Shown here: positions 1 to 64,000 of the stretch, one piece after another | Position numbering within the stretch: position 1 is the first letter of the stretch | Layout: each line of letters starts with the position of its first letter | Assembly: GCA_946499835.1 (NCBI GenBank) | Contig: CAMMTJ010000003.1 | Span: 55,460-119,459, forward strand | Direction of reading: 5' to 3' | DNA length: 64,000 nucleotides | Source: an uncultured Bacillota bacterium | GTDB taxonomy: Bacteria > Bacillota > Clostridia > Christensenellales > UBA1242 | Notes under the pieces: model-generated | Database searches by the model: none | What the model was told of the DNA's origin: nothing | Seen by the model: only the letters and a program-made list of their open reading frames with translations | Translations under genes and position numbers: made by a program

Positions 1-1
1 T

Positions 2-1045
2 CCATCGCTTGGCAATGTTGATCTTTACAAAACATCTGGACACTGGGATCATTACAAAGACGATATGTTTCCTGCCATGGAACTTGATGAAGAGGCATAT
101 GTTCTTCGTCCTATGAACTGCCCACATCATATGGTTATGTTCAAAAACAGTATGCATTCTTATAGAGACTTGCCTATTCGTATCGCTGAAATTGCAAACG
201 ATTTTAGATTTGAAGACAGTGGAAACTTGTGCGGTCTTGAAAGAGCAAGGGCATTTACTCAAAATGATTCTCATATCTTTTGCACCGAAAGTCAAATTGC
301 ACAAGAAATAAAGGGCGTGATCACCTTAATTTATGATGTATATAAAGATTTCGGATTTGAAAAATACAAGTTTAGGCTTTCATTGAGAGATCCAAACAAT
401 ACCGAAAAGTATTTTGGAAATGACAAACTTTGGGAAGAAAGCGAAAATGCTTTGAGGGAAATTATCAAATCAACCGGCGTTGACTATTATGAAGCACCAG
501 GTGAGGCCGCATTCTATGGGCCAAAGATTGATGTTCAGGTAAGAAGTGCACTTGGGCATGATGTGACTCTTTCAACCGTTCAACTTGATTATCAACTTCC
601 TGAGAAGTTTGAACTTGAATATATTGGGGAAGATGGAGAAAGACATAGACCGGTTGTTATTCATAGAGCAATTTTGGGCTCACTTGACAGATTTATTGCT
701 TTCCTTTTGGAAGAGCGAAAAGGACTTCTTTCTCTCTGGCTTGCACCTGAGCAGGTGAGAGTTCTCCCTCTTACAGACAGAAACAATGACTATGCAAGAG
801 AAATTGTAAGCACTCTTAAAGGCGAGAATCTTCGCGTTGAAATAGATGACCGAAATGAAAAAATTGGTTACAAAATCAGAGAAGCATTGTCCATGAAAGT
901 GCCATATCTTATCATTGTTGGTGATGAGGAAGAAAAAGACAAAACCATTTCTATCCGCGGTCGTGGTTTTGAGAATAAGAGTGGGCTTAAATTGTCAGAT
1001 TTCATCGAAAGACTTGAAAGTGAAATAAAAAGCAAAAAAATTTAA
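2..1045 (+). CDS. thrS: threonyl-tRNA synthetase, C-terminal ~347 aa (5' end is off the window)
   Basis: Frame is open to the left edge (PSLGNVDLYKTSGHWDHYKDDMF...). Class II aaRS core motifs RPMNCPHH and FTQNDSHIF are present, followed by an anticodon-binding C-terminus. Confidence 0.95.
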   Translation, partial: PSLGNVDLYKTSGHWDHYKDDMFPAMELDEEAYVLRPMNCPHHMVMFKNSMHSYRDLPIRIAEIANDFRFEDSGNLCGLERARAFTQNDSHIFCTESQIAQEIKGVITLIYDVYKDFGFEKYKFRLSLRDPNNTEKYFGNDKLWEESENALREIIKSTGVDYYEAPGEAAFYGPKIDVQVRSALGHDVTLSTVQLDYQLPEKFELEYIGEDGERHRPVVIHRAILGSLDRFIAFLLEERKGLLSLWLAPEQVRVLPLTDRNNDYAREIVSTLKGENLRVEIDDRNEKIGYKIREALSMKVPYLIIVGDEEEKDKTISIRGRGFENKSGLKLSDFIERLESEIKSKKI

Positions 1046-1094
1046 GCATTTCGTTTGGAAAAAACAAAAGTATTATGTATAATGAGGAGGAGTA

Positions 1095-1172
1095 ATGACA
1101 AACACTATCATTCTTGCGATATTTGCAATATTTATCACATTTGTTATGATTTTCATTGTCATGAAAAAATAA
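1095..1172 (+). CDS. candidate 25-aa single-helix membrane micro-protein (MTNTIILAIFAIFITFVMIFIVMKK)
   Basis: ATG at 1095 follows GAGGAGG (1084-1090). The peptide is entirely hydrophobic with a KK tail. Its stop (1170-1172) abuts the yajC SD. It is below the 60-aa cutoff of the ORF track. Confidence 0.4.
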   Translation: MTNTIILAIFAIFITFVMIFIVMKK

Positions 1173-1181
1173 GGAGGAATT

Positions 1182-1673
1182 ATGGACGTAACCCAAATTA
1201 TCTTGATTGTTTTCATTGTTCTTCTTGTGATTGCTTATCCAATCTTGGTGTCACAAAGAAACAAAAAAGAGCAGCAAAAACTCACAGAGCAGACAAACTC
1301 TCTCAAACGTGGAGACAAAGTTTTGACTTCAAGTGGTGTCTATGGCACAATCGTTGATCTTCAACTCGAAGGAGATCGCAAAATTGTGACTATTGAAACT
1401 GGCACTGACAAGAAAAAAGGTTATATGTCTTTTGATGCCTATGCAATTTACACCGTTTTCAAAGAGGGTGAAGAGCCTAAGGCTGACGAGAAAAAGGAAG
1501 ACAAAAAATCTGACAAAAATGAAGAGAAGAAAGACTCAAAGAGTGCAGAGGTTGAGGCAGAAGTTTTGAAGGAAATAAATGGCGAAGAAAAGCCAGCAGA
1601 AACTCCTGCAACAGAAGAAAAACAACCTGCAAAGAAAAGAGGCAGAAAATCACAAAAAGAAAGTGCAAAATAA
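1182..1673 (+). CDS. yajC: preprotein translocase subunit YajC with a long K/E-rich C-terminal tail
   Basis: N-terminal TM helix followed by the YajC core (LKRGDKVLTSSGVYGTIVDL). SD AAGGAGG lies at 1171-1177. The gene sits upstream of secDF. Confidence 0.85.
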   Translation: MDVTQIILIVFIVLLVIAYPILVSQRNKKEQQKLTEQTNSLKRGDKVLTSSGVYGTIVDLQLEGDRKIVTIETGTDKKKGYMSFDAYAIYTVFKEGEEPKADEKKEDKKSDKNEEKKDSKSAEVEAEVLKEINGEEKPAETPATEEKQPAKKRGRKSQKESAK

Positions 1674-1688
1674 ATTGCACTTTTTTTG
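1663..1688 (+). terminator. rho-independent terminator after yajC
   Basis: Stem GTGCAA (1663-1668) pairs with TTGCAC (1675-1680) and is followed by a T7 run. The hairpin overlaps the stop codon. Confidence 0.7.
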
Positions 1689-1809
1689 TTTTTATAAGTG
1701 GCGGAAATTGAAATAAAATGCTTTTAAGCCTTTTTGACAAACTGTTCTTTTTTGGAATAAACAAACATATTGTATTTTTGAAAAAGATTTGTCAAGAAGG
1801 GGGCATTTT

Positions 1810-2223
1810 ATGAAAATCAAAGCAAAACATCTCAAAAAAGAGGGCTCACCATCCATTGCAATGGCGGTTGTTAAAGGAAGCCTTGTCAGTCTGTGTGTGT
1901 CACTGGTTGGGATTTTAATTTTTGCCTTTATTTTGAAATTTACAAATATTCCAGAAAGCACGATTGCGCCAGTAAATCAAGTTATAAAAGGACTCAGCGT
2001 CTTTATTGGAGTGTTCGTGGCACTCAAAAAGAGCAGAGAGATGGGACTTGTAAGCGGTCTTTTGATCGGGTTTGTTTACACAATTCTTGCCTTTGTTTGC
2101 TTTTCAATTCTTAGCGGAAGTTTCGCTTTTGACAGAACATTTGTGACAGATATTGTTTTTGGTGCAGTTATGGGTGCAATTTGCGGTATTATTTGCGTCA
2201 ACATCAAAAAAAGTTCAAACTAA
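1810..2223 (+). CDS. small polytopic membrane protein, TIGR04086/YrzE-like
   Basis: 137 aa with 4 predicted TM helices. ATG at 1810 follows AAGGGGG. The sequence pattern (VKGSLVSL...GLLIGFVY...FGAVMGAICG) resembles the TIGR04086 family as I recall it. Confidence 0.65.
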   Translation: MKIKAKHLKKEGSPSIAMAVVKGSLVSLCVSLVGILIFAFILKFTNIPESTIAPVNQVIKGLSVFIGVFVALKKSREMGLVSGLLIGFVYTILAFVCFSILSGSFAFDRTFVTDIVFGAVMGAICGIICVNIKKSSN

Positions 2224-2236
2224 TTTATTATTTTAA

Positions 2237-2265
2237 TTGACAGCGAGCCTTTAATTTTCTATAAT
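2237..2265 (+). promoter_or_regulatory. sigma-A type promoter for secDF
   Basis: TTGACA (2237-2242), a 17-bp spacer, then TATAAT (2260-2265). Both hexamers match consensus perfectly. Confidence 0.6.
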
Positions 2266-2369
2266 AACCAAGAAAGTTAAATTTTCTTTTAAGAAAAAAT
2301 TATAAAATCTTTCACCTTGTCAATAATTTGATAAGAAAAAGGTTATGCGAAAATTAAAGGGGACTTTTA

Positions 2370-3827
2370 ATGACTGCGAAGAAACGCTCAATTGTTAAAT
2401 TTGTTTTTGTAGCGATTTTGACAGTGCTTGGAATTGTGCTTTCTGTTTGCTCTTTTCCTGTGGTTGGCACTGATTATGTCTATAATGGATTTGCAAATTC
2501 AATCTCTCTCGGACTTGATTTGTCCGGAGGGCTTTCTGTTGTCTATGACTGCTCACTGAATTCGTCAAATGGCAATCTCAACGATTCGATTGATGCGACA
2601 GTGGCTCGTCTTCAACAAATTTTGTATGATGAAGATTATAGCGAGGCAACTGTCACAAGACAGGGCTCAACAAAAATAAGAATTGAAGTGCCTTCTGCAA
2701 GTGAAACTGATGATATCTTTACTTTCCTTGAAAATCCACAAACACTCTCAATGACTTTGGAGCAAGCAACAGATGGCAATGAGCCACAAGTTTATATCAC
2801 AGGCTCTGACATTGAAGATGTGTATGTAAACTACAACACCGAGACAAGTCAATATGGCGTTTCTCTTGATTTTACAGATGAGGGCAGTGACAAATTTTCA
2901 CAACTGACTCTTCTCGCTTCACAATCAGAAAGCCATGAAATATACATTTATCTTGGTGAGGTCAGCGGTTCTCCTTGGAACACTGTGACTTGTGAAGAGC
3001 AAATCACTGGTGGCACAACTTTTATCTCTGGCGACAGCCTCAACACATATGAAGGGGCGAGAGAATATGCTTACAACATTATGTCTGGCACTTTCGGTGT
3101 GACTCTTACACTTGTTGAAAACAGTGTCATTTCAGCAACTCTTGGCAAAGAGGCTCTCACTCTTGGCATTATTGCTGGCATTGTGGCATTTGTGCTTGTT
3201 ATGGCTATAATGTGGTGGAGATATGGCGATTTCGGTCTCCTTGCAAATTTTGCACTCATAATCTATGTCGTTTTGATGCTCTTCTTCTTGCAGGCGATTC
3301 CATTTATTCAACTGACATTGCCAGGTATTGCCGGAATAATTTTGTCGCTCGGTATGGCTGTTGACGGAAATGTCATCATCTTTGAAAGAATCAAAGAAGA
3401 ATATGCCTCTGGCAAGAAAATTCATATAGCAACAAAATCTGGGTTCAAGAGAGCGTTCTGGCCTATATTTGACTCAAACATCACAACGATTGTAACATCT
3501 ATCATCCTTTATATCTTGGGCAGTGCCTCAATCAAAGGTTTTGCAATCACACTTTTGCTTGGAATACTTCTTTCAATGTTCACATGTCTCGTGGTTACTC
3601 GTGGTTTTGTGAAGTGGTATCTTCCACTCAACAGCACAAAAGCAAAGAGACTTCGTCTTTACAGAGACAAATCTGTTGTCGAAGTGGCAGAAGTGCCAGC
3701 AGATGGCAGTGCAGTCATTGAAGCAAATGGAGATGTTTACTCAAACGGAAATGTTGAGAATGAAATCGTGGTGAGTGAGCAGGAGCAAGAAAAAACCTCT
3801 TTTGATGACAAAGGAGGGCAAGCATAA
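2370..3827 (+). CDS. secD: protein translocase subunit SecD
   Basis: N-terminal TM helix, a large periplasmic-type domain, and a C-terminal 5-TM block with the SecD/F signature (LTLPGIAGIILSLGMAVDGNVIIFERIKEE). Confidence 0.93.
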   Translation: MTAKKRSIVKFVFVAILTVLGIVLSVCSFPVVGTDYVYNGFANSISLGLDLSGGLSVVYDCSLNSSNGNLNDSIDATVARLQQILYDEDYSEATVTRQGSTKIRIEVPSASETDDIFTFLENPQTLSMTLEQATDGNEPQVYITGSDIEDVYVNYNTETSQYGVSLDFTDEGSDKFSQLTLLASQSESHEIYIYLGEVSGSPWNTVTCEEQITGGTTFISGDSLNTYEGAREYAYNIMSGTFGVTLTLVENSVISATLGKEALTLGIIAGIVAFVLVMAIMWWRYGDFGLLANFALIIYVVLMLFFLQAIPFIQLTLPGIAGIILSLGMAVDGNVIIFERIKEEYASGKKIHIATKSGFKRAFWPIFDSNITTIVTSIILYILGSASIKGFAITLLLGILLSMFTCLVVTRGFVKWYLPLNSTKAKRLRLYRDKSVVEVAEVPADGSAVIEANGDVYSNGNVENEIVVSEQEQEKTSFDDKGGQA

Positions 3828-4903
3828 TGAAAAAGAATAAAAATTTCACAAACAGATTTTCTATTGATAAGACTATTGCCTCTTCAAGATTTGATTATTG
3901 CAAAAACCTCAAATGGTTTATAATTGCACCTATCGTCTTGATTGTTGTTGGAATAATTCTTCTTTGCACAGTTGGGTTCAATCTTGGTATTGATTTCACG
4001 GGTGGTTCAGTCATCAACATTTATGCAAATGATGAGGGGCTTATCACAACTGAAAATGCAGAAGTTTATGATGTCAACAACTCTGATGACTACAATGCAA
4101 TGAGAGAAAAAATCGAAAATGTGCTTGCTGAGTTTGGACTTACGCTTGATGTTTATAGATCATCATCAATGGATATAAGTGAACTTGGCGTAAATGGTGG
4201 GCAAGCAGTGCAAGTGCAATATCAAAATGTTGCAGGTGCAAGCGGAACTGAAATTGCAGATCAAAATGCAGAAATTCGCGCTCGATTGCAAGAAGAGTTT
4301 GGCTATATCAACACAGGAATAGTCGGTGAAAACTTCACAGAAGCAGTTTCATCTCCTGAGGTTGTTACTGCAACTGCAAGTGATGAACTTCTTATGAACA
4401 CCTTCATAGCGATGGTTGTTGCTATGGTGCTGATTCTTATTTATGTTGCATTTAGGTTTGAAATTACTGCTGGTCTTGCTGCAATTTTGGCACTTTTCCA
4501 TGACCTTCTTATTATGACTGCCTGCGTGCTCATTTTCAGAATAACCATCAATGCTTCATTTGTTGCAGCACTCTTGACAATTCTTGGCTATTCAATCAAC
4601 AACACCATTGTCATCTTCGACAGAATACGTGAAAATATCAAGAGCGGACTCTTTGACAAAAAATCTAACTCTGAAATTGCAAACGCATCAGTTAAAGAGA
4701 CAATGACAAGATCAGTTTTCACAACACTTACAACGCTTATCACTATTGCAATGGTTGCAATAATCGGTGTGAGTGATATCAGGGCTTTTGCTTTGCCAAT
4801 TCTTATTGGGCTTCTTGCAGGGTTCTATTCTTCTGTTTTCCTTACACCAGGTCTTTGGGCAATCGCTTACAAACCAAAGAAAAAGAAGAAAAAAATTGCA
4901 TAA
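3827..4903 (+). CDS. secF: protein translocase subunit SecF
   Basis: Start overlaps the secD stop (ATAATG). SecF signature GIDFTGG and a C-terminal TM block (ILGYSINNTIVIFDRIREN). Confidence 0.93.
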   Translation: MKKNKNFTNRFSIDKTIASSRFDYCKNLKWFIIAPIVLIVVGIILLCTVGFNLGIDFTGGSVINIYANDEGLITTENAEVYDVNNSDDYNAMREKIENVLAEFGLTLDVYRSSSMDISELGVNGGQAVQVQYQNVAGASGTEIADQNAEIRARLQEEFGYINTGIVGENFTEAVSSPEVVTATASDELLMNTFIAMVVAMVLILIYVAFRFEITAGLAAILALFHDLLIMTACVLIFRITINASFVAALLTILGYSINNTIVIFDRIRENIKSGLFDKKSNSEIANASVKETMTRSVFTTLTTLITIAMVAIIGVSDIRAFALPILIGLLAGFYSSVFLTPGLWAIAYKPKKKKKKIA

Positions 4904-4928
4904 AACGGCGATTAAGCCGTTTTTTTTG
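4902..4928 (+). terminator. rho-independent terminator after secF
   Basis: Stem ACGGC (4905-4909) pairs with GCCGT (4916-4920), is flanked by A and T runs, and is followed by T8. Confidence 0.75.
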
Positions 4929-4999
4929 TTGTATAATTTATTTTTTAGGTCTAGACAACTGTCGAAATTTGTGTTATATTGAAAATAAGGAGAACTATT

Positions 5000-5377
5000 A
5001 TGCATCAAAACAAATTTGATTCAGACCAAATCTTTGTCGCAACTATTGTTCGTTGCAAAGAATTTGAAAATGGAATTTCACTTAAAAATGACAAGGTTGG
5101 CACAAAATTAGTTGTGGTCAGACGAGTGAAAGGTATGAGAACGCTGTATGCAACTTGTCTTAAAGATAAGGCATATTATGATACTTGCAGGGGAACAGAT
5201 GACCATTTTGTCAGTAGCGTTGAAAAGTTGGAAGATCGCATGGTTGATATTATGGGGAAAGAATACTGGGAAAAAAAGTATGGAAAAAAGGACCATTTCA
5301 ATCGTGAAACAGTGAGAGAAATTGAAAAATTGGTTGGTTATAACAATAATATAAAAACTTCTGGGTTTTTCTTGTAA
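5000..5377 (+). CDS. hypothetical soluble protein, 125 aa, no family recognised
   Basis: ATG at 5000 is preceded by AAGGAG. Terminator-like hairpins lie on both sides. No motif that I can name. Confidence 0.6.
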   Translation: MHQNKFDSDQIFVATIVRCKEFENGISLKNDKVGTKLVVVRRVKGMRTLYATCLKDKAYYDTCRGTDDHFVSSVEKLEDRMVDIMGKEYWEKKYGKKDHFNRETVREIEKLVGYNNNIKTSGFFL

Positions 5378-5416
5378 AAAGCATAAAGAAAATTTGTGCT
5401 TTTTTATTTTTTTTGC

Positions 5417-5445
5417 TTGCAAAATTTATTGTTTTATGATATACT
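5417..5445 (+). promoter_or_regulatory. candidate promoter for rpsB-tsf
   Basis: TTGCAA (5417-5422), a 17-bp spacer, then TGa-TATACT (5437-5445). This would leave a ~168-nt leader before rpsB. Confidence 0.5.
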
Positions 5446-5619
5446 CTCAAAGTCATTGAAGACAAATCTGCACTCGCAATCATATTCAATCACCGTTGCC
5501 AAAAATAAATGGGAGAAAAAACGATACCGCTCTCATTTTGAAGAAGATCACTTCTGTGGTTGTGGTTGGAGCATTAGACGATGCGGGGAAGAAGAAAAAC
5601 AAAAAGGAGGAAAAAGAAA

Positions 5620-6528
5620 ATGTCAGTTATTTCAATGAAACAACTTCTCGAGGCTGGCGTTCACTTCGGTCACCAAACAAGAAAGTGGAACCCTAAGATG
5701 AAGAAATACATTTTTACTGCTAGAAATGATATTCATATCATCAACCTTGAAGACACTTCTGCACAAATCGATAAAGCATACACTTTTGTTCGTGATATCG
5801 TTGCAGCAGGAAAAAATGTGCTTTTTGTGGGCACAAAAAAACAAGCACAAGAAGCAGTGAAGGAGGAGGCTGAACGTTGTGGAATGTTCTATGTCAACAC
5901 TCGTTGGCTCGGCGGTTGCCTTACAAACTTCAAAACAATCAAATCAAGAATTGAGAGACTCAACAAACTCAATCAAATGGAAAAGGTTGGTGAATTTGAC
6001 CTTCTTCCAAAGAAAGAAGTGACTCTTCTCAAAGCAGAGAGAGACAAACTTGAAAAGAACCTTGGCGGTATCAAAGAAATGAGAGAACTCCCTGGACTTG
6101 TTTTCGTTGTTGACCCTAACTGCGAACATATTTGCGTTCATGAATGCAAAGTTCTTGGAATCCCAATGGTTGGACTTGTTGACACAAACGGCAACCCAGA
6201 CGGAATTGATTATGTTATTCCAGGAAATGACGATGCCATCCGTTCAGTAAAACTCATTGCAAGCGCTATTGCTGATGCTGTTATCGAAGCAAAAGAGGGC
6301 GTGTCAATGAAGAAAGAAGAAAGTGCTGAGGAAGAAGATATCGATATCGAAAAAGCACTTGCTGAAACAAAACCTAGTCTTGAAATTGCAGAGGCTGGCG
6401 AAGAGAAAAAATCTAAAAAGCCAAGAAAGAAACCTGCTCCTAAGAAAAAGGTTGAAGAGAAAAAAGAAGTAGTGGCAGAAGAAAAAGCCCAAGTAAAGAC
6501 AGAAACTGAAAATAAATCTGAAAAATAA
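5620..6528 (+). CDS. rpsB: 30S ribosomal protein S2 with a ~70-aa K/E-rich C-terminal extension
   Basis: [27 protein letters not shown] is the canonical S2 N-terminus. SD AAAGGAGG lies just upstream. The upstream part of the track ORF (from 5581) is leader. Confidence 0.95.
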
Positions 6529-6551
6529 AAAAATAGAAGGAGATTAAGATT

Positions 6552-7208
6552 ATGAACTTTACTGCAAAAGACGTTGCTGAACTTAGAGCAAGAACAAATG
6601 CTGGAATGATGGACTGCAAAAAAGCATTGGTTGAATCTGATGGCGACTTTGAAAAGGCTGCTATCTGGCTTCGCGAAAAGGGTATCGCTGCCGCTGCAAA
6701 GAAACAATCAAGAATCGCTTCTGAGGGTATCGTAACATCATACATCCACATGGGTGGAAAAATTGGCGTTCTTGTTGAAATCAACTGCGAAACAGACTTC
6801 GTTGCAAAGACAGATGCTTTCCAACAACTTGGAAGAGATATTGCTATGCAAATCGCTGCTGCTGCTCCAAAATATGTTCGCATTGAAGAAGTGCCTGCTG
6901 AGGCTGTTGAGGCTGAAAAAGAAGTTCTCAGAGCACAAGCACTCAATGAAGGAAAACCTGCTCAAATCGTTGAAAAAATGGTTGAAGGAAGAGTTAAAAA
7001 ATTCTATCAAGACGTATGTCTTTTGGAACAACCATTTGTCAAAGATTCAAGCATGACCATTCAAGCATATATCAATGAGATGACACTTAAAATTGGTGAA
7101 AAAATCTCTGTTCGTCGTTTCACTCGTTATGAAATGGGCGAAGGTCTTGAAAAGAGACATGACAACTTGGCAGAAGAAGTTGAAAAACAAATGCAAAAGA
7201 AAAACTAA
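6552..7208 (+). CDS. tsf: elongation factor Ts (short form, 218 aa)
   Basis: N-terminal UBA-like motif ([19 protein letters not shown]) and [10 protein letters not shown]. The gene follows rpsB. Confidence 0.95.
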
Positions 7209-7221
7209 TTTTGGTTTTACG

Positions 7222-7253
7222 AAAAAACAAGCAAATTTGTGCTTGTTTTTTTT
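7222..7253 (+). terminator. rho-independent terminator after tsf
   Basis: Stem ACAAGCA (7227-7233) pairs with TGCTTGT (7240-7246) and is followed by a T run. Confidence 0.8.
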
Positions 7254-7262
7254 ATTTGCCTA

Positions 7263-7291
7263 TTGACTAAATAAAATATTTAATATAAAAT
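7263..7291 (+). promoter_or_regulatory. candidate promoter of the 946-aa orphan
   Basis: TTGACT (7263-7268), a 17-bp spacer, then TAAAAT (7286-7291). SD GGAGG lies at 7308-7312. Confidence 0.45.
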
Positions 7292-7316
7292 ATATATGTT
7301 TTTATTTGGAGGAAAT

Positions 7317-10157
7317 ATGGCAGGAAGACTAACATTGAAATTAGACAATTTAGAAAAACTCGGCATTTCACTTGCAGAGAAAGAGGAAATCAAAAAATTT
7401 ATCAAAGACAACCCTCAGATCAAAGAAAGAGTAGATAAAATTCAAAAAGTTTTGAAAGACAAATTTTATCTTTCTGAAACAGAAGTGGAAAATTATATTT
7501 TGAAAATTTGTGAAGATGAAAGTGAAAAAGATATTTTCTTTTTCCAAGACATTTTTGAAGAATTTGAAAAGAATGACGTTGGAAGTTTTGATGCTGACGA
7601 GCGAAAAAAGCAAGCAAGGAATATCATTTTTGACGTTTATGACCTCTACAAATCCCAAACCAGAAAGGTTGGAGAAGATTTCATTGATTGTATGCGTGAA
7701 GCAAAAAGACTGGGCATTGATCCATTCCGTTTTGCCATAAAAACAAACATTGAAAAGGCAAATGGCGATAAGTTTCAACAAACTCTTGATTCTTTGACAG
7801 CAGAATATGATGCAATGTATTTCAAGAAAAACTCAGCAAAAAATGAGACAGAGATTTTGTTTTCTCATGACGAAACAAAAGCAATTCTTGAACAATGCAT
7901 GACACTTGCCATGCGACTTAATTGCGACCTTGTGGAATATGTTTTACTTACTCTTAGTGATCTTGCTTATGACAAAAAGAAAGGTGTTTTTTATGCAGAC
8001 GTGAGAGAATTTATAAGAAAAGCACCTTCAATTTTGCTTGCAAATCCTTTGAGCATCGAATCGACAATTTCAAAATTGAAAAATTATTATGAAAAAATAG
8101 GAAAAACACAAGAAGACCTTGTGCAGAGAGTTCTTCAAAGTCCTTCTGTGCTTTGTGCAGATAGCAAAGATATTGACAGCACGATAGATCTTTTAGCCAA
8201 AAACTATCAATCACTTATAAGTCAATTGCCTGAAAAAATTAGACGTGGCAAAGATGCAAGGGTTATGGCTGAGGCTTTTGCTTATGATGTGACAAATCTA
8301 TCACAAATCAAATCACTCAAAACTGAAAGTTTTGGAAAAATGCAAGAAATCCTTATCAAATACCTTGGCGCTGAAAATGCACTTACTTGCTTCCAAAATA
8401 TGGAAATATTAAATAAGGCGCCAGAAATTGTTGAATATGCACTAGCAGTCATTTCAACAGCGCCTAACAGCAAAGACCTTCGCGAAAAATTCGTCAAAAG
8501 CCCAAACACTTTCATGGAAGAGAAAAAAGATTTTTCTCAAAACAATTCTGACATTGAAGGCGGAGTGGGCACAGAACGCAAGACATTCTTTGCAAACAAA
8601 GAGACTTTGCCAGATGTAAACCTTTCAAAAGAAGAAATAGAAAATCTTAAAAACAAACTTTCAAAGAAAGACCTCAAAACATTGCAAGAAAAAATTGATG
8701 CCGAAAAAGAGCGTTTGGCAGAATTGCAACGTAAATATGAAGAGGAAAAAAGAAAACGCAGAGAAGAGAAAAAAGCGCGTGAAAAAGCAGAAAAAGAAAA
8801 AAGAAGAGCAGATAGAAAAGCAAACAAAGATAAAAAACCTTCTCAAATTATTGTTAATGCTCAAAATCTAAGTGAGCAAGAAAACAAACCTCAACTTAGT
8901 TATGAGGAAAAAATGAGAAAAAGGCTCTCTTATTTATGGCCTCCGAAAAAAGGTAAATTAAAATCAGGAGAGGTGGCACACAAAGATTTTGAAAATATTT
9001 ATGAACCTATTTTCAACGTACTTGATAGATGTGGTATTGAATTAGATTTGCCAAAATATAAGGATGTAAAAGAGATCTTTAAGAAATATGATAGTTTGGC
9101 AGTCGATTCAATGGTGGCATCGCAACTTTCAATTCTCTATGGACAATTTTTCAAATCTTTATTATCAGAAGGCGTGGAAACCCCTATAATCAGTTTGTTG
9201 AGTTCAACTGAGGATAACGAAATTAGAAAAATGTTTACAATGGCTTCCAATATTAAAGATAGCACAGGAAACTCTGATAAATATCTGATGAAAGTGAAAG
9301 AAACTGATACTTTGGCTGATTTGTTTATCAAATATGCAGATGGTGCTTATCGAGCGACAAAAGATGTTCAAGACAGGTTGTTTGACCTTGTTGATAAAAC
9401 GAATGAAATAAGTCAGGAACCAAAAAATAGCGAAAATATAACAGTGAATTTTAGACTTGTTGAAAGGTTCTTGAAAAATTATATCGAAGAATGTGACAAG
9501 CAGTTGATAGACCTCATTGGGCAGGAAAGATATGATCAATATTTTGATGAAGATACAAAGAAGATTAAAGATATAATTGAAAAGAAAGTGCTTTCAGATA
9601 AAAATATAAAACCTATCAACTCACCAGTTATTGTTTGTAAGGGATATGTTGCTCCTGCATTAGACTTTATCAAACTAATGGCACGGGAACTTAAAAGGGG
9701 AGACTATATTAAACAATTTGACAGAGTTGAAGATGAATATGCCGTCAGATTGCAAAGTAAATATCTTGATGCCATCGCAGAAATGACGGATGAAATCAAA
9801 AATAAAATAACATCTTTGCCTGGCGAAGGCAATATGCTGGTGCTTAAAGCAGAAGATGAGAAAGGAAAACCATATCGAGTTATTGCAATAAATGATGGAG
9901 AAGTGATAAAACAAAAAGAAAATGGAGAGGATAAAAAGATAACTGCATTCACGATCGCTGCTGTATCTAATGACCCAAATTATTTTGGAGATCCGCTTTT
10001 CTATCAAATTTCGAAAAGACCATCCCTTGTTACCATGGATAAAAATGGTAGTTTTGGTATAAGGGACGTGCTTGGCTTGGTTGATGTTGAAAATACAGAA
10101 TTGAAAATTGATGGATTTGATGTTCAAGGCAAGAAAGGTGATATGGGCATAAAATAA
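7317..10157 (+). CDS. large orphan protein, 946 aa: N-terminal helical repeats (tentatively mTERF-like), a central K/E/R coiled-coil, and an unassigned C-terminal half
   Basis: A long uninterrupted ORF with ATG at 7317 behind GGAGG. It has its own promoter and terminator. It occupies the tsf-frr gap where pyrH normally lies. No family recognised. Confidence 0.8.
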   Translation: MAGRLTLKLDNLEKLGISLAEKEEIKKFIKDNPQIKERVDKIQKVLKDKFYLSETEVENYILKICEDESEKDIFFFQDIFEEFEKNDVGSFDADERKKQARNIIFDVYDLYKSQTRKVGEDFIDCMREAKRLGIDPFRFAIKTNIEKANGDKFQQTLDSLTAEYDAMYFKKNSAKNETEILFSHDETKAILEQCMTLAMRLNCDLVEYVLLTLSDLAYDKKKGVFYADVREFIRKAPSILLANPLSIESTISKLKNYYEKIGKTQEDLVQRVLQSPSVLCADSKDIDSTIDLLAKNYQSLISQLPEKIRRGKDARVMAEAFAYDVTNLSQIKSLKTESFGKMQEILIKYLGAENALTCFQNMEILNKAPEIVEYALAVISTAPNSKDLREKFVKSPNTFMEEKKDFSQNNSDIEGGVGTERKTFFANKETLPDVNLSKEEIENLKNKLSKKDLKTLQEKIDAEKERLAELQRKYEEEKRKRREEKKAREKAEKEKRRADRKANKDKKPSQIIVNAQNLSEQENKPQLSYEEKMRKRLSYLWPPKKGKLKSGEVAHKDFENIYEPIFNVLDRCGIELDLPKYKDVKEIFKKYDSLAVDSMVASQLSILYGQFFKSLLSEGVETPIISLLSSTEDNEIRKMFTMASNIKDSTGNSDKYLMKVKETDTLADLFIKYADGAYRATKDVQDRLFDLVDKTNEISQEPKNSENITVNFRLVERFLKNYIEECDKQLIDLIGQERYDQYFDEDTKKIKDIIEKKVLSDKNIKPINSPVIVCKGYVAPALDFIKLMARELKRGDYIKQFDRVEDEYAVRLQSKYLDAIAEMTDEIKNKITSLPGEGNMLVLKAEDEKGKPYRVIAINDGEVIKQKENGEDKKITAFTIAAVSNDPNYFGDPLFYQISKRPSLVTMDKNGSFGIRDVLGLVDVENTELKIDGFDVQGKKGDMGIK

Positions 10158-10172
10158 TTAAATCATATAATC

Positions 10173-10202
10173 AAAAGAAGGGGTTTCCCTTCTTTTTTTT
10201 GT
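10173..10202 (+). terminator. rho-independent terminator after the 946-aa gene
   Basis: 10-bp stem AAAAGAAGGG (10173-10182) pairs with CCCTTCTTTT (10187-10196), with a GTTT loop and a trailing T run. Confidence 0.8.
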
Positions 10203-10384
10203 TTACAAGAAAGAATTTTTGTCATAAAAGATATTGTGGCATGGGTTTCTTTGCAGTTAGAGTCAATTTAACATGAAAAATTTCTCTTTTCTAACATTTT
10301 TCTTACCTCAAAAAGCAGAAGAAGAGCAAAATCATTTGCCAAAGAGAGGTCAAGTATTGTAAAATATCTTGCAAGGAGAGTTTT

Positions 10385-10951
10385 ATGAACGAAATGACAG
10401 AAGAAATCTTTGCCTCATGCAAAGAAGAAATTGCAAAAGCACTTAATCACCAAAAAAATGAATATCAACTTTTGCGTGCAGGAAGAGCAAATCCGCATAT
10501 CTTAGACAAGGTCTTTATTGACTATTATGGAGTGCCAACTCCAATCAAAAATATGGCAAGCATAACTGTGCCAGAAGCACGCATACTTGCTGTTCAAGTT
10601 TGGGATCAATCACAAGTAAAAAACGTGTCAAAGGCCATTGCTATGGCTGATCTTGGAATCACTCCAAGTGATGACGGCAGAGTGATAAGACTTGTTTTTC
10701 CTATTCTTACAGAAGAGAGAAGAAAGGAAATTGTCAAAACTGTGAAAAAGATTGCAGAAGAGACAAAGATCGCCACACGCGCAGCAAGAAGAGATGCTCT
10801 TGAAATGCTTAAAAGCATGCAAAAAGATGGCGAACTTTCTGAAGATGAACTTGCAACTTGTGAAAAAGAAGTTCAAAAACTTATTGACAATGCAGGCGAA
10901 ACAATCGACGAAGTTTGCAAGACAAAAGAAAAAGAGATTATGGAAGTCTAA
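10385..10951 (+). CDS. frr: ribosome recycling factor
   Basis: 188 aa with typical RRF motifs (LLRAGRANPHILDKV, VIRLVFPILTEERRKE). Confidence 0.95.
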   Translation: MNEMTEEIFASCKEEIAKALNHQKNEYQLLRAGRANPHILDKVFIDYYGVPTPIKNMASITVPEARILAVQVWDQSQVKNVSKAIAMADLGITPSDDGRVIRLVFPILTEERRKEIVKTVKKIAEETKIATRAARRDALEMLKSMQKDGELSEDELATCEKEVQKLIDNAGETIDEVCKTKEKEIMEV

Positions 10952-10988
10952 GTTATCCATTTTCTTGGCGATGTGAAAAGGGAGCGTT

Positions 10989-11693
10989 ATGCAAAAAGAA
11001 ATTATTAGTGACAAATCGCCAAAACATATTGCCATAATTATGGATGGAAATGGCAGGTGGGCGACAAAGCGTGGCCTGCCACGCAATTTAGGACATAAAG
11101 CAGGGATCAAGGCTATTGAAAGAACAATTGATGCAATGATCAAGTTTCAAATTCCAGTTCTCTCACTTTTCGCCTTTTCAACCGAAAATTGGAAACGTGA
11201 TAAAGAAGAAATAGATGGAATTTTCTCACTTGTGAGAGATTATCTTTCAGAAAATAAAGACTCATTTTTGAAAAAAGGTGTCCGTGTTGTGTCAATGGGC
11301 GACATTAAAGCCTTTCCAGATGACCTTGTATCTTCACTTGAAAGTGTCCAAGAAGAAACAAAAAACAATGACAAACTGACTCTTAATTTAGCGCTTAATT
11401 ACGGCGGTAGAGCAGATATTATTCGGGCTGTCAATGAAGTTATAAAAGACAAAAAGACAAAAATTGATGAAAAAGACTTTGAAAAATATCTTTATTCATA
11501 TCCTTTGCCTGATCCAGACCTTGTGATAAGGACAAGTGGCGAGATGAGACTTTCAAATTTTATGATGTATCAACTTGCTTATTGTGAACTTTATTTCACG
11601 CCTGTGTTATGGCCTGATTTTGGTGAAAAAGACTTGAAAAAGGCGATAATCGATTTTCAAAAGAGAGAACGAAGATTTGGAGGAAACAAATGA
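10989..11693 (+). CDS. uppS: isoprenyl transferase (undecaprenyl-diphosphate synthase)
   Basis: HIAIIMDGNGRWA and RTSGEMRLSNF are cis-prenyltransferase signatures. Confidence 0.95.
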   Translation: MQKEIISDKSPKHIAIIMDGNGRWATKRGLPRNLGHKAGIKAIERTIDAMIKFQIPVLSLFAFSTENWKRDKEEIDGIFSLVRDYLSENKDSFLKKGVRVVSMGDIKAFPDDLVSSLESVQEETKNNDKLTLNLALNYGGRADIIRAVNEVIKDKKTKIDEKDFEKYLYSYPLPDPDLVIRTSGEMRLSNFMMYQLAYCELYFTPVLWPDFGEKDLKKAIIDFQKRERRFGGNK

Positions 11694-12655
11694 AAACAAG
11701 AATTTACACATCAATCGGCATTGTGCTTGTCCTAGTGCTTGCCTTTGTTTTGAAAATGCTTGTAAGCAGTTATTTCTTTGATGCACTTATTTTTGCAATG
11801 GCATTCGTAGGCGCTTACGAAATGTCGAAGATTTTGTCAGAAATGGGCAAATATAACAACAAATATGTGATTATAAGTTTTCCTGTTCTATTTTTGGCAA
11901 TAAACTTGATAGGTGTCAACTTTGACACTGTCATTGGTTACTGGTCACTGCTTATAGATTTAGGCGTTGTGGTTGTCGCATTTTTGCTTGTATTCCTCAT
12001 TGGTTTGATGAGAAGAAAATCAACTGCAAAAGAGATGAAAGTAAGACGTTTGGAAGGGGACAAGCCTGCAAAATTTTGTGCGAAAAAGGCTTTGCACACA
12101 ATTTATGGAGCGCTCTATCCAACCTTTCTTCTTATGACAATGGTTTTTCTCAACCACTTTGATGAAATGGGCGGAATTTACACAAATATAGCAGACTTTG
12201 GAGGTTATTTCTCATTCATAGCACTGCTTTTCGCTTTTCTTATACCTTCTATTACAGACACCTTTGCTTATCTTACAGGTGGGCTGATTGGAGGTAAGAA
12301 ACTTTCTCCAAAAATCAGCCCAAACAAGACTTGGTCAGGTGCTATCGGCGGTCTTGTTTGGTGCACAGCCGTTTGTGTTTGCATTTATTTGATCTTAAAT
12401 GCAATTCCTACTTTCTATCACATTTTCAATGAGACTGGCTTTGCTTTTTGGCAGGTTCTTATCATTGCCTTTCTTGCTTCAATTGTGGCGCAAGCAGGCG
12501 ATTTGTTTGAGTCATTTATCAAAAGACGTGCTTCCGTCAAAGACTCAGGACGCTTTCTTCCAGGACATGGAGGAATGCTTGACAGATGCGACTCATATAT
12601 ATTTGTAACGCCACTTCTTCTTGTCGCATTTTCTATTCTTGCATGTGTTTTATAA
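11690..12655 (+). CDS. cdsA: phosphatidate cytidylyltransferase
   Basis: Polytopic membrane protein with the C-terminal CDS signature (SFIKRRASVKDSGRFLPGHGGMLDRCDS). Its start overlaps the uppS stop. Confidence 0.9.
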   Translation: MKTRIYTSIGIVLVLVLAFVLKMLVSSYFFDALIFAMAFVGAYEMSKILSEMGKYNNKYVIISFPVLFLAINLIGVNFDTVIGYWSLLIDLGVVVVAFLLVFLIGLMRRKSTAKEMKVRRLEGDKPAKFCAKKALHTIYGALYPTFLLMTMVFLNHFDEMGGIYTNIADFGGYFSFIALLFAFLIPSITDTFAYLTGGLIGGKKLSPKISPNKTWSGAIGGLVWCTAVCVCIYLILNAIPTFYHIFNETGFAFWQVLIIAFLASIVAQAGDLFESFIKRRASVKDSGRFLPGHGGMLDRCDSYIFVTPLLLVAFSILACVL

Positions 12656-12671
12656 ATTTTGTGAGGTGTGA

Positions 12672-13832
12672 GTGTATATTTTATATATTCTTCTAGCCAT
12701 TGTCATCCTTTTGTTTATGGTGCTTATTCATGAATTTGGGCACTATTGCATAGGACGAATGTTGCATTTCAAGATAACTGAATTTTCAGTTGGCTTTGGC
12801 AAGGCAATTTTTCAAAAGACCAACAAACGAGGAGAAAAGATTTCTCTTCGTATTTTTCCGCTTGGTGGTTATTGTGCCTTCGCAGGTGAAGATGAAGAAA
12901 ATGTCGATGATAAAGAAGCCTTTTCAAATCAAGCACCTTGGAAAAGAATATTGGTCTTTTTGGCAGGGGTAACTTTCAATTTTGTCACCGCTGTTATATT
13001 TTCCCTTATTTTACTGTGCACACTTGGCTATGATATACCACAGGTGACAAACTATAACCCTCTTGAAACGCATATTGCAGAGGAGGAATATCACTATAAT
13101 CCATCTGCTTCTCTCGATGCTCTTCAAGAAGGAGATGTCATTTTTGCAATCGATGGACAAAAAATTGATTTTGCTTTTGGCAAAAATTTCAACACGATTA
13201 TTCAAGAAGAACAAGCTGAAATTATTTCTTGGGTGAGAGAAAACTCAAATGAGGACGGCGTGCTCAATAGTGATGCAAACTTTGAAGAATTTCCAACTAT
13301 GACCTTTACGATAAGACGTGACGGACAAATGCAGGATGTGGAAGTTGCTGTTTTTCAAATTCAACAATATGGCACAGATGAGGATGGCAATCAAATAGTT
13401 GAGACGGCCTATTCATTCGGCATTTCTGCCAAAGCGTATGTTCATACTTTCTGGGAAGCACTTGACAGATGTATTCCATTTGCTTTTGGTCTTGCATGGG
13501 TTGTTTTGAAAAGTCTGTGGCTTCTTCTCACATTCCAACTTGGCATCGATGCGATTGGAGGGCCAATAACCACCATTGCAACCATGGCAACTGTTACTCA
13601 AATGAATGCAGGAAATCTACTTCTTCTCATACCTCTTATTTCAGCCAACCTTGCAGTGTTCAACTTATTGCCGATACCAGCACTTGATGGCTCACATGTG
13701 CTGTTCACATTGATAGAATGGATAAGAGGCAAGCCAATCAATAGAAGAGTGGAGAATATAATTCACTTTGTGGGGCTGGCGATCATGTTTGGGCTTGTGA
13801 TATTGATTGACATATTGCATTTTGTGTTGTAA
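12672..13832 (+). CDS. rseP: RIP (site-2) zinc metalloprotease RseP/RasP family
   Basis: GTG start behind GAGG. Contains HEFGH in TM1, a PDZ-like segment (LQEGDVIFAIDGQKI) and the C-terminal NLLPIPALDG motif. Confidence 0.9.
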   Translation: MYILYILLAIVILLFMVLIHEFGHYCIGRMLHFKITEFSVGFGKAIFQKTNKRGEKISLRIFPLGGYCAFAGEDEENVDDKEAFSNQAPWKRILVFLAGVTFNFVTAVIFSLILLCTLGYDIPQVTNYNPLETHIAEEEYHYNPSASLDALQEGDVIFAIDGQKIDFAFGKNFNTIIQEEQAEIISWVRENSNEDGVLNSDANFEEFPTMTFTIRRDGQMQDVEVAVFQIQQYGTDEDGNQIVETAYSFGISAKAYVHTFWEALDRCIPFAFGLAWVVLKSLWLLLTFQLGIDAIGGPITTIATMATVTQMNAGNLLLLIPLISANLAVFNLLPIPALDGSHVLFTLIEWIRGKPINRRVENIIHFVGLAIMFGLVILIDILHFVL

Positions 13833-13841
13833 AATATTTGC

Positions 13842-15380
13842 ATGGACGAACTAATGAGGGCGCTAAACAAAAAGTTTGGCGACAAATATTCATATTTGAA
13901 ACTCTTTGAAGTGGTGTATGACAAGAGAAGTCAAGTCTGCACCTTTACTTTTTTGTATCCTCATACAATTTCAGATATGGAGAGTGAGGACAGAAAAGAG
14001 ATTGAAAACTTTGTCAAAGAATATTTTTCTTTGAACGGAGATGTGAGGGTAAAATTTAAGAAGAGTTTTCTTGATGAAAAACTTATCAGACATGAAGTCA
14101 AAAACTTTTTTGAAGAAAAACATAAGTCTCTTTTGCCATATTTCAAAGAAGAGAATTTGTCGTCCACATTTGAAGGACTGGATGTAAAAATAACCTTAGA
14201 GCTTAACAAAGACCTTTTTGCCATGATTGATAAAGAGGATATGATAAAAGAGATGGTCATCTTTTTAAGTAAGCGTTTCATTGCAAACTTTGATATTTCT
14301 TTTGTGAAAAATGAAGAGGTTTTGCCAGATGAAGTGGTTATTGAAGAGGATATGTTGCCAAGCGTCAAAAGGACAATGCGCTATGAGGTCAACATTGAAG
14401 CCGACCTCATTGGCTCTGGTATTGCGCCAAAACCTGAATACATAAAGGATATCCAAAAACCAAAGTCGGCAGTAATTTTGGCTGGCGTTATTTCAGGTTT
14501 TACTCAAAAAACCTTTGTGCGTAAAAAAGGTAAAAAAGCAGGAGAAGAGGGTATATATTATACTTTCACTCTTAACGACGGAGACAAAATTGAGTGCATC
14601 TATTTTTGTGGAAAAACCAATCTCAAAAAAATGGAAAGTTTGACAGATGGGCATATGATTGTCTGCGTGGGCGATGTCAACACTGGCATTAGTGGAAAAT
14701 TGACTTATTACATCAAAAAAATTGCACTTGCAAGTCCAAAGATCGTTGTCAGTGCAATTGAAGAGCAGACATTTGAGAAACCTAAGAAAAGGAAATGGGT
14801 GGCAAGTGTTGAGCCTATTGTTACTCAAAGTCAAAGCAATTTGTTTGAGAATAAAGTTGTTTACAATGACAATATTATGACACACACCTTTGTGGTGTTT
14901 GACATTGAAACCACAGGTCTTGACCCTGAAACTTGTGAGATAACTGAAATTGGCGCTGTCAAGATCGAAAACGGAGTGATAAAAGAAAGGTTTTCATCTT
15001 TTGTGAAACCAACTGTGCCTATTCCAATGGAAGTGCAACTTCTTACTCACATAACTGATGAAATGGTCAAGGATGCGCCATCAATTGAAAACGTTATCGC
15101 AGACTTTTATGATTGGACACGTGGCTGTGTGCTGAGCGGATATAACGTTATTGGCTTTGACATGAAATTCATCAAAAAAGCAGGACAAAAATATAACTAT
15201 CGCTTTGACAACGATGTTGTTGACACCATGATTGTTGTGAGGACTTCTGGGCTGAGGTGTTCAAACTATAAACTTGGCACAGTTGTGTCAGCATTGGGGC
15301 TGACGCTAGAAGGGGCACATAGGGCTTACAACGATGCTCATGCAACGGCTCAGGTGCTTTTAGCATTGTCAAAAATATAA
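13842..15380 (+). CDS. PolC-like N-terminal/OB-fold region fused to a DEDDh 3'-5' exonuclease, with no PHP or polymerase core
   Basis: Exo I FVVFDIETTGLD, Exo II GYNVIGFDMKFI and Exo III HRAYNDAHATAQ are present. The upstream segment (AVILAGVISGF...YYTFTLNDGDKIECIYFCGK) is laid out like the PolC OB domain. The gene lies in the rseP-rimP slot usually held by polC. Confidence 0.8.
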   Translation: MDELMRALNKKFGDKYSYLKLFEVVYDKRSQVCTFTFLYPHTISDMESEDRKEIENFVKEYFSLNGDVRVKFKKSFLDEKLIRHEVKNFFEEKHKSLLPYFKEENLSSTFEGLDVKITLELNKDLFAMIDKEDMIKEMVIFLSKRFIANFDISFVKNEEVLPDEVVIEEDMLPSVKRTMRYEVNIEADLIGSGIAPKPEYIKDIQKPKSAVILAGVISGFTQKTFVRKKGKKAGEEGIYYTFTLNDGDKIECIYFCGKTNLKKMESLTDGHMIVCVGDVNTGISGKLTYYIKKIALASPKIVVSAIEEQTFEKPKKRKWVASVEPIVTQSQSNLFENKVVYNDNIMTHTFVVFDIETTGLDPETCEITEIGAVKIENGVIKERFSSFVKPTVPIPMEVQLLTHITDEMVKDAPSIENVIADFYDWTRGCVLSGYNVIGFDMKFIKKAGQKYNYRFDNDVVDTMIVVRTSGLRCSNYKLGTVVSALGLTLEGAHRAYNDAHATAQVLLALSKI

Positions 15381-15480
15381 TTTTTAAGGGCTTTTTTGTT
15401 GGTTTTGGCAATATTTTCTGTAAATAACTTTTGAAAAAGGGAAAAAGTCTTTATTTTTGGGGAGTTTTTGAAAATTATTG

Positions 15481-15509
15481 TTGATTTTTATTTTTACATT
15501 TGATATAAT
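15481..15509 (+). promoter_or_regulatory. promoter of the rimP-nusA-infB operon
   Basis: TTGATT (15481-15486), a 17-bp spacer, then TGa-TATAAT (15501-15509). An 8-bp leader hairpin GGGAGTGA/TCACTCCC follows at 15530-15556. Confidence 0.55.
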
Positions 15510-15582
15510 AAGATTGACTAGATGTGGCGGGGAGTGAGCAGAAAATGTTCACTCCCTGCTTCATAAGTAAAGGAGGAAAACT

Positions 15583-16044
15583 TTGGCAGGAAAAGTTAAA
15601 ACAATTTGCGAAGAAAAAATTTGCCCTATCATTGAAGAAATGGGCTATGAGGTCGTAGAAGTGGAGTATGCCAAGAAAAGCGATGGCATGAACTTGACTT
15701 TCTATATTGACTGTGACAAAGGTGTTGAGATTGACGATTGTGAAAAGGTGTCAAAAGTGATTGATCCGATCATCGAAGAGTTGAACCCAACAGATGACCA
15801 GCCATATATTTTGAGCATAAGTTCGCCAGGCATCGACAGACCACTCAAAAGTGAGCGTGATTTCAAAAGAAACATTGGAAATGAAATTTCAATCACTTTG
15901 TTTTCAAAAATTGACGGAAAGAAAAAGTTTGACGGAACGCTTAAAAGTTTTTCACCAGAGGATGTGACAATCACATCAAATGGCAAAGATATCACTTTGC
16001 AAAGAGATAAAATCGCACACATCGTGCCAATAATCAAATTTTAA
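15583..16044 (+). CDS. rimP: ribosome maturation factor RimP
   Basis: TTG start 6 nt after GGAGG. Typical RimP pattern (LTFYIDCDKGVEIDDCEKVSK, SSPGIDRPLK). Confidence 0.9.
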   Translation: MAGKVKTICEEKICPIIEEMGYEVVEVEYAKKSDGMNLTFYIDCDKGVEIDDCEKVSKVIDPIIEELNPTDDQPYILSISSPGIDRPLKSERDFKRNIGNEISITLFSKIDGKKKFDGTLKSFSPEDVTITSNGKDITLQRDKIAHIVPIIKF

Positions 16045-16058
16045 GGAGAACAACAAAA

Positions 16059-17237
16059 ATGATAAACAAAGACTTTTTTCAAGCACTTGAAGATTTGCAA
16101 ACAGAAAAGAAAATAGACAAGCAGGTGTTTATTGAAACACTTGAACAAGCACTCACATCTGCATACAAAAAAATGTATGGAGAGGCAAAGTCGGCAATGG
16201 TTCGTCTTGTGCCTGAGAAGAACACAATCAAAGTATATTCTTACAAAACTGTTGTTGATGAAGTGACTGACCCAGACAAAGAGATTTCACTTGCTGAGGC
16301 AAAACTTATCAAGAAGTCTTACAAAGTGGGTGACCAAGTTTTGAGCGAGGAGTCAACAAAAGATTTTGGAAGAATTGCCGCTCAAACAGCAAAACAAGTT
16401 GTTATGCAAAAACTCAAAGAAATGGAAAGGGCTATCGCAGTCAGCGAACTTTCTGAAAAAGAAGATGAACTTATGACAACCATCGTCAAAAGAATTGACA
16501 ACGGCACTGTTTACGTTCAACTTTCATCTTCTCACACAGAAGGCGTTATGCTTCCAAGTGACCAGATCCCTGGTGAAAAATATACAGTTGGTCAAAGAAT
16601 AAAGGTTTATGTGAAGAAAATCAAAGATTCTTTCAAAGGTCCACAAATTCAAGTTACAAGAAGCAACATTGGCTTTGTGCGTAAACTCTTTGAACTTGAA
16701 ATTCCAGAAGTTGCAAGTGGTGATGTTGTGATCAAAAATATCGCCCGTGACCCAGGCAATAGAACAAAAGTTTCACTTATGCCAACAAAACCAAATATTG
16801 ATCCAATCGGCACTTGTGTAGGTTACAGAGGACAACGTATTGACACAATCGTTTCTGAAATGAATGGTGAAAAGATTGACCTTATTGAATATAGTGATGA
16901 CCCACTTGAATATATCGCAAGAGCGCTTAGCCCTGCAAAAGTGCTTTCTGTTGAAACAAATGAAAGTTTGATGGCATCAAGGGTTATTGTTCCAGATGAT
17001 AAATTATCTCTCGCTATTGGCAAAAATGGGCAAAATGTTCGTCTTGCTGCAAGACTTACAGGCTGGAAGATTGAAGTGAAGAGTGAAAGTTCAGTTGCAA
17101 ACACGACTGCAAAACAAGAACCTGAGTATGAACTTACCGAACTCAATGAAGATGATGCTTTCCAATCACTTGAAGACCTTGAAGAACTTGAACCTGTAAG
17201 CATGGATGAAGAAGAAACAAATCCTACTGATGAATAA
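16059..17237 (+). CDS. nusA: transcription termination/antitermination factor NusA
   Basis: NusA N-terminal domain, S1 domain and two KH domains (GTCVGYRGQRI, AIGKNGQNVRLAARLTGWKI). Confidence 0.95.
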   Translation: MINKDFFQALEDLQTEKKIDKQVFIETLEQALTSAYKKMYGEAKSAMVRLVPEKNTIKVYSYKTVVDEVTDPDKEISLAEAKLIKKSYKVGDQVLSEESTKDFGRIAAQTAKQVVMQKLKEMERAIAVSELSEKEDELMTTIVKRIDNGTVYVQLSSSHTEGVMLPSDQIPGEKYTVGQRIKVYVKKIKDSFKGPQIQVTRSNIGFVRKLFELEIPEVASGDVVIKNIARDPGNRTKVSLMPTKPNIDPIGTCVGYRGQRIDTIVSEMNGEKIDLIEYSDDPLEYIARALSPAKVLSVETNESLMASRVIVPDDKLSLAIGKNGQNVRLAARLTGWKIEVKSESSVANTTAKQEPEYELTELNEDDAFQSLEDLEELEPVSMDEEETNPTDE

Positions 17238-17246
17238 GGAGAATTT

Positions 17247-17504
17247 ATGGAAAGACTCAGGATGTGCGTTGCTTGTCGTCAAATGAAAGACAAACGCTCT
17301 CTTATAAGGGTGGTGAAAGATAAGGAAGGCAACATTTCGATTGATGAGACTGGCAAAAAAAATGGACGTGGTGCATATGTTTGCAAAGAGCCTGAATGTT
17401 TTGCCAAACTGAAAAAACAAAAGTCTTTGAACAAGGCTTTCAAATGCAATATTGATGATGAGATATTGAGTCAAATTGAGGAGGAAGTCTTTGGAAAGAG
17501 ATAA
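17247..17504 (+). CDS. ylxR: YlxR/RnpM family (DUF448) RNA-binding protein
   Basis: RMCVACRQMKDKRSLIRVV and GRGAYVC motifs, in the conserved position after nusA. Confidence 0.85.
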   Translation: MERLRMCVACRQMKDKRSLIRVVKDKEGNISIDETGKKNGRGAYVCKEPECFAKLKKQKSLNKAFKCNIDDEILSQIEEEVFGKR

Positions 17505-17775
17505 AGCAAAAGGTTATTTGAATATCGCACATAAAGGTGGATATTTGATAATTGGCAGTGACAAACTTGATGGTTATGACAAAAAGTTGTATCTCACACT
17601 GCTTGATAATACAGTGGGAAAAACTGGTGAAAAGATTGCGCAAAGATTACTTGAGAGAGGAGTGCGCATTGTGCGAGTTGACAACTTGGAAGAGTTGTCA
17701 AGCATAAAAAACTGCAAAATCTTGGCGGTAAAAAATAAGAATTTGGCTGATATAATTTATGAACTATTGAAATAG
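17491..17775 (+). CDS. ylxQ: L7Ae-family protein YlxQ
   Basis: YlxQ-like pattern (GGYLIIGSDKL...ILAVKNKNLA). TTG at 17491 lies 6 nt after GGAGG. The track's ATG at 17476 has no SD. Start is uncertain. Confidence 0.7.
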   Translation: MERDKAKGYLNIAHKGGYLIIGSDKLDGYDKKLYLTLLDNTVGKTGEKIAQRLLERGVRIVRVDNLEELSSIKNCKILAVKNKNLADIIYELLK

Positions 17776-17790
17776 AAAAGGAGAAAGAGT

Positions 17791-20286
17791 TTGGCTAATC
17801 AATTTTACAATCTTAAAAGAATACACGATTTGCAAAAGGAAGGACTGATCAACGAGACATTGCGCAGTGTGCGTAGTGCAAAAGGTGAAGTCGATGCTTT
17901 TGCAAAAAAATTGCTTGAAAGAAGACGCGTTTTGGAGGCACTGGCTGAGCAAGCGAAAAAAGAAGAGGTAAAACCAGAAGAAAAGGTGGAAGCCGTTGTG
18001 GTTCAAGAAGAAAAGAAGGTGACAGTGGAAGAGAAAAAGACACCTGCTTTTTCCAATGGACAAACTTCATCAAACAATTTCAAACGCTTTTCAGATCAAG
18101 ATAGACCACGCCAAACTCAAAAATTCGCAAACCAAAACAATCAAAATGCAGGTAAAAGCGGATTCAAAAACAACTTCTCTTCTCAAAGAGGAGGGCAAAC
18201 TCCTTTCAATAAAAATGCAAACCAAGGCAAAAAATTTGGTTCAAACAATTTTGTATCAACAAAAGTCAACAATTTCCGTTCATTTGCTCAAAGCGATGTG
18301 AGTGAACTGGAAGGTAAAAATGACCGCAATTATGCTCAAAAGGCAAAATATGCCCAAAAGCACAATACTTCAAATTTTGATGAGAAGAAAACAAACAGAA
18401 AAATGTCATCTGACAATAGACGCACAAGCATTATCATAGACGAAGATGGCGGATTTGAAGAGGTGAGTTATGGCTCACGCAAGAGCGTTGTGAAAAAGAA
18501 GAAAGAGTCACAAACAATTGTTGCTCCTGCTGTAAAACACGCAGTTCTCACATCTCGTGAAATTTCAGTGAAAGATTTCAGTGAAAAAATTGGAAAACCT
18601 GTCACCGAAATTGTCAAGAAACTTATGATGCTTGGTATAATGGCAACAATCAACTCAAATATTGATTTTGACACTGCTGAACTTATTGCAAGCGACTTTG
18701 ATATAACTCTCGAACTCAAAGCAGGAAAAACATTTGAAGAGCAAATGATTGAATCTGCAAACAACGAAGAAGACCCATCAAAACTTGTTAAGCGTCCAGC
18801 AGTTGTAACTGTTATGGGGCACGTCGATCATGGTAAAACTTCACTTCTTGACGCTTTCAGAAAGACAAATGTTGTTGCAGGTGAAGCGGGCGGAATTACT
18901 CAAAAAATCGGTGCGTATCAAATCAGTTTCAATGGCGAGAAAATCACATTTATTGACACTCCAGGACACGCAGCATTCACAGCAATGCGTGCAAGAGGAG
19001 CAAAGAGCACAGATATTGCAATTCTTGTTGTTGCGGCAGATGATGGAATCATGCCTCAAACAGTCGAAGCGATAAATCATATCAAAGCAGCAGGCGTGCC
19101 TATGATTGTTGCAATAAACAAAATGGATAAGCCAGAGGCAAATCCAGACAGGGTAAAACAACAACTCACCGAACACGGCGTTTTGCCAGAAGAATGGGGC
19201 GGTGATGCAATATGCGTGCCAATTTCAGCAAAAACAGGCATGGGACTTGACGATCTCAAACAAACAATTCTTCTTGTTGCTGAGATGCAAGAACTCAAAG
19301 CAAATCCAAACAGAATGGCAAGCGGTGTTGTTATTGAAGCCGAACTTGACAAACATAAAGGCCCAGTTGCAACCGTGCTTGTTCAAAACGGAACATTGAA
19401 AGTCGGCGACTCAATCATGAGTGGACTGACTTATGGCAAAGTAAGAGCAATGTTCAACGATGCAGGTAAACCAGTGAAAAGTGCACCTCCATCAACTCCT
19501 GTTGCAGTGCTTGGATTCAATGATGTGCCAACTTCTGGTGACCAAGTTTATGCAGTTGAAGAGAACTTGTCAAAACAAGTTATTCAAGAGCGTATTGACA
19601 GAATTAAGAAAGAGCGTGCAGAACAAAGTTCTGGCGTAACTCTTGACAATTTCATGAACAAAGTGCATGAAGGCACGCTTAAAAACCTCAACATTATTTT
19701 GAAAGCAGACACGATGGGTTCGGTTGAGGCTGTAAAAAATGCAATAATTGTTATCAAAAACGAAGAGGCAAAGGTCAATATAATTCACTCTGGCACAGGT
19801 GCTGTGACAGAATCAGATGTTATTCTTGCTCAAACAACTGGCTCAATCATTCTTTGCTTCAACCAAAAACCTTCAACAAAAGCAAAATCACTTGCTGAAA
19901 ACTTGAAAGTTGAAGTGAAAGAATACAAAATTATTTATGAACTCGTTGACGATGTCACAAATGCAATCAATGGTATGATGAGTATCAAGTATGAAGAGAA
20001 ATACATTGGAACAGCAGAAATTCGCATGGTATTCAAACTTTCAACGGCTGGAAAAGTTGCAGGAAGTTATGTGAAAGATGGAAAAATCACAAGAAACTGC
20101 ATCGCGAAAGTTATGCGTGGGGATGAACTGCTTGGAGAAACAGTCGTTGAGTCTTTGAAAATCGTCAAAGATGAAAAAGCAGAGGTTGCAAAAGGTTTCG
20201 AGTGCGGAATCAAACTGCGTGATAACATTGACTTCAAAGAAGGCGATATGATAGAATGTTATATCAAAGAGCCTATCAAAAGATAG
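17791..20286 (+). CDS. infB: translation initiation factor IF-2
   Basis: TTG start. Low-complexity N-terminus followed by the GTPase domain ([26 protein letters not shown]) and the IF2 C-terminal domains. Confidence 0.95.
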
Positions 20287-20341
20287 AAAGTAAGGGGAAT
20301 TTTACAACAAAAATTCCTCTTTTGATTATAAGGAGGGGGAT

Positions 20342-20698
20342 ATGTCAAACAGAATTGAAAGGGCAAACAGTGAACTTCAAAAATGTATTGCAGATATAAT
20401 TCAAAACAAGATGAGAGATCCACGAATAAGTCCAATGCTTTATGTGAGTGAGGTCAATGTTACGCCTGACTTTAAGTTTTGCAAGATCAAAATTGCCATT
20501 GATGACACTGAATATAACGTGAAAAAGACAATTGAAGTTTTGCAAAAATCAGAAGGGTTTATCAAAAGACAACTTGCCGAGGCAGTGCAAATGCCACAGG
20601 TGCCAAAACTCAAATTTGAAATTGACAAAGGCACAAGTGCCACAATTAGGATAAATGAAATACTGAAAAATCTTGACATTCCAAAGGAGGAAGAGTGA
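20342..20698 (+). CDS. rbfA: ribosome-binding factor A
   Basis: 118 aa with an RbfA pattern (RANSELQKCIADII, VSEVNVTPDFKFCKI). Confidence 0.9.
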   Translation: MSNRIERANSELQKCIADIIQNKMRDPRISPMLYVSEVNVTPDFKFCKIKIAIDDTEYNVKKTIEVLQKSEGFIKRQLAEAVQMPQVPKLKFEIDKGTSATIRINEILKNLDIPKEEE

Positions 20699-21693
20699 TG
20701 GACAAGCAGATGAAAAAACTCTACAAACTTGCAAAACGTGAAATAAAAGACGCAAAGAAAATCGCCATCTTTTCACACATAAGTCCTGACGTAGATTGCC
20801 TTGCATCTTCTTATGGACTGCGTCTCGCACTTATATCAATGGGGAAAGAGGTTGATATGTTCAACAAAGAAGATTTCACTCTTGACCAACGCTTGCTTCT
20901 TGATGAAAAATTGATGAATAAAGGCGATGTTGACCCAGAAAAGTATGACCTTTTCATTGCTCTTGACACTTCAACGGCTGACAGGTTGGGAGAATATAAA
21001 GATGTCTTTACTGCATTTCCTAACACAATCAAAATTGACCATCATAGAAACTCAGCACCATACGCACTCATCAATATCGTTGACTCAACTGCAAGTGCAA
21101 CTTGCCAAATGCTTTATGATTTTGTCAAATATCTGGGTGTGAAAATTACGCCAGCGATTGCTGATATGCTTTTTGCAGGACTTTCAACTGACACAAGTTC
21201 TTTTATGAACGGAATCACATCCTTGAAATCATTTGAAACGGCAACAGACCTTTTCCGCTTGGGTGCAAATGTCAACAAAATCAACGAAAAGTTATATTAC
21301 AATATGGCTCGTTCTACACTTGCAATCAAGAAAACCTTTATTGAAAAAATGCAAATAATTGATGATCAAATTGCAATTTGTTATATCTCTCTTGCTGATC
21401 TTAAAAAAGCAGGGGCAACGAAGAGTGACTGCGATGGTTTCAGCAGAGAACTTTCTATTATTGAAGGCGTAAATATGGCGTGCCAAATCACACAGAAAAC
21501 AAAAGATACATTCAATATGTCCTTCCGTTCAAAAGAAGGTTATGATGTCAACTTGATTGCTTCCATTTTTGGTGGTGGTGGTCATTTATGTGCTTCTGGT
21601 GCAGTCTGCAAGGCAAAAACAGCAGAAAGTCTTATTGACGCTCTTATAAAAGAATTTAGGGACTATCTTAAAAAGAGAGATAAAAATGCATAG
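20698..21693 (+). CDS. nrnA: DHH-family phosphoesterase (NrnA-like nanoRNase/pAp phosphatase)
   Basis: DVDCLASS, IKIDHHRNS and GGGGH motifs. The ATG overlaps the rbfA stop (TGATG). Confidence 0.85.
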   Translation: MDKQMKKLYKLAKREIKDAKKIAIFSHISPDVDCLASSYGLRLALISMGKEVDMFNKEDFTLDQRLLLDEKLMNKGDVDPEKYDLFIALDTSTADRLGEYKDVFTAFPNTIKIDHHRNSAPYALINIVDSTASATCQMLYDFVKYLGVKITPAIADMLFAGLSTDTSSFMNGITSLKSFETATDLFRLGANVNKINEKLYYNMARSTLAIKKTFIEKMQIIDDQIAICYISLADLKKAGATKSDCDGFSRELSIIEGVNMACQITQKTKDTFNMSFRSKEGYDVNLIASIFGGGGHLCASGAVCKAKTAESLIDALIKEFRDYLKKRDKNA

Positions 21694-22531
21694 TGCAATA
21701 ATACTCGTCAACAAACCAAGAGGTTTGTCTTCAAATACTGTTGTCAATATAGTCAAGAAAACAGTTGGTGCAAAAAAGGCAGGTCATCTTGGCACTCTTG
21801 ATGTGGAAGGTGAGGGACTTTTGCCAGTTACTCTTGAAAGGGCAACAAAACTTTTTGATTTGTATTTGCAAAAAGATAAGGTATACAAAACCACTTTTCG
21901 TTTTGGTGAAACCACAGACACTCTTGACCTTGAAGGAACTGTGACTGCAAAAAATGACAAAATTGTGTCTAGGCAAGAGGTTGAACGTGTTTTGCCATTA
22001 CTCGTTGGCAAAATAAATCAAATGCCTCCTGCCTATTCTGCAAAAAAGATAAAAGGGCGAAAGGCATATGACCTTGCACGCGAAGGAATAGAAGTGGAGT
22101 TGAAGCCAAAATTGGTGGAGATATATTCAATAAAACTTCTTTCTCACAAAAAAGAAAATGAATTTGAGTTTGAAGTGCATTGTTCAAGCGGGACATATAT
22201 TCGCTCTTTATGTCGAGATATGGCTGAAAAATTGTCAACATATGGTGTTATGCTTAACATAATACGCACAAAATGTGGTGATTTTGATTTGAAAGATGCT
22301 TATACTCTTGAAGAAATAAAGGCCGGCAAATATAAAGAGATAGCAATGGAAGAACTTTTTGATTTTGAAAAAAAGGTTCTCACCCAAGAAGAAAAAGATA
22401 AACTGCTTTCTGCGGGAGCGGTAAAAATGGATTTGCTTGGCAAGTTTAATGCCTTTTATGACGGACAATTTTTGGGAGTTATAGAAGGTGATGGAAAAAC
22501 AGTTATATTTCTTCACCGCTTTGTTTTGTAG
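21686..22531 (+). CDS. truB: tRNA pseudouridine(55) synthase
   Basis: GHLGTLD catalytic motif, MPPAYSAKKIKGRKAY and GTYIRSLCRD. Confidence 0.93.
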   Translation: MHSAIILVNKPRGLSSNTVVNIVKKTVGAKKAGHLGTLDVEGEGLLPVTLERATKLFDLYLQKDKVYKTTFRFGETTDTLDLEGTVTAKNDKIVSRQEVERVLPLLVGKINQMPPAYSAKKIKGRKAYDLAREGIEVELKPKLVEIYSIKLLSHKKENEFEFEVHCSSGTYIRSLCRDMAEKLSTYGVMLNIIRTKCGDFDLKDAYTLEEIKAGKYKEIAMEELFDFEKKVLTQEEKDKLLSAGAVKMDLLGKFNAFYDGQFLGVIEGDGKTVIFLHRFVL

Positions 22532-22593
22532 GCTTTCTTATAGCAATTTTATACTTAACAAAAGTTCTTATACAAACTTAAAAAGGAGAAAAT

Positions 22594-23466
22594 ATGGCAG
22601 TTCTATTTGGGCCATCTGGTTGTGGCGATGAATTTTATGCCCAAGGCAATAAAAGTATTATGCAAGTGCCTGAATGGGTCAAAAATTATGGGCTTGATGC
22701 TTATGAATATTCTTTTGGGCATGGCTTCAATATGTCCACTGAAACTGCAAGCAAAGCAGGACAACTTTTCAAGGAGAATAGCCTAGCAGTTTCTATTCAT
22801 GCGCCTTTTTATATCAACTTTGCAAATCCAAGTGAAGAGATGTATGCAAAGACAAGAGGATATATCTATACCAGCGTTCGTTTTATAAAGGCTTTTGGTG
22901 GTGATCGGGTGGTTTTTCACCCAGCCTCATGCGGAAAACTTTCAAGGGAAGAGGCTGTAAAACTCACCAGTGAAAGATTTAGAGAAACATTTGATAAAAT
23001 GGAAGAAGATGGTCTTTTGGATGGCATTTATATTTGCCCAGAAACTATGGGAAAGAGTATGCAGATCGGGAATTATAAAGAGGTCGTTGACTTATGCACT
23101 CTTAATTCTCATCTTATCCCAACCTTTGATTTTGGACATATAAATGCACTTGGACAAGGTTGTTTGAAAAACAAAGAAGACTTTGCAAGGGTTTATGATT
23201 ATTGCATAGAAAAACTCGGCTTTGAAAGGGCAAGCAAGGCACATGTTCATTTTTCAAAAATTCAATATGGTGACAAAGGGGAGATAAGACACCTCAATTT
23301 TGACGATCAAATCTATGGCCCTGATTTCTTGCCATTTGCAGAGGTAATCATAGAATACAAACTTTCACCACACGTAATATGTGAATCAATGACAGATATG
23401 CCAAAAGATGCACTGCAAATGAAAAAAATTTATAACAATTTACTAGACAAACAAAAGGATATATGA
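22594..23466 (+). CDS. AP endonuclease family 2 / endonuclease IV-like TIM-barrel protein
   Basis: The motif series HAPFYINF, VFHPAS, CPETMGK and FDFGHINA parallels the Endo IV metal-binding blocks. Confidence 0.7.
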   Translation: MAVLFGPSGCGDEFYAQGNKSIMQVPEWVKNYGLDAYEYSFGHGFNMSTETASKAGQLFKENSLAVSIHAPFYINFANPSEEMYAKTRGYIYTSVRFIKAFGGDRVVFHPASCGKLSREEAVKLTSERFRETFDKMEEDGLLDGIYICPETMGKSMQIGNYKEVVDLCTLNSHLIPTFDFGHINALGQGCLKNKEDFARVYDYCIEKLGFERASKAHVHFSKIQYGDKGEIRHLNFDDQIYGPDFLPFAEVIIEYKLSPHVICESMTDMPKDALQMKKIYNNLLDKQKDI

Positions 23467-23534
23467 TACAATAAACAAAGATTTAAGCCTATGGCAAAAA
23501 AATAGAAAAAAATAGATTTTAAGGAGAAATAATT

Positions 23535-24095
23535 ATGATTACAGCAGGCGATTTTAGAAAAGGCGTAACTTTTGAAATGGACGGAGCAGTTTATTCTGTC
23601 GTTGACTTCTTGCACGTTAAACCAGGAAAAGGATCTCCATTTGTTCGCGCAAAAATCAAAAACGTTATGACAGGGCAAGTCAAAGAAACAACTTTCAACC
23701 CATCAGACAAATTCCAAGTGGCAGTTATCGAGAAAAAAGAGATGACTTACCTTTACAATGATGGAGATATCTACTATTTCATGGACGTTGAGACTTATGA
23801 TCAAATTCCTCTCAACAAAGACTCTGTTGAAGAAGCCCTCAATTATGTGGTTGAAAACTCAAACTGCACAATGTATTTTTACAAAGGCAATCCATTCGCA
23901 GTTTACGCACCAACATTTGTTGAACTTGAAGTAATTGATTGTGAACCTGGTATTCAAGGGGACACTTCAAAATCAACCACAAAACCAGCAAAAGTTGAAA
24001 CAGGATATATTTTGAATGTTCCTCTTTTCGTAAACATTGGTGACAAAATCAGAATTGATACTCGTGATGGCTCTTACATGGAAAGAGTGAAATAA
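23535..24095 (+). CDS. efp: elongation factor P
   Basis: [17 protein letters not shown]...[17 protein letters not shown] is canonical EF-P. Confidence 0.95.
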
Positions 24096-24112
24096 AAACA
24101 GAACAACTTTCA

Positions 24113-24144
24113 AAGGCTTGATGTTTTGCATCAAGCCTTTTTTA
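24113..24144 (+). terminator. rho-independent terminator after efp
   Basis: Stem GGCTTGATG (24115-24123) pairs with CATCAAGCC (24129-24137) and is followed by T6. Confidence 0.8.
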
Positions 24145-24266
24145 TATTCTTCTATAATTTCAATTTTGTAAAATATCAATTTCGACAAAAACTTTTCCTT
24201 AAACTTTTTCTTTATCGTTCTTATCCTCATCAGTTTTCACATAAGTTATGGCAAGGAGAAAAATGT

Positions 24267-25175
24267 ATGCTTGAAAAAATCTTGCCATCAAATATTTATA
24301 CAATACTTTCTGAAAGAGTGTCCTTTAACTCACTCAACGAACTTCGCTTTCGTGCGGACAAGCCTATTGTTGTCGCTGTTGGTGCAAAGCGATATTTTCT
24401 TGGAGAAAAAGGTTTGACAGGCTCTCTTAAAGATGCAATAAAAGCAAGCAAGGTTATGATTGAAGATATGATTTTTCGAGCAAGTGAGTGCTCAATTTAT
24501 TCTGTCAACGAGCAAATCAAAAAAGGATTTATAGTCACAAAAGGAGGGATCAGACTTGGTCTTGCTGGCGACATGATTGAAGAGGCTGGGAAGATAAAAA
24601 CCATGACAAATTTTTCATCCTTAAACATACGTTTGCCACATCAAATCAAAAACTGCTCTTTGCCTGTGTTTGATATGCTTTTAAGTGGTGACCATGTGCT
24701 AAGCACTCTTGTTTTGTCGCCTCCCGGTGCAGGAAAAACAACTTTCTTGCGTGATTTTGTATGCCAATTATCAGAGAGAAATTATGCCTTTAACGTTCTT
24801 GTGCTTGATGAGAGAGGGGAACTTGACCTTGGAGAGAGCAGTGCGCTTGGAAATTTTGCAGACAAGATCTCTTTTGCACGAAAGAAAGTGGGCTTTGAAA
24901 ATGGAATACGTTCGCTCAGTCCAAACATAATTGTCACTGACGAACTTGGACAGGAAGAAGATCTGGATGCTGTGCGTTATGCAGTGAATTGTGGCGTCAC
25001 CATAATTGCATCAGCCCATGCAGACAGCATTGAAACATTGCTCAAAAAACCTGCCTTCAAAGAAGTGATTGATGAAAAAGTATTTTCCCGCTATGTGCTG
25101 TTGTCTTTGAGGAATGGCCCTGGAACGATTGAAGGAGTTTATAACGAAAACTTTTCAAGAGTGACAAAGTTGTGA
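24267..25175 (+). CDS. spoIIIAA: stage III sporulation protein AA (ATPase)
   Basis: Walker A SPPGAGKTTFLRD. ATG at 24267 lies behind AAGGAG; the track ORF's upstream extension is leader. First gene of an 8-gene spoIIIA cluster. Confidence 0.9.
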   Translation: MLEKILPSNIYTILSERVSFNSLNELRFRADKPIVVAVGAKRYFLGEKGLTGSLKDAIKASKVMIEDMIFRASECSIYSVNEQIKKGFIVTKGGIRLGLAGDMIEEAGKIKTMTNFSSLNIRLPHQIKNCSLPVFDMLLSGDHVLSTLVLSPPGAGKTTFLRDFVCQLSERNYAFNVLVLDERGELDLGESSALGNFADKISFARKKVGFENGIRSLSPNIIVTDELGQEEDLDAVRYAVNCGVTIIASAHADSIETLLKKPAFKEVIDEKVFSRYVLLSLRNGPGTIEGVYNENFSRVTKL

Positions 25176-25183
25176 GGTGAGAT

Positions 25184-25678
25184 ATGAAATATTTCTTGAT
25201 TGCAATTCTTTTTGGCATATGTTTGTTTGTTGGTTTCTTGGTGTCAAACAAATATAGGCAAAGGTCTGCATTTTTCAAAGCACTTGTGCTTGTATGTCAA
25301 AAACTTAACGTTGAGATTTCTTTTTCAAGAGAAAGGCTGAAAAATCTTGTTGGCAGTTTTGATCAGCAGACAAAGAAAAGTCTTTGTGGGCTAACAGACA
25401 ATTATCTTGCCTTTATTGAGCAAGAAAGTCCGCTTGATAAAGAGAGTTTGTTCAAAAATATAAAGTTTTTGAAAGAAGATGAAAAGGACATTATATTCCT
25501 CTTTTTCCGTTCACTTGGACGAAGTGATGTTGACAGTCAGTCAAAAGAACTTTCAAATTTTGAAAAAAGATTTGAAGGCCTTGTCACTTCCTCCGCCGAA
25601 GAAAACAAAAAGTATGGCAAACTTTCTTTCAAACTAGGAATTATGGCAGGACTCTTGATTGTGATTGTGCTTATTTAA
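25184..25678 (+). CDS. spoIIIAB: stage III sporulation protein AB
   Basis: Size, N- and C-terminal TM helices, and position in the operon. Confidence 0.85.
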   Translation: MKYFLIAILFGICLFVGFLVSNKYRQRSAFFKALVLVCQKLNVEISFSRERLKNLVGSFDQQTKKSLCGLTDNYLAFIEQESPLDKESLFKNIKFLKEDEKDIIFLFFRSLGRSDVDSQSKELSNFEKRFEGLVTSSAEENKKYGKLSFKLGIMAGLLIVIVLI

Positions 25679-25688
25679 GGAGGAGTTT

Positions 25689-25883
25689 ATGGGGATAGAT
25701 ATAATTTTCAAAATCGCCGGCATAGGTCTTGTCACAGCAATTGTTGGACAGATACTTAAACAAACAGGAAAAGATGAAATTGCCACTTTTGCCACCATTG
25801 CAGGCATTATTATAGTCGTTTTTATGGTGCTCAACCTCATAAGCGACTTGTTTGAAACTTTGCAAGGGCTTTTTCAGTTTTAG
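25689..25883 (+). CDS. spoIIIAC: stage III sporulation protein AC
   Basis: 64-aa two-TM protein (IFKIAGIGLVTAIVGQILKQTGKDE). ATG lies behind AAGGAGG. Confidence 0.88.
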   Translation: MGIDIIFKIAGIGLVTAIVGQILKQTGKDEIATFATIAGIIIVVFMVLNLISDLFETLQGLFQF

Positions 25884-25913
25884 CGGTTTTACTCTTGCCA
25901 AAAGGGAGGGAGA

Positions 25914-26306
25914 ATGGATGTCATTTTCAAAATACTTGCAATAGCATTTTTGACTGTCATTGCAACAGTTATCGTAAAACCTGTCCGCAGTGATTTTGCT
26001 CTTGTCATTGCTCTCACTGGCGGTATTCTTGTTTTGATGCTTGTCCTAGGATATGTTGGGCAGGTGTTTTCAGTTATCAGTGACATCGTTTCACTAAGCG
26101 GAGTATCTTCATCGCTTTACACTCTTCTTCTTAAAATCGTTGGTGTCGGTTATCTTGTTGAGTTTACGGCAGGCATTTGCTCTGACACTGGCAATTCTTC
26201 TCTTGGAGACAAAGTCTTGCTTGGTGGAAAGGTGATAATTCTTGTCATGGCTCTTCCAATCGTAACAAATATTCTTCAAATTATTATGGAGTTGTTGCCA
26301 ACATGA
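25914..26306 (+). CDS. spoIIIAD: stage III sporulation protein AD
   Basis: 130-aa polytopic protein, paralogous in style to AC, in the expected operon position. Confidence 0.88.
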   Translation: MDVIFKILAIAFLTVIATVIVKPVRSDFALVIALTGGILVLMLVLGYVGQVFSVISDIVSLSGVSSSLYTLLLKIVGVGYLVEFTAGICSDTGNSSLGDKVLLGGKVIILVMALPIVTNILQIIMELLPT

Positions 26307-27547
26307 GGTTGTTTTTGAAAAAGAAAATGGGGAGTTTGAGAAAAAAGCGTAGGCTGGTCACTTCGCTCATTTTTGCTTTTTTGTTTCTTACGATTTTTCC
26401 GCTTCTTATCTTTCCGTCAAATTATGCCATTGCCGATGACTTAACGCAAGAGGAAATTATTGAAAATATTGAAAATGAAGTGGGAGATCAACTTGACGAT
26501 ATTGACTTTTCAGATATCGAAGACATCCTTGCCTCTATGTCTGATTCGGCGAATGAGATATTTGGAGGGACAAGTTTCCTTGAAAAGATACAATCAATAA
26601 TTAACGGCGATTTTGCATCTTCATCTTCAAGCATATGGGGTGCGATCATAAACCTGTTCTTTGACAACGTCCTTTCGCTCTTGCCTATCCTTGCAACCAT
26701 AATTGCTGTCGCATTGCTTGGTGGAATGCTTCATGGATTAAGACCAAATAGCAATGGAAAGTCTATCTCAAACGTCATTCATTTTGTCACATATGGGGTG
26801 ATAGTCGTCCTTCTTCTCACTCTTGTTGCAAAAATGGTCACATTGACAAGCGGAACAATATCATCAATGCAAGCACAAATGAACGCAATCTTTCCAATAC
26901 TGCTCACCATGCTTACGGCAATTGGAGGCACCGTTTCTGTGTCAGTATATCAGCCTGCCATGGCACTTCTTACTGGCACAATCATCAATCTTTTCACAAT
27001 GGTGCTTTTGCCGATATTTATTTTCTCGACAGTGTTCAGTGTGGTTTCAAATCTTTCAAACACAATCAAACTTGACAAATTCACAAACTTTTTCAACAGC
27101 CTTTACAAATGGCTCAGCGGACTTATCTTCACAATATTCACCGCGTTTTTATCAGTGCAAGGCATAACTGCTGGCTCTGTCGATGGAATATCAATAAGGA
27201 CTGCCAAATACGCCATTCGCTCATATATTCCAATTCTTGGCTCTTATCTCTCTGACGGTATGAGCATAATTCTTGCATCATCAAACCTCATCAAAAATGC
27301 CGTTGGTGCAGGAGGACTTTTGCTTCTGTTTGCCACAATAATTTCACCACTTCTTGAACTTGTCATCTTTATGCTTATGCTCAAACTCATCGCAGGCATT
27401 GTTGAACCTCTTGGAAATAGTCAAATTGCAAACTTTGTTTCTTCTCTTTCAAAGAGCATGGTGCTTCTTATTGTGCTTATAATCGGCGTGGCTTTCATCT
27501 ATTTTATTATGCTTGGGCTTGTCATGTGCTCGGCCAATATAGTTTAG
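26303..27547 (+). CDS. spoIIIAE: stage III sporulation protein AE
   Basis: 414-aa polytopic membrane protein with a signal/TM N-terminus. ATGA overlap with spoIIIAD. Confidence 0.88.
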   Translation: MRLFLKKKMGSLRKKRRLVTSLIFAFLFLTIFPLLIFPSNYAIADDLTQEEIIENIENEVGDQLDDIDFSDIEDILASMSDSANEIFGGTSFLEKIQSIINGDFASSSSSIWGAIINLFFDNVLSLLPILATIIAVALLGGMLHGLRPNSNGKSISNVIHFVTYGVIVVLLLTLVAKMVTLTSGTISSMQAQMNAIFPILLTMLTAIGGTVSVSVYQPAMALLTGTIINLFTMVLLPIFIFSTVFSVVSNLSNTIKLDKFTNFFNSLYKWLSGLIFTIFTAFLSVQGITAGSVDGISIRTAKYAIRSYIPILGSYLSDGMSIILASSNLIKNAVGAGGLLLLFATIISPLLELVIFMLMLKLIAGIVEPLGNSQIANFVSSLSKSMVLLIVLIIGVAFIYFIMLGLVMCSANIV

Positions 27548-27557
27548 GAGGGCGGTT

Positions 27558-28055
27558 ATGATTTCATCAGTTTCAGCATGGGTGCTTTCCATCGCTTGCA
27601 TAATTTGCGTTTCCGTCCTCGTTGAACTTGTGTTGCCAAGTGGGCAGATGAACAAATATATCAAAGGCATTTTTTCATTTGTCGTTTTGTTTGTGATCAT
27701 CTCGCCAGTTCCAAAACTTCTCAATATGAATATAGACAGAGATGGCTTTTTGGACTATGGCAACGTTCAGGTGGATGAGGACTATATCGCACAAATAAAC
27801 ATGGACAAACTGACAGCACTCACAGAGAGCACAGAAAGTGCAATAGCACAGCGAGGGTATGAGAACAGCATAGTCTCGCTTGAAGCAGACATATTCTCAA
27901 CATTTTTCAAAGTGACGAGTGCGAGCATAGATTTGTCAGGGCTTGTCATAACTTCAAATGCTCAGCATAAAGATATAGTAGGCATCAGGGAAGAGATAAC
28001 TGTGCTTGTCAAAACGCTTTTGAATTTAAGCGAAGAGGAGGTTTATTTTGAATAA
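27558..28055 (+). CDS. spoIIIAF: stage III sporulation protein AF
   Basis: Two N-terminal TM helices (VELVLPSGQMNKYIKG motif) and operon position. Confidence 0.85.
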   Translation: MISSVSAWVLSIACIICVSVLVELVLPSGQMNKYIKGIFSFVVLFVIISPVPKLLNMNIDRDGFLDYGNVQVDEDYIAQINMDKLTALTESTESAIAQRGYENSIVSLEADIFSTFFKVTSASIDLSGLVITSNAQHKDIVGIREEITVLVKTLLNLSEEEVYFE

Positions 28056-28584
28056 GTGGACAGAAAAATTGATGCTGTTATGGGACAGGCTTAAAAAAAT
28101 CAAACATATTGGACTATATCTGGCTCTTCTCTTGGCGGTGATAGTGGTTGGGATATATTTCACAACACTGTCAAGTTCAAAAGAAGAAAACCCATCGACA
28201 AACCTCGACACAAACACCCAAACATTTTCTTCGTCTGGTGAATACATCACATGGCTTGAAAATAAACTTGAAAATGTCTTGGGCAAAGTGAAGGGGGCAG
28301 GAAATGTAGAAATAATCTTAACACTCGATAAAGGCTTTGAATATGTCTATGCAACAGAAGAGGAAATCAAAGAACTTGCAAGTGGAGGAAGCGTGACGAC
28401 GACAAAGGTTGTCTTGGTGAATGGACAACCAGTCCTTGAAGAAGAAATCTTCCCAAGCATAAAAGGTATCGTCGTTGTCAGCCAAGGTGCAGAAGATGTG
28501 GGAGTAAGACTGAACTTGCTTTCAGCATTACAGACAGTTGTCAGTGTTGACAGCTCAAAGATAACTATTTTGGAAGGAAATTAA
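28048..28584 (+). CDS. spoIIIAG: stage III sporulation protein AG
   Basis: TTG start 7 nt after GAGGAGG. Single TM helix plus a ring-building-motif-like C-terminus (PSIKGIVVVSQGAEDV). Confidence 0.85.
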   Translation: MNKWTEKLMLLWDRLKKIKHIGLYLALLLAVIVVGIYFTTLSSSKEENPSTNLDTNTQTFSSSGEYITWLENKLENVLGKVKGAGNVEIILTLDKGFEYVYATEEEIKELASGGSVTTTKVVLVNGQPVLEEEIFPSIKGIVVVSQGAEDVGVRLNLLSALQTVVSVDSSKITILEGN

Positions 28585-28610
28585 AAAAAGGTTATAAAAG
28601 GAGTAAGATT

Positions 28611-29084
28611 ATGAAAAAAAGGACAAAAATCATCATTCTTTCAGCAATGGTTCTTCTTCTCGGAGTGACAGGATATTTGAATGTGGCACTCAACAATTCT
28701 CTTTCAAGCAACAATGACGGAGACAGCACAACAACATCTTCTTATTTTGCAGCATACAGAAATGACCGAGAGTCAACAAGAGACCAAGAAATGCTTTATT
28801 ATGATGCAATCATAGCAAATGAAACATCAACAGAAGCAGCAATCGCAGCAGCAGAAGAGGCAAGACTTAGTCTTGTGACTCAAATGGAGAAAGAACTTGT
28901 CGTTGAAGGACTTATCAAAGCAAAAGGCTTTGAAGATTGTGTTGTGACAATTTCTTCTGACAATGTCAATGCAGTTGTTAAGGCTGACGCTCTCACAAGT
29001 GCAGAGGCAAACCAAATTCTTGCTATTATTCAAGAACAACTTGGCACAAACATTGAAAATGTTAAAATAATACCAGTAGAATAA
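28611..29084 (+). CDS. spoIIIAH: stage III sporulation protein AH (SpoIIIAH-like)
   Basis: N-terminal TM helix, a polar linker and a C-terminal YscJ/FliF-like domain. Last gene of the operon. Confidence 0.8.
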   Translation: MKKRTKIIILSAMVLLLGVTGYLNVALNNSLSSNNDGDSTTTSSYFAAYRNDRESTRDQEMLYYDAIIANETSTEAAIAAAEEARLSLVTQMEKELVVEGLIKAKGFEDCVVTISSDNVNAVVKADALTSAEANQILAIIQEQLGTNIENVKIIPVE

Positions 29085-29134
29085 TTGCATTCAGAGAAAA
29101 GTTTATGTTATAATACAAAAGAATAGGAGTTGTT

Positions 29135-29506
29135 ATGAAAGAAAAGAAAAACCCAGTTCCTCATAAGGGAAAAGTTGATATTGACAGAGATATCCTTCTT
29201 TCAATCATCAATTTGGCAACAAAGGAAATCAATGGTGTTGAGTCACTCACCAATCAGTATTTGCCTTGGTATAAAAAGATAGTTAAGCCAAAGTCAGAGG
29301 GTGTGACAATCAAGTTTGATGCAAACAGCACTCTTAAAGTTGATGTATATATCAAAGTATATATTGGTTACAGCGTGCCTGATGTGGCTTACAGAGTGCA
29401 AGAAAACATCAAAAACAGCCTTGGAACTATGGTTGGACTTAAACCAGGAAAAATCAATGTGCATGTTTACGGCGTTGTATGTGACAAGCCAGAGGAAGGT
29501 GAATAA
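29135..29506 (+). CDS. Asp23/Gls24-family envelope stress protein
   Basis: ILLSIINLATKEINGVESL is typical of the Asp23 family. Its position before nusB is as in many Clostridia. Confidence 0.8.
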   Translation: MKEKKNPVPHKGKVDIDRDILLSIINLATKEINGVESLTNQYLPWYKKIVKPKSEGVTIKFDANSTLKVDVYIKVYIGYSVPDVAYRVQENIKNSLGTMVGLKPGKINVHVYGVVCDKPEEGE

Positions 29507-29508
29507 GC

Positions 29509-29895
29509 ATGAGAAGAGATGCAAGGGTGGTTGCCTTTCAAATTATCTTTTCAAAAATGTTCGCATCTGACCAAATAGAAGAACCTTTCTTTGACAGTCT
29601 TAAAAAGGAAAGCGATATTTCTTTTGCAAAATCAGTGGTTGAAAACTTTTTGGAACATAAACAAGACCTTGATGAGCAAATAAAAGGCGGACTTGTCGGT
29701 TATCAGATAGATAGAGTTTACAAAGTTGATCTTGCACTTTTGTATTTGGTTTTGACAGAGGTTGAATTTCTTGACACACCAAAACAAGTGGCAATCAATG
29801 AGGCTCTTGAAATTGCGAAGAAGTTTTCAACTGACAAAAGCCCAAAATTTCTAAATGGTGTGCTTTCATCAGTACTTCGAGGAAAAGATAAATAA
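29509..29895 (+). CDS. nusB: transcription antitermination factor NusB
   Basis: RRDARVVAFQIIFS N-terminus and C-terminal FLNGVL motif. Confidence 0.9.
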   Translation: MRRDARVVAFQIIFSKMFASDQIEEPFFDSLKKESDISFAKSVVENFLEHKQDLDEQIKGGLVGYQIDRVYKVDLALLYLVLTEVEFLDTPKQVAINEALEIAKKFSTDKSPKFLNGVLSSVLRGKDK

Positions 29896-31070
29896 TGCAA
29901 GCGATAAGCGTTTCACAACTTGGAAACTACATCAAAAATATATTCGATGCGGAAGAACTTCTCCACAACATACCTGTTGTTGGAGAAGTTTTTGGTGTAT
30001 CTTTATCGCGAAATGTCATTTATTTCTCTCTTAAAGATGAAAATGCAACTTTGCAATGTGTTTGCTTTTATCCAGCACTTGCCGACTTGATTGAAGAAGG
30101 TGCAAAGATAATAGCAACTGGCTCTCCAAACTATTATGTCAAAGGTGGCAGACTCAACTTCAATGTTGTGAAAGTTGAAAAGGCAGGCATAGGCAAACTT
30201 TATGAAGAGTTTTTGAAGATGAAAGAAAAACTTGAAAAGGAAGGGCTTTTTGACATAGCACACAAAAAATCTATGCCAGAGAACATAAGACGAATTGGCG
30301 TGATAACCTCGCGTGAAGGTGCGGTGATTCAAGATATAAAAAATGTGGCATGGAGACGCAATCCTTCACTTGATATCGTTTTGTTCAATACCAAAGTTCA
30401 AGGAAAGGATGCAGAAAAAGAGATAGCCCGTGCAATAGACCTTATGTCTGATTATGATGGTATTGATGTCATTATGGTGGCAAGAGGCGGAGGCAGTTTG
30501 GAAGATCTTTCGGCATACAACACTGAGACTGTGGCAAGGGCGACATACAACTGTCAAAAACCAATCGTGTCAGCAGTTGGGCATGAGACTGACTTTACAA
30601 TAATAGACTTTGTCAGTGACCTTCGTGCTCCAACACCGTCAGCGGGTGCAGAACTCTTGTCCGTCAATATGGAAGAGAGAAAGAAATCGCTTCAAAGTCT
30701 TGTCCAAAACTTTTTGAGAACAAGTGACAACTTTGTTGAAAACAAAAGGGCGCAGGTGAAAGAACTCGGCAAGGACAGTATTGCAAGTTTTGATAAAAGA
30801 CTGGTATATCAAACAAACAATACAACCAAAAAAGCAGATCTCTTTATTCAAAGGTATAGCGATTTTATAAATCAAAACCTATACAATATTGGAATTATGG
30901 AAACAACATTAAAAAAACTTGATCCACGTTTGATTTTAGCGCAAGGATATGCTAGAATTGAACAAACGGAAAAACCTGTCTTGTCAGCAAAGAGCGTTGA
31001 CTTAGAGAAGAATATAAACATTATCTTTGCAGATGGCACGGTTAAGGCAAAACCTATAAAGGAGGAATGA
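29895..31070 (+). CDS. xseA: exodeoxyribonuclease VII large subunit
   Basis: OB-fold N-terminus (ISVSQLGNYIKNIFD), IGVITSREGAVIQD and ARGGGSLEDL motifs. Confidence 0.93.
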   Translation: MQAISVSQLGNYIKNIFDAEELLHNIPVVGEVFGVSLSRNVIYFSLKDENATLQCVCFYPALADLIEEGAKIIATGSPNYYVKGGRLNFNVVKVEKAGIGKLYEEFLKMKEKLEKEGLFDIAHKKSMPENIRRIGVITSREGAVIQDIKNVAWRRNPSLDIVLFNTKVQGKDAEKEIARAIDLMSDYDGIDVIMVARGGGSLEDLSAYNTETVARATYNCQKPIVSAVGHETDFTIIDFVSDLRAPTPSAGAELLSVNMEERKKSLQSLVQNFLRTSDNFVENKRAQVKELGKDSIASFDKRLVYQTNNTTKKADLFIQRYSDFINQNLYNIGIMETTLKKLDPRLILAQGYARIEQTEKPVLSAKSVDLEKNINIIFADGTVKAKPIKEE

Positions 31071-31071
31071 T

Positions 31072-32769
31072 ATGAGAATAAGTCATATGGTAGGAGAAAG
31101 AACAAAGGAGACACCAGCAGGGGCTTCTGTCAAAAGCCAAATATTTTTGATGCGTGCAGGCTACATCAAACAAGTCAGCAACGGCATTTACACTCTTTTG
31201 CCTCCTGCACAAAGGGTAAGCAAAAAAATTCAAGCAATTATCAGAGAAGAAATGGACAAAATTGATGGACAAGAAGTGCTTTTCCCTGTCGTTATGCCAA
31301 AAGAACTCTGGGAAAAGAGTGGCAGATATTATTCTATCGGCGAAGAAATGGTTAGATTTAAGGATAGATCAAACAGAGATATGCTTCTTGGAATGACACA
31401 TGAAGAGGCTGCCGTTCATGCTTGCCAGAATATAATCAAAAGTTATGACCAGTTGCCTCTTATGATTTATCAAATTCAAACCAAGTTTAGAGATGAGGCA
31501 AGACCAAGAGCAGGACTTATAAGAGTGAAAGAGTTTACCATGAAAGACGCTTACTCTTTCCACACATCAAATGAAGATTTGGAAGAATACTATTCTCGTG
31601 CCTTTGATGCTTACAACCGCATATTCCAAAGAGTGGGAATGAAAAACTTTATATCTGTTAAGTCTGACAACGGTATGATGGGCGGAAATTGTGCTCACGA
31701 ATTTATGCTTCTTACAGACATTGGTGAAGATAGTATCGTCATTTGCCCACATTGCGATTATAAATCAAACATGGAAGTGGCTGTTTCAAACTATGCAAAA
31801 CCAAAGTTTGAAGATAGTCCAATCAAGGAAGTGTTTACAGGCGAGGCAAAGAGTATTGAGGAAGTTTGCGCTTATCTCCATTTGCCAGCAGAGCAAACGA
31901 TGAAAGCAGTATGCTATGCTGTCGTTGGCGATGACAAGGAAACTGTTGTTGCTTTTGTTAGAGGTGATAAAGAGGTCAATGAGGCAAAACTGAAAAAGGT
32001 TGTTGGCAAAGAAATTGCAGTCAAGGATCTTGAAGGCTCAGGACTTGTTAAAGGAAATATCGGCATAGTTGGACTTGGACAAGAACATATGACTATCATT
32101 GTTGACAAGTCGCTTGAAGGTATGCAAGGATTATGCTGTGGAGCAAATAAAGAAGAATATCACCTTGTTGGAGTAAATCTTGCAAGAGATGCCAAGATTG
32201 ACAAATTCTATGACATTGCAAAAGTCAAAGAAGGGGAACTTTGCCCAATTTGCGGTCAACCTCTCAAAGTTGAAAGGGGAATTGAGATTGGAAATATCTT
32301 CCAACTTGGAACAAAATACACAAAGTCAATGGGCATGACTGTGACTATGCCAGACGGAAGTCAAATCAACCCAATTATGGGCTGTTATGGAATTGGTGTT
32401 GGCAGATGTCTTGCTTCGGTGGCGGAGGAACTGTCAGATGATAAAGGTCTTGTATGGCCAATGTCAATCGCACCATGGCAAGTATATCTTTGCCCACTTC
32501 GAAACGATGATGAGAAGGTTTCTGCGGTGGCAGAAGAACTTTATAAATCACTTTCAGAAAAATTTGAAGTGCTTTATGATGATCGTCATGTTTCAGCAGG
32601 AGTGAAACTCACTGACAGCGAACTTATGGGTATTCCAGTAAGAGTTGTTGTAAGTCCAAGATCTCTTGCTCAAAATCAGGCTGAAATCACTTTGCGTGCA
32701 AGCGGTGAAAAGATCATGGTTGACCTTAAAGATCTTGAAAGTGAACTTTCACGCCTTACAAAGATATAG
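31072..32769 (+). CDS. proS: prolyl-tRNA synthetase (bacterial type with INS editing domain)
   Basis: Class II motifs (FRDEARPRAGLIRVKEFTMKDAYSF, GCYGIGVGR). Starts 2 nt after xseA and ends 8 nt before xseB. Confidence 0.95.
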   Translation: MRISHMVGERTKETPAGASVKSQIFLMRAGYIKQVSNGIYTLLPPAQRVSKKIQAIIREEMDKIDGQEVLFPVVMPKELWEKSGRYYSIGEEMVRFKDRSNRDMLLGMTHEEAAVHACQNIIKSYDQLPLMIYQIQTKFRDEARPRAGLIRVKEFTMKDAYSFHTSNEDLEEYYSRAFDAYNRIFQRVGMKNFISVKSDNGMMGGNCAHEFMLLTDIGEDSIVICPHCDYKSNMEVAVSNYAKPKFEDSPIKEVFTGEAKSIEEVCAYLHLPAEQTMKAVCYAVVGDDKETVVAFVRGDKEVNEAKLKKVVGKEIAVKDLEGSGLVKGNIGIVGLGQEHMTIIVDKSLEGMQGLCCGANKEEYHLVGVNLARDAKIDKFYDIAKVKEGELCPICGQPLKVERGIEIGNIFQLGTKYTKSMGMTVTMPDGSQINPIMGCYGIGVGRCLASVAEELSDDKGLVWPMSIAPWQVYLCPLRNDDEKVSAVAEELYKSLSEKFEVLYDDRHVSAGVKLTDSELMGIPVRVVVSPRSLAQNQAEITLRASGEKIMVDLKDLESELSRLTKI

Positions 32770-32777
32770 GAGGGGTT

Positions 32778-32984
32778 ATGGAAGAGATGACTTATGAAGA
32801 GGCTTCAAGAAAACTTGAAGAAATTATCGAAAAACTGGAAAGTGGCACTCTTTCTATGAGCGAGGCAGTAAAACTTTTTGAAGAAGGGAAAAACCTCACA
32901 AAGATTTGCTATGAGCATATCGAAAAGGCAAAAGGAAAATTGACTGAGGTCAAAGAAGTGCTTGGCAAACTGGTTGAAGAATAG
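32778..32984 (+). CDS. xseB: exodeoxyribonuclease VII small subunit
   Basis: 68-aa helical protein (YEEASRKLEEIIEKLESGTLSMSEAVKLFEEG). Confidence 0.9.
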   Translation: MEEMTYEEASRKLEEIIEKLESGTLSMSEAVKLFEEGKNLTKICYEHIEKAKGKLTEVKEVLGKLVEE

Positions 32985-32992
32985 TTTTTAAG

Positions 32993-33025
32993 GCAGAAAT
33001 CAAGATAAAAGATTTCTGCTTTTGT
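32993..33025 (+). terminator. rho-independent terminator after xseB
   Basis: Stem GCAGAAATC (32993-33001) pairs with GATTTCTGC (33011-33019) and is followed by TTTTGTT. Confidence 0.8.
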
Positions 33026-33069
33026 TATCTCAAAGCATAAAGAGGGGGAAGGGCGCATTATAATTTAAG

Positions 33070-33645
33070 GTGAAACGCAAATTTTCTATCCTTGGCAAAA
33101 AGACCAGTTACCGCTGGGCATATCAAACACTGATTCTGGCAATTTGTATGTCTCTTTTCTTTGGGTTTCTTTCGCAAACCCTTCTTTCTTCAATGGGCAT
33201 ATTTTTTGCCATGATTGGTATTGCCTGTTTTGTTTTTATAAGCGTCATATTTGATATGATCGGCATTGCAGCAACCTCATGTGACAGAAAGGTTATTGAA
33301 AGGTGGACAAAAGAAAACATAAAGGGCTCAAAATCTGCGCTCAAACTTTCACAGAACTCCGAAAAGGTTTGCTCCTTTTGTGCCGATGTTGTTGGCGACA
33401 TCTGTTCCACTCTTTGTGGCGCTGGTGGCGCTTGCATTGTTGTGACTCTTTCAAAAGTGTGGCAGGGCGAAAACCTTATGATGGTGCTTTCCATTGTTGT
33501 GAGCGCTCTTATTGCAGGAGTAACCATATTTTGCAAAGCCCTTATGAAGGCAAAAGCCATCAACAATGCCAACGAAATTATCCTGAAAATCGGTGTTATA
33601 CTGGAAAAAATGAGCAGAAAGAGAAAAAAGAAAAAGAAATTGTAA
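33070..33645 (+). CDS. membrane protein, possibly a stand-alone CNNM/DUF21-like transmembrane domain
   Basis: About 4 TM helices. The loop IAATSCDRKVIERWTKENIKGSKSALKL resembles the DUF21 layout. GTG start with a poor SD, so the start is uncertain. Confidence 0.55.
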   Translation: MKRKFSILGKKTSYRWAYQTLILAICMSLFFGFLSQTLLSSMGIFFAMIGIACFVFISVIFDMIGIAATSCDRKVIERWTKENIKGSKSALKLSQNSEKVCSFCADVVGDICSTLCGAGGACIVVTLSKVWQGENLMMVLSIVVSALIAGVTIFCKALMKAKAINNANEIILKIGVILEKMSRKRKKKKKL

Positions 33646-33663
33646 AAAAATTATAAAAAATGA

Positions 33664-33692
33664 TTGACAAGAAAAAGGCGATATGATATTAT
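33664..33692 (+). promoter_or_regulatory. promoter of the infC-rpmI-rplT operon
   Basis: TTGACA (33664-33669), a 17-bp spacer, then TGa-TATTAT (33684-33692). Confidence 0.6.
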
Positions 33693-33698
33693 ACAAGC

Positions 33699-33833
33699 AT
33701 GAAAGTAGAAGTTTCCACTTCTCACCATTCGGCAATCGCGCTTGAATAGGTCAAAAAAAACTTAATTTTTGAAAAGGTTTTTTGGTGGAAATTTATGCTT
33801 CCACCAAATTTTTTTTGAAAGGGGATTACAGCA
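33699..33833 (+). promoter_or_regulatory. L20-leader-type attenuator upstream of infC
   Basis: Terminator hairpin TTTGGTGGAA (33781-33790) / TTCCACCAAA (33799-33808) followed by T8. The upstream hairpin AGAAGT/ACTTCT (33707-33722) contains TTCCAC, which can alternatively pair with GTGGAA. The position matches the Firmicute L20 leader. Confidence 0.65.
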
Positions 33834-34346
33834 ATTTTTAAGGAATTATTGATCAACGAACAAATCACATCACCAGAAGTAAGACTTATTGGTGAAAATG
33901 GCGAACAACTTGGCGTCATCTCTCGTGCTGAGGCACTTTCTATGGCAGAGGAAAAACAACTTGACCTCGTGCTTGTCTCTGGCGGAGCAAAGCCACCGGT
34001 ATGCAAACTTCTCGACTATGGCAAATACAAATTTGATGCCATAAAAAAAGAGAAGGAGATGAAAAAGGCTCAAAAAGTGGTTGAAACAAAAGAGGTTAGG
34101 CTTTCAATGACGATTGAAGAACATGATATTGCCTACCGTGTTTCAAGTGCAATAAAATTCCTCAAAGGCGGGGATAAAGTCAAAGTGACACTTCGCATGA
34201 AAGGAAGAGAGCAAGCATATGTGGCAAAAGCCATTGAAGTTGTCAAAGAATTTTGTGCGCGAGTGAGTGAATATGGCTCACTTGACAAAGCGCCAGAACA
34301 TGTTGGCCGAAATATATTTGCTGTTATCAGCCCAATAAAGAAATAA
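33834..34346 (+). CDS. infC: translation initiation factor IF-3, predicted AUU start
   Basis: In-frame ATT at 33834 lies 9 nt after AAGGGG. It gives (M)FKELLINEQITSPEVRLI, which aligns with the B. subtilis SKDFIINEQIRAREVRLI. The track's TTG at 33849 is internal. Confidence 0.9.
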   Translation: MFKELLINEQITSPEVRLIGENGEQLGVISRAEALSMAEEKQLDLVLVSGGAKPPVCKLLDYGKYKFDAIKKEKEMKKAQKVVETKEVRLSMTIEEHDIAYRVSSAIKFLKGGDKVKVTLRMKGREQAYVAKAIEVVKEFCARVSEYGSLDKAPEHVGRNIFAVISPIKK

Positions 34347-34359
34347 AAGGAGAAGAATT

Positions 34360-34554
34360 ATGCCAAAGCAAAAAACACACAGTGGCGTTAAAAAACGCTT
34401 CAAACTCACAGCAAGCGGTGAGGTTAAATTCGCAAGACCAAACAAAGGTCACTTCTTGACAAAGAAGAAACAAGACAGAAAAAGAAAACTCAGAAAGGGA
34501 TCTTACATTGCAGGAAAAAATGCACAAAACATCAAGACCCTTTTGGCTAAGTAA
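34360..34554 (+). CDS. rpmI: 50S ribosomal protein L35
   Basis: MPKQKTHSGVKKRFKLTASG is canonical L35. Confidence 0.95.
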   Translation: MPKQKTHSGVKKRFKLTASGEVKFARPNKGHFLTKKKQDRKRKLRKGSYIAGKNAQNIKTLLAK

Positions 34555-34568
34555 GGAGGTAAACTACT

Positions 34569-34910
34569 ATGAGAATTAAAAGAGCAGTCAACGCAGTGAA
34601 AAAACGCCGTTCAATCCTTAAAAGCGCAAAAGGATATCGTGGTGCAAAATCAAAACTTTACAGAACTGCAAGAGAACAAGTTATGAAGAGCGGACAATAT
34701 GCTTATATTGGACGCAAACAAAAGAAAAGAGATTTCAGAGCACTTTGGATCACAAGAATCAATGCTGCTTGCAGACTTAACGGAATTTCTTATTCAAAAT
34801 TCATCGCTGGCCTTAAAAGCAAGGGTATCGAACTCAACAGAAAAGTGCTTGCTGATATGGCAGTAAGACAACCTGAGGCTTTTGCTAACCTTGTAGGACA
34901 AGTTAAATAA
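34569..34910 (+). CDS. rplT: 50S ribosomal protein L20
   Basis: [25 protein letters not shown] is canonical L20. Confidence 0.95.
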
Positions 34911-35638
34911 TGCAAAGGCTTAGCGCAAACCAATTTAAGAACTTGAAAAAGCAAAAACGAGAAAACAGATTTTTGCTTTTTTTGGATAATGTCAAAATTA
35001 TCAAAGACGCCATTTCAAATGGTGTGAAGCCTCAACTTGTGTTGCTTGAAAGTGATTCTGCCTATCAAGATACCTTTTCTGGCTATCCAATTCTTATTGC
35101 ATCAAGAAAAGAAATAGAAGCACTTTCTGACAGTAAAACACCACAGGGAGTAGTATGCGTTGCAGAATACATACAAAATGTTGTGAAAAAGCCAAATTCA
35201 AATTTCCTTGTGCTTGATGGACTTCAAGATCCTGGCAATGTGGGAACGCTCATTCGCACAGCCACTGCTTGTGGGTTTGAAAACATATTTTTGCTTGAAT
35301 GTGCACATGTGACAAATTCCAAAGTGGTGAGAAGTTCTGTTGGAACAATCTTTCAAAGCAAAATCTATGAAATGAGCCGTGATGAGTTTGCTAAAAAAGC
35401 AAAAGAATGGGATTTGACTTTATATAAAGCGGACATGGATGGCGAAAATCTTTTTTCAGCCAAGTTTGAAAAGGTTTGTGGTGTGGTCATAGGCAACGAA
35501 GGGCAAGGAGTGTCAGACAAAATAAGTGCTTTATGCAAAAAGGCCTTGTCTTTGCCTATGAAAAAAGGTGTTGAAAGCCTGAACGCTTCAATTTCAGGAG
35601 CAATTATCATGTATCAAATCGCAAAAGATAACTTTTAA
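34910..35638 (+). CDS. TrmH/SpoU-family RNA 2'-O-methyltransferase
   Basis: LVLDGLQDPGNVGTLIRTA, VIGNEGQGV and ESLNASISGAI are the three SpoU motifs. Confidence 0.85.
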   Translation: MQRLSANQFKNLKKQKRENRFLLFLDNVKIIKDAISNGVKPQLVLLESDSAYQDTFSGYPILIASRKEIEALSDSKTPQGVVCVAEYIQNVVKKPNSNFLVLDGLQDPGNVGTLIRTATACGFENIFLLECAHVTNSKVVRSSVGTIFQSKIYEMSRDEFAKKAKEWDLTLYKADMDGENLFSAKFEKVCGVVIGNEGQGVSDKISALCKKALSLPMKKGVESLNASISGAIIMYQIAKDNF

Positions 35639-35655
35639 CAATTGCTCTTATAAGT

Positions 35656-35684
35656 TTGACTTGAAAAGCAAAAAGAAATATAAT
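35656..35684 (+). promoter_or_regulatory. promoter of yebC-family gene
   Basis: TTGACT (35656-35661), a 17-bp spacer, then TATAAT (35679-35684). Confidence 0.55.
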
Positions 35685-35710
35685 AAATTTGTTAGGTTAA
35701 GGAGAAAATT

Positions 35711-36445
35711 ATGTCAGGACATTCAAAATGGCACAACATACAAGCAAAAAAGGGCAAAACTGACGCTCAAAGAGGTAAAATTTTCACAAAGATTGGTCGT
35801 GAAATCGCTGTTATTGTAAAGCAAGGCGGTTCAGATCCTGTTTCAAATCCAAAACTTCGTGATGTTATCGCCAAAGCAAAACAAAACAATATGCCAAATG
35901 ACTCTATTGAAAGAAGCATAAAGAAAGCAGCAGGTGAACTTTCAGGCGTAAATTATGAAAGTCAAACATATGAAGGCTATGGTGTTGGTGGCTCAGCAGT
36001 TATTGTTGAGTGCTTGACTGACAACAAAAACAGAACAGCAGGTGATGTTCGCCATGCTTTTGACAAATTTGGCGGTTCTCTCGGCTCAACTGGTTGCGTA
36101 AGTTATCTTTTCCAAAGAAAAGGTATTGTCGAAGTTGAAAGAACAGACAAAACTGATGCTGACGAACTTATGCTTTGCGCTCTTGATGCAGGAGCAAAAG
36201 ATGTCATTGAATATGATGACAGTTTTGAAATCATCACAGAGGCAAATGCTCATTCAAGCGTTTCAGATGCTATGACAAATGCAGGATACAATGTTATTGA
36301 CGCAGAAACAAGACTTGTGCCAGACAATTATGTTGATTTGCCAGAAGATAAACTTGCATCTTTCAACCGCATGATTGATATGCTTGAAGACCTTGACGAT
36401 GTTCAAGAGGTTTATCACAATGTGAATATGCCAGAAGAAGAATAA
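35711..36445 (+). CDS. yebC: YebC/PmpR-family DNA-binding transcriptional regulator
   Basis: [27 protein letters not shown] is the canonical N-terminus. Confidence 0.93.
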
Positions 36446-36464
36446 CTTCTTTTGGCTTTTTTTT
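36430..36464 (+). terminator. rho-independent terminator after yebC
   Basis: 11-bp stem GCCAGAAGAAG (36430-36440) pairs with CTTCTTTTGGC (36446-36456) and is followed by T8. It overlaps the stop codon. Confidence 0.8.
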
Positions 36465-36497
36465 CTAAATGACAAGTTGCAAATTTTTGTTTTTCTA

Positions 36498-36526
36498 TTG
36501 CATTTTGTCGAAAGATATGATAAAAT
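36498..36526 (+). promoter_or_regulatory. promoter of the 90-aa charged-protein gene
   Basis: TTGCAT (36498-36503), a 17-bp spacer, then TGa-TAAAAT (36518-36526). Confidence 0.5.
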
Positions 36527-36550
36527 GAAAGAGAATTTTAGGAGGGAGAT

Positions 36551-36823
36551 ATGTGGGACTACTATAACGATTGGGACGATAAGAATGATGATAGAAGAGA
36601 AGAAATTGCAAGGGCAATAAGAGAGGCTAGGGAAGACAGAGCGGCGGCTGAGCGCAAAGCAAAAGAAGAAGCGGATCGTAAAGCAAAAGAAGAGGAAGAG
36701 CGAAGAGCAAAAATAGAAGAGCACACAAGAGAACATTTTCATTGGGAAAGACCTTACGGCTCGAAATATAAGCCAGGACCAGAGCAACTTGCTCTTAATA
36801 TAAATGATGAAGAAATGAATTAA
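36551..36823 (+). CDS. hypothetical 90-aa highly charged protein (acidic W/D-rich N-terminus, AERKAKEE repeats, basic/aromatic C-terminus)
   Basis: Strong SD AGGAGGG (36540-36546). Own promoter and terminator. No family recognised. Confidence 0.65.
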   Translation: MWDYYNDWDDKNDDRREEIARAIREAREDRAAAERKAKEEADRKAKEEEERRAKIEEHTREHFHWERPYGSKYKPGPEQLALNINDEEMN

Positions 36824-36827
36824 ACCT

Positions 36828-36857
36828 ATGACGCATACAACTTGCGTCATTTTTTTA
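36828..36857 (+). terminator. rho-independent terminator after the 90-aa gene
   Basis: Stem ATGACGCA (36828-36835) pairs with TGCGTCAT (36843-36850) and is followed by T7. Confidence 0.8.
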
Positions 36858-36891
36858 TCAAAATCTTATTTTTTGCAAATGTGTGTTTTGT

Positions 36892-36921
36892 TTGACTTGT
36901 TTTGCCAAATTTTGTTATTAT
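36892..36921 (+). promoter_or_regulatory. promoter of ruvCAB-queA with predicted leaderless start
   Basis: TTGACT (36892-36897), an 18-bp spacer, then TGt-TATTAT (36913-36921). The ruvC ATG at 36929 lies 8 nt after the hexamer and has no SD. Confidence 0.5.
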
Positions 36922-36928
36922 ATTTGTG

Positions 36929-37417
36929 ATGAAAATCCTTGGAATAGACCCTGGTTATGCAATCATTGGTTATGGCATCATTGATACCGAAAAACCAAAC
37001 ATGGTGATTGATTATGGGGCGATAACAACTCCAAAAGAACAATCTTTACCTCAAAGGCTTGATGCGATTGATGGCAGTTTGAAATTTCTGTTTGAAAAAT
37101 ACAAACCTGATGTCGTGGCTATTGAGGAACTTTTTTATTTCAAAAACCAAAAAACAGTTATTCAAGTGGCACAGGCAAGAGGGGTGATCATTCTCGCTTG
37201 TCAAAAGTATTGCGGAAACATTTATGAATACACGCCTCTGCAAATCAAACAAGCACTCACTGGTCACGGAAGGGCAGAAAAGGCACAGATTCAATATATG
37301 GTCAAAGCCATTTTGAATTTGCCTTGCATTCCAAAGCCTGATGATGCGGCAGATGCTCTTGCAGTTGCGATATGCCACAGTCAAACAAGCCCTCGTCTTA
37401 ACATGAATAGGGTATAA
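36929..37417 (+). CDS. ruvC: crossover junction endodeoxyribonuclease RuvC
   Basis: MKILGIDPGYAIIGYGII is the canonical N-terminus, and DAADALAVAICH is present near the C-terminus. Confidence 0.92.
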   Translation: MKILGIDPGYAIIGYGIIDTEKPNMVIDYGAITTPKEQSLPQRLDAIDGSLKFLFEKYKPDVVAIEELFYFKNQKTVIQVAQARGVIILACQKYCGNIYEYTPLQIKQALTGHGRAEKAQIQYMVKAILNLPCIPKPDDAADALAVAICHSQTSPRLNMNRV

Positions 37418-37433
37418 CTCAAAAGGAGAATAT

Positions 37434-38021
37434 ATGATTTCATTTTTGATAGGAACGATAGAAGATAAACAAGAAAACTCGTTGCTGCTCGATGTTGGTG
37501 GAGTAGGTTTTGAAATGTCAATTTCTTCAAACACATTTTCTGCTCTTCCAATGGTTGGAGAAAGTGTAAAAGTGCTTACATATATGTCAGTCAGAGAAGA
37601 TGATATTTCTCTCTATGGATTTTCTTCAAAAGAGGAAAAAGATCTCTTCATCAAACTTATATCAGTCAGTGGCATTGGCCCAAAAGTTGCCATTTCAATT
37701 CTGTCTGGACTCACATTAAACGCACTTTCAATCGCCATTGCAAACAAAGATGTCAAAATGCTTTCAAAAATAAAGGGGCTTGGTGCAAAGACGGCAGAGC
37801 GAATTTGTGTGGAACTTAAAGACAAAGTTTCTGCATTTCCACTTATTGATGGCAATCAGGCTGACGATTATGACGAAAGTGCTGTGCAAATGGCAACTGA
37901 CACACTTATTGCTCTTGGAATAAACAAATCAGAAGCATATATGCTTGCAAGAAGCAATGCAGGAGATAATGCCACTGCCGAAGAGATTATTGCAAAATCA
38001 TTGAGGGGGTATAGAGGATAA
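37434..38021 (+). CDS. ruvA: Holliday junction DNA helicase RuvA
   Basis: [11 protein letters not shown]-terminus and HhH motifs ([26 protein letters not shown]). Confidence 0.93.
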
Positions 38022-39025
38022 TGGATGACAGATTTATCACAAGCACAAAAAATTTGACGGATGCTGAAATTGAAAATTCTCTAAGACCTAATAGTTTTGA
38101 TGAATATATTGGACAAACAAAAGTTAAAGAGGCACTTACTGTCTATATCAAAGCAGCGAAATCAAGAAAAGAAAGCCTTGACCATGTTCTTCTCTATGGA
38201 CCACCTGGACTTGGAAAAACAACTCTTTCACATATCATTGCAAATGAACTTGGAGCACAATTCAAAGTTACCTCAGGGCCAGCCATCGAACATGCCGCCG
38301 ACCTTGCTGCAATCCTTACAAACTTAAATCAAAATGATGTGCTTTTCATTGATGAGATACATAGACTTAACAAATCAGTGGAAGAAATTCTCTATCCTGC
38401 TATGGAAGACTTTGCACTTGACTTTATTGTGGGCAAAGGTCCTTCTGCAAGAAATATGAGACTTAAAATAAAACCTTTTACTCTCATTGGTGCAACAACA
38501 AGGGCAGGTATGCTGACAAATCCATTGCGTGACCGTTTTGGCGTAATTTGCAGGCTTGAACTTTATTCCACCGATGACCTAAAAGTGATTGTAAAGCGTT
38601 CGGCTGGCATTCTTGGTTGTGAAATTGATGATGATGCAAGTGTGGAGATTGCAAAAAGGTCGAGAGGCACACCACGTATTGCAAACAGACTTCTCAAACG
38701 CATAAGAGATTATGCAGAAGTGCAGGGACAAGGTAAAATCACAAAGGATATTGCTGACAAAACTCTTGATATAATGGAAATTGACGACCTTGGTCTTGAC
38801 AATATCGACAGAAAGATTATGCTTTCAATAATAAATAAGTTTGGTGGTGGCCCAGTTGGACTTGAAACTTTGGCTGCCACAATCAGTGAAGATGCCACAA
38901 CAATAGAAGACGTATATGAGCCATATCTATTGCAACTTGGCTTTATTGCAAGGACGCCAAGGGGAAGAGTTGCAATGCCACCAGCATACGAACATTTGAA
39001 GATAACACCTCCGGAGAAAGACTGA
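38021..39025 (+). CDS. ruvB: Holliday junction DNA helicase RuvB
   Basis: [12 protein letters not shown], Walker [11 protein letters not shown], Walker B FIDEIHRL and the [10 protein letters not shown] motif. Confidence 0.95.
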
Positions 39026-40068
39026 TGGAACAAATAGATGAAAAACTTCTTCATAGATCAACATATTTTTATGACTTACCAGAAGAACTGATTGCACAAA
39101 CTCCGATTGAACCACGAGATATGTCACGCCTCTTGGTTTACAATCGCAAAACAGATAAAATTGAAGACAAAATTTTCCGTGATATAACAGACTATCTTCA
39201 CAAAGGTGATGTGCTTGTCGTCAACAACACACGAGTGCTTCCGGCAAGACTGTTTGGCTATAAAGATACAGGTGCAAAGATAGAGGTTTTGCTCCAAAAA
39301 CGAATAGATTTGAAAAATTGGGAAGTCATTGCAAGACCGTTCAAGAGACTTCAAGAAGGCACAAAAATCACTTTCAGTCAAAACTTGTCTGCAATCGTTG
39401 TTGAAAAAGGTGATTATGGCTCTTGCAAAATCAAATTTGACTTTGACGGAGTCTTTGAACATCGTTTGAGCGAAGTAGGGCAAGTGCCATTGCCACCATA
39501 TATTCATGAGAAACTTAAAAACAAAGAGCGATACCAAACAGTATACGCAAAGATTGAAGGCTCATCAGCAGCACCAACGGCAGGGCTTCATTTCACAAAA
39601 GAATTGCTTGCAAAAATCAAAGATATGGGCGTTGAAATAATAGAAGTGCTCCTGCACGTAGGTCTTGGCACTTTCAGACCTGTCAAAGAAGAAAATATAT
39701 TAGAGCACCAAATGCACAGCGAATATATCGAAATGAGCAAAGAAAATGCTGATATTTTGAACAAGGCAAAAAGAGATGGCAGACGCATAATTGCTGTCGG
39801 CACAACGTCTGTGCGTGTGCTTGAAAGTTGCGTAGATGAAGAGGGGAAGATAATACCACAAAAGAAGGAAACACAAATTTTCATTTATCCTTCTTATAAA
39901 TTCAAAGTGGTTGACGCTCTTATCACCAACTTCCACTTGCCAGAATCAACACTTATCATGCTTGTTTCTGCATTTGCTGGCTATGAAAACACAATGAAAA
40001 TTTATCATCATGCAGTTGAAAATCGATACCGATTTTTCAGTTTTGGTGATGCTATGTTTATTGAATAA
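39025..40068 (+). CDS. queA: S-adenosylmethionine:tRNA ribosyltransferase-isomerase
   Basis: [23 protein letters not shown] and [11 protein letters not shown] motifs. Confidence 0.95.
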
Positions 40069-40123
40069 ACTGCATACTAGCACAAATTGTTGTATGTATG
40101 CAAACATAAATGACACAATATAA

Positions 40124-41260
<1,137 letters not shown>

Positions 41261-41295
41261 GTGTTTTTTTCTTAAAAATCATCTTTTATAAACAT

Positions 41296-41335
41296 GGGAT
41301 ACTTAGGCAATTTTATGCGAGGTATCCCTTTTTTG
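41296..41335 (+). terminator. rho-independent terminator after tgt
   Basis: Stem GGGATAC (41296-41302) pairs with GTATCCC (41322-41328) and is followed by T6. Confidence 0.65.
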
Positions 41336-41437
41336 CAAATATTGTGTTTTGCTTTCGTTTTGTTTGACTTGTACTATAATTTTAATTTATAATTAAAGAG
41401 TAGAAATATTGTTTTCTACAATAAAAGGGGTAACATT

Positions 41438-43027
41438 ATGAGCAGTATAAGTATGTTATGCAATGCTGCTGTAACCGCTGGTGTTGTAACTGGAATTATA
41501 GCCCTAATTCTTGGCGCCGTTTTAGGTATTATTATTTTCAGACTTATAACAAACAAAAAAATCGATAAAAGCAAATCAAATGCTGTAAAGATTATTGAAG
41601 AGGCGTATGCAGAGGCAAAAAGCATAAAAAAAGAATCTATGCTTGAAGCCAAAGAAGAGGCTCAAAAAATTAGAGATGAGGCAAATTCAGAGGCAAAAGA
41701 GCGTAGAGGAGAAATTCAAAAACAAGAAGAACGACTTGACCAACGAGAAGATTATGTTTCAAAAAGAGAGCAAACAGTTGAAAACAAACTTGCTCAAATA
41801 GAATCTGACAGAGAAAAGTTGGAAGAGGAGAAAACAAAACTTACTTCACAAATTGAAGAACAGAAAAAAATAAAAGAAGACATGCTCACCGAACTTGAAA
41901 AAATTTCTGGCATGAGCAAAAAAGACGCAAAAGACCTTCTCATTCAAAATGTAACAGAGGAAGCAAAAAAAGACGCCGGCATCCTTGTGAAACGTATTGA
42001 AGATGAGGCAAGAGAAAACGCAGAAAAAACAGCACGAGAAATTGTGGTGGGCGCTATTCAAAAATGTGCAACCGAAATTTCAAGTGAAATGACAATCACT
42101 TCTGTTCCACTTCCAAACGATGATATGAAGGGGAGAATTATTGGAAGAGAAGGAAGAAACATTCGTTCTATCGAAAGCATGACTGGTGTTGAACTTATTG
42201 TCGATGACACTCCTGAGACCATCACAATTTCAAGTTTTGATCCTGTTCGAAGAGAAATCGCAAGACTTAGTCTTGAAAAACTTATTGTAGATGGAAGAAT
42301 TCACCCAGCAAGAATAGAAGAAGTTGTTGAAAAAGCAACAAAAGAAGTCGATAGAGCAACAAAAGAAGCAGGCGAGGATGCTTGCAACAAAGTTGGCATA
42401 TTCAATTTGCACCCAGAACTTGTCAAGATTATGGGCAGACTTAAATTTAGAACAAGTTATGGACAAAATTGTCTTACCCACAGCATAGAAACATCAATTA
42501 TTGCAGGGCTTTTGGCAACCGAACTTGGAGCCGATGTCAATATCGCAAAACGTGGCGGTTTCTTGCATGATATAGGCAAAGCACTTGATCATGAAGTTGA
42601 AGGAACTCATGTCAGCATCGGTGTTGATCTTGCAAAGAAATATAAAGAAAGCCCAGCAGTCATTCACTGCATTGAAGCACATCATGGAAATGTTCCTTTC
42701 CAAAGCATTGAAGCAATTATTGTCCAAGTGGCAGACGCAATTTCAAGCACAAGACCTGGTGCAAGAAGAGAGAGTTTTGAAAATTATATCAAACGCTTGC
42801 AACAACTTGAAGAGATTGCAAACTCATTCAAAGGCGTTGAAAAATCTTACGCAATTCAAGCGGGAAGAGAAGTGCGCATAATTGTTAAGCCAGAAGAGAT
42901 CAGCGACAACGATGCAATGTTTATGGCAAAAGATATCGCAAAGAGAATTGAAAATGAAATGCAATATCCAGGACAAATCAAAATCAATGTCATAAGAGAA
43001 TCTCGTTTCAGCGATGTGGCAAAATAA
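41438..43027 (+). CDS. rny: ribonuclease Y
   Basis: N-terminal TM helix, a coiled-coil, a KH domain (GRIIGREGRNIRSIE) and an HD domain (LHDIGKA). Confidence 0.95.
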   Translation: MSSISMLCNAAVTAGVVTGIIALILGAVLGIIIFRLITNKKIDKSKSNAVKIIEEAYAEAKSIKKESMLEAKEEAQKIRDEANSEAKERRGEIQKQEERLDQREDYVSKREQTVENKLAQIESDREKLEEEKTKLTSQIEEQKKIKEDMLTELEKISGMSKKDAKDLLIQNVTEEAKKDAGILVKRIEDEARENAEKTAREIVVGAIQKCATEISSEMTITSVPLPNDDMKGRIIGREGRNIRSIESMTGVELIVDDTPETITISSFDPVRREIARLSLEKLIVDGRIHPARIEEVVEKATKEVDRATKEAGEDACNKVGIFNLHPELVKIMGRLKFRTSYGQNCLTHSIETSIIAGLLATELGADVNIAKRGGFLHDIGKALDHEVEGTHVSIGVDLAKKYKESPAVIHCIEAHHGNVPFQSIEAIIVQVADAISSTRPGARRESFENYIKRLQQLEEIANSFKGVEKSYAIQAGREVRIIVKPEEISDNDAMFMAKDIAKRIENEMQYPGQIKINVIRESRFSDVAK

Positions 43028-43033
43028 ACAAAT

Positions 43034-43064
43034 AAAAAGAGGCAAAATTTGTCTCTTTTTTTTG
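43034..43064 (+). terminator. rho-independent terminator after rny
   Basis: Stem AGAGGC (43038-43043) pairs with GTCTCT (43051-43056), is flanked by A and T runs, and is followed by T8. Confidence 0.7.
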
Positions 43065-43109
43065 TTACAAAAAAGCATAAATAGGAAAGGGAGAGAATAT
43101 TATGTTTAC

Positions 43110-43712
43110 ATGGAAAGCATAATGAATTTTTTCAGTGATCATTTTTATGATTTAGTCTGGCTCGCAACAATAATTGTGGCAATGATTCCCACGCTCGAAA
43201 GCAAAATCGCCATTCCTTTCGCAATGAGTGTAAGCGTGTGGGGTGATCTTGCTCTTCCTGCATGGCAAGCCTGCATTTTCGCATTTATAGGCTCAATGTT
43301 GCCAAGTTATTTTGCCTTGTTTTGCGGAAGAAAAATCAAAAAACACACAACAGGTTTTATATCTGAAAAGATTATGACCAGATATAGCGTCAAAACATCT
43401 TTGCTCGACAAACAACAAAACAATTTCAAAAAATATCTTCTTCTCGCAGGTTTCGTAGCTGTTCCATTGCCTCTAACAGGCGTCTGGACGGGCAGTTTAA
43501 TTGCAGGACTGAGTTCTTTGAAAACTGGATACTCATTGCTCGCAATTATGATTGGCGCACTCATTTCTTGCATAGCCATAACTCTGCTTTGCACTCTGCT
43601 TGAAAATTCAATAGGTTATGTGCTTATAGTTTCAATTTTAATTGTTATCGCATTTTTGGTTGTTGATTTGCTAGGAATTATTTTCAAACAATTTAGAAAA
43701 AAACGTGCTTAA
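43110..43712 (+). CDS. small multidrug export protein family (COG2426-like) membrane protein
   Basis: Pattern PTLESKIAIPFA...VPLPLTGVWTGSLIA is typical of this family. The start is uncertain: 43110 or 43122 (see the uORF finding). Confidence 0.7.
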   Translation: MESIMNFFSDHFYDLVWLATIIVAMIPTLESKIAIPFAMSVSVWGDLALPAWQACIFAFIGSMLPSYFALFCGRKIKKHTTGFISEKIMTRYSVKTSLLDKQQNNFKKYLLLAGFVAVPLPLTGVWTGSLIAGLSSLKTGYSLLAIMIGALISCIAITLLCTLLENSIGYVLIVSILIVIAFLVVDLLGIIFKQFRKKRA

Positions 43713-43742
43713 AAAAAGTCCCTTTTGAAGGGGCTTCTTTTT
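43711..43742. terminator. bidirectional terminator between convergent genes
   Basis: 7-bp stem GTCCCTT (43718-43724) pairs with AAGGGGC (43728-43734), flanked by an A7 run on one side and a T-rich run on the other. Confidence 0.6.
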
Positions 43743-45342
43743 ATTTCCAATATTTTATCAAAATGTATCTCTTTATGTAATATCTCAAAGGAAGCAAAAT
43801 CAAAGTTACTCCAATAGGAAGAATAAGCGTTGTTGCGTAAAGAGAAAAGTTTTCACTGTTCATACCAAAGGCGAAATTAAGACCAATAACAACACCGCAA
43901 ACAAGGGCTGTCATAAGCCAAACAAGCCACTGACTTTTCATAGGTGCTGGCTCCCAACTTGTGTATTTTGCATTGTTGTATGCTTTGACTGCAACATCAA
44001 TTAAGTATAGCAAAGGCAACACAATATACAAGAAAGTTGTTGAGGTGTTCAAATTGTTTGTTGAATATAAAATTGCAAACAAGACTGCTGAGAAGACTGC
44101 AAGTCCCAAGAAGGTGAACAGGGTGGTGATAAGCATAAGTTTGTTTGTGTTGTGACTTATCTTTGACTTTTCTTTTGAATAAGATTTGAAAGAAAGGTTT
44201 TGTTTTTTGTAATATTGAGACAAATCTTCATAGTCTAGCATATAGTTTTCGCTTTGCTCATCTTCACTTGCTCGGCTCTTTGAATAAATCCTAGAAATAA
44301 TTTCCTTGTGAGATGGATCAATATTGATGTCACGCTTTGGAGCAGGGAGTTTTTGCTCTCTTTGTGAAATTGGCTCAATTTTAAGTCTAGGAGGCTCAAT
44401 CATTTTAGCTCTGCCAATACTGTTTGAAGAAACACGCTCAGTAATAAGCACACCGTCATCCGGCTTCTCTTCAATGTGGCTTTCTTCTTGTCTGTCTCTG
44501 TTCATTCTAAAAGCAAATTGTTCATCAGTGAGACGAGAAGAGTATTTTGCCTTGTTTTCAAGCAGTGAATTTTTGAACTCTTCCACCTTTGCTTTTGTTT
44601 TTTCATCAGAAACTTGAAGTGGATCTTCTGGCGCAGTCATAGCAATTTGATCTTCTGCAAAACTTCTCTTTTTGCGATAACGTGTCATATCTTTTGAAAT
44701 ATCATAAAGTCTCTTGTTGTATTGTTCTGCTTGCAGGCGATCTTCTTCGCCCAAAACAACTGCATCACTCTTTGCATTTGTTTCCTCTTTTTCAGGCAAT
44801 TCTGTATCCCTTTGTGATGCGGTGATAGGGGAAGGTTCGCTCTGTCTCACTTCTTCAATAGGTTCTTCCTTAATATTTTGCTCTGCAAATTGATCCTGAG
44901 AGGCACTTTCTTCTTGTTTCGCAGGAGATTCACTAAGTGATGAAAAATCAAAGAAATCACTATTCTCTTGCTCTGTCTCATCTTGCTCTTGGAGAGCAGT
45001 CTCATTATTTTGAGAAGGTTTTTCTTCTGCGTTAAAATCTCTAAAAACATTGAAATGATTGCGTTCAAACTCTTCTTTAAGTTCTTGATACACAGTGCGT
45101 CCTTTTTCAGTTATACTGTAATATCTTCTGTTTGGGCCAAGTTCACTGCTTTGCATATAAGAAGAAACCAGCCCTTGTTTTTCCATTCTGGTTAAGTTTG
45201 AATAAACACTTGGTTTTTTCAGGTCTATGTTGCCATTTGAACGTGTTTTAATCTCTGTGATTATGTCAAGACCGTAAAAATCACGTTCTAGCAGGCAATT
45301 TAATATTAAAAATGATAGTTGACCTTTTGCATAAATCTCCAT
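43741..45342 (-). CDS. membrane-anchored PadR-family regulator: N-terminal PadR winged helix, ~300-aa acidic disordered linker, C-terminal 4-TM domain
   Basis: The N-terminus LSFLILNCLLERDFYGLDIITEI...SVYSNLTRMEKQGLVSS...RRYYSITEKG is a PadR-type wHTH. Four hydrophobic helices fall in the last ~150 aa. SD GAGGGA is present. Confidence 0.8.
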   Translation of the reverse strand: MEIYAKGQLSFLILNCLLERDFYGLDIITEIKTRSNGNIDLKKPSVYSNLTRMEKQGLVSSYMQSSELGPNRRYYSITEKGRTVYQELKEEFERNHFNVFRDFNAEEKPSQNNETALQEQDETEQENSDFFDFSSLSESPAKQEESASQDQFAEQNIKEEPIEEVRQSEPSPITASQRDTELPEKEETNAKSDAVVLGEEDRLQAEQYNKRLYDISKDMTRYRKKRSFAEDQIAMTAPEDPLQVSDEKTKAKVEEFKNSLLENKAKYSSRLTDEQFAFRMNRDRQEESHIEEKPDDGVLITERVSSNSIGRAKMIEPPRLKIEPISQREQKLPAPKRDINIDPSHKEIISRIYSKSRASEDEQSENYMLDYEDLSQYYKKQNLSFKSYSKEKSKISHNTNKLMLITTLFTFLGLAVFSAVLFAILYSTNNLNTSTTFLYIVLPLLYLIDVAVKAYNNAKYTSWEPAPMKSQWLVWLMTALVCGVVIGLNFAFGMNSENFSLYATTLILPIGVTLILLPLRYYIKRYILIKYWK

Positions 45343-45360
45343 AGTTTTCCCTCATAATTG

Positions 45361-45390
45361 ATTATACGACATAAAAGAAAGGCAAGTCAA
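45361..45390 (-). promoter_or_regulatory. promoter of the PadR-fusion gene
   Basis: On the minus strand: TTGACT (45390-45385), an 18-bp spacer, then TATAAT (45366-45361). Confidence 0.5.
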
Positions 45391-45423
45391 ATGAAATAAC
45401 TTAATTTATAAATAAATTAAAAA

Positions 45424-45448
45424 CACTAGTATGCACGACATACTAGTG
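45424..45448. promoter_or_regulatory. perfect 10-bp inverted repeat, candidate operator in the divergent promoter region
   Basis: CACTAGTATG-cacga-CATACTAGTG. It lies 8 bp upstream of the -35 of the DUF45 gene and 34 bp upstream of the -35 of the PadR gene. Confidence 0.5.
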
Positions 45449-45455
45449 GAAAAAC

Positions 45456-45484
45456 TTGCAATAGTTTTCCAAAAATGATATAAT
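45456..45484 (+). promoter_or_regulatory. promoter with predicted leaderless start for the DUF45 peptidase gene
   Basis: TTGCAA (45456-45461), a 17-bp spacer, then TGa-TATAAT (45476-45484). The ATG at 45491 is exactly 7 nt after the hexamer and has no SD. Confidence 0.55.
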
Positions 45485-45490
45485 ATAGTT

Positions 45491-46102
45491 ATGAAAATTA
45501 TAAGATCAAAAAGGCGAACAGTGAGTTTGTCAGTTGGCAATGATGGGGAAATCATCGTTCGAGCACCAAAAACTTATCCAGACGAAAAAATTGCAAAGTT
45601 CGTAGAGGAAAAGAGTGGGTGGATAGAACGCCAAAGAAACAAACTCTCAAAAATGAAAGCCTTTGAACAACAATTTGACTTTGAAAACAAGATTTACATA
45701 TTGGGAGAGGAGTGCAGTCCTGCTCAATTTGATATGTCTATGCTCACATTAAATAAAGTTGAACTAAAAAAAGAGATTGAAAAAATATATGAAACCTATT
45801 CCAATGAAGTTCTGCCTGAGATTGCCAAAGAAGTGATAGACAAAACCGGTCTTAAATGCAACAGTATCAAACTCACCAAATCAAAAAGGGTGTGGGGGAG
45901 TTTTGATAGGCAATACAACATGAAACTCAATCACAAATTGATTGTTTTGCCAAGAGAAATTGTCGTCTATGTGGTGATTCATGAACTTTGCCATGGGCTT
46001 CAACTCAATCATTCGCCAAAATTCTGGGCAAATGTCAAATCGTTTTGTCCAAACTATAAAAAACTTAGAAATGCTCTCAAAATGTATGCTTTTCTTTTAT
46101 AA
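45491..46102 (+). CDS. YgjP-like zinc metallopeptidase/hydrolase (DUF45, M48 superfamily)
   Basis: N-terminus IIRSKRRTVSLSV...IIVRAP, and C-terminal HExxH block VVIHELCHGLQLNHSPKFW. Confidence 0.8.
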   Translation: MKIIRSKRRTVSLSVGNDGEIIVRAPKTYPDEKIAKFVEEKSGWIERQRNKLSKMKAFEQQFDFENKIYILGEECSPAQFDMSMLTLNKVELKKEIEKIYETYSNEVLPEIAKEVIDKTGLKCNSIKLTKSKRVWGSFDRQYNMKLNHKLIVLPREIVVYVVIHELCHGLQLNHSPKFWANVKSFCPNYKKLRNALKMYAFLL

Positions 46103-46111
46103 AAACAAAAT

Positions 46112-46138
46112 GGCCACAAAAATGTGGTCTTTTTTTTA
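46112..46138 (+). terminator. rho-independent terminator after the DUF45 gene
   Basis: Stem GGCCACA (46112-46118) pairs with TGTGGTC (46123-46129) and is followed by T8. Confidence 0.8.
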
Positions 46139-46509
46139 ATTAGTTTTTTTTAACCATTTTATCAAAGACGCCTTCATAATAGAGGGTGATACAAGAGGAT
46201 TTATGGCAAGATAAGAGGGTGGCGTCCTGCTATCCTTAGTCTCAAAATAAATTTTCCAACAAATCGTAGTAAAAAATAGGGGAGTTTTCAAGTAGGGAAA
46301 AGAGGAGTGAAGCATTTTAAGAGTTGTTTTATAGAGTTTTGTTAGAAGAGAGAGTTAAAAAAATGCTGTGAGGAGAAGAAATAAAATATAAAGAGGATGT
46401 CTCATTAAAAAAGAGGAAAAGGGGCTCCATTTGAGAGCAAATTGGGAATAGAAAAGATAAGAGGGAAGCCTTTTTTAATGAAAAATTCCACAAATTTCTA
46501 CGCTTATAT

Positions 46510-46539
46510 CTATGCGTAAAAGACAGGTTTTACGCATAG
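46510..46539. repeat. perfect 12-bp inverted repeat with a 6-nt spacer
   Basis: CTATGCGTAAAA (46510-46521) - gacagg - TTTTACGCATAG (46528-46539). The 5' arm overlaps the stop of a 13-codon mini-ORF (46478-46519). Confidence 0.8.
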
Positions 46540-46837
46540 AAAGGCGCATACTAGCGTTAAAATAGCGACTATTTTGTTATTTTTTTATAATTTATTTTTT
46601 ATTATGTTTTTTATATTTTATTTTAGATTCTGTATATAACTTATTTACTTATCTATCAAATTTGCATACTAGTTCTTTATAAAATTCAAACAATACCTTA
46701 TCATTTTTGCTGATTGTTTATCTTTCTTCATTTTGAAAGCAAACTGGAAAATTGTATTCTAAAAGAGATTGAAATTTACAAGTAATTATTCAAAGTCAAT
46801 ATTGAGAATCGATTTGAACGCGTTTTAGAGACGCTTT

Positions 46838-46868
46838 ATAAAAAAAATTTGGAAGAAATTCTCCCAAA
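46838..46868 (-). terminator. candidate terminator after the 321-aa gene
   Basis: On the minus strand: GGGAGA-att-TCTTCC hairpin (46865-46851) followed by AAATTTTTTTT. Confidence 0.45.
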
Positions 46869-47834
46869 TCATTTCATATTGGTCAAATGGTTCAAAAGTC
46901 TCGCAAAACCAGAAGCACTATTTCCGCACAATTTGTCTTTGAATATACTGTTTTCTGGATTTTCAACAGACTTAAATTCTCTCATTGAATGCATACTGAG
47001 ATAATTTATAATCTTCACAAACGTCTTGTAAGCCTCATTTTCTTCAAAAAGATCGTCTGGGCAATTATAAAGCACGCTTTCCATAAAAATCTGGTTTGGC
47101 ATATAGTTGTTTATATCATAATACAGCACATTTAAGATTTTGAGCACATCGACAAAGACTCCCCCAACACGCTCAATTTTTTCATTTAATGACTGTATTC
47201 GCGTGCTAAAATCAACTGAGATATAGCCTTGCTTTTTATTAACAAAATACTTGAATTTTTCACCATCATAAAGCACAAGAATAAGCACAATTTGTGTGTT
47301 GCTTCCAAAATCTTCTTTTCCAACTACTGTGATGCGATTGTCATTGAGATACAAAAGCGTGGTTGGAAGCATATATTTGGCAATCGCTGTTTGAAGATCT
47401 TCTGCCAAATTATATATATTATAATTTGCTGGGTCAAAATTGATTTTTACCTCTTGCAAACTCTCTTCTTCTTTTTTCTTTTTGCGTTTTGAAACTTTTT
47501 TCTTTACTTTGCGATTGTTCCAAGCATATACAATTCTGTTTTTGAAATTTTTCCAAAAACGTGAACTTCGAGAAGTGTTCAAATCAATTTGAGCGTTGTC
47601 AACTGCCAGAAAATAAACAAATTTTGAATTGTCCGTCATTGCGCCATTCAAAAGTTCGTTTGCTGGTTGCAAAATAACATTGTTCAAGTTGACATAAGAA
47701 ATCTGTTTCGAAAGATCTTCAACGGCATTCGAAACTATTGCTTTCATTTTCTCATCAACAGCATCAATATATTCAATATTATCATTTCGAACAATGCTTT
47801 CAATGAGCCCTCTTGTTATCGCACCTCTTCTCAT
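46869..47834 (-). CDS. hypothetical 321-aa protein, possibly a divergent nucleotidyltransferase-fold protein, translationally coupled to serS
   Basis: SD AAGGGG overlaps the serS stop, with an 11-nt gap. The C-terminal region LKILNVLYYDIN...IFMESVLYNCPDDLF resembles the helical signature of Pol-beta/CD-NTase-like proteins. There is no clean GS...DxD motif. An internal K-rich insert (KKKVSKRKKKKEEE) is present. Confidence 0.7.
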   Translation of the reverse strand: MRRGAITRGLIESIVRNDNIEYIDAVDEKMKAIVSNAVEDLSKQISYVNLNNVILQPANELLNGAMTDNSKFVYFLAVDNAQIDLNTSRSSRFWKNFKNRIVYAWNNRKVKKKVSKRKKKKEEESLQEVKINFDPANYNIYNLAEDLQTAIAKYMLPTTLLYLNDNRITVVGKEDFGSNTQIVLILVLYDGEKFKYFVNKKQGYISVDFSTRIQSLNEKIERVGGVFVDVLKILNVLYYDINNYMPNQIFMESVLYNCPDDLFEENEAYKTFVKIINYLSMHSMREFKSVENPENSIFKDKLCGNSASGFARLLNHLTNMK

Positions 47835-47845
47835 TCAATCCCCTT

Positions 47846-49132
47846 TTATTTTTTTGGAAAAATTTGAGTTTTTCCACCCATATATGGTTGCAAACATTTT
47901 GGAATAGAAATTGAGCCATCTTCTTGTATATTATTTTCCAAAAATGCAATAAGCGCCCTCGGTGTTGCCAAAACTGTGTTGTTGAGAGTGTGCAAATAAT
48001 ATGATTGTTTGTCATTTTTTGCTTTTATGCCAAGTCTTCTCGCTTGTGCATCACCAAGTGTTGAACAAGAACATACTTCAAAATATTTCTTTTGTCTTGG
48101 ACTCCATGCTTCAATGTCACAACTTTTCACTTTCAAATCAGCAAGGTCGCCACTGCAACATTCAAGTGCTCTGACTGGAATATTCAAATTTCTGAAAATT
48201 TCAACTGAGAAATGCCACATTTTGTCATACCAAGCCATGCTATCTTCTGGTTTGCAAAGGACGATCATTTCCTGTTTTTCAAATTGATGAACTCTATAAA
48301 GTCCACGTTCTTCAAGTCCATGTGCGCCAATTTCTTTTCTAAAACATGGAGAATAAGATGTCATAGTTATAGGCAAAGATTGTTCATTGATGATTTGTCC
48401 CTTAAATCTTCCAATCATGCTGTGTTCACTTGTGCCAATAAGATAGAGGTCTTCGCCTTCTATTTTATACATCATGGCTTCCATTTCAGCAAAACTCATG
48501 ACGCCATTGACCACATCGCTTCTTATCATAAATGGTGGTATTGCATAAGTGAAGCCTTTGTCAATCATAAAATCTCTGCCATAAGCAAGCATAGCCTCAT
48601 GAAGTCTTGCCGCATCACCTATGAGATAATAAAACCCCGTGCCACTTGTTCTTCCAGCGCTTTCTTTATCAAGTCCACCTATGCTGTCAAGAATATCGGC
48701 ATGATATGGCACTTCAAAACTTGGGACTTTGGCTTCACCATACCTTTCAATTTCCACATTTTCTCTGTCATCTTTGCCGATAGGAACGCTTTTGTCAATA
48801 ATATTTGGAATGACCATCATGTCTTTCTTTATTTTTTCGGCAAGTTCTTCTGTCTGCTTTTCAATCTCAACAATCTTTTGATTGTTTTGCACCACTTGTG
48901 CCTTGATTTTCTCAGCCTTGTCAACTTCTTTATTTTTCATAAGCATACCAATTTGTTGACTTAGGCTGTTTCTCTGTGCACGGAGATCATCTCCTTGCTT
49001 TTTTAATTCGCGGATTTGACTGTCAAGAGCCAAAACCTCATCAACATATCCAAGTTTTTCATCTTGAAATTTCTTCTTGATATTTTCTTTCACGAGGTCT
49101 GGATTTGTCCTAATCAAATTTATGTCAATCAT
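47846..49132 (-). CDS. serS: seryl-tRNA synthetase
   Basis: N-terminal coiled-coil arm (MIDINLIRTNPDLVKENI) and class II motifs (FRKEIGAHG, RVHQFEKQE, GDAQARR). Confidence 0.95.
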   Translation of the reverse strand: MIDINLIRTNPDLVKENIKKKFQDEKLGYVDEVLALDSQIRELKKQGDDLRAQRNSLSQQIGMLMKNKEVDKAEKIKAQVVQNNQKIVEIEKQTEELAEKIKKDMMVIPNIIDKSVPIGKDDRENVEIERYGEAKVPSFEVPYHADILDSIGGLDKESAGRTSGTGFYYLIGDAARLHEAMLAYGRDFMIDKGFTYAIPPFMIRSDVVNGVMSFAEMEAMMYKIEGEDLYLIGTSEHSMIGRFKGQIINEQSLPITMTSYSPCFRKEIGAHGLEERGLYRVHQFEKQEMIVLCKPEDSMAWYDKMWHFSVEIFRNLNIPVRALECCSGDLADLKVKSCDIEAWSPRQKKYFEVCSCSTLGDAQARRLGIKAKNDKQSYYLHTLNNTVLATPRALIAFLENNIQEDGSISIPKCLQPYMGGKTQIFPKK

Positions 49133-49155
49133 GATATTCTCCTTTATTTTCAGTT

Positions 49156-49185
49156 ATTATACAATTTTCTGACAATTTAAGTCAA
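49156..49185 (-). promoter_or_regulatory. serS promoter with a short leader and no T-box
   Basis: On the minus strand: TTGACT (49185-49180), an 18-bp spacer, then TATAAT (49161-49156). The ATG is about 24 nt downstream, behind AAGGAG. Confidence 0.55.
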
Positions 49186-49342
49186 CTAAACATCAAACAT
49201 ATCAAAACTTTCTTGCTATGCAAACAAGTCAAATTGTCGTTATATAATGCAAAAACAAAATTCGATAAAGTTATACCACAATATCTTGTGGCTTGTATGA
49301 GCATAATAGCACATATATGCTTTATTTATTGTCAATTTTTGT

Positions 49343-49371
49343 TAGACTTAAAAATAAAAAGATGATATAAT
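49343..49371 (+). promoter_or_regulatory. candidate promoter with leaderless start for the recombinase gene
   Basis: TAGACT (49343-49348), a 17-bp spacer, then TGa-TATAAT (49363-49371). The ATG at 49378 is 7 nt after the hexamer, with no SD before either 49372 or 49378. Confidence 0.45.
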
Positions 49372-49377
49372 ATGAAT

Positions 49378-50427
49378 ATGGCTCAAAGTTCTTTTTATCA
49401 AAAAAGAGATTTGCAAAATAGAATCAAGACTGGCAAATATATTGAAAACTTGCCTGAGTTTTGCTATGACTTTTTGATTGCGATTGAAAACAACACATCT
49501 TCACTTACAAGATATAATTATGCCATGGATCTTTCTATATTTTTTGACTATCTCGGCAAGTTTGTTTTCAATAAACCTCGCAAAGATATAACTCTTGACG
49601 ATATTGAAGATTTGAGAACAAAAAATATTGAGCAGTATTTATCATACCTCACCTATTATGAAGACGATGAAGGCAAAGTGATGAAGAATGGCGAAAACGG
49701 AAAGGCAAGAAAACTTGCTTCAATTCGTTCTTTATTCAAATATCTTTTCAATCACGATCTTATCTCAGCAAACATTGCAAGCAAGATTGAGACGCCAAAA
49801 CTGCATAATAAAGAGATCATCCGTCTTGAACAAACAGAAGTTGAACATATGCTTTCTTCTATTGAAAACCCTCAAACCTTTTCTGAAAGGCAAAAGAATT
49901 ACAACAAAAACACTTTTGAAAGAGACAATGCCATTGTCACTCTATTTCTTGGCACAGGCATTCGTATCAGTGAACTGGTTGGACTCAATGTAGAGAGTTT
50001 TGATTTCTCTCAAAACGCCTTTACAGTCACTCGTAAAGGTGGAAATCAAAGCACTCTTTACTTTTCAAATGAAGTTGCAAGAGCACTCAAAACTTGGCTT
50101 GAAAAGAGAGCCACACTCGGACTTGACAAAGATGAAAAGGCAATGTTTATTTCCTTGCAAGACAAACGCATCTCAATACGCGCAGTTGAGAATTTGGTTA
50201 AAAAATTTGCAAAGGAAGCCTCCCCTCTTAAAAAAATATCACCTCACAAACTGAGGAGCACTTTTGGCACAAACTTGTATCGCGAAACAAAGGACATCTA
50301 TATTGTTGCCGATGTGCTGGGGCATAAAGACGTCAACACAACCAAAAAGCACTACGCCGCAATAAGCGAAGATATGCGAAAATCTGTGGCAAGCGCGGTA
50401 ACTCTACGAAAAGATGAAAATAAATAA
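49378..50427 (+). CDS. tyrosine recombinase, XerC/XerD family
   Basis: Core-binding N-terminal domain (LPEFCYDFL...SSLTRYNYAMDLSIFFDYL) and catalytic residues in GIRISELVGL, HKLRSTFGT and LGHKDVNTTKKHY. An alternative start lies at 49372. Confidence 0.85.
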   Translation: MAQSSFYQKRDLQNRIKTGKYIENLPEFCYDFLIAIENNTSSLTRYNYAMDLSIFFDYLGKFVFNKPRKDITLDDIEDLRTKNIEQYLSYLTYYEDDEGKVMKNGENGKARKLASIRSLFKYLFNHDLISANIASKIETPKLHNKEIIRLEQTEVEHMLSSIENPQTFSERQKNYNKNTFERDNAIVTLFLGTGIRISELVGLNVESFDFSQNAFTVTRKGGNQSTLYFSNEVARALKTWLEKRATLGLDKDEKAMFISLQDKRISIRAVENLVKKFAKEASPLKKISPHKLRSTFGTNLYRETKDIYIVADVLGHKDVNTTKKHYAAISEDMRKSVASAVTLRKDENK

Positions 50428-50599
50428 AAATTTTTTATTTTGTTTGTATAATATTTTCGCCACTGCACACAATAGTTGCGTGAAGGAAATATGCTTCACA
50501 TTAACGGAAAGAAGTTTGGGATTTACTTTGCCTAGACTTCTTTTTGTTTTTTAACTTTTTATATAATCATTAAAAAACCACTCATTTTTTTTGAGCGGT

Positions 50600-51823
50600 C
50601 TAATTATTTTCACATTCTTCAATCATCCAATCAGTGTAAACGCCATATCCTTTTGTTGGATCAGACAAAAACACATGTGTCACTGCTCCCACAATCTTGC
50701 CATCTTGCAAGATAGGAGATCCACTCATACCTTGAACAATACCTCCCGTCAGGTCAATAAGACGTTTATCTTTCACCCTGAACACAAGGCTTTTGTCATC
50801 ACTTTTGGCTTGATAACTTGCTTTGATAATTTCTATATCATATTCTTCTCGCAAGCCACTGACTGATGAGATAATCTTCGCTTTCCCTGGTTTTACAGAC
50901 AATCTGCCACCTACTTTTGCGGTAAGATTGCTGTCAACAAGTTTGCTTATATCATTCAGTTTTCCGCTTATTCCAAACTTGTTGTTGACAGCAACTGTCC
51001 CACTTTCATCACTTTGCAAAAACAAACATTTCAGTTGACCTGGGGCATTTTTCTGTCCTTTATTGATTCCCACAAGAGAGCAATTGAAAACCTTTCCGTC
51101 CGTTATCGGCAATATGTTTTCCGTTTGTCCATCTGTTATGGCATGACCAAGTCCACAAAAATTGTGAGTGTCTTTATGTACAAAGGTTAGCGTTCCCACC
51201 CCTGACATATCATCTCGCCCCCAGATGCCAAGTTTATATCCTTCTTCGCTTTTGACAAGTGGCACCGAGCATTTTTGCAATTTGTTGCCACGGATAAATT
51301 CAATCTCCACTTGATCATCGCTGACATTTTGCAAAATCTCTTCCACATCATCGACATTACCAGCTTCTTTATTATTGATTTTGGTGATGATATCACCCGC
51401 TTTGAGTTTTTTGTTTTTGATTTCTTTTATTTGACCGCCATCGGCAGAATATGATGTGTCCGCCATCACAATAACACCATCTGAATTGACATTTATGCCG
51501 ATAGGCACACCGCCAACATAAACCTCTTCTTCTGGCAAAATGGAAACTTTGACTTTGCGAATAGGTATAAAGCCAAACAGTTTGAAAACCACAATGCCCT
51601 CTTTCTTCTTTTCGCTTCCGACTTCTGTTTCACTGCCTTCAAACTCTGTTTTTACAAAGCCACCAAAAGATGCAGATTTGTTGGCTTCATCAATTTCTGA
51701 ATAATTTGTTTTGAAATCCTCTGGCAGTGCAAAAATGTCCAAGAATTTTACGTTTGCAAACAAGGTGACAAAGACAAGTAAAAAAGAAAAAATGCACATG
51801 ATTATCTTATCTTTTTTTGTCAT
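50600..51823 (-). CDS. spoIVB: SpoIVB peptidase (S55), sporulation signalling protease
   Basis: N-terminal TM helix, a PDZ domain (LKAGDIITKINNKEAGNVDD), and the S55 catalytic region (GLGHAITD, GMSGSPIL). Confidence 0.92.
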   Translation of the reverse strand: MTKKDKIIMCIFSFLLVFVTLFANVKFLDIFALPEDFKTNYSEIDEANKSASFGGFVKTEFEGSETEVGSEKKKEGIVVFKLFGFIPIRKVKVSILPEEEVYVGGVPIGINVNSDGVIVMADTSYSADGGQIKEIKNKKLKAGDIITKINNKEAGNVDDVEEILQNVSDDQVEIEFIRGNKLQKCSVPLVKSEEGYKLGIWGRDDMSGVGTLTFVHKDTHNFCGLGHAITDGQTENILPITDGKVFNCSLVGINKGQKNAPGQLKCLFLQSDESGTVAVNNKFGISGKLNDISKLVDSNLTAKVGGRLSVKPGKAKIISSVSGLREEYDIEIIKASYQAKSDDKSLVFRVKDKRLIDLTGGIVQGMSGSPILQDGKIVGAVTHVFLSDPTKGYGVYTDWMIEECENN

Positions 51824-51832
51824 AACTCCTCC

Positions 51833-51866
51833 ATAAAAAAACTAAACTCGCTTTTGAGTTTAGTTT
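51833..51866 (-). terminator. rho-independent terminator between recN and spoIVB
   Basis: On the minus strand: 11-bp stem AAACTAAACTC/GAGTTTAGTTT (51866-51839) followed by T8. Confidence 0.8.
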
Positions 51867-51883
51867 GTGTAATTTTGGTGAAA

Positions 51884-53554
51884 TTATGCTCTGGTCTTTG
51901 TCTGGTCTATCATTTCTTGCGCGTGTTTTAACGCCACTTGTGAAATCTTGTCGCCACCAATCATTCTTGCAATTTCACTGACAACTTCATCACCTTGCAA
52001 ATGTTTAACTTCTGTGTAAGTGCTTCTCTCATCCTCTTTTTTGCTCACATAGAAGAAGTCGTCACCAAAAGAGGCAACTTGTGGCAAGTGAGTTATGCAG
52101 ATGATTTGACTGCTCTTTGTAAGGTTCTTGATCTTTTGCCCTACGATAACACCAGTCTCACCACTTATTCCGCTGTCAATCTCATCGAATATAAGCGTGC
52201 CTGTTTTGTCAATTTGAGAAAAGATGTTTTTGATTGCAAGCATAAATCTGCTCAATTCTCCACCTGACGCTGTTTTTGACAAAGATTTCACATCTTGACC
52301 CTTGTTCGCAGAAAAAGTGAACTCAACCTCGTCTTTTCCGTTTGCAGTTATCGGAGCCAAAGTAAACGCACTCTTAAACACAGTTGACTTCATGCCAAGT
52401 TCGCGAAGTTCTGCAACTATGCGATTTTCTATGTCAAGGGCAACCTTTTTGCGTTTTATAGACAACTGCTCAGCAAGTGAAGAAAGTTCTCCATCCTCTT
52501 TTTCCAGTTGTTTTTCATACTTTTCTATCAAGAAATCGGCATCTTCAAGAGCATTAACTTTTTCCTTAATTTGAGCCAAATATTCTAATGCCTTTTCACA
52601 TGATCCGCCATACTTTTTGACAAGTGACCTGATAAGGTCATAGCGTCTGTCAAGTCTCTCAAACTCACGCTCATCGAATGAAAGTTCATTTTTTATCTCT
52701 TTCAAGGTCTGTGAAATGTCCTCTATCTCATATCTCGCACTGGTAAGTCTTTCTCTGCAATTATTTATATTTTCAAAAGATGATAATGATGAAAGCATGG
52801 CTTCACATTGCTGAATTTGATCAATCACTGATGAAGATGAGTCCTCCAAAGATTCCTCACAACCAGAGAGTGCTTCATTTATTCTTTCAGCAGAAGAATA
52901 CATGTCAAGTTTATTTTTGAGTTCCTCTTCTTCTCCTGCTTGCAACTGAGCCTTTTCAAGTTCTTCTATTTGATATGAAAGAAGTTCTTTTGTGCGCTCT
53001 CTTTCAAACTTATCTCCACCAAGATCGGTAATCTGTTTTTTGATTGCTTGCACTTTGGAAAAACTTTCGCTCACTTTTTCTTTGATAGACAAAATTTCAT
53101 CTCCACCAAATTTATCGAGAAGCGCAAGATGGTTCTTCGCTTTAAGAAGTGAAATGCTCTCATGTTGTGAGTAACTGTCCACCAGCATCTGACCAACAGT
53201 TTTCAGCATGCCAAGGCTGACTGATTTGCCATTGATCTTGCACACGTTTTTCATGTCATCAAAAAGCGTCCTTGAAAGCATAACCTCGCCATCATCTTCC
53301 AAAAGATCATTTTCAACCAAAAAATCTTTGACGTTTTGACCAATAAAGGAAAAGATTGCATCGACCTTCATCAAGTTTTCGCCGTAGCGGACAAGCGTCT
53401 TGTCTGCTTTTGAGCCAAGCACGAAGTTGAGAGAATCAAAAATAATGCTCTTTCCAGCACCAGTTTCACCGACAAGAACATTAAAGCCTTTTCCAAAATC
53501 TATTTCAATCTCTTTGATGAGAGCAACGTTTTTTATAGATAACGATTGAAGCAC
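51884..53554 (-). CDS. recN: DNA repair protein RecN
   Basis: GTG start behind GGAGG. Walker A GETGAGKSII, a long coiled-coil, and the signature ASGGELSRFMLA plus LIFDEIDSGISG. Confidence 0.95.
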   Translation of the reverse strand: MLQSLSIKNVALIKEIEIDFGKGFNVLVGETGAGKSIIFDSLNFVLGSKADKTLVRYGENLMKVDAIFSFIGQNVKDFLVENDLLEDDGEVMLSRTLFDDMKNVCKINGKSVSLGMLKTVGQMLVDSYSQHESISLLKAKNHLALLDKFGGDEILSIKEKVSESFSKVQAIKKQITDLGGDKFERERTKELLSYQIEELEKAQLQAGEEEELKNKLDMYSSAERINEALSGCEESLEDSSSSVIDQIQQCEAMLSSLSSFENINNCRERLTSARYEIEDISQTLKEIKNELSFDEREFERLDRRYDLIRSLVKKYGGSCEKALEYLAQIKEKVNALEDADFLIEKYEKQLEKEDGELSSLAEQLSIKRKKVALDIENRIVAELRELGMKSTVFKSAFTLAPITANGKDEVEFTFSANKGQDVKSLSKTASGGELSRFMLAIKNIFSQIDKTGTLIFDEIDSGISGETGVIVGQKIKNLTKSSQIICITHLPQVASFGDDFFYVSKKEDERSTYTEVKHLQGDEVVSEIARMIGGDKISQVALKHAQEMIDQTKTRA

Positions 53555-53565
53555 TCTCTTGCCTC

Positions 53566-54018
53566 CTATTTCAAAATATCGTTCAGTGTCAAAACAACAT
53601 CATTTGCAACAATGCTTGTTGGAAAGATAAGCATAACCGTGTCATCACCACAGACAGCGCCCATAAGGTCAGTCAGGTTGAGTTTGTCAACAAAACCGCA
53701 AATGCCTGTGCCCATACCTTTCATAGTTTTGAGCACAACCAAATTCATTGCAGACTTGACTGAGATGACGCCTTCTTTGAAGATGGATATGTATTTGTTT
53801 GAGATAGCCTGATCATCAGAGCCGACAAAAGTATATTTATATTTCCCAGAACTAGACAAAATCTTGGTAAGACCAAGTTCTTTTATATCCCTAGAAATTG
53901 TCGCTTGCGTAATGTCAAAATCGGCATTTTTAAGTTCTCTTGCAAGTTCATCTTGCGTTTCAATCTCTTTTGTTGAGATAAGTTCCAGAATTTTGGACTG
54001 TCTTGCGCTCCTAGCCAT
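53566..54018 (-). CDS. argR: arginine repressor
   Basis: RQSKILELISTKEIETQDELARELK...ATISRDIKELGL and C-terminal GAVCGDDTVMLI. Confidence 0.93.
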   Translation of the reverse strand: MARSARQSKILELISTKEIETQDELARELKNADFDITQATISRDIKELGLTKILSSSGKYKYTFVGSDDQAISNKYISIFKEGVISVKSAMNLVVLKTMKGMGTGICGFVDKLNLTDLMGAVCGDDTVMLIFPTSIVANDVVLTLNDILK

Positions 54019-54111
54019 TTCTCTCTCCTTAAACGCTAATCTCCTTTGTTTTCAAGGGTTGTAGCGATTTTGCATAAATATAAATTTATCTTTATTCATG
54101 CTTTTTTGATT

Positions 54112-54140
54112 ATTATACAACAATTTTTATAAATATGCAA
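54112..54140 (-). promoter_or_regulatory. argR promoter
   Basis: On the minus strand: TTGCAT (54140-54135), a 17-bp spacer, then TATAAT (54117-54112). Confidence 0.5.
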
Positions 54141-54147
54141 CTGCTTT

Positions 54148-54163
54148 TTGCATATTTATTCAT
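54148..54163. promoter_or_regulatory. candidate ARG box (ArgR operator)
   Basis: TTGCATATTTATTCAT matches nTGAAT-WWWW-ATTCAn with one mismatch. Weaker half-site matches lie at 54071-54088, 54091-54101 and 54172-54188. Confidence 0.35.
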
Positions 54164-54299
54164 ATGATTTTTATGAATATATACATTTGTGCAAAAATAT
54201 AAAAATCAAATTTATAATTATAGATGCCTATACATTTGCATTTTAACTAAAAAAAACAGACTCCTCCCCTAAAAACAACTTCACATTACCAAACAAACC

Positions 54300-54328
54300 T
54301 TGACAAACTCCCCTTCCTTTGATATAAT
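54300..54328 (+). promoter_or_regulatory. promoter of the DUF4116-like gene
   Basis: TTGACA (54300-54305), a 17-bp spacer, then TGa-TATAAT (54320-54328). Both hexamers match consensus perfectly. Confidence 0.6.
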
Positions 54329-54357
54329 TATAATGATCAATATAAAGGGGGAAATTT

Positions 54358-55074
54358 ATGAGTATTATTGATAAAATCAAAAAGAAAAAATATATTAAAA
54401 AAATTCTTGCATTCAATGGGCCTGACTCTGAGGCTGACAAATACTTTGGGTCTTTTGATGATGAGGCATTGAAACTTTTTAGTGATGACAAAGATGTCAT
54501 GCTCGCTTTTGTAAGCAAAAATCCTTTCTATCTTGCATATGCTTCTGATAGACTTAAAAGCGATCCAGATTTGGCATTGACAACGCTTACTGCATGGCCT
54601 CAATTTGACAATAAAATTTTTGCAATGGTTTCAGATGAACTTCGTCAAAATCCAAAATTTGTTATTGAAGCGCTCAAACTCGCTGAGAGTCCTTATGACA
54701 TTGGACAATTGATCTATGATCAACTTGCAACAAATGAAGAGGTCGCACAAGCATATGAACAAATTTGTGAAGCAACACCTTTCACCGCAGTTTCAGCTGG
54801 AAGTATAACAAAATATGAAAGAAAAGAAGATGGAAAAGAAATAGAATCAATGAGAAGAAAGAATTTCCATTTGCGACTTCAAGTAATAGCAGATTTGGGA
54901 AATGGAAAGACAAGCGAGTGTATTTGGGTCACAGAAATGGCAGAAGCGCCATCCCCTTTTCAAAAAGGTAGCGACGAAGCACATTCAAGTCTTTTTGAAT
55001 TGATCTTTGATCAGGCTCAAAATGAATATCAAAGACGAGAATTGAAAAAAGCACAAGAAGACGGAATGCAATAA
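54358..55074 (+). CDS. DUF4116-repeat protein with an unassigned C-terminal half
   Basis: Repeats of the type DVMLAFVSKNPFYLAYASDRLKSDPDLAL and MVSDELRQNPKFVIEAL resemble DUF4116. Confidence 0.65.
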   Translation: MSIIDKIKKKKYIKKILAFNGPDSEADKYFGSFDDEALKLFSDDKDVMLAFVSKNPFYLAYASDRLKSDPDLALTTLTAWPQFDNKIFAMVSDELRQNPKFVIEALKLAESPYDIGQLIYDQLATNEEVAQAYEQICEATPFTAVSAGSITKYERKEDGKEIESMRRKNFHLRLQVIADLGNGKTSECIWVTEMAEAPSPFQKGSDEAHSSLFELIFDQAQNEYQRRELKKAQEDGMQ

Positions 55075-55107
55075 AAGAAAAGGCGAACTTATTGTTCGCT
55101 TTTTTTA
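55075..55107. terminator. bidirectional terminator between the DUF4116 gene and thiI
   Basis: Stem GCGAAC (55083-55088) pairs with GTTCGC (55094-55099), flanked by an A-rich run and T7. Confidence 0.7.
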
Positions 55108-55124
55108 TTTATGATTTTCATCTT

Positions 55125-56285
55125 TTATTTACCATTCAAAAACACAATCTCTTCGCTTTGGAGAGCCTCCTCTACCAAACTTTCTATATCCAGTTTTTTC
55201 TCTTCTTTCTCGGCACGCTCTATGGTAGGTTTAATGACAGGATTTTTTGGCAAAAAGACTGTGCAACAATCTTCATAAGGCAAGATTGAAGTTTCATAGG
55301 TGTCAATATTTTTTGCCACTTGCATTATTTCTTCTTTATCCATAGCAATACAAGGTCTGAGCACAGGTAATTCTTTTACAACAGAATTTGTCACAGTCAT
55401 GCTTTGAACAGTCTGACTTGCAACCTGTCCAAGACTTTCCCCTGTCACAATTGTCAAAAGCCCATCTCTTTTGCAAATTCGCTCGGCAATTCGCATCATA
55501 ATTCTACGCATAATAGTTATCATAAACTCTGGCGCACAATGCATATGAATTGCCTCTTGCACTTTTGTGAATGACACCACATGCAACTTTATTTCATCAC
55601 AATAATGACAAAGTCTTTTAGCGAGAGTGATCACCTTTTCTTTTGCACGCTCTGAGGTGTATGGATAAGAATGAAAATGAAGGGCTTCAATTTTCAAACC
55701 TCTTTTTGAAATAAGATAGCCAGCCACAGGACTGTCAATACCACCAGAAAGAAGCAACAACCCTTTTCCAGCACTACCCAAAGGAAGTCCACCTTGGCAA
55801 GATATAGATGAAGAAAAGATGTATGCTTTTTTGTTGAGCCTTATATCAACATTGATTTCTACTTCTGGATTATAAACATCAACAGACGCCTCTTTGTTCG
55901 CTTTCAAAACCACGCCACCCAAAGTTGAAGCAAGTTCCATTGAAGTCATTGGAAAAGTTTTGTCGGCTCGTTTGACAACAACTTTGAAAGTCTTTTTGCC
56001 AAGATTTATCTTCTTTACTGCATCTTCAATGCTTTTATAGTCTGCATCAACCTCTTCTGCCAGTGACAGACTGTGTAGTCCAAAAACCTTCAAAAGTTTT
56101 GAGACAATCTCACTTTCTCTTTGCTCATCATAATCGCTTATCACATATCGCCCAAAAGTTTTTGAAAACTTGAAAGTCTCTCCTTCCAACTTTTTCTTTA
56201 TATTCTCAATCAAGATGCTTTCAAAGATGTTTCTGTTGTTACCTTTGAGATAAAGTTCACCAAATCTAAGCAAAATTGTTCTCAT
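55125..56285 (-). CDS. thiI: tRNA 4-thiouridine(8) synthase ThiI
   Basis: THUMP N-terminal region plus PP-loop LLLSGGIDSPVAGY. Confidence 0.93.
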   Translation of the reverse strand: MRTILLRFGELYLKGNNRNIFESILIENIKKKLEGETFKFSKTFGRYVISDYDEQRESEIVSKLLKVFGLHSLSLAEEVDADYKSIEDAVKKINLGKKTFKVVVKRADKTFPMTSMELASTLGGVVLKANKEASVDVYNPEVEINVDIRLNKKAYIFSSSISCQGGLPLGSAGKGLLLLSGGIDSPVAGYLISKRGLKIEALHFHSYPYTSERAKEKVITLAKRLCHYCDEIKLHVVSFTKVQEAIHMHCAPEFMITIMRRIMMRIAERICKRDGLLTIVTGESLGQVASQTVQSMTVTNSVVKELPVLRPCIAMDKEEIMQVAKNIDTYETSILPYEDCCTVFLPKNPVIKPTIERAEKEEKKLDIESLVEEALQSEEIVFLNGK

Positions 56286-57397
56286 CTCACCCTCTCCCTC
56301 AAATCCAAATATTTTTTCACAAGCATTTCTCCTGCATATGCGACATCTTCTTCGTCAAGATAAGCATTGAAAGAGACGCGTATTGAAGATTTGATTTTCT
56401 CTGCCGAGTAACCCATACTTTGCAAAACGCGGTTGCCCGCTTTTTTTGCACTGCAAGCACTACCCATGCCCACAATAACCTCATCTTGCACATCTCTCAT
56501 CAGTGTTTCACCGTTCACACCTGCAAAAGACAGGCTGATGATATATGGACTACCAGCCTCTATATACTCAATACCGTCCACGCCAGAAATAGCATGCTTG
56601 AAAATGGAGTTAAGCCTTTTGACCTTTTCCAAATTCTTTTCAGTGTCAATCATTTCGCATGATTTTGCCATAGCCATGATGCCTGCCACATTTTCTGTGC
56701 CAGAACGATAACCGCCCTCTTGACCACCGCCAAAAATGATGTTTTTGAGCCCTTGTTTATTTTTTACATAAAGTGCCCCAACACCTTTGGGACCATGAAA
56801 TTTATGTGCCGAAATGGTATATAAATCAATACCAAGATCGTTGAGCGAAAATGGTATTTTGCAAAAAGCCTGCACGCCATCGACATGCAAAAGTGCTTTT
56901 GGTGAAAGTCTATCACGATGCGCCTTTATCCTTTTGATGTCATTTATGGCGCCTGTTTCATTGCTCACATGCATAACAGAGATAAGTCTTGTCTTGTCAT
57001 TCAAAACTTTCTCAATTTCATCGTAATCTACTTGACCATTTTTTCCAAGTGGAATTATATGCACGATATGGCCTTCCTGCTCCAAAGCCTTTGCAACGTT
57101 ATAAACGCTTGGATGCTCTCCCTCAGAAAAAACATACTCCCATTTGCCAGAACGCACACTGCCCCTAATTGCAAGATTGTTGCTCTCTGTCGCGCCACCA
57201 GTGAAGATAATGTCGCCTTTGTCAACAGAGAGACGTTTTTTCAAAAGTTCTCTCACCTCATCAAGTTTTTTTGAAATCTCAACTGCCTTGCCATAGCCAG
57301 CAGAAGGATTGAAAAAGTTTGTGCAAGCGTATTCTTTATAAACACTTGCACTTTCTTCAAACATTTTTGTTGTTGCCGCATTATCAAGATAAATCAT
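56282..57397 (-). CDS. iscS: cysteine desulfurase (NifS/IscS family), ThiI partner
   Basis: MIYLDNAATT N-terminus, PLP lysine motif SAHKFHGPKG and active-site GSACSA. Overlaps thiI by 4 nt. Confidence 0.9.
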   Translation of the reverse strand: MIYLDNAATTKMFEESASVYKEYACTNFFNPSAGYGKAVEISKKLDEVRELLKKRLSVDKGDIIFTGGATESNNLAIRGSVRSGKWEYVFSEGEHPSVYNVAKALEQEGHIVHIIPLGKNGQVDYDEIEKVLNDKTRLISVMHVSNETGAINDIKRIKAHRDRLSPKALLHVDGVQAFCKIPFSLNDLGIDLYTISAHKFHGPKGVGALYVKNKQGLKNIIFGGGQEGGYRSGTENVAGIMAMAKSCEMIDTEKNLEKVKRLNSIFKHAISGVDGIEYIEAGSPYIISLSFAGVNGETLMRDVQDEVIVGMGSACSAKKAGNRVLQSMGYSAEKIKSSIRVSFNAYLDEEDVAYAGEMLVKKYLDLRERVR

Positions 57398-59793
57398 CTT
57401 AAAACTGCCCCAAATCTAAATGACAAAGCCTTCAAAACTTTGTTTATAACGCCGGTCACATCTTCCTCAGTCAAAGTCTTGTTTTCGTCAGAAAGTCTTA
57501 TGTTGAAAGCCAAACTTTTCTTGCCTTCACCAAGCGCACTGCTTCGATAAATATCAAAAAGTTTGACGCCATAGAATAATTTGCCACAAGCAGACTTAAT
57601 TGCCTTTGAAAGTTCTTCGACTGTCTTATCCTCATCAACAACGATGGCTATATCTCTTTCAACAACAGGGAATTTTGGCACTGCCTTTACACTGTATCTC
57701 TTAGCCGGCAACTCAGCAAGGAAAGATGTGTCAAGTTCGGCATAATAGGTCTTTTCGCTCACCTCATAATTCTTGGCAACAAGTGGATGAATTTGACCGA
57801 AACGTCCAACAACCTTATCGTCAACAATTATATCAGCAGAAACGCCAGGATGAAGATATGGCTCAGTTGATCTTTGAAGAGCAAATGAAGAACAAACTGT
57901 GCTCATAAGACCTTCAATTACCCATTTCATGTTAAAGAAATCAAATCCATTTTCATGCACAACAAGAGCAAGTCTGTTTTTCTCAACAGGAAGTTCTTTG
58001 AGTGGCAGTTCTTTTGGTAAATAAATTCTTCCAGCCTCGAACAATCTTGCATCCTTGTTACCTACGCGTTGATTATATGACAACACGCTGAGAAGTGAAT
58101 GCGCCATAGAAGTGCGGAGACATGAAATTTCATCACTGATTGGGTTTGAAACTCTGATCATATTTTTTCGCTCATCTTCGAGAAGCAATTTTTCTGCCAT
58201 ATTTGATGGAACAAGTGAATAGTTGACAGTCTCATTGAAGCCATAATCAACAAGCACTCCTCTCATTTTGCGTTCCATTGCAAGTCTTGGATGATTTTGA
58301 CCTTCTGTCACTCTTGCATTTTCAAACAAGGCAATATCAACCTTGTCATAGACATCATAGCCATACATTCTTATCACTTCTTCTGCCAGATCATTGCAGT
58401 TTGAAATGTCTTCGCGGTATGGCGGAACTTTACATTCAAGCCTATCACCCACAACCTTTGTTTCTATACCAAGGTTGTCAAGAATATTTTTCATCTTGCT
58501 TGCAGGAATGGTTACGCCAAGAATTGAATTTATTTCACTCACAGAGCCAACAATATCTCTTGCCTCATTCTTCTTTGAAGAGATGTCTATCACTCCTCTA
58601 ACCACTTTGCCACAGCCAAGTTTGCTCACAAGATGCAACGCTCTGCAAAGTCCCATTTCAGCATTTGCAACATTGACACCTTTTTCATAACGAGCAGACG
58701 AATCAGTCCTAACGCCAATCTTTCTGCTGGTAAGCCTGATATTTTTAAGATCAAAAACAGCCGCTTCCAAAACCACAGTTTTTGTGTCTTGTTCAATGCA
58801 TGAATTTGTTCCGCCAATGACACCTGCAATAACCATTGGCTTTTCTTCATCTGCAATCACCATAACATCTTTGTCAAGAGTATATGTGTTGTGATTGAGA
58901 ACGGTTATTTTCTCTCCCTCACGCGCCTGTCTAACAACAATTTTTTGACCACCAATATGAGTTTGGTCAAAAGCGTGAAGAGGTTGTCCCATTTCTATAA
59001 GCACATAGTTTGTTATATCAACCATGGTTGAAATAGGTTTGATGTCAACAGCATTGAGTCTTGCTCTCATCCAGAGTGGTGAACGCTGAATTTTCACATC
59101 AGTTATGGCACCTGCCATATAGCGATAACAGTTTGCCGTTTCAACTGTGACATTGACATAATTTCTCACTGTATCTTTTGAATATATGTCAATTGGGAAG
59201 TTGAGATTAACCTTTTTCATAGGTCTTCCAAGAAGGGCACAAACTTCTCTTGCAAGCCCAATAACGCTCATGCAATCAGCACGATTTGGAGTAACTCCAA
59301 CATCAAAAATGACATCGTCAAGCATAAGAGCCTTATCGATAGGCGTCCCCACTTTGAAATCATTTGGCAAAATGAGGATACCGTTGACTCCAGCGCCTTC
59401 AAAATAATTTTCATCAATGCCAAGTTCTTCGCCCGAACAAAACATTCCCCTAGATTCAACTCCACGCAAGCGAGAAACTTCAATTTTGACACCATTGACA
59501 AGATCGGCACCAGGCAATGACACAGGAACAACTGCCCCTTCAAAGACGTTTGTGGCAGCAGTAATAATTTGTGTGGTTTCCTTGCCAATATCCACTTGAC
59601 AAACAACAAGTTTGTCAGCCTGAGGATGTCTTTCAATCTTCAAAATTTTGCCGACAACAACGTGATGAAGATGCTCATTTTGATAAATTATCTCTTCAAC
59701 TTCCATTCCAGCGTTTGTCAGTTTTTTTGCAAGTTCTTCTGGGCTTACATCAATATCAACGAAATCTTTAAGCCAGTTGTAAGTTATCTTCAT
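57394..59793 (-). CDS. pheT: phenylalanyl-tRNA synthetase beta subunit
   Basis: MKITYNWLKDFVDI N-terminus, and the tRNA-binding, B3/4, B5 and FDX-ACB regions are recognisable. Confidence 0.95.
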   Translation of the reverse strand: MKITYNWLKDFVDIDVSPEELAKKLTNAGMEVEEIIYQNEHLHHVVVGKILKIERHPQADKLVVCQVDIGKETTQIITAATNVFEGAVVPVSLPGADLVNGVKIEVSRLRGVESRGMFCSGEELGIDENYFEGAGVNGILILPNDFKVGTPIDKALMLDDVIFDVGVTPNRADCMSVIGLAREVCALLGRPMKKVNLNFPIDIYSKDTVRNYVNVTVETANCYRYMAGAITDVKIQRSPLWMRARLNAVDIKPISTMVDITNYVLIEMGQPLHAFDQTHIGGQKIVVRQAREGEKITVLNHNTYTLDKDVMVIADEEKPMVIAGVIGGTNSCIEQDTKTVVLEAAVFDLKNIRLTSRKIGVRTDSSARYEKGVNVANAEMGLCRALHLVSKLGCGKVVRGVIDISSKKNEARDIVGSVSEINSILGVTIPASKMKNILDNLGIETKVVGDRLECKVPPYREDISNCNDLAEEVIRMYGYDVYDKVDIALFENARVTEGQNHPRLAMERKMRGVLVDYGFNETVNYSLVPSNMAEKLLLEDERKNMIRVSNPISDEISCLRTSMAHSLLSVLSYNQRVGNKDARLFEAGRIYLPKELPLKELPVEKNRLALVVHENGFDFFNMKWVIEGLMSTVCSSFALQRSTEPYLHPGVSADIIVDDKVVGRFGQIHPLVAKNYEVSEKTYYAELDTSFLAELPAKRYSVKAVPKFPVVERDIAIVVDEDKTVEELSKAIKSACGKLFYGVKLFDIYRSSALGEGKKSLAFNIRLSDENKTLTEEDVTGVINKVLKALSFRFGAVLR

Positions 59794-59802
59794 TTCTTCC
59801 TC

Positions 59803-60822
59803 CTACTTCATTTGGTTTAAGAAACGCACATCGTTTCTATACATTGTCCTAAGGTCTGGCACGCTGTTGAGCACCATTGCACTTCTCTCAATACCAATTC
59901 CAAAAGCAAAGCCCTTGTATTTCTTGCTGTCAATGCCTGCAATCTCAAACACTTTTGGATTAACCACACCTGCGCCAAGGATTTCCAAGAACCCTGTTCC
60001 TTTGCAAGTTTTGCAGCCTTGTCCATGACAATTTGGACAACTTACATCAACCTCAACGCTAGGCTCTGTAAATGGGAAATATGAAGGCCTAAATCTTACC
60101 TTTGTTCCCTCGCCATAAAGACGCCTCATCATTTCGCTCAACATGATTTTGAGGTCTGCCATTGACACATTTTCATCAACAACAAGCCCTTCAAGTTGAT
60201 GAAAGACTGGTGAATGGGTTGAGTCGCTGTCATTTCTGTAAGTTTTTCCAGGAGCAATAATCTTGAATGGAGGTTTTCTTGTTTCAAGTTCTCTTGACTG
60301 AACGGCTGATGTTTGCGTGCGAAGAAGGATGTTTTCTGTGATATAGAAAGAATCTTGCATATCTCTTGCTGGGTGATTTTTTGGAGTGTTCATCGCCTCG
60401 AAGTTGTAATAATCACTTTCAACCTCTGGCCCCTCAACCACTGTAAATCCCATGTCAACACAAATATCAATCAGTTCGTCAAGCACTGACATAATAGGAT
60501 GAATTGATCCTTTTTCTTGTCCTTTTGAAGGCTCTGTAATATCAATTTTTTCTCCTTGCAACTTGGCAGAAAGTGCTTCCCTTTCAAAAGCCTTTTCTTT
60601 TTGTGACAAAGCCTCTTCAATGCAAGTTCTCACTTCATTGACAATAGATCCAATCTTAGGTCTATCCTCTGGTGCAACAGAGCGCATATTACGAAGAACA
60701 GCAGTAAGTTCACCTGCCTTGCCAAGATATTTGACTTTTACATCGCTCAGCGATTTTGCATCAAGTGCCCCTTTAATGTCTTTAAGCGCATTTTCTTTGA
60801 TTAACAAAAGTTCTTGTTCCAT
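59803..60822 (-). CDS. pheS: phenylalanyl-tRNA synthetase alpha subunit
   Basis: HPARDMQDSFY, FRPSYFPFTEPS and GFAFGIGIER are the class II motifs. Confidence 0.95.
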   Translation of the reverse strand: MEQELLLIKENALKDIKGALDAKSLSDVKVKYLGKAGELTAVLRNMRSVAPEDRPKIGSIVNEVRTCIEEALSQKEKAFEREALSAKLQGEKIDITEPSKGQEKGSIHPIMSVLDELIDICVDMGFTVVEGPEVESDYYNFEAMNTPKNHPARDMQDSFYITENILLRTQTSAVQSRELETRKPPFKIIAPGKTYRNDSDSTHSPVFHQLEGLVVDENVSMADLKIMLSEMMRRLYGEGTKVRFRPSYFPFTEPSVEVDVSCPNCHGQGCKTCKGTGFLEILGAGVVNPKVFEIAGIDSKKYKGFAFGIGIERSAMVLNSVPDLRTMYRNDVRFLNQMK

Positions 60823-60838
60823 TTCTTTCTCCTTTTAC

Positions 60839-61095
60839 AAAAAAAGTCTCTTCCCCTTGATTTTAGGGCGAAAGAGACCTCACGCGTTACCACCTAAATT
60901 TGTTGAAAACAACCTTCATTTGTCTTTCACGCAGACTCACGGCAATGACTACACACGTTTTTACGCTTCACCATGCGACTGGAAAGTGAATTCACTTTAT
61001 GGAAACTGCCTCGCTCTCAGCCTACGACTTGGCTCTCTGAAAATCTCCGACAAAAAGTTACTGCTCTTTCGTTTTCGCCTTTTTAAGTTGTATAC
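60839..61095 (-). promoter_or_regulatory. T-box riboswitch leader of pheST
   Basis: On the minus strand: T-box core AATTTAGGTGGTAACGCG (60900-60883). Terminator GTCTCTTTCGCCCT/AGGGGAAGAGAC followed by T7 (60878-60839). Stem I AGAGAG and GCTGAGAG elements. A GAA-UUC-A context (UUC at 60990-60988) is the candidate Phe specifier. Confidence 0.85.
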
Positions 61096-61101
61096 TTTGT
61101 C

Positions 61102-61131
61102 ATTATATCTCTTACAAAAGCAAATTGTCAA
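61102..61131 (-). promoter_or_regulatory. promoter of the pheST T-box leader
   Basis: On the minus strand: TTGACA (61131-61126), an 18-bp spacer, then TATAAT (61107-61102). Confidence 0.55.
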
Positions 61132-61166
61132 GCAAAAGAAGGCTTTTTGCAAACTTTTCAAAAAAG

Positions 61167-61195
61167 TTGATATTGAAAAGGAAAAATGATAAAAT
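61167..61195 (+). promoter_or_regulatory. promoter with predicted leaderless start for the RluA-family gene
   Basis: TTGATA (61167-61172), a 17-bp spacer, then TGa-TAAAAT (61187-61195). The ATG at 61202 is exactly 7 nt after the hexamer and has no SD. Confidence 0.55.
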
Positions 61196-61201
61196 GAGCA
61201 C

Positions 61202-62053
61202 ATGAAAATGACTTCATTTGTTATCGATAAGCCATACAAATCAATATTTTTCTTTCTTAAAAACAATGGCTTTTCTGAAAACTATATCTCCAACTTGCGA
61301 AAAACTTGGGGAAACTTTGTCTTAAACGGCATTGAAGTCAATATAAGAGCCCCTCTTAAAAAAGGAGATGTTCTCAAAATAAACAGCAGCCCAAACCAGA
61401 AAACCACTATTATGCGTTGCATACTACCACTAGATATTGTATATGAAGATGAATACTACTTACTAATCAACAAACCAGCGGGACTTTCAACCTCTCCATC
61501 ACGATCACATTATGCACAAAACCTCTCAGGAGCAATATGTGCATATATGGACAAGTTTGATCCCGAATTTGTTCTGCGTATTGCTGGCCGTTTGGACAAA
61601 GATACATCTGGAATTGTCATAGTTGCAAAAGACAGCATTTCAATGAAAGAACTTAAAATTCTTGACAAAACATATTATGCCATTTGTGAAGGTGTTATTG
61701 ATAAGGATGAGATTGTTGACAAAAAAATTTTAACCATTACTGAAAATGGCGTCAACAAACAAAAACGAGAGATATCCCCTCTTGGCAAGGAGGCAAAAAC
61801 ATTTGTCCATCCTATCAAAAATGATGGACAGCACACTTTGATTAGATTGAACCTTGAACATGGCAGAACCCATCAAATAAGAGTGCATTTGGCAAGCATT
61901 GGGCACCCTCTTGTTGGCGACACTCTTTATGGCAAACTTTCACTTTTTATAAACAGATGTGCACTCCACTGCCGAGAAATAAAGTTTTATCATTATATAA
62001 AAAAGGAAGAGATTGTGATAACCACACCTCTTCCAAAAGATTTCTTTCTATAA
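61202..62053 (+). CDS. RluA-family pseudouridine synthase
   Basis: S4-like N-terminus, catalytic block RLDKDTSGIVIVAKD, and HQIRVHLASIGHPLVGDTLYG. Confidence 0.88.
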   Translation: MKMTSFVIDKPYKSIFFFLKNNGFSENYISNLRKTWGNFVLNGIEVNIRAPLKKGDVLKINSSPNQKTTIMRCILPLDIVYEDEYYLLINKPAGLSTSPSRSHYAQNLSGAICAYMDKFDPEFVLRIAGRLDKDTSGIVIVAKDSISMKELKILDKTYYAICEGVIDKDEIVDKKILTITENGVNKQKREISPLGKEAKTFVHPIKNDGQHTLIRLNLEHGRTHQIRVHLASIGHPLVGDTLYGKLSLFINRCALHCREIKFYHYIKKEEIVITTPLPKDFFL

Positions 62054-62389
62054 ATGACTATCTTTTTCGATTTTGCTTATTTTATCATTCAAAAAGTCCA
62101 TGTTTTCTTTATAAACTCTTTCTGTGTCTGGTGAAATAAAGGTATTTTCTCCTTTCATATCATTATATGACTTTTCAAGCCTTAACCTGTGATAATTAAG
62201 AGTTTTTAAGTCAGAAAATTTTGGCGAACGAATTTCTTTTAAGTATTCACTTGCAGGCAAAAAAGTCTTTTTCTTGTGCAAAGAAAGATATTGAAAACCA
62301 TCTGGGCCACCATAACCCAATCTTAATATTTTACCATTATACCTTATTCGTGTTGGCAAAAGATTGTCGCCTAGTCTAGAAAAAGCCAT
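62048..62389 (-). CDS. hypothetical 113-aa protein, no family recognised
   Basis: ATG lies behind AAGGAGG. Its 3' end overlaps the convergent RluA-family gene by 6 nt. Confidence 0.6.
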   Translation of the reverse strand: MAFSRLGDNLLPTRIRYNGKILRLGYGGPDGFQYLSLHKKKTFLPASEYLKEIRSPKFSDLKTLNYHRLRLEKSYNDMKGENTFISPDTERVYKENMDFLNDKISKIEKDSHL

Positions 62390-62491
62390 AACAGCCTCCT
62401 TTTTTCATAAGTATATCACGTCGACCACCATTTGACAATAAGGAAAATTGAGAATTTTAAGGAAAAAATTTATATTTTTATACAATTTTGC

Positions 62492-62520
62492 TTGACAAGT
62501 TTTGTTATATTATATATAAT
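62492..62520 (+). promoter_or_regulatory. promoter of the solitary tRNA-Leu gene
   Basis: TTGACA (62492-62497), a 17-bp spacer, then TATAAT (62515-62520). Both hexamers match consensus perfectly. Confidence 0.6.
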
Positions 62521-62545
62521 TGCCTAGTAACCTATAAAAAAGTAT

Positions 62546-62627
62546 GCAGGCGTGGCGGAATGGCAGACGCGCATGTTTAAGGGGCATGTTCGAAAGAGTG
62601 TGGGTTCAAGTCCCACCGCCTGCACCA
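62546..62627 (+). tRNA. tRNA-Leu, class II, anticodon read by eye as AAG, CCA encoded
   Basis: Acceptor GCAGGCG/CGCCTGC. D arm GCG-GAATGGCAGA-CGC. Anticodon stem CATGT/GCATG with loop TTAAGGG. An 11-nt variable arm. T arm GTGGG-TTCAAGT-CCCAC. Discriminator A73, then CCA. Confidence 0.85.
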
Positions 62628-62630
62628 AAC

Positions 62631-62670
62631 AAAAATAATCCGAACCATTTTGATTCGGATTATTTTTGTT
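62631..62670 (+). terminator. rho-independent terminator after tRNA-Leu
   Basis: Roughly 14-bp stem AAAAATAATCCGAA (62631-62644) pairs with TTCGGATTATTTTT (62654-62667) and is followed by a T-rich tract. Confidence 0.8.
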
Positions 62671-62721
62671 TATATTCTTATTTTTTCTCTTTTCACTTTT
62701 CTCTATTATTATTTATTCGAA

Positions 62722-63300
62722 TTATTTTCTACCAAAAAACTTGTCGTCAAATTCTTTAAGCCCTTCAAAATAGTTTTGAACAGACTTTGCCTTATATTGT
62801 TTTGCAGTTGAAATAATTTTATCCATGCTTACAATACCAACTGCCTTTTGCATCAAAAGATGATTGATTACCTTTTCAACATATTCCTTATTTTCGCTAT
62901 ATTTTTGAACCTCAATATTTCCAAGTTTGACATTTTTCATTATCTCATCGTAAAGATTTATTTTTTTCTTATGAACAATCTTTGCCTTGCTTTTTTTATA
63001 ATATTCAATTTGCCATTCTCCCTGCACAAAGTCGGCATCTTCAAGTTGATAAACAAATGCAATTTTATCCTTAAAGTCCAATTCAAAAATGTTTGGAAAA
63101 TGTTCCTCATATTTTATCCCCAATTTTCCATTCTTCAAAGGTAATGTGGAAATGAGAGACCCCAAATCTCGTAAACTATCATTATTTCTGCCAAAAATTA
63201 AGCACTGAAACTCCTCTTTTGTTCCATAAATTTTGCCATTTTTCTCGCTTGGCAACAAACAATCTCCTACATTTAGTTCAACGCTGGTGGCATGAAACAT
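62722..63300 (-). CDS. hypothetical 192-aa protein, no family recognised
   Basis: ATG at 63300 lies 5 nt after GAGGGA. The track's GTG at 63312 overlaps the SD. Confidence 0.6.
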   Translation of the reverse strand: MFHATSVELNVGDCLLPSEKNGKIYGTKEEFQCLIFGRNNDSLRDLGSLISTLPLKNGKLGIKYEEHFPNIFELDFKDKIAFVYQLEDADFVQGEWQIEYYKKSKAKIVHKKKINLYDEIMKNVKLGNIEVQKYSENKEYVEKVINHLLMQKAVGIVSMDKIISTAKQYKAKSVQNYFEGLKEFDDKFFGRK

Positions 63301-63410
63301 ACTTTCCCTCACTTTTTTTTCATTATATAATAATCATCAAACAAATTCAACTTTTTTTATAAATTTCAAACAAAACACTCCTCTACTTATAAGATAAATC
63401 ATGCCATCAC

Positions 63411-63439
63411 TTGCACAAAGTCAGTTTTTATGATAGAAT
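63411..63439 (+). promoter_or_regulatory. promoter with predicted leaderless start for the transglutaminase-like gene
   Basis: TTGCAC (63411-63416), a 17-bp spacer, then TGa-TAGAAT (63431-63439). The ATG at 63446 is exactly 7 nt after the hexamer and has no SD. Confidence 0.5.
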
Positions 63440-63445
63440 GTGATT

Positions 63446-64000
63446 ATGGATAAATTGACAAAACAAGATGCTGAAAAATTTTTGTCTTTTGGAGAAAATA
63501 ATAAGCCTTTTTTACCAACTGACTATATTAGAGAAAAAGTAATGATTGATTATGAGGCAAAAAAGAGGATAAATAAAAACGCATCTATTCTTGAAAGCCT
63601 TATGAATTGGATCTGTCATGAACTGCCTTACAGCGATGAACACGCACTTGCAATGCAGAAATTTTCTCGAACAGCAGAAGAAATTTGGAAAAGCGGGAAA
63701 GGGAACGGATGCACCGAATATGCACTGATTTTTCTAACTTTTGCAAGACAACTTGGCTTTCCAACCACCCTTTTGCAAACAGTAGAAGAAAATTGTCTAA
63801 AACAAATCAAACTCGGCAAGGTAAAAAAGTATGTTGGACATTCTTTCTGTGAATGTTTCATTGACAACAAATGGGTTCTTTGCGATCCAACAAACAGAAT
63901 AGTTATGGAAAATTATAACTTAGATAAGATTGAAACAAATTATCTAATTCACAACAAATCGACCTATATCCCCTATCTTCGCACAACCGAATTGCCAAAG
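63446..64000 (+). CDS. transglutaminase-like cysteine peptidase superfamily protein (3' end is off the window)
   Basis: Not in the ORF track because no stop is reached. My translation stays open for 185 codons. A Cys-His-Asp layout is present: GNGCTEYALIFLTFARQLGFP ... GHSFCECF ... WVLCDPT. Confidence 0.7.
   Translation, partial: MDKLTKQDAEKFLSFGENNKPFLPTDYIREKVMIDYEAKKRINKNASILESLMNWICHELPYSDEHALAMQKFSRTAEEIWKSGKGNGCTEYALIFLTFARQLGFPTTLLQTVEENCLKQIKLGKVKKYVGHSFCECFIDNKWVLCDPTNRIVMENYNLDKIETNYLIHNKSTYIPYLRTTELPK

Follow-up and report, generated by a model that had tools for sequence, protein, structure and literature searches.

The tsf-frr interval of an uncultured gut Clostridia bacterium holds a gene for a 946-aa protein which is a hypervariable, recombining and dispensable locus between near-invariant housekeeping flanks, a property that an earlier, sequence-only reading of this DNA had overlooked. 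The location is surprising, as it lies among the most conserved bacterial gene strings. We infer, with a probability of roughly 0.5, that the product is an accessory, diversifying protein of the mTERF fold, which probably binds nucleic acid and carries a variable module for partner recognition.

Gene borders and expression signals

In the window, the 64,000-nt stretch of DNA from this bacterium that was analysed, the gene and its immediate surroundings comprise the following features:

6552..7208, + strand: tsf (EF-Ts), the upstream flank (open reading frame list; relatives carry PF00889 in their syntenic genes)
7221..7258, + strand: intrinsic terminator of tsf, a 13-bp hairpin followed by a U-run (hairpin 7221-7252, -13.6 kcal/mol, z -4.7)
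7263..7291, + strand: sigma-70-like promoter, TTGACT-17 nt-TAAAAT (10 of 12 consensus matches; assigned by consensus match alone)
7308..7313, + strand: Shine-Dalgarno (SD) sequence GGAGGA, 3 nt 5' of ATG 7317 (sequence reading)
7317..10157, + strand: coding sequence, 946 aa and stop (open reading frame list, SD, homolog starts, database lengths)
10173..10202, + strand: intrinsic terminator of the gene, a 10-bp stem and T-run (-14.3 kcal/mol, z -3.3)
10336..10365, + strand: promoter-like site of frr, TTGCCA-18 nt-TAAAAT (consensus match; conserved in the alignment to locus L011)
10385..10951, + strand: frr (ribosome recycling factor), the downstream flank (open reading frame list; PF01765 in relatives)

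Read from its first in-frame ATG, the open reading frame (7296-10157, + strand) would encode 953 aa. The true start is almost certainly ATG 7317, giving 946 aa, because the SD sequence lies at 7308-7313, homologs begin with MANR or MPAR and a length of 946 aa prevails among database copies. Residue numbers given below follow the 953-aa frame, from which 7 is to be subtracted for the 946-aa protein.

The gene had been described as an insulated unit, and it does lie between the terminator of tsf and the promoter-like site of frr, with a predicted promoter, SD sequence and terminator of its own. None of 200 shuffled sequences folded as well as the tsf terminator hairpin. Promoter-like sites are not enriched regionally (18 observed vs 15.7 expected), and the promoter-like site of frr is conserved both with and without the 946-aa gene, as seen from alignment to a locus in which the slot is empty (L011). 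An Rfam search recovered no RNA element near the gene, and no transmembrane or signal segment was found in the protein. Codon usage is, as had been claimed, like that of the neighbours (RSCU r 0.895, within the 0.85-0.95 of controls; GC3 0.27). Comparison with an 83% identical ortholog revealed purifying selection, with dN/dS values of 0.17 for the N-terminal domain and 0.28 for the C-terminal half. The open reading frame is best explained as a genuine, cytoplasmic accessory gene which, by its predicted expression signals, would be transcribed independently.

The tsf-frr slot and the absence of pyrH

The usual gene in the tsf-frr interval is pyrH, which encodes UMP kinase, and its reported absence from the window was borne out: a tblastn search with E. 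coli PyrH gave no match with E below 0.4 in either the window or loci L001-L006, pyrH was not found in the 7 kb upstream and 54 kb downstream of the slot that the window covers or in the fetched flanks, and the gene lists of related loci contain no AA_kinase gene. In two related loci (L011 and L012) tsf directly adjoins frr, with neither pyrH nor the 946-aa gene between them and no remnant of the latter found, synteny being otherwise the same. Since these empty slots also lack pyrH, its absence is independent of the 946-aa gene. The gene did not displace pyrH, and the tempting synteny argument by which it had been taken as a replacement is hereby corrected. The protein and PyrH have only their position in common, as neither an AA_kinase match (Pfam, NCBIfam) nor a kinase motif was found in the former.

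Family members that are just 22-26% identical overall still occupy the tsf-frr slot, and all slot copies form one clade in a neighbour-joining tree without bootstrap support, which argues that residence in this gap is old and agrees with the earlier view that the gene was not recently acquired. The slot gene is inherited within this one clade and is missing in some relatives.

A family of unannotated proteins

The protein had been called an orphan, a label that must be abandoned as an exhaustive HMM search recovered 46 clusters (50% identity) of homologs in several genomic contexts. All of these are unannotated and most are 850-1000 aa long; the family boundary is sharp (45 of the 46 matches lie below 1e-10) and open reading frame lengths are intact. 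Searching for homologs by k-mers recovered only 12 clusters, compared to the 46 of the exhaustive HMM search, and a scan of GTDB species-representative genomes yielded a single relative; a viral-contig scan and both metagenome scans found none. One member (L006) stems from an 'uncultured Clostridia bacterium' MAG and the remainder from metagenome assemblies or NCBI records, and an origin in Bacillota/Clostridia MAGs is common to this family and the pTERF proteins discussed below.

The statement that the protein belongs to no recognised family stands, in that the full-length sequence has no curated-family match at threshold and gave nothing usable against Pfam, NCBIfam or PDB sequences. NCBIfam matches to TolA and PseG (E 0.05-0.09) were dismissed as composition noise from the K/E helix. 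Members occur in at least four genomic contexts besides tsf-frr, and no neighbour gene common to all contexts was found. An 885-aa open reading frame upstream of one member (L010), considered as a candidate paralog, proved to be an unrelated Flg_new/GLUG surface protein.

The want of an annotated family and a position where pyrH normally sits might suggest that the open reading frame is spurious, that it is an insertion undergoing decay or that it stands in for UMP kinase as a non-orthologous replacement. Such explanations are effectively refuted by the 46 clusters with their intact reading frames, by dN/dS values below 0.3, by an N-terminal domain that is modelled at high confidence and, in the case of the kinase, by the missing kinase signatures; furthermore, as relatives without the gene also have no pyrH in the slot, it cannot be a pyrH substitute.

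A predicted mTERF-like N-terminal solenoid

The N-terminal modules had been likened to mTERF repeats, and three independent lines of evidence back this likeness, with all sequence scores below curated thresholds. The features concerned are:

7353..8525, + strand: conserved N-terminal alpha-solenoid, mTERF-like (aa ~20-410; AF2 pLDDT ~90, Foldseek, family HMM aa 1-427)
7977..8522, + strand: stretch with sub-threshold similarity to Pfam mTERF, PF02536 (aa 228-409; E 0.0011-0.0016, 17.8-18.4 bits)
8004..8078, + strand: canonical mTERF motif 1 (aa 237-261), REFIRKAPSILLANPLSIESTISKL, with Pro8 and hydrophobic residues at 11/18/25 (regular expression)
8121..8195, + strand: canonical mTERF motif 2 (aa 276-300), VQRVLQSPSVLCADSKDIDSTIDLL (regular expression)

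The AF2 model was obtained from a 41-sequence alignment, a 6-sequence alignment having been unusable (pLDDT 41.6). In a Foldseek search against the PDB, ranks 1-8 were all taken by MTERF1, MTERF3 or MTERF4 (probability 0.97-1.00), the probability falling to 0.18 at rank 9, and HEAT, ARM and TPR proteins were absent among the better-ranked matches. The mTERF structures are matched at moderate TM-scores (0.35-0.52, normalised by target length), and as the Foldseek output carries no query coordinates the match is assigned to the N-terminal domain from the sequence matches and the confidence profile. The solenoid, as modelled, can be superposed on MTERF1, MTERF3 and MTERF4.

At the sequence level, PF02536 was the top Pfam match for a 415-aa piece and the sole match for a 207-aa piece, its gathering threshold of 23.1 bits not being reached by the best score of 18.4 bits (E 0.0011, N-terminal domain alone). 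It was also the only Pfam family to recur, in 4 of 41 members at E<=10 (best E 0.0023), and was not recovered when the family consensus was scanned, unlike with single sequences. MTERF3 (3m66) was the top PDB sequence match of both the family profile (E 0.07) and the family consensus (E 0.008), while hhalign of the family profile with a verified MTERF1 gave a probability of 17%, an E of 0.0015 and a score of 30.9, compared to a maximum of 19.4 among 30 shuffles. The mTERF motif spans approximately 30 aa, with proline as its eighth residue and hydrophobic residues in positions 11, 18 and 25 (Roberti 2009, quoted in PMC11417379). Pattern matching found the canonical Pro8/Leu11/18/25 motif in two solenoid units, with looser matches at aa 244 and 396 beside the two strict ones, and P283 (98%) and L286 (90%), both in motif 2, are conserved more strongly than any other residue of the family (41 members).

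The solenoid is net acidic, with a pI of 5.3 in this protein, compared to 9.33 for the MTERF1 construct, and a family median of 5.5; it has a basic pI in just 7 of the 41 members, which weakens a simple DNA-binding model. This family-wide acidity, the sub-threshold sequence scores, the moderate TM-scores and a combination of long helix and helical C-terminal region that is typical of scaffolds would suit a pure protein-protein scaffold, whose solenoid, a helical repeat of generic or convergent nature, binds proteins rather than nucleic acids and whose likeness to mTERF is structural analogy. We consider this explanation rather unlikely, given that mTERF alone recurs in the Pfam and PDB sequence searches and holds all of the top eight structural ranks, that the canonical motif is present with its Pro and Leu best conserved, and that eight positions are conserved as K/R.

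The predicted ER/K helix and the C-terminal half

Downstream of the solenoid two further features were delineated:

8664..8825, + strand: ER/K-rich long single helix (aa 457-510), pI 9.8 (one helix in the AF2 model, pLDDT ~88)
8901..10154, + strand: hypervariable, mostly alpha-helical C-terminal half (aa 536-953; AF2 pLDDT 30-86, alignment)

The first of these had been described as a coiled-coil. As residues 465-504 comprise 75% E+K+R and only 10% hydrophobic residues, an ER/K single alpha-helix is more likely than a heptad coiled coil and fits this composition better; such a helix belongs to the subclade of the present protein, and 60% E+K+R over 40 aa is reached by only 8 of 41 family members. 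The C-terminal half contains a short, low-confidence beta segment (aa 847-891) and just one near-invariant column among 41 members. Neither an enzymatic domain nor conserved catalytic residues were found in the protein. That the C-terminal half might represent a degenerate copy of the array at the N-terminus was considered and discarded (hhalign probability 0.3%).

Allelic divergence between conserved flanks

With a single exception, every locus pair compared shows greater divergence in this gene than in Tsf, Frr and UppS, and the dN/dS of the gene exceeds that of tsf and frr by a factor of approximately 7-10. The intraspecific allele contrast was drawn from one locus pair (L001 and L004), in which the flanks are 97.7% identical while the alleles are only 47% identical, with identity falling at the gene start and returning at the stop and the 3' half being 39-57% identical. 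Between alleles of near-identical genomes the C-terminal halves are 24-26% identical, and dS amounts to 0.02-0.10 in the flanks compared to 1.8 in the C-terminal half of the gene. The L001 and L004 alleles are each present in two independent assemblies, and P0002 is a mosaic allele. Alleles of 25-50% identity between flanks that are ~98% identical point strongly to diversifying or balancing selection.

Members at 22-26% identity still carry the gene in the rpsB-tsf-[X]-frr...rimP-nusA-infB neighbourhood, which, together with the mTERF-like predicted fold, could signify a housekeeping expression factor, i.e. a bacterial equivalent of MTERF3, MTERF4 or plant mTERF9 which acts in rRNA or ribosome biogenesis or in transcription termination and is kept beside tsf and frr for its function; a role in ribosome biogenesis is ascribed to several eukaryotic mTERFs (PMC3536695). 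The gene has, however, its own promoter and terminators flanking both sides, is missing from L011 and L012 despite the same synteny and has family members in unrelated contexts. Moreover, since a core factor would not tolerate the elevated dN/dS and the allelic divergence in near-identical genomes described above, such a role is very improbable.

Presence/absence polymorphism (L011 and L012 being empty), mosaic alleles, extreme allelic divergence that is limited to the gene and the fusion of a conserved 'effector-like' half to a hypervariable 'sensor-like' half are all features that would fit a single-gene factor directed against phages or mobile elements, the C-terminal half of which senses the invader while the mTERF-like solenoid acts on nucleic acid. 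This proposal, a narrower version of the conflict-type role set out below, is nonetheless quite improbable, as five diverse members returned 0 matches in PADLOC-DB 2.0 and PHROGs gave a single marginal match (E 0.0075), the flanks are housekeeping genes with no adjoining defence genes or defence island, the protein has neither an enzymatic domain nor conserved catalytic residues, no relatives were found on viral contigs and no link between mTERF and defence was found in the literature.

If the gene does encode an accessory, diversifying mTERF-fold protein, the N-terminal solenoid would bind a ligand of extended shape, most probably DNA or structured RNA, in the manner of mTERF/pTERF, the ER/K helix would provide a rigid spacer between the solenoid and the C-terminal half, and the variable C-terminal module would recognise a fast-changing or strain-specific partner. 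The resulting role would be that of a specificity-diversifying regulator or conflict-type factor rather than a core translation component, which makes the gene a candidate for a novel role of uncultured gut Clostridia in specificity or conflict. A bolder and improbable extension is that the family constitutes a second, independent bacterial class of the mTERF fold which, in contrast to pTERF, keeps the canonical eukaryotic motif and serves as a strain-specific, diversifying recognition system (a conserved solenoid for nucleic acids, a rigid ER/K spacer and a hypervariable sensor), for example as a new single-gene immunity or exclusion factor that may reside in a gap among housekeeping genes and be swapped through homologous recombination.

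Comparison with known systems

ER/K single alpha-helices (SAH) act as spacers in proteins such as myosin VI and X, and the 946-aa protein shares with these a stretch of ~55 residues, 75% E+K+R with hardly any hydrophobics, that is predicted to form one helix between two domains. Hypervariable alleles between conserved genes are known from hsdS specificity subunits and from the pherotype loci agr and com. The identity collapse at gene borders in ~98% identical chromosomes, the mosaic alleles and the presence/absence variation are shared with such loci, whereas in the present case a single gene is involved, with no co-varying partner in the locus and no domain of a methylase, a receptor or a peptide signal.

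mTERF proteins are considered eukaryotic factors specific to organelles, and their fold is almost unknown in bacteria. Those of PF02536 (MTERF1, 3MVA/3N6S; MTERF3, 3M66; MTERF4, 4FP9) gave the best matches both in structure and, below threshold, in sequence. The 946-aa protein shares with them a predicted alpha-solenoid, in which each unit of ~30-35 aa comprises two helices with a short Pro-containing helix between them, and the Pro8/hydrophobic 11-18-25 motif, which is present in at least two units here. They are nuclear-encoded and organelle-targeted, whereas the 946-aa gene is bacterial and chromosomal; they do not possess the ER/K helix and ~420-aa hypervariable region that are fused to its solenoid; and its mTERF domain is acidic (pI 5.3) in contrast to that of MTERF1 (9.33).

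The 'prokaryotic mTERF-like proteins' (pTERF; pTERF1 is MBQ3414883.1) were presented in 2024 as the first prokaryotic mTERF relatives, having been found by a tandem-repeat pipeline, and consist of 3-11 tandem, similar units of ~35 aa (PMC11417379, Nucleic Acids Res 2024). Both groups are small unannotated families with mTERF-like helical units from uncultured Bacillota/Clostridia MAGs obtained from gut metagenomes. The 946-aa family is set apart from pTERF by description: no internal repeats were detected (0 of 41 members with an off-diagonal self BLASTP match at E<0.01), the Pro8/Leu motif is kept where pTERF1 is without it (PMC11417379), and a long variable C-terminal region is not mentioned in the text of the pTERF paper. 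This different architecture and the canonical motif would widen the bacterial record of the mTERF fold and bear on the origin of eukaryotic mTERFs, for which a second bacterial mTERF-fold class, if true, would represent a bacterial reference point for the emergence of the organellar proteins.

Results

Gene X in the tsf-frr slot

The gene order of the window is thrS'-yajC-DUF3792-secD-secF-orf-rpsB-tsf-[X]-frr-uppS-cdsA-rseP-(512-aa exonuclease-domain ORF)-rimP-nusA-...-infB, with ~37% G+C and with sporulation genes farther along, features that mark the organism as a spore-forming Firmicute of low G+C content. The sequence-only reading of gene X proved accurate as regards its ORF, start, promoter, terminators, the lack of pyrH and its neighbour-like codon usage (RSCU r 0.895; control genes 0.85-0.95). 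The features concerned are as follows.

7221-7252, + strand: tsf terminator (z -4.7, folds far better than shuffles)
7263-7291, + strand: X promoter-like site TTGACT-17-TAAAAT (consensus match)
7296-10157, + strand: unbroken ORF of X (ORF listing)
7317, + strand: functional ATG of X, giving 946 aa (Shine-Dalgarno, ortholog starts, database lengths)
10173-10202, + strand: X's own terminator (z -3.3, folds far better than shuffles)
10336-10365, + strand: frr promoter-like site, also kept in one relative without X

The start was assigned to ATG 7317 because GGAGGA lies ahead of it at 7308-7313, orthologs begin with MANR or MPAR at the equivalent Met, and most database copies are 946 aa long; residues are numbered in the 953-aa frame.

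Several further observations concern the surroundings of X. Relatives with an empty slot align only to the final ~50 nt of the 182-nt spacer between the X terminator and frr (10203-10384), a stretch representing the frr promoter and leader, and Rfam returned nothing for the remainder. The secF-rpsB gap holds a conserved unannotated ORF of 115-132 aa (window 4979-5377; 7676-8053 and 5751-6098 in the related loci L001 and L008, respectively) without a Pfam match. The 512-aa ORF between rseP and rimP (13842-15380), which carries RNase_T and RNase_H_2 exonuclease domains, is kept in all relatives examined and stands where Bacillus has proS-polC; proS is located elsewhere in the window (31072-32769), and no dxr separates cdsA from rseP.

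The 83% and 47% identical orthologs of X likewise occupy the tsf-frr interval, as do the family members of loci L008, L009 and L013, whose proteins are only 22-26% identical overall. In locus L010, X adjoins frr while its upstream neighbour, replacing tsf, encodes an 885-aa Flg_new/GLUG-repeat surface-type protein (151-2808), and the X-frr linkage therefore survives upstream rearrangement. Slot members, including that of L010, form one clade in a neighbour-joining tree of N-terminal domains (no bootstrap), and this is also the clade carrying the charged helix described below; the other members occupy at least four further genomic contexts with no neighbour in common. Residence in the slot is therefore old and confined to one clade. 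Two non-slot loci (L007, 196-4268; L014, 3025-6817) share another conserved neighbourhood, in which a Band_7/zinc-ribbon protein is followed by four small unannotated ORFs and then by the family gene; the family may thus have a second stable location.

In relatives L011 and L012, where extended synteny is the same and Frr is 75-76% identical, tsf is directly followed by frr, and neither X, pyrH nor a remnant of X was found in the slot. Using E. coli PyrH as query, no pyrH-like sequence was detected in the 64-kb window or in loci L001-L006, and no related locus gene list contains an AA_kinase gene. Since L011 and L012 are without both genes, the absence of pyrH from the slot is independent of X, and the earlier notion that X replaced pyrH is not supported; X is moreover dispensable, being absent despite the shared synteny.

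A sharply bounded family

No match to the full-length protein was obtained from Pfam, NCBIfam or the PDB sequences, and a word-indexed search returned only 12 clusters, ranging in identity from 99% to 29%. When 1.84 billion representatives were searched exhaustively by HMMER with an N-terminal profile (cut-off 0.001), 46 clusters were recovered, 45 of them below 1e-10 and the remaining one at 2.6e-6; as no matches fall between that value and 0.001, the family edge is sharp, and X is no orphan as had been proposed. Most members are 850-1000 aa long with the domain N-terminal, none is named in any source, and one record derives from an 'uncultured Clostridia bacterium' MAG. Transmembrane or signal segments were absent among members save for one marginal hydrophobic window, and viral contigs held no relative; five diverse members gave no PADLOC match and one marginal PHROGs match only. 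A scan of 185,579 GTDB species-representative genomes missed the window species although both search patterns match X exactly, which suggests that the set lacks this organism or contains it only incompletely.

A predicted mTERF-like solenoid and a charged helix

AlphaFold2, supplied with a 41-member alignment (a 6-sequence alignment being insufficient), predicted an all-alpha repeat array at residues 20-410 (pLDDT ~90), one long helix at 457-510 (pLDDT ~88) and a mostly helical remainder (pLDDT 30-86). The best eight Foldseek PDB matches are all MTERF1, MTERF3 or MTERF4 (probability 0.97-1.00, target TM 0.35-0.52), the ninth having a probability of 0.18; as Foldseek reports no query coordinates, we infer that the match lies in the N-terminal domain. 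In sequence comparisons mTERF (PF02536) is the sole recurring Pfam family (4/41 members), the top match of the window domain (E 0.0011, 18.4 bits) and the sole match of residues 209-415. The best PDB sequence match is MTERF3 (3m66; E 0.07 for the family profile, 0.008 for the consensus), while hhalign against MTERF1, its sequence verified against 3n6s, gave E 0.0015 and a score of 30.9 at only 17% probability, with 30 shuffles reaching at most 19.4. Furthermore, REFIRKAPSILLANPLSIESTISKL (237-261) and VQRVLQSPSVLCADSKDIDSTIDLL (276-300) conform to the mTERF rule of Pro8 with hydrophobic residues at 11/18/25 (quoted in PMC11417379), and the best conserved family residues are P283 and L286. Structure, sequence and motif being three independent lines in agreement, the resemblance noticed in the sequence-only reading is supported at the fold level, and the domain is probably a remote mTERF homolog; it is termed mTERF-like and not filed as a Pfam member because every sequence score lies below curated thresholds.

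The long helix is 75% E+K+R and 10% hydrophobic, a composition that points to the ER/K single-alpha-helix type and not to a (heptad) coiled coil as previously suggested; 60% E+K+R is reached by this region in only 8 of 41 members. The C-terminal half contains one near-invariant column (Gly) across the 41 members and no catalytic-looking motif; the possibility that it arose from the N-terminal array by duplication and divergence was rejected on comparison of both. K/E-rich long C-terminal tails also occur in RpsB (5620-6528; ~300 aa, the usual length being ~250 aa) and YajC (1182-1673), and InfB has a long N-terminus of low complexity; charged helical extensions, of which the ER/K helix of X would be one, thus seem to be a tendency of this lineage.

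Hypervariability and allele exchange

Hypervariability of X emerged as a new finding. Against the 83% ortholog, dN/dS is 0.17 (N-terminal domain), 0.40 (middle) and 0.28 (C-terminal half), compared with 0.025 for tsf and 0.032 for frr; X is under purifying selection 7-10 times more relaxed than that on these flanking genes. The divergence of X greatly exceeds that of Tsf, Frr and UppS in all locus pairs compared but one (window-L004, where it is on a par with UppS). Loci L001 and L004 are 97.7% identical over ~20 kb of flanks (dS 0.02-0.10, except nusA), while their X alleles, each found in two independent assemblies, are 47% identical. At the nucleotide level, identity drops at the X promoter. 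It amounts to 67-78% for the initial 750 nt, to 90% for the middle part and to 39-57% for the 3' half, before climbing back to 99% just past the stop codon. The C-terminal half has a dS of 1.8, and the alleles are therefore far older than the host genomes. The nusA dS of 0.25 (L001 18753-19931, L004 18718-19896) suggests a second recombination patch in the region.

In alignment A1, allele P0002 is a clear mosaic: columns 1-240 agree with the window protein at 97-100% identity, and columns 241-480 agree at 95-98% with P0011, itself otherwise 47% identical to the window protein, which indicates intragenic recombination. Overall, this is the mark left when homologous recombination across conserved flanks exchanges alleles and selection is diversifying or balancing.

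Discussion

X is a bacterial mTERF-like protein whose architecture is novel and whose population structure is unusual in being hypervariable. Like mTERF and pTERF proteins, on whose analogy the proposal rests, the conserved solenoid may bind an extended ligand, with DNA or structured RNA as the likeliest choices. The ER/K helix would act as a putative rigid spacer of roughly 8 nm, and the variable C-terminal module would perhaps recognise a partner that changes rapidly or is specific to the strain. What chiefly speaks against binding of nucleic acids is the acidity of the solenoid (pI 5.3, family median 5.5, MTERF1 9.33), although eight K/R positions are conserved in the family. That X is dispensable, autonomous and hypervariable makes it unlikely to serve ribosome biogenesis as a housekeeping factor; a defence-type role is no more than a candidate, one that would agree with the population pattern.

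The X family can be compared with pTERF from rumen Clostridia MAGs, described as the first prokaryotic mTERF-like proteins (PMC11417379, 2024), on which we found no follow-up literature. They are arrays of 3-11 tandem units, each of ~35 aa, whose binding to DNA is sequence-specific and has affinities in the nanomolar range (PMC11417379). Judged by this published description, the X family lacks the defining feature of pTERF, an internal sequence repeat being detectable in 0 of 41 members. Conversely, the canonical Pro/Leu motif, stated to be absent from pTERF (PMC11417379), is present in the X family.

Follow-up and report, generated by a model that had tools for sequence, protein, structure and literature searches.

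A polymerase-less PolC derivative in the ancestral polC slot of uncultured gut Clostridia, possibly a clamp-tethered proofreading exonuclease

In low-GC Firmicutes, PolC is taken to be the essential leading replicase, with a domain architecture that is seen as evolutionarily compact. The locus described here raises the question of what has become of polC when its place is taken by a gene of about a third of the expected length, and what the product of that gene could do. In the 64-kb window (the whole stretch of DNA that was analysed), a 512 aa open reading frame with an ATG start and a TAA stop, hereafter gene X (13842..15380, + strand), lies between rseP and rimP. The upstream neighbour rseP (12672..13832, +) encodes an M50 site-2 protease (Pfam Peptidase_M50, E 4.7e-57) and is found in the same place in relatives, and rimP (15583..16044, +) follows downstream. 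Pfam annotation gives the local order frr, uppS, cdsA, rseP, gene X, rimP, nusA, ylxR, infB. The loci of the family to which gene X belongs are arranged as uppS-cdsA-rseP-X-rimP-nusA-infB, and ordinary Clostridia carry PolC between the same flanks. Wherever gene X was examined in a genome, it sits in the ancestral polC slot between rseP(/ispG) and rimP-nusA.

A sequence-only reading of this DNA had proposed a 512-aa protein in the polC position, and this proposal stands: the flanks are those of the PolC loci of ordinary Clostridia, and the open reading frame contains every motif quoted at the time. These are FDIETTG (aa 353), GFDMKF (aa 438), and HRAYNDAH (aa 493), together with the N-terminal strings AVILAGVISGF (aa 210), FTLNDGDKIECIYFCGK (aa 242), and MIVCVGDV (aa 272). 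The reported absence of dxr and ispG from the cluster extends further, as neither gene was found across the whole 64-kb window. The same reading had named proS as a usual flank; proS is indeed present in the window, but 17 kb downstream (31072-32769) and not adjoining gene X. No Rfam match was found in or around gene X. GC and AT skews, which were examined with gene-strand bias as a proxy for PolC presence, follow the coding strand here; in the literature, neither skew nor gene-strand bias is strictly coupled to the presence of PolC.

The N-terminal part of gene X is homologous to that of PolC. In a deep profile-profile comparison, the whole gene X protein is colinear with PolC columns 1-572. 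Its N-terminal domain (NTD) matches the PolC NTD with 97% probability (hhalign, E 1.1e-10; 0.4% for the reversed control), and its OB region matches the PolC OB fold with 98.9% probability (E 3e-17), so that the PolC-like N-terminal and OB domains suspected from the sequence are upheld by profile similarity. The NTD consists of two lobes in the AlphaFold2 (AF2) model. Lobe 1 (aa 1-76; 13842..14069, +), a helix-strand-strand-helix-strand unit modelled with a pLDDT of about 85-92, aligns with PolC NTD columns 13-74 (hhalign, 86% probability, E 5.5e-6), and lobe 2 (aa 77-160; 14070..14321, +) aligns with columns 84-155 (95%, E 5e-8). The two lobes are also related to each other (89%, E 2e-6), in keeping with the literature, where the PolC NTD is described as two domains related to one another (PMC3919608, ref. 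18). The protein does not have the beta-rich start that had been read from the sequence; its modelled topology is that of two alpha/beta lobes of the abbab type, as in the two related KH-like lobes of a PolC-type NTD.

The OB-fold domain (aa 183-300; 14388..14741, +) was recognised by PF01336, hhalign, Foldseek, and blastp, and it occupies the place of the PolC-type OB fold between the NTD and the PHP/Exo region. PF01336 was detected in 16 of 19 family members (best E 1.8e-7), the blastp alignment of the OB region is colinear with a real PolC, and Foldseek matched it to OB folds that include PolC 3f2b_A (rmsd 3.0 over 104 columns). The homology of the N-terminus to PolC surfaced only with deep profile-profile comparison: the Pfam models of PolC N-I and N-II (PF14480, PF11490) had no match at E<=10 in any of the 19 members. 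Among all PDB sequences, likewise, nothing matched a profile built from the N-terminal 300 aa, and Foldseek of the N-terminal model against the PDB returned only generic OB folds, plus PrgH ring-building motifs for the lobes. A PolC NTD could not be matched in the PDB because this domain is missing from every solved PolC structure.

The C-terminus is a complete DEDDh 3'-5' exonuclease domain (aa 350-512; 14889..15377, +), as the sequence-only reading had it. RNase_T (PF00929) covers aa 351-506 (E 3e-37), and the domain scores 103 bits with the dnaq subfamily model TIGR00573, above the cutoff of 71.5. Exo I (14895-14918, +), Exo II (15150-15170, +), and Exo III (15318-15341, +) are all present, and the catalytic residues D354, E356, D440, H493, and D498 are invariant in 28/28 sequences. 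The closest PDB relative is 2p1j, the exonuclease of Thermotoga maritima PolC (E 1.4e-39). In a neighbour-joining tree of the domain, the family clade has a bootstrap value of 34, too low to show where the domain branches off in relation to PolC exonucleases.

PF00929 covers RNases too, and gene X lies directly upstream of a ribosome-maturation operon, which would suit a 3'-5' exoribonuclease of the RNase T or oligoribonuclease kind that cooperates with rimP, nusA, infB, rbfA, nrnA, and truB. We consider this role improbable. The position of gene X is inherited from polC and therefore says nothing about its function; the best matches of the domain are DNA-polymerase exonucleases, with marginal matches to oligoribonucleases (E>0.2). 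In addition, rimP has its own signals, namely a promoter-like site (15481-15509), a 5' hairpin (15526-15559), and a Shine-Dalgarno sequence (15569-15576).

What follows the exonuclease in PolC is absent. The open reading frame had been described as stopping right after Exo III, and in fact 12 aa remain, so that the PHP domain interrupted by an exonuclease, as in PolC, is not found and PHP-C is lacking. Gene X has no match to Pfam PHP or Pol3 (PF07733), and whole-protein PolC models score far below their cutoffs (NF001688, 152 bits against 873; TIGR01405, 141.8 against 1043). Neither tblastn nor HMMs found a PHP or polymerase sequence in the open reading frame, elsewhere in the 64-kb window, or in the +-10 kb around the gene in about 30 relatives. 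With five PolCs as tblastn queries, matches were limited to the OB and Exo regions, and an HMM of the PolC post-Exo region had no match at E<=10 in the window or the family loci. The earlier observation that the PHP, palm, fingers, and beta-binding regions are missing is therefore corroborated by Pfam, tblastn, and HMM searches alike, and the C-terminal QLSLF is lost with them. All members end <= about 25 aa after Exo III and have no epsilon-like C-terminal segment for binding PHP/alpha.

Some further observations were made during the search for polymerase parts. When the closest genome with a PolC (L065, Caldicoprobacterales) supplied its post-Exo module as a query, the matches listed were taken up by ordinary PolCs at 67-84% identity. 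Among the matches listed, no WGS prefix was common to X-bearing and PolC-bearing loci, an observation that carries no weight. An open reading frame of 1192 aa in one of the loci (L028) was considered as DnaE and proved to be SMC.

Could gene X then be an artefact or a decaying remnant, that is, a misassembled, frameshifted, intein-split, or pseudogenised polC? Its unusual length speaks for this, and nothing else does. The architecture and the ends recur in more than 250 full-length homologues, which come from independent assemblies and studies; this disposes of the concern that the contig was misassembled across a real polC. The family comprises >120 clusters at 90% identity and, among the matches listed, spans at least about 27 species-level genomes. 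Lengths range from 507 to 548 aa, apart from a single 592-aa call that probably reflects an upstream start. An N-terminal profile search gave 423 clusters at 50% identity, of which none of the best 150 exceeds 577 aa. The gene is under purifying selection, with low dN/dS overall (0.054-0.086) and in every domain (NTD, 0.035-0.10; OB, 0.07-0.14; Exo, 0.012-0.03). Independent assemblies, selection (dN/dS 0.05-0.09), and invariant catalytic residues refute both misassembly and decay. Frameshifting or readthrough into a polymerase open reading frame was rejected, as no polymerase-like reading frame lies downstream in any frame. A split intein was also rejected: Exo III is followed by a variable basic tail with no intein-like extension and no conserved Cys or Ser junction. 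We therefore give an artefact or remnant practically no credence.

In a tree of NusA and IF-2, the 25 X-bearing genomes with usable sequences of both proteins form a single deep clade with 100/100 bootstrap support. The N-terminal 300 aa had no match in phage and plasmid collections, and the protein of the window itself had no entry in an index of exact sequences. Family proteins are currently annotated only as "ribonuclease H-like domain-containing" or "hypothetical", and the family is not described in the 2014 and 2026 surveys of bacterial C-family polymerases.

Between its two confident domains, gene X has a flexible linker (aa 301-349; 14742..14888, +) in place of the N-terminal half of PHP. 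AF2 assigns it a pLDDT of 35-73 (52-73 at aa 311-340), and it is without significant similarity to PHP. When PolC is aligned to gene X, its PHP-N segment (~85 aa) falls mostly on gaps; hhalign of the linker with PolC PHP-N gave E 0.1, and a PHP-N HMM had no match at E<=10. We considered the linker as a vestigial PHP-N, with "H-K-Q", "VFPE", and "K..Y" corresponding to "H-T-Q", "AFPEA", and "KVIYG", and set this aside, as the correspondence is suggestive in the alignment but reaches only E 0.1.

Within the linker lies a conserved pentapeptide, QSNLF (aa 331-335; 14832..14846, +), of the sliding-clamp-binding type QxxLF. The strict pattern Q..[LMIVF]F is found in 218/254 family sequences, with near-variants in 27 more, where 0.012 would be expected by chance, and in 184 of these sequences the motif lies 22 aa before Exo I. 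The consensus of clamp motifs is QL[SD]LF or QxxLF, with positions 1, 4, and 5 being critical (PMC12309361), and the same types of pentapeptide are predicted clamp motifs in DnaE1 (PMC3919608, Table S1). Gene X combines the two features expected of a clamp client, a conserved QxxLF pentapeptide and an exposed flexible segment (as judged by pLDDT). Contact between a proofreader and the clamp has a precedent in Jergic 2013 (cited by PMC12309361). A Q[LIVM]S[LM]F-type motif closes most of the 37 PolCs that were compared, whereas gene X ends in ...LALSKI, and none of these PolCs has a QxxLF-type motif in the corresponding linker. By its sequence, the conserved motif of the clamp-binding type ahead of the exonuclease is a new observation.

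Expression of gene X appears to have been provided for separately. The last codons of rseP contain a promoter-like element for gene X, with 11/12 positions matching, which is the best promoter-like site in 10000-16200. The -35-like hexamer TTGACA (13807..13812, +) lies within the rseP coding sequence (codons ..aTT GAC Att..), and the -10-like hexamer TAAAAT (13830..13835, +) overlaps the rseP stop TAA (13830-13832). The sequence-only reading had pointed to a TGTAAAAT element at 13828-13835; the element is there, with TAAAAT as its core, and is read here as the -10 box of a conserved promoter. TTGACA-17-TAAAAT-6-ATG is kept in 15/15 loci of the subclade, two of which have a one-base variant of the -10 box. 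The distance from the start of the -35 hexamer to the ATG is 35 nt in 13 loci, and 36 and 37 nt in the other two. The rseP Asp codon within the -35 hexamer is GAC in all 15, against a 33% usage of GAC in the same genes. In a distant relative (L026), where the surrounding sequence is unrelated, the promoter reads as a perfect TTGACA-16-TATAAT-6-ATG. As TAAAAT ends 6 nt upstream of the ATG, transcription is predicted to start at or next to the A of the start codon. The earlier reading was also right that a Shine-Dalgarno sequence is missing at the start: the 9 nt between the rseP stop and the ATG are aatatttgc. A -10 box about 6-7 nt upstream of a start codon that has no Shine-Dalgarno sequence is the sequence signature of leaderless transcription, and judging from the position of the promoter, the gene X mRNA is probably leaderless in the subclade that includes the window.

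Our preferred reading, to which we assign a probability of roughly 0.55, is that gene X is the positional orthologue and a truncated descendant of polC that now acts as a clamp-tethered, stand-alone proofreading exonuclease. The forebear of what is now a deep clade of uncultured gut Clostridia would have lost PHP, the polymerase core, HhH, and the C-terminal clamp motif in a single ancient event. It would have kept the PolC N-terminal domain pair, for which an interaction with the clamp loader has been proposed (PMC3919608), the OB fold with its presumed binding of single-stranded DNA, and the DEDDh proofreading exonuclease. The QxxLF motif would then have arisen newly in the linker just before the exonuclease, allowing the beta sliding clamp to hold the protein at the primer terminus. 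There its function could be analogous to that of E. coli epsilon, with misincorporated nucleotides being excised in trans for the remaining C-family polymerase, either DnaE1 or a PolC-type polymerase encoded elsewhere, while its NTD may still dock to the clamp loader. In the subclade of the window, a promoter of its own, located inside the end of rseP, would drive its transcription and probably yield a leaderless mRNA. The options originally offered for this gene were a proofreading subunit, a remnant of polC relocation, and a repair nuclease, and the evidence favours the first.

Several considerations weigh against a proofreader. By its sequence, gene X has nothing like the C-terminal alpha-binding peptide of epsilon, and its QxxLF motif may serve a different partner or persist as a structural leftover of PHP-N. 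If a full-length PolC with its own exonuclease were encoded elsewhere, a separate proofreader would be less obviously needed. The PHP proofreading site of clostridial DnaE1 is usually intact (PMC3919608, PMC12926913), so that this polymerase may manage without help from gene X.

Gene X could instead be a clamp-associated nuclease for DNA repair or processing, for instance one that trims 3' ends or flaps at stalled forks, in mismatch repair, or in the maturation of Okazaki fragments, with the OB fold gripping single-stranded DNA. In favour of such a role, an active PHP proofreader is generally present in clostridial DnaE1 (PMC12926913). An OB fold joined to a DEDDh nuclease suits the processing of single-stranded 3' ends, and many clamp clients with a QxxLF motif are repair proteins (PMC12309361). 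However, all the retained modules, among them the NTD with its proposed clamp-loader contact, trace back to the replicase PolC; the gene has stayed in the ancestral polC slot throughout the genomes examined, and the neighbourhood shows no link to repair genes. A repair nuclease thus seems to us distinctly unlikely.

A two-gene PolC, in which gene X is an obligate subunit and the polymerase module (PHP-Pol3-HhH, with or without NTD and OB) is encoded elsewhere, is slightly less unlikely than a repair nuclease, though still doubtful. Exo-less PolCs of about 1190 aa, the mirror image of gene X, exist in Negativicutes and Clostridia (PMC3919608), and the strong conservation of all PolC docking domains would suit a continued partnership with a PolC-type polymerase. 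Yet the PHP-N half is lost, so that simple fission could not complement a PHP-C fragment; a partner would need a complete PHP, that is, duplication followed by reciprocal loss. Nor is a polymerase gene adjacent in any of about 30 diverse loci, and no PolC-length relative appears among the best 150 of the 423 N-terminal profile matches. The acquisition of a clamp motif of its own is what would be expected of an independent clamp client.

Returning to the proofreading exonuclease, its most specific form is that the PolC polymerase is gone from the entire clade and DnaE1 is the sole replicase, the PolC NTD-OB-Exo part having been kept as a clamp-bound proofreading subunit. We put this forward tentatively, as something less than an even bet. 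If so, gene X would be a natural stand-alone, epsilon-like proofreader derived from a replicase by loss of its polymerase, and a deep lineage of Firmicutes would be without the target of PolC-directed antibiotics. If an Exo-less PolC is encoded elsewhere, gene X would belong to a natural two-gene PolC in which the roles of NTD, OB fold, and exonuclease are separately testable. In either case, the family bears on the function of the PolC N-terminal domains, on proofreading in PolC+DnaE1 systems, which has been called uncharacterised in the literature, and on which commensal gut Clostridia are expected to fall within the spectrum of PolC-targeting antibiotics such as ibezapolstat.

Strong selection thus maintains a polymerase-less PolC in the ancestral polC slot across a deep-branching clade of gut Clostridia that is rich in species, and bacteria with gene X probably organise replication or proofreading differently. 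Should the polymerase be truly gone, their enzymes for replication would differ from the PolC + DnaE1 set assumed for Clostridia, and a separate proofreading subunit could be seen to evolve from a replicase.

Among known systems, the PolC-type DNA polymerase III alpha (NF001688/TIGR01405; 3F2B, 9QPC) shares with gene X the order of NTD pair, OB fold, and DEDDh exonuclease. It also occupies the same slot between rseP and rimP-nusA. At about 1320-1550 aa against 512 aa, however, it possesses the PHP, palm/thumb/fingers, HhH, and C-terminal QLSLF that gene X lacks, and on the sequence gene X is better regarded as a PolC derivative than as a member of the PolC family. In cyanobacteria, DnaE is split and joined by a split intein. 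The split DnaE likewise presents a replicative polymerase gene as a shorter N-terminal gene, but in gene X the last domain is not followed by an intein fragment, and the PHP-N half required in a spliced product is missing. DnaE1 with an N-terminally fused DnaQ domain (PMC3919608) also rearranges the link between proofreader and polymerase, in this case by fusion where gene X represents a separation, and it has no NTD or OB relationship to gene X. Exo-less PolCs of Negativicutes and some Clostridia (e.g., Acidaminococcus, 1191 aa; PMC3919608) have the architecture NTD+OB+PHP+Pol3+HhH and, like gene X, are PolC derivatives by module loss within the PolC+DnaE1 group of Firmicutes. Their losses are complementary, with only the exonuclease lost in the one, and the polymerase lost and the exonuclease kept in the other. 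E. coli DnaQ (epsilon) is, like gene X, a separate polypeptide with a DEDDh exonuclease, and both have a motif of the clamp-binding type in a flexible segment next to the nuclease domain (for epsilon, Jergic 2013 via PMC12309361). The motif follows the nuclease in epsilon, with the C-terminal peptide that binds the PHP domain of alpha coming after it, whereas in gene X it precedes the nuclease. Gene X lacks such a tail and has an NTD and an OB fold instead, and because it derives from PolC, the two proteins would have arrived at this arrangement from independent origins.

Gene X, at window positions 13842–15380 (+), is a real ORF of 512 codons running from an ATG start to a TAA stop, and all the motif strings quoted in the sequence-only reading of its protein are found in it where that reading had placed them. 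Its single Pfam domain is RNase_T (PF00929), a DEDDh exonuclease at aa 351–506 (E = 3e-37). Residues D354, E356, D440, H493, and D498 are invariant in the family of X homologues, and the complete C-terminal exonuclease proposed earlier is borne out. In the two pairs with unsaturated synonymous sites, overall dN/dS was 0.054 and 0.086, with ranges of 0.035–0.10 for the N-terminal domain (NTD), 0.07–0.14 for the OB domain, and 0.012–0.03 for Exo. An AF2 model of the full-length protein (mean pLDDT 85, pTM 0.43) shows confident domains joined by flexible linkers, with aa 302–316 below a pLDDT of 50. Because its catalytic residues are invariant, its dN/dS is low, and its domains are confidently modelled, X is a functional gene.

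X is preceded by frr, uppS, cdsA, and rseP and followed by rimP, nusA, ylxR, and infB, and the order uppS-cdsA-rseP-X-rimP-nusA-infB recurs in every X-family locus with sufficient flank. Ordinary Clostridia from the same scan carry a PolC of 1320–1550 aa between those same genes, confirming that X occupies the polC position. In Bacillus, proS adjoins rseP and polC. Of the rseP/proS flank expected by the sequence-only reading, rseP does adjoin X, but proS (ProRS with editing domain; 31072–32769) lies 17 kb downstream, directly after xseA (29895–31070). The absence of dxr and ispG from the cluster also held: full annotation of the 64-kb window found neither gene and no polymerase, the longest ORF being 953 aa, and in no X-bearing locus does either gene lie between rseP and rimP. 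When five PolCs were used as tblastn queries against the window and ~30 X-family loci, X itself was the sole match, and HMMs of the PolC polymerase module and the PHP N-terminal segment (PHP-N) likewise found nothing but X there.

The Pfam PolC N-I and N-II models have no match in the X family, and the X-family profile matches no PDB chain outside the exonuclease. This failure of sequence-to-profile methods on the N-terminus agrees with the poor conservation of PolC NTDs (PMC3919608), a domain missing from all solved PolC structures (PMC12592400). Profile-profile comparison nevertheless recovered the proposed PolC-like N-terminus, with the X family colinear with PolC columns 1–572. In deep profiles built from 252 X-family and 139 PolC N-termini, the NTDs match at 97% probability (E = 1.1e-10, 138 colinear columns), against 0.4% for a reversed-sequence control. 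Lobe 1 of the X NTD corresponds to PolC NTD columns 13–74 and lobe 2 to columns 84–155, and lobe 1 also matches lobe 2 (89% probability). The PolC NTD has likewise been described as two mutually related domains with a distant similarity to tau domain V (cited in PMC3919608, ref. 18). The OB domain matches that of PolC as well (98.9% probability, E = 3e-17); PF01336 is found in 16 of 19 family members, and an AF2 model of aa 1–300 (pLDDT 88.7) superposes on OB folds including that of PolC 3f2b_A.

The top NCBIfam match of X is the PolC exonuclease region (NF001688, profile positions 381–584 of 1445), which scores 152 bits where the cutoff is 873, and X scores above the cutoff of the epsilon-family domain model TIGR00573 (103 bits vs 71.5). 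With the polymerase core and PHP domain searched for and absent, and the PolC family cutoffs not reached, X is not a member of the PolC family; it is classed here as derived from PolC and as qualifying for the proteins with a DnaQ/epsilon-family exonuclease domain. The structural interpretation first offered, a PolC N-terminus, OB, and Exo standing alone in the polC slot, is supported.

A blastp alignment of X with a genuine PolC (locus L045) spans the OB domain through Exo, and the ~85-aa PHP-N segment of that PolC, including HxH and DH, faces mostly gaps. The 49-aa X linker in its place has no significant PHP similarity (E = 0.1). This bears on the main rival explanation, a two-gene PolC with X as its exonuclease subunit. 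Simple fission of PolC is unlikely, as a PHP-C fragment would need a PHP-N half and X has none; any partner of PolC type would thus need to be an Exo-less PolC whose PHP domain is entire. About 6% of PolCs do lack the exonuclease, and these come exclusively from Clostridia or Negativicutes; Clostridia normally have PolC and DnaE1, with a few having DnaE1 only (PMC3919608; PMC12926913). The matches listed in a search with the PolC polymerase module were ordinary PolCs, and an Exo-domain tree (bootstrap 34 for the family clade) and strand composition added no information. We consider a two-gene PolC improbable.

The X linker carries, by pattern, a clamp-binding-type motif, Q331-S-N-L-F335 (nt 14832–14846). 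A strict Q-x-x-[LMIVF]-F occurs within 60 residues before Exo I in 218 of 254 family sequences (184 of them at exactly 22 residues from Exo I), with near-variants in 27 more; its background rate elsewhere in these proteins is 0.00021 per residue, or 0.012 expected per linker. The clamp-binding consensus is QL[S/D]LF, or in its looser form QxxLF, in which positions 1, 4, and 5 are critical; in PolC a QLSLF stands at the C-terminus, and in DnaE1 a QxxLF lies internally (PMC12309361). Among 37 PolCs, most have a Q[LIVM]S[LM]F-type sequence as their C-terminal end, and none has a clamp-type motif in the pre-Exo linker. The motif types of X are those predicted for bona fide DnaE1 proteins, which include QGNLF and QASLF (PMC3919608 Table S1). 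Since PolCs carry their motif C-terminally and X in its linker, X has lost the PolC motif along with the polymerase, and has a conserved motif of like kind beside the nuclease, in a flexible segment. We infer that X binds the clamp through it. Immediately 5′ of the motif (14787–14831, aa 316–330), a V-[FVY]-P-[EK]-x-[YF] element (consensus HKQVVFPE..) is conserved in most of the family and degenerate in the window's own protein (VASVEPI). It aligns with the PHP sequence AFPEAY of PolC in the full-length profile alignment, with no statistical support when taken alone, and may be a PHP-N relic or a second short binding motif.

X is no accident but one of a conserved family: among 5.8 billion proteins searched, full-length homologues (505–524 aa, 48–98% identity) make up more than 120 clusters. 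Those that are named come from Clostridia MAGs and are called only 'ribonuclease H-like domain-containing protein' or 'hypothetical protein'. Scanning species-representative genomes found full-length relatives (27–57% identity) in at least ~27 genomes. All of these are MAGs of uncultured Clostridia from gut or rumen, assembled in several independent studies. The relatives are 507–548 aa long, save for one call of 592 aa whose start was probably set too far upstream, and all end within ~25 residues of Exo III, as abruptly as was first noticed in X. Among 1.84 billion representatives, a profile of the N-terminal 300 aa matched 423 clusters at 50% identity, 273 of them with E ≤ 1e-10; the best 150 of the 423 are each ≤577 aa, and therefore no PolC-length protein closely shares this N-terminus. 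Phage and plasmid collections gave no match to the N-terminal module. Two representatives have ~60-aa insertions, low-complexity or charged and between NTD and OB in P0152 (573 aa), and inside the OB region in P0250 (577 aa); both retain the other architecture and a QxxLF-type motif (QNFMF and QQNIF, respectively). In a tree of the flanking NusA and IF-2, the 25 X-bearing genomes form one clade against 16 PolC-bearing Clostridia (bootstrap 100/100), with a depth similar to the divergence between orders. This monophyly indicates a single ancient origin, by sequence phylogeny, followed by vertical inheritance.

The lack of a Shine-Dalgarno sequence and the TGTAAAAT element (13828–13835) pointed out earlier 5′ of X would be accounted for by a predicted promoter: the region has a −10-like box, TAAAAT (13830–13835, +), overlapping the rseP stop codon. 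With TTGACA (13807–13812, +) and a 17-nt spacer, it forms the top sigma-70-like site in 10000–16200 (11 of 12 positions). As the −10 box ends 6 nt before the ATG, transcription is expected to begin at the A of the ATG, which would give a leaderless mRNA. The arrangement is kept in 15 of 15 subclade loci (≥43% identity to X), with spacing to the ATG off by 1–2 nt in two and a one-base variant −10 box in two. The Asp codon within the −35 box is GAC in all 15, whereas these genes use GAC for only 33% of their Asp residues. Among distant family loci, a perfect TTGACA-16-TATAAT-6-ATG is found in L026, where the surrounding sequence is unrelated, and L020, L029, and L033 have an ordinary Shine-Dalgarno sequence.

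Between X and rimP lie an extended −10 promoter-like site (15481–15509), a very stable hairpin (15526–15559; ~−30 kcal/mol when a few adjoining bases are counted in), and a strong Shine-Dalgarno sequence (15569–15576) before the TTG start of rimP. Rfam has no family match across 15481–15576, which is possibly a leader of the rimP-nusA-infB operon. Two distant X-bearing genomes have insertions here: a tandem pair of opposite-strand genes for BspA-type leucine-rich-repeat proteins of 617 and 629 aa (L028:11482–15390), and two small ORFs (L026:11604–12570).

Elsewhere in the window, the 953-aa ORF (7296–10157, +) lies between tsf and frr, usually the place of pyrH, which was not found at that position. 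At E < 0.01 Pfam recognizes nothing in it; in related loci (L087:3484–6306, L007:3614–6409, L015:3693–6452, L020:542–3388) the same place is taken by ORFs of 919–948 aa, likewise without Pfam match, and it looks like a clade-specific large protein of unassigned function. Forty consecutive + strand ORFs (65–43712) give way to mostly − strand genes in a region (~43700–47500) where the sign of the GC skew also switches; this could be a replication terminus region or a mere operon-orientation boundary, as the skews largely track the coding strand. A low-GC stretch (0.30) lies at 46–47.5 kb and a tyrosine recombinase/integrase at 49372–50427.

We found no description of the X architecture in the searchable literature, and it is of clear interest to replication specialists. 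The best-supported mechanism, to which we give a probability of roughly 0.55, is that X would work as a stand-alone 3′-5′ proofreading exonuclease tethered to the clamp, with the replisome-docking modules of PolC retained. In carrying a clamp-type motif in a flexible segment adjoining the nuclease, X resembles E. coli epsilon.

Follow-up and report, generated by a model that had tools for sequence, protein, structure and literature searches.

A family of PadR-type regulators fused to a four-helix membrane domain, with a conserved operator-like palindrome, in uncultured gut Clostridia

Introduction

Gauntlett et al. are said to have described BcrR, in 2008, as an N-terminal DNA-binding domain followed by four transmembrane (TM) helices, and the inverted repeat to which the protein binds lies close to the promoter that it targets. 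BcrR of Enterococcus faecalis is a membrane-bound one-component bacitracin sensor-regulator with no obvious extracellular domain (PMC3968067). Proteins that unite a DNA-binding domain and at least one TM region in one polypeptide, the transmembrane transcription regulators, are widespread and abundant in gut bacteria, and proteolysis or partner proteins control some of them; a census found PadR as the DNA-binding domain in 158 of these regulators (0.31%) (PMC10269533). The characterised members of the ToxR, TcpP and CadC class contain an OmpR-type winged helix-turn-helix (wHTH) domain, one TM helix and a periplasmic sensor domain. Few membrane-integrated one-component regulators have been studied, although they are common in gut bacteria, and nearly all of these are ToxR/CadC-like or BcrR.

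PadR proteins are mostly repressors. Those of the PadR-s2 type, e.g. LmrR, CdPadR1 (CDR20291_0991) and BC4206, are soluble dimers of ~110-aa subunits, with small-molecule effectors at the dimer interface. CdPadR1 autoregulates via A+T-rich inverted repeats in its own promoter (PMC5050560). A PadR-like wHTH is functionally coupled to a membrane-associated signalling protein in the HAAS-PadR dyad, for which a role in membrane stress, in place of a two-component system, has been proposed (PMC11237479). The dyad is composed of two separate proteins, the partner carrying a HAAS domain (DUF1700/DUF1129). Metalloprotease-repressor gene pairs, such as BlaR1/BlaI, ImmA/ImmR and IrrE/DdrO, are an established theme; in these, as in the locus described here, an HExxH zinc-hydrolase gene lies beside the gene of a (winged-)helix repressor, with a shared operator region.

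Results and Discussion

The PadR-TM protein and its family

The window, i.e. the whole 64-kb stretch of DNA that was analysed, holds only one PadR gene, referred to here as the PadR-TM gene (Table 1). The sequence-only reading of this DNA had claimed that it encodes a 533-aa protein with an N-terminal PadR wHTH domain, a linker and four C-terminal hydrophobic helices forming a membrane domain. The ORF, the wHTH domain and the membrane domain were all confirmed.

Table 1. Positions of the genes, protein regions, predicted promoters and operator-like sites within the window.
Feature	Position	Strand	Basis
PadR-TM gene	43741..45342	-	ORF, 533 aa, stop codon included
PadR wHTH plus one C-terminal helix, PadR-s2 type (residues 1-103)	45034..45342	-	PF03551, Foldseek, pLDDT
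Variable acidic stretch (residues 104-198) with conserved DFFDFSS (44941-44961)	44749..45033	-	pLDDT, alignments
Predicted helices (residues 199-282), motifs YNKRLYDISKD..KYRKKRSFAEDQIA and EEFKNS	44497..44748	-	model, alignments
Juxtamembrane motif-bearing region (residues 283-398): DDGVFIT, IEPPRLKI, LPAPKRD..IDPSHKEI, LYDYxDLxxYY, HNTNKL	44149..44496	-	alignments
4-TM bundle (residues 399-533), N-in/C-in	43744..44148	-	hydropathy, pLDDT, positive-inside counts, conserved columns
Sm_multidrug_ex (PF06695) small membrane-protein gene, convergent, tail-to-tail with PadR-TM	43014..43712	+	Pfam E=3e-21
Putative operator-like palindrome CACTAGTATG-N5-CATACTAGTG, core TAKTATG-N5-CATAMTA at 45427-45445	45424..45448	.	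sequence, conservation
Predicted PadR-TM promoter TTGACT, 18-nt spacer, TATAAT, then GAGGGA ribosome-binding site	45361..45390	-	scan 11/12
Predicted ygjP promoter TTGCAA, 17-nt spacer, TG-extended TATAAT, end 6 nt before ATG	45456..45484	+	scan 10/12
YgjP-like (DUF45) zinc-hydrolase gene, frequent non-obligatory partner	45491..46102	+	PF01863, HELCH
Operator remnants, queA-tgt intergenic: half-site GCATACTAG and TATGCAAACATA	40072..40106	.	scan; related loci
Degenerate operator remnant, serS / xerD-like divergent intergenic region	49294..49309	.	scan; related loci
Second perfect operator core, inside RluA-type pseudouridine synthase gene	61408..61426	.	scan

Residues 13-86 match the PadR profile PF03551 (E=2e-19; 69.8 bits vs a Pfam cutoff of 27), which is also matched by all 21 homologues tested; a search of NCBIfam with the PadR-TM protein gave sub-threshold PadR-type matches only. 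The AlphaFold2 (AF2) model of the domain is composed of helices at residues 2-19, 26-34 and 43-56, a wing (59-77) and a further helix (79-94), with a pLDDT of ~86-94 over residues 1-103. Its best Foldseek matches are LmrR, CdPadR_0991 and BC4206, and the superpositions, with 96 aligned columns, gave target TM-scores of about 0.8 (0.7-0.83). The domain thus has the PadR-s2 (LmrR) fold, namely a wHTH followed by a single C-terminal helix. Unlike the small soluble PadR-s2 proteins, however, PadR-TM is a membrane protein with four TM helices, of which this domain makes up just the N-terminal fifth. The recognition-helix stretch, LKKPSVYSNLTRMEK, shows almost no variation across 21 homologues and little across 73; this nearly invariant helix is matched by the invariant half-site of the palindrome described below.

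An exhaustive search recovered only ~80 cluster representatives (of 1.84 billion) with the C-terminal region of PadR-TM. Full-length members comprise 500-660 aa, at 45-60% identity. When distant relatives were recovered via the C-terminal region alone, the N-terminal PadR domain was present in all of those tested (10/10), and sequence comparison revealed that all three parts of the protein are conserved family-wide. On the count of 10/10, the fusion of PadR to four TM helices is obligatory across the family. All members were found in metagenome-assembled genomes or on metagenome contigs, and in all species compared the locus lies among housekeeping genes. PadR-TM proteins constitute a previously undescribed family, limited to uncultured gut Clostridia, in which a DNA-binding regulator is fused permanently to a four-helix membrane domain. 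With a DNA-binding domain and TM regions in one protein, PadR-TM falls within the definition of a transmembrane transcription regulator (PMC10269533).

It differs from each of the described systems. The Xre-type HTH of BcrR is replaced by PadR, and the short BcrR protein has no counterpart of the 300-aa motif-bearing linker. The membrane domains of the two proteins are unrelated in sequence or fold, the number of four TM helices being their only common feature, and the adjacent bcrAB-type ABC transporter operon, which is the target of BcrR, is absent: the neighbours of PadR-TM are YgjP-like and Sm_multidrug_ex genes. Like ToxR, TcpP and CadC, PadR-TM combines a DNA-binding domain and TM region(s) in a single polypeptide, but its TM helices number four, it has practically no external domain, its cytoplasmic region is very long and bears motifs, and neither PadR-TM nor its 21 homologues contain a match to Trans_reg_C. 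In contrast to the two proteins of the HAAS-PadR dyad, PadR-TM is a direct fusion, to an unrelated 4-TM domain; a search of 21 members and of the neighbouring genes for HAAS (DUF1700/DUF1129/DUF1048) gave, within HMM sensitivity, no Pfam match at E≤0.1. Literature searches retrieved no characterised membrane-tethered PadR. PadR-TM would be the first described PadR-type member of the membrane-integrated one-component regulators with a defined family.

The region between the PadR and membrane domains

The linker had been read as ~300 aa of acidic, disordered sequence. Its acidity was borne out, and its disorder and low complexity only in part, given its conserved motifs and the helices predicted within residues 199-282. 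Residues 101-400, in which E, S, K and D abound, carry a net charge of -19. The pLDDT is below 50 over residues 107-197; residues 104-198 differ in length and sequence among the homologues, with F131, D132, F133 and S134 invariant. In the next part AF2 predicts helices at residues 199-225, 228-235, 242-267 and 273-282. Here N209, D214, I215, S227, F228 and Q232 are invariant in 73 homologues, and S227 is also retained in the distant clade. Residues 283-398 have a low mean pLDDT, with helices at 344-355 and 371-380, and D296, I300, T301 and L374 are retained even at 25% identity.

Conserved columns and motifs were read from alignments of 21 and of 73 homologues. These are (i) DFFDFSS (128-134), (ii) YNKRLYDISKDxxKYRKKRSFAEDQIA (208-235), (iii) EEFKNS (254-258), (iv) DDGVFITxR (296-303), (v) IEPPRLKI (315-322), (vi) LPAPKRDxxIDPSHKEIxSRxYSK (332-355), (vii) LYDYxDLxxYY (368-378) and (viii) QNIxFxxY...HNTNKL (381-402). 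The variable, low-confidence stretches are confined to about residues 107-197 and 283-367. The linker has features of its own: in the alignments, seven or more short conserved motifs and two predicted helices are interspersed with variable acidic stretches. A role purely as a tether leaves many of these motifs unexplained. None of them is retained only where ygjP is adjacent; their frequency is the same with and without it. The linkers of the distant clade contain two conserved Q-x-[DN]-L-F motifs, which we take to resemble the beta-clamp-binding consensus.

The four-helix membrane domain

Hydrophobic segments are located at about residues 401-429, 434-455, 470-495 and 498-523. AF2 folds them into a helical bundle with pLDDT >90, also when the TM domain is modelled separately. 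Counted over 26 members, K+R residues are most numerous ahead of TM1 (5.0), in loop 2-3 (3.5) and in the C-tail (3.8), and they are scarce in loop 1-2 (0.5) and loop 3-4 (0.2). This distribution points to an N-in/C-in topology, in which the two outside loops comprise only ~10 residues. Several polar or helix-breaking intramembrane residues are conserved (P443, D449, Q471, W472, W475, N489, G493, P509 and P518). Almost every member of the close clade retains five of them (P443, D449, N489, G493 and P509), of which N489, G493 and P509 persist down to 20-30% identity. The conserved columns and the model suggest that the bundle is more than an anchor.

Searches with PadR-TM and 21 homologues revealed no Pfam family for the TM domain. 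A Pfam match to DUF6040 (residues 372-488; E=0.0076) was rejected as a chance hit, as it occurs in only one of the 21 homologues. A PDB search with the TM-domain profile found nothing, and Foldseek, run with the high-confidence TM-domain model, gave a best E-value of 1.1 and TM-scores ≤0.3, i.e. no solved fold relative. The bundle, a putative sensor domain, therefore has no solved relative by sequence or by fold.

The palindrome and the two promoters

A perfect palindrome had been noted between the PadR-TM gene and the divergent zinc-hydrolase gene. It lies exactly at 45424-45448 (spacer cacga), and a core of the same sequence, mostly with 0 mismatches, is located ≤260 nt upstream of the PadR-TM gene in 53 of 64 related loci, ~20 of the operator-bearing loci having no ygjP; a recognisable site is missing in the other 11. 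It is mostly found at -88 to -131 relative to the gene. Loci of the distant clade contain similar sites (GTAyTATG-N5/6-CATArTAC) at the same position. Twelve positions of the operator are invariant or nearly so. The one variable pair is GC in 14 sites, TA in 13, GA in 13, TC in 10 and TT in 3, so that complementary pairs number 27, compared with ~25 expected with independent sides; there is no covariation. Conservation of base identity without compensatory changes indicates a protein-binding site rather than a hairpin. We consider the palindrome to be a conserved regulatory, operator-like site and the putative target of a protein, and we infer solely from its position and conservation that this protein is PadR-TM itself. 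Its TATG-N5-CATA core differs from the ATGT-N8-ACAT or TACT-N11-12-AGTA motifs of PadR-s2 proteins.

Predicted promoters flank the palindrome on both sides. On the PadR-TM side, the palindrome is followed throughout the clade by a conserved promoter of the sigma-70 type and a ribosome-binding site, in the layout TTGAC(T/A)...TATAAT...AGAGGT. Depending on the locus, 16 to 60 nt separate the site from the -35 box, and transcription of the PadR-TM gene is predicted to start ~80 bp downstream of the operator centre. This position is unusual for simple steric repression, and it fixes neither the sign nor the mode of autoregulation. The predicted ygjP promoter is of the leaderless type, with an upstream TG in the promoter scan. 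In 11 loci the same layout was observed, composed of the palindrome, 7-10 nt, the -35 box, TATAAT, 5-8 nt and ATG, with a constant 43-47 nt from palindrome to ATG.

The divergent YgjP-like gene

The gene divergent from PadR-TM had been assigned a Zn-metallopeptidase fold, and this assignment stands. Its product belongs to the YgjP-like family PF01863 (E=6.4e-44; 150.9 bits vs a cutoff of 26), contains the HExxH sequence HELCH at residue 164, and has no hydrophobic or TM segment. It also gave weak matches to the WLM and SprT-like profiles; a PDB search gave no match.

The two genes had further been proposed to form a tethered-regulator/protease module whose co-occurrence could be surveyed across genomes. 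The pairing does recur: counting only the immediate neighbour position, a divergent ygjP is adjacent in 34 of the 63 close loci and in 25 of the 60 distant ones (59/123). The pair persists amid rearranged surroundings, with at least 12 gene families on the far side of ygjP, and the clades that keep it share only 25-30% identity. In the remaining loci, about half, ygjP is missing from this place, although the operator and every linker motif are retained. Counted by adjacency, ygjP and PadR-TM thus do not form an obligatory module. A mirror-tree test (partial Mantel) gave a partial correlation of 0.72 for PadR-TM vs YgjP, which is lower than the 0.88 for PadR-TM vs the unrelated neighbour unk321; all fast-evolving neighbours correlate, and no specific co-evolution of PadR-TM and YgjP was detected. 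The geometry of operator and promoters suits a regulator with its target at least as well as a protease with its substrate: the operator abuts the -35 box of the leaderless ygjP promoter at a constant distance from the ATG. In comparison with the metalloprotease-repressor pairs mentioned above, the peptidase family is PF01863 instead of M56 or COG2856, the regulator and not the peptidase resides in the membrane, and adjacency is limited to about half of the loci.

Further copies of the site

The window plus flanking regions and ~0.9 Mb of related loci were scanned for the operator pattern. The related loci contain 13 extra perfect sites (~0.07 expected from composition), all of them intergenic and most standing before genes. 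Within the window itself there are 5 matches to the full pattern at ≤2 mismatches (0.57 expected) and 9 to the half-site GCATAMTAG (0.48 expected). The remnants listed in Table 1 have intact counterparts: full sites occupy the queA-tgt position in at least 8 related loci, and intact sites are present at the place orthologous to the serS / xerD-like region in L030, L031 and L063. Three perfect sites (L027, L034 and L035) lie between convergent spoIVB and xerD-like genes, where no promoter is expected.

Proposed mode of action

PadR-TM is probably a sensor that reads a membrane signal and controls transcription directly. The best reading, to which we would give an even chance, is that of a one-component PadR regulator integrated in the membrane, which acts on its own gene and on ygjP as well. 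It builds on computed features, namely the architecture, the topology, the conservation of all parts, the positions of operator and promoters, and the recurrent pairing. A dimer of the N-terminal PadR-s2 heads would bind the 19-bp inverted repeat ~100 bp upstream of the protein's own start codon, and would control its own promoter and, where ygjP is present, the divergent leaderless one. In some species, additional controlled sites may be located before tgt(-rny-Sm_multidrug_ex) and in the serS / xerD-like intergenic region. The protein would remain in the membrane while acting on DNA, without release. The long cytoplasmic region, partly disordered and of variable length, would serve as a tether that allows the DNA-binding head to reach the nucleoid, and its short conserved motifs would serve partner proteins or signal transmission. 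Since the outside loops are so short and polar residues are conserved within the membrane, the 4-TM bundle itself may be the sensor, of a lipid, a membrane-soluble compound, the membrane state or a partner membrane protein; sensing would then work as in BcrR, which likewise lacks an extracellular domain.

Action on DNA while membrane-bound is preferred over release of the PadR head by regulated proteolysis, an alternative that we judge unlikely. According to that alternative, the PadR head is inactive at the membrane until the YgjP-like zincin, or another protease, cuts a linker motif and frees a soluble PadR dimer, the pair resembling a reversed BlaR1/BlaI or ImmA/ImmR. The persistence of the divergent pair in distantly related clades despite rearrangement would agree with this, as would the intact HExxH, the weak WLM/SprT-like similarity, and the strongly conserved linker motifs whose role is otherwise unexplained. 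However, the linker motifs and the operator are kept at equal frequency in the loci without adjacent ygjP, the shared operator suits a regulator and its target, and the mirror-tree correlation is lower for YgjP than for unk321. Moreover, YgjP is soluble, its family is widespread outside the PadR-TM context, and a literature search found no protease activity of PF01863 proteins on a transcription factor. Proteolytic release is thus possible and unsupported, in that no computed result points to cleavage. Its more specific version, in which the tethered regulator represses the soluble zincin through the shared operator, and the zincin cleaves a conserved linker motif when a membrane signal exposes it and so frees the PadR head, would constitute a new type of signalling pair with a reversed BlaR1/BlaI logic and seems quite improbable; if true, it would provide the first physiological substrate for the large, function-less DUF45/YgjP family.

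The over-representation of full and half-sites in the window raises another explanation, namely that PadR-TM is not a classical regulator and ties specific chromosomal sites to the membrane, as Noc or RacA do, possibly with a link to replication, repair or segregation through the linker motifs. Sites within a gene (61408) or between convergent genes, a neighbourhood rich in DNA-transaction genes (lexA, xerD-like, recN, ruvB and mutL) and the putative beta-clamp-like motifs of the distant clade are consistent with such a role. We nevertheless find it very doubtful, as all 13 extra perfect sites of the related loci are intergenic, most of them before genes, and the only site conserved throughout lies in the promoter region of the PadR-TM gene itself, as is typical of an autoregulated transcription factor; the PadR-TM of the window, furthermore, contains DFFDF and no Q-x-D-L-F motif. 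As for the palindrome, it might be a mere intrinsic terminator or RNA hairpin unrelated to the PadR domain: a terminator scan flags 45448-45424 (- strand) as a stem-loop with T-rich sequence behind it, in loci without ygjP the palindrome lies downstream of the co-directional unk321, and other copies follow the queA stop codon or lie between convergent genes. In the window, however, it is placed between divergent genes, where nothing needs termination, the stems are A+T-rich with 2-4 G-C pairs, 26 of the 53 sites have a non-complementary variable pair, as independent half-sites would, and Rfam and tRNA scans of positions 39000-51000 gave no match. Conservation without covariation, the position between divergent genes and the conserved spacing relative to both promoters led us to reject this explanation as scarcely credible.

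The family brings together an operator-like site under conservation, a small regulon as predicted here, a putative sensor domain without a solved relative and conserved linear motifs in the tether, and it places the uncharacterised YgjP/DUF45 zincins and Sm_multidrug_ex membrane proteins in a concrete, testable context. As all members come from uncultured Clostridia, it is also an example of regulation learned by comparative sequence analysis alone.

Other neighbouring genes

No PADLOC model matched the four locus proteins at E≤0.01, and the locus was not assigned to anti-phage defence. In a PDB search, the 321-aa neighbour gave only a non-significant match to a CD-NTase (E=0.29). The 'YgjP' of a paper on queuosine-precursor transporters is a candidate transporter with no preQ1 transport, and is irrelevant to the gene described here. 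The Sm_multidrug_ex gene is the downstream neighbour of PadR-TM in 49 of 62 close loci, and it occupies this place also in four distant loci with a different operon, which contains recN instead of rny.

Domain organization and distribution of the PadR-TM family

The PadR-TM protein contains a PadR domain at residues 13-86 (Pfam, E=2e-19), which was modelled with high confidence by AlphaFold2 (73 homologues as input) and which resembles the small PadR-s2 proteins LmrR, CdPadR_0991 and BC4206 (Foldseek; TM-score of approximately 0.8 on the target). Its C-terminal part carries four hydrophobic segments, forming a helical bundle with pLDDT >90 in both the full-length model and a separate model of residues 359-533. 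Under the positive-inside rule, the K+R counts of 26 family members (5.0 N-terminal of TM1, 3.5 in loop 2-3 and 3.8 in the C-tail versus 0.5 in loop 1-2 and 0.2 in loop 3-4) place both termini in the cytoplasm, and this predicted topology agrees with an N-terminal DNA-binding domain; the outward-facing part is limited to two loops of approximately 10 residues each. The 4-TM domain proposed in the sequence-only reading is thus borne out by hydropathy, modelling and charge distribution, and all of the elements described there (the ORF, PadR head, four TM segments, divergent zincin gene and palindrome) are present. Several polar or helix-breaking residues are conserved within the TM helices (P443, D449, Q471, W472, W475, N489, G493, P509), which argues that the bundle does more than anchor the protein. 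No Pfam family covers the C-terminal region, and neither sequence nor fold searches of the PDB identified any relative. A match to DUF6040 was present in only 1 of 21 homologues and was rejected as chance.

Features of the PadR-TM region (positions in the window)
Feature	Position	Strand	Remarks
PadR-TM gene	43741-45342	-	ORF of 533 residues
ygjP-like gene	45491-46102	+	divergent from PadR-TM; PF01863, E=6e-44
Palindrome CACTAGTATG-N5-CATACTAGTG	45424-45448		between the divergent genes
rny	41438-43027		
Sm_multidrug_ex, longest ORF	43014-43712	+	overlaps the 3' end of rny
Gap between convergent ygjP and 321-aa genes	46103-46868		766 nt
Imperfect inverted repeat	~46505-46540		within the 766-nt gap
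Operator half-sites GCATACTAG	46546 and 46664		within the 766-nt gap
Gene of 321-aa protein	46869-47834	-	3' of serS
SpoU-type RNA methyltransferase gene	34910-35638	+	
Operator copy, one mismatch	35151-35169		within the SpoU methylase gene
RluA-type pseudouridine synthase gene	61202-62053	+	
Perfect core copy TATTATGCGTTGCATACTA	61408-61426		within the RluA-type gene

A full-length search yielded 220 matches, and a scan of species-representative genomes located the gene in 67 metagenome-assembled genomes (MAGs), labelled Clostridia, Eubacteriales, Christensenella or Firmicutes. Residues 205-533 alone retrieved just 80 proteins when 1.84 billion cluster representatives were searched exhaustively with HMMER. 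All 10 distant relatives tested among those retrieved with this segment start with a PadR domain; therefore, the fusion is not accidental but defines the family. With a profile built on the distant clade, 529 further proteins were identified, all from Clostridiales MAGs and either unnamed or annotated as 'PadR family transcriptional regulator'. Judged by sequence, PadR-TM is a distinct family, so far found only in uncultured Clostridia.

The region joining the two domains had been described as a disordered acidic linker of approximately 300 aa. It is indeed acidic (net charge of -19 for residues 101-400) and mostly of low model confidence, but helices are predicted at residues 199-282 and the region bears motifs. 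When sets of 21 and 73 full-length homologues (45-60% identity) were aligned, conserved short motifs emerged between stretches variable in length and sequence: DFFDFSS, YNKRLYDISKD..KYRKKRSFAEDQIA, EEFKNS, DDGVFIT, IEPPRLKI, LPAPKRD..IDPSHKEI, LYDYxDLxxYY and, immediately N-terminal of TM1, HNTNKL. Residues S227, D296, I300, T301 and L374 are retained in relatives at 22-30% identity. Given these variable stretches and the range of family lengths in metagenome contigs (376-931 aa), the linker probably acts as a variable-length tether whose conserved motifs serve docking or signalling.

In the distant clade (alignments A3 and A4; e.g. proteins P0155, P0163 and P0170), two motifs are conserved in the acidic linker: LQQxNLF and Q(Y/F)DLF. 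Their Q and F are present in at least 90% of the sequences. The bacterial beta-clamp-binding consensus is QL[SD]LF, which we take these motifs to resemble. In the window protein, the corresponding position is occupied by DFFDF.

A conserved operator-like site upstream of the PadR-TM gene

The palindrome noted between the two divergent genes was confirmed. Of 64 loci, 53 have its core (TAKTATG-N5-CATAMTA) within 260 nt upstream of the PadR-TM gene, generally with zero mismatches and, in most of them, at -88 to -131 from the ATG; approximately 20 of these loci are without ygjP. Twelve positions are invariant or near-invariant among the 53 sites. The single variable pair (left G/T, right C/A) could base-pair in 27 sites and not in the other 26, approximately 25 complementary pairs being expected if the half-sites were independent. 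That the bases themselves are conserved, with no compensatory changes, is indicative of a site bound by protein and rules against the terminator-like hairpin flagged by a simple scan; a terminator role for the palindrome can be considered essentially excluded.

All species keep, 3' of the operator, a promoter of the form TTGAC(T/A)-17/18-TATAAT followed by the ribosome-binding site AGAGGT; the -35 box lies at a variable distance from the palindrome (~16-60 nt), and in some species an extra half-site or degenerate copy lies across this box. Distant-clade loci contain GTAyTATG-N5/6-CATArTAC at the same position. The recognition helix, LKKPSVYSNLTRMEK, is almost invariant in the alignments of 21 and 73 homologues, the window contains no other PadR gene, and the PadR-s2 protein CdPadR1 has been shown experimentally to bind inverted repeats in its own promoter (PMC5050560). 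From these data, together with the conservation and position of the site, we infer that the PadR head binds the palindrome and autoregulates.

Thirteen additional perfect sites, all intergenic, were found in ~0.9 Mb of related loci, compared with ~0.07 expected, by our estimate, from base composition. These are located in the queA-tgt gap, 26-200 nt 5' of tgt (8 loci), in the divergent serS/xerD-like region (loci L031 and L063) and between the convergent spoIVB and xerD-like genes (3 loci). One-mismatch sites occur in the serS/xerD-like region of L030 and 5' of rny in L013. The window contains 5 matches to the full pattern with at most 2 mismatches (0.57 expected) and 9 copies of the half-site GCATAMTAG (0.48 expected), with operator remnants rather than intact sites in its queA-tgt and serS/xerD-like intergenic regions. 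Together, the sites suggest a small regulon with turnover between species, a picture that leaves the convergent-gene sites and the intragenic site unexplained.

RluA-like homologues directly adjoin ygjP in three distant loci (L077, L083, L097). The one-mismatch copy in the SpoU methylase gene, which could reflect coding constraint or be a real internal site, has a one-mismatch counterpart at a similar position in a likely orthologous gene of ~244 aa in five loci (L016, L018, L029, L040, L061). The 766-nt gap contains no notable ORF, Rfam match or tRNA.

Pairing with the ygjP-like gene

The YgjP-like protein has a HELCH motif and no membrane segment. The gene order of the close clade is serS, the conserved 321-aa protein gene, an optional opposite-strand ygjP and PadR-TM, with Sm_multidrug_ex, rny and tgt running towards it from the opposite flank. 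Divergent ygjP is the immediate upstream neighbour in 34 of 63 close and 25 of 60 distant loci. At least 12 gene families occupy the position next to ygjP on its other side within the distant clade, whose downstream neighbours vary too; the pair has therefore outlasted many rearrangements, which argues for a probable functional link.

The ygjP-side layout is fixed (palindrome, 7-10 nt, -35-like hexamer, 17 nt, TATAAT, 5-8 nt, ATG), with 43-47 nt from palindrome to ATG in 11 loci. Since the window promoter (TTGCAA-17-TATAAT, TG-extended) ends 6 nt 5' of the ATG, and a ribosome-binding site is absent (45479-45493), ygjP appears to be of the leaderless type, with a promoter adjoining the operator. 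This predicted layout is the textbook arrangement for a regulator with a divergent target gene. Operator and ygjP are ~630-770 nt apart in L017, L021 and L049 and 1.7 kb apart in L030, where one or two extra small genes with promoter-like sequences of their own are inserted between them in each of these loci; thus, the pair can be separated with the operator retained.

Proposed mechanism and relation to known systems

In the best-supported reading, to which we give an even chance, PadR-TM is a membrane-integrated one-component regulator. The bundle would sense something in or at the membrane, where sensing is placed because the protein has essentially no external domain; the tether would let the dimeric head reach DNA (polymer dimensions imply a theoretical reach of tens of nanometres for ~300 disordered residues), and the head, on the conserved palindrome, would act on its own gene, on a few other promoters and, in loci that have it, on ygjP. 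The closest functional analogue is BcrR, which is membrane-bound, lacks an extracellular domain and senses directly (PMC3968067).

Proteolytic release of the head, for which the conserved pairing with a zincin and the otherwise unexplained linker motifs speak, is unlikely. The suggested tethered-regulator/protease module is only partly supported. The pairing recurs, but three observations speak against an obligatory protease-substrate module: in the co-occurrence survey, scored by adjacency, about half of the loci retain the operator without a neighbouring ygjP, every linker motif is equally frequent with and without adjacent ygjP, and a mirror-tree test of PadR-TM and YgjP gave no specific co-evolution signal. 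Less probable still is a role in tethering DNA to the membrane, with which operator sites outside promoters and the clamp-binding-peptide-like motifs of distant relatives would be consistent.

Transmembrane transcription regulators are widespread, and a census lists PadR among their DNA-binding domains (PMC10269533); PadR-type members appear in it, yet have never been studied, and our literature search found no paper on such a PadR-4-TM protein. This regulator class is already known, as is the PadR-s2 fold with inverted-repeat autoregulation. New are the family-wide fusion of PadR to an unrelated 4-TM domain with no structural match, the long motif-bearing tether, a defined (predicted) operator and the recurrent divergent leaderless-type zincin gene.

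Other neighbouring genes

The Sm_multidrug_ex (PF06695) gene is tail-to-tail with PadR-TM in 49 of 62 close loci and again in four distant loci, where it ends an argR-recN rather than a tgt-rny operon; it may be speculated that this small membrane protein is a partner of the TM bundle. In the window, its Pfam domain begins only at residue 62, and translation probably starts at an internal ATG, e.g. the one yielding MESIMNFF. The wider surroundings are housekeeping genes (lexA, xerD-like recombinase, serS, recN, spoIVB, ruvB, queA, tgt, rny, thiI, rnhA, mutL, miaA) and no defence-system matches were obtained at the locus; PadR-TM is therefore a stable chromosomal resident and not part of a mobile island.

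The 321-aa protein, conserved and co-directional with serS in nearly all related loci, has no Pfam, NCBIfam or PADLOC match. Its L078 homologue has a precomputed match to PF26305 (CD_NTase_C), and the window protein gave a non-significant PDB match to cGAS/DncV-like nucleotidyltransferases (E=0.29); it may be a housekeeping protein of nucleotidyltransferase fold. L081 contains what looks like an integrated microvirus, a gene block (3293-7246) flanked by the serS/310-aa genes and ygjP; its products include a homologue of the Phage_F major capsid protein and a replication initiator (REP_ORF2-G2P), and a tyrosine recombinase gene lies 5' of serS.
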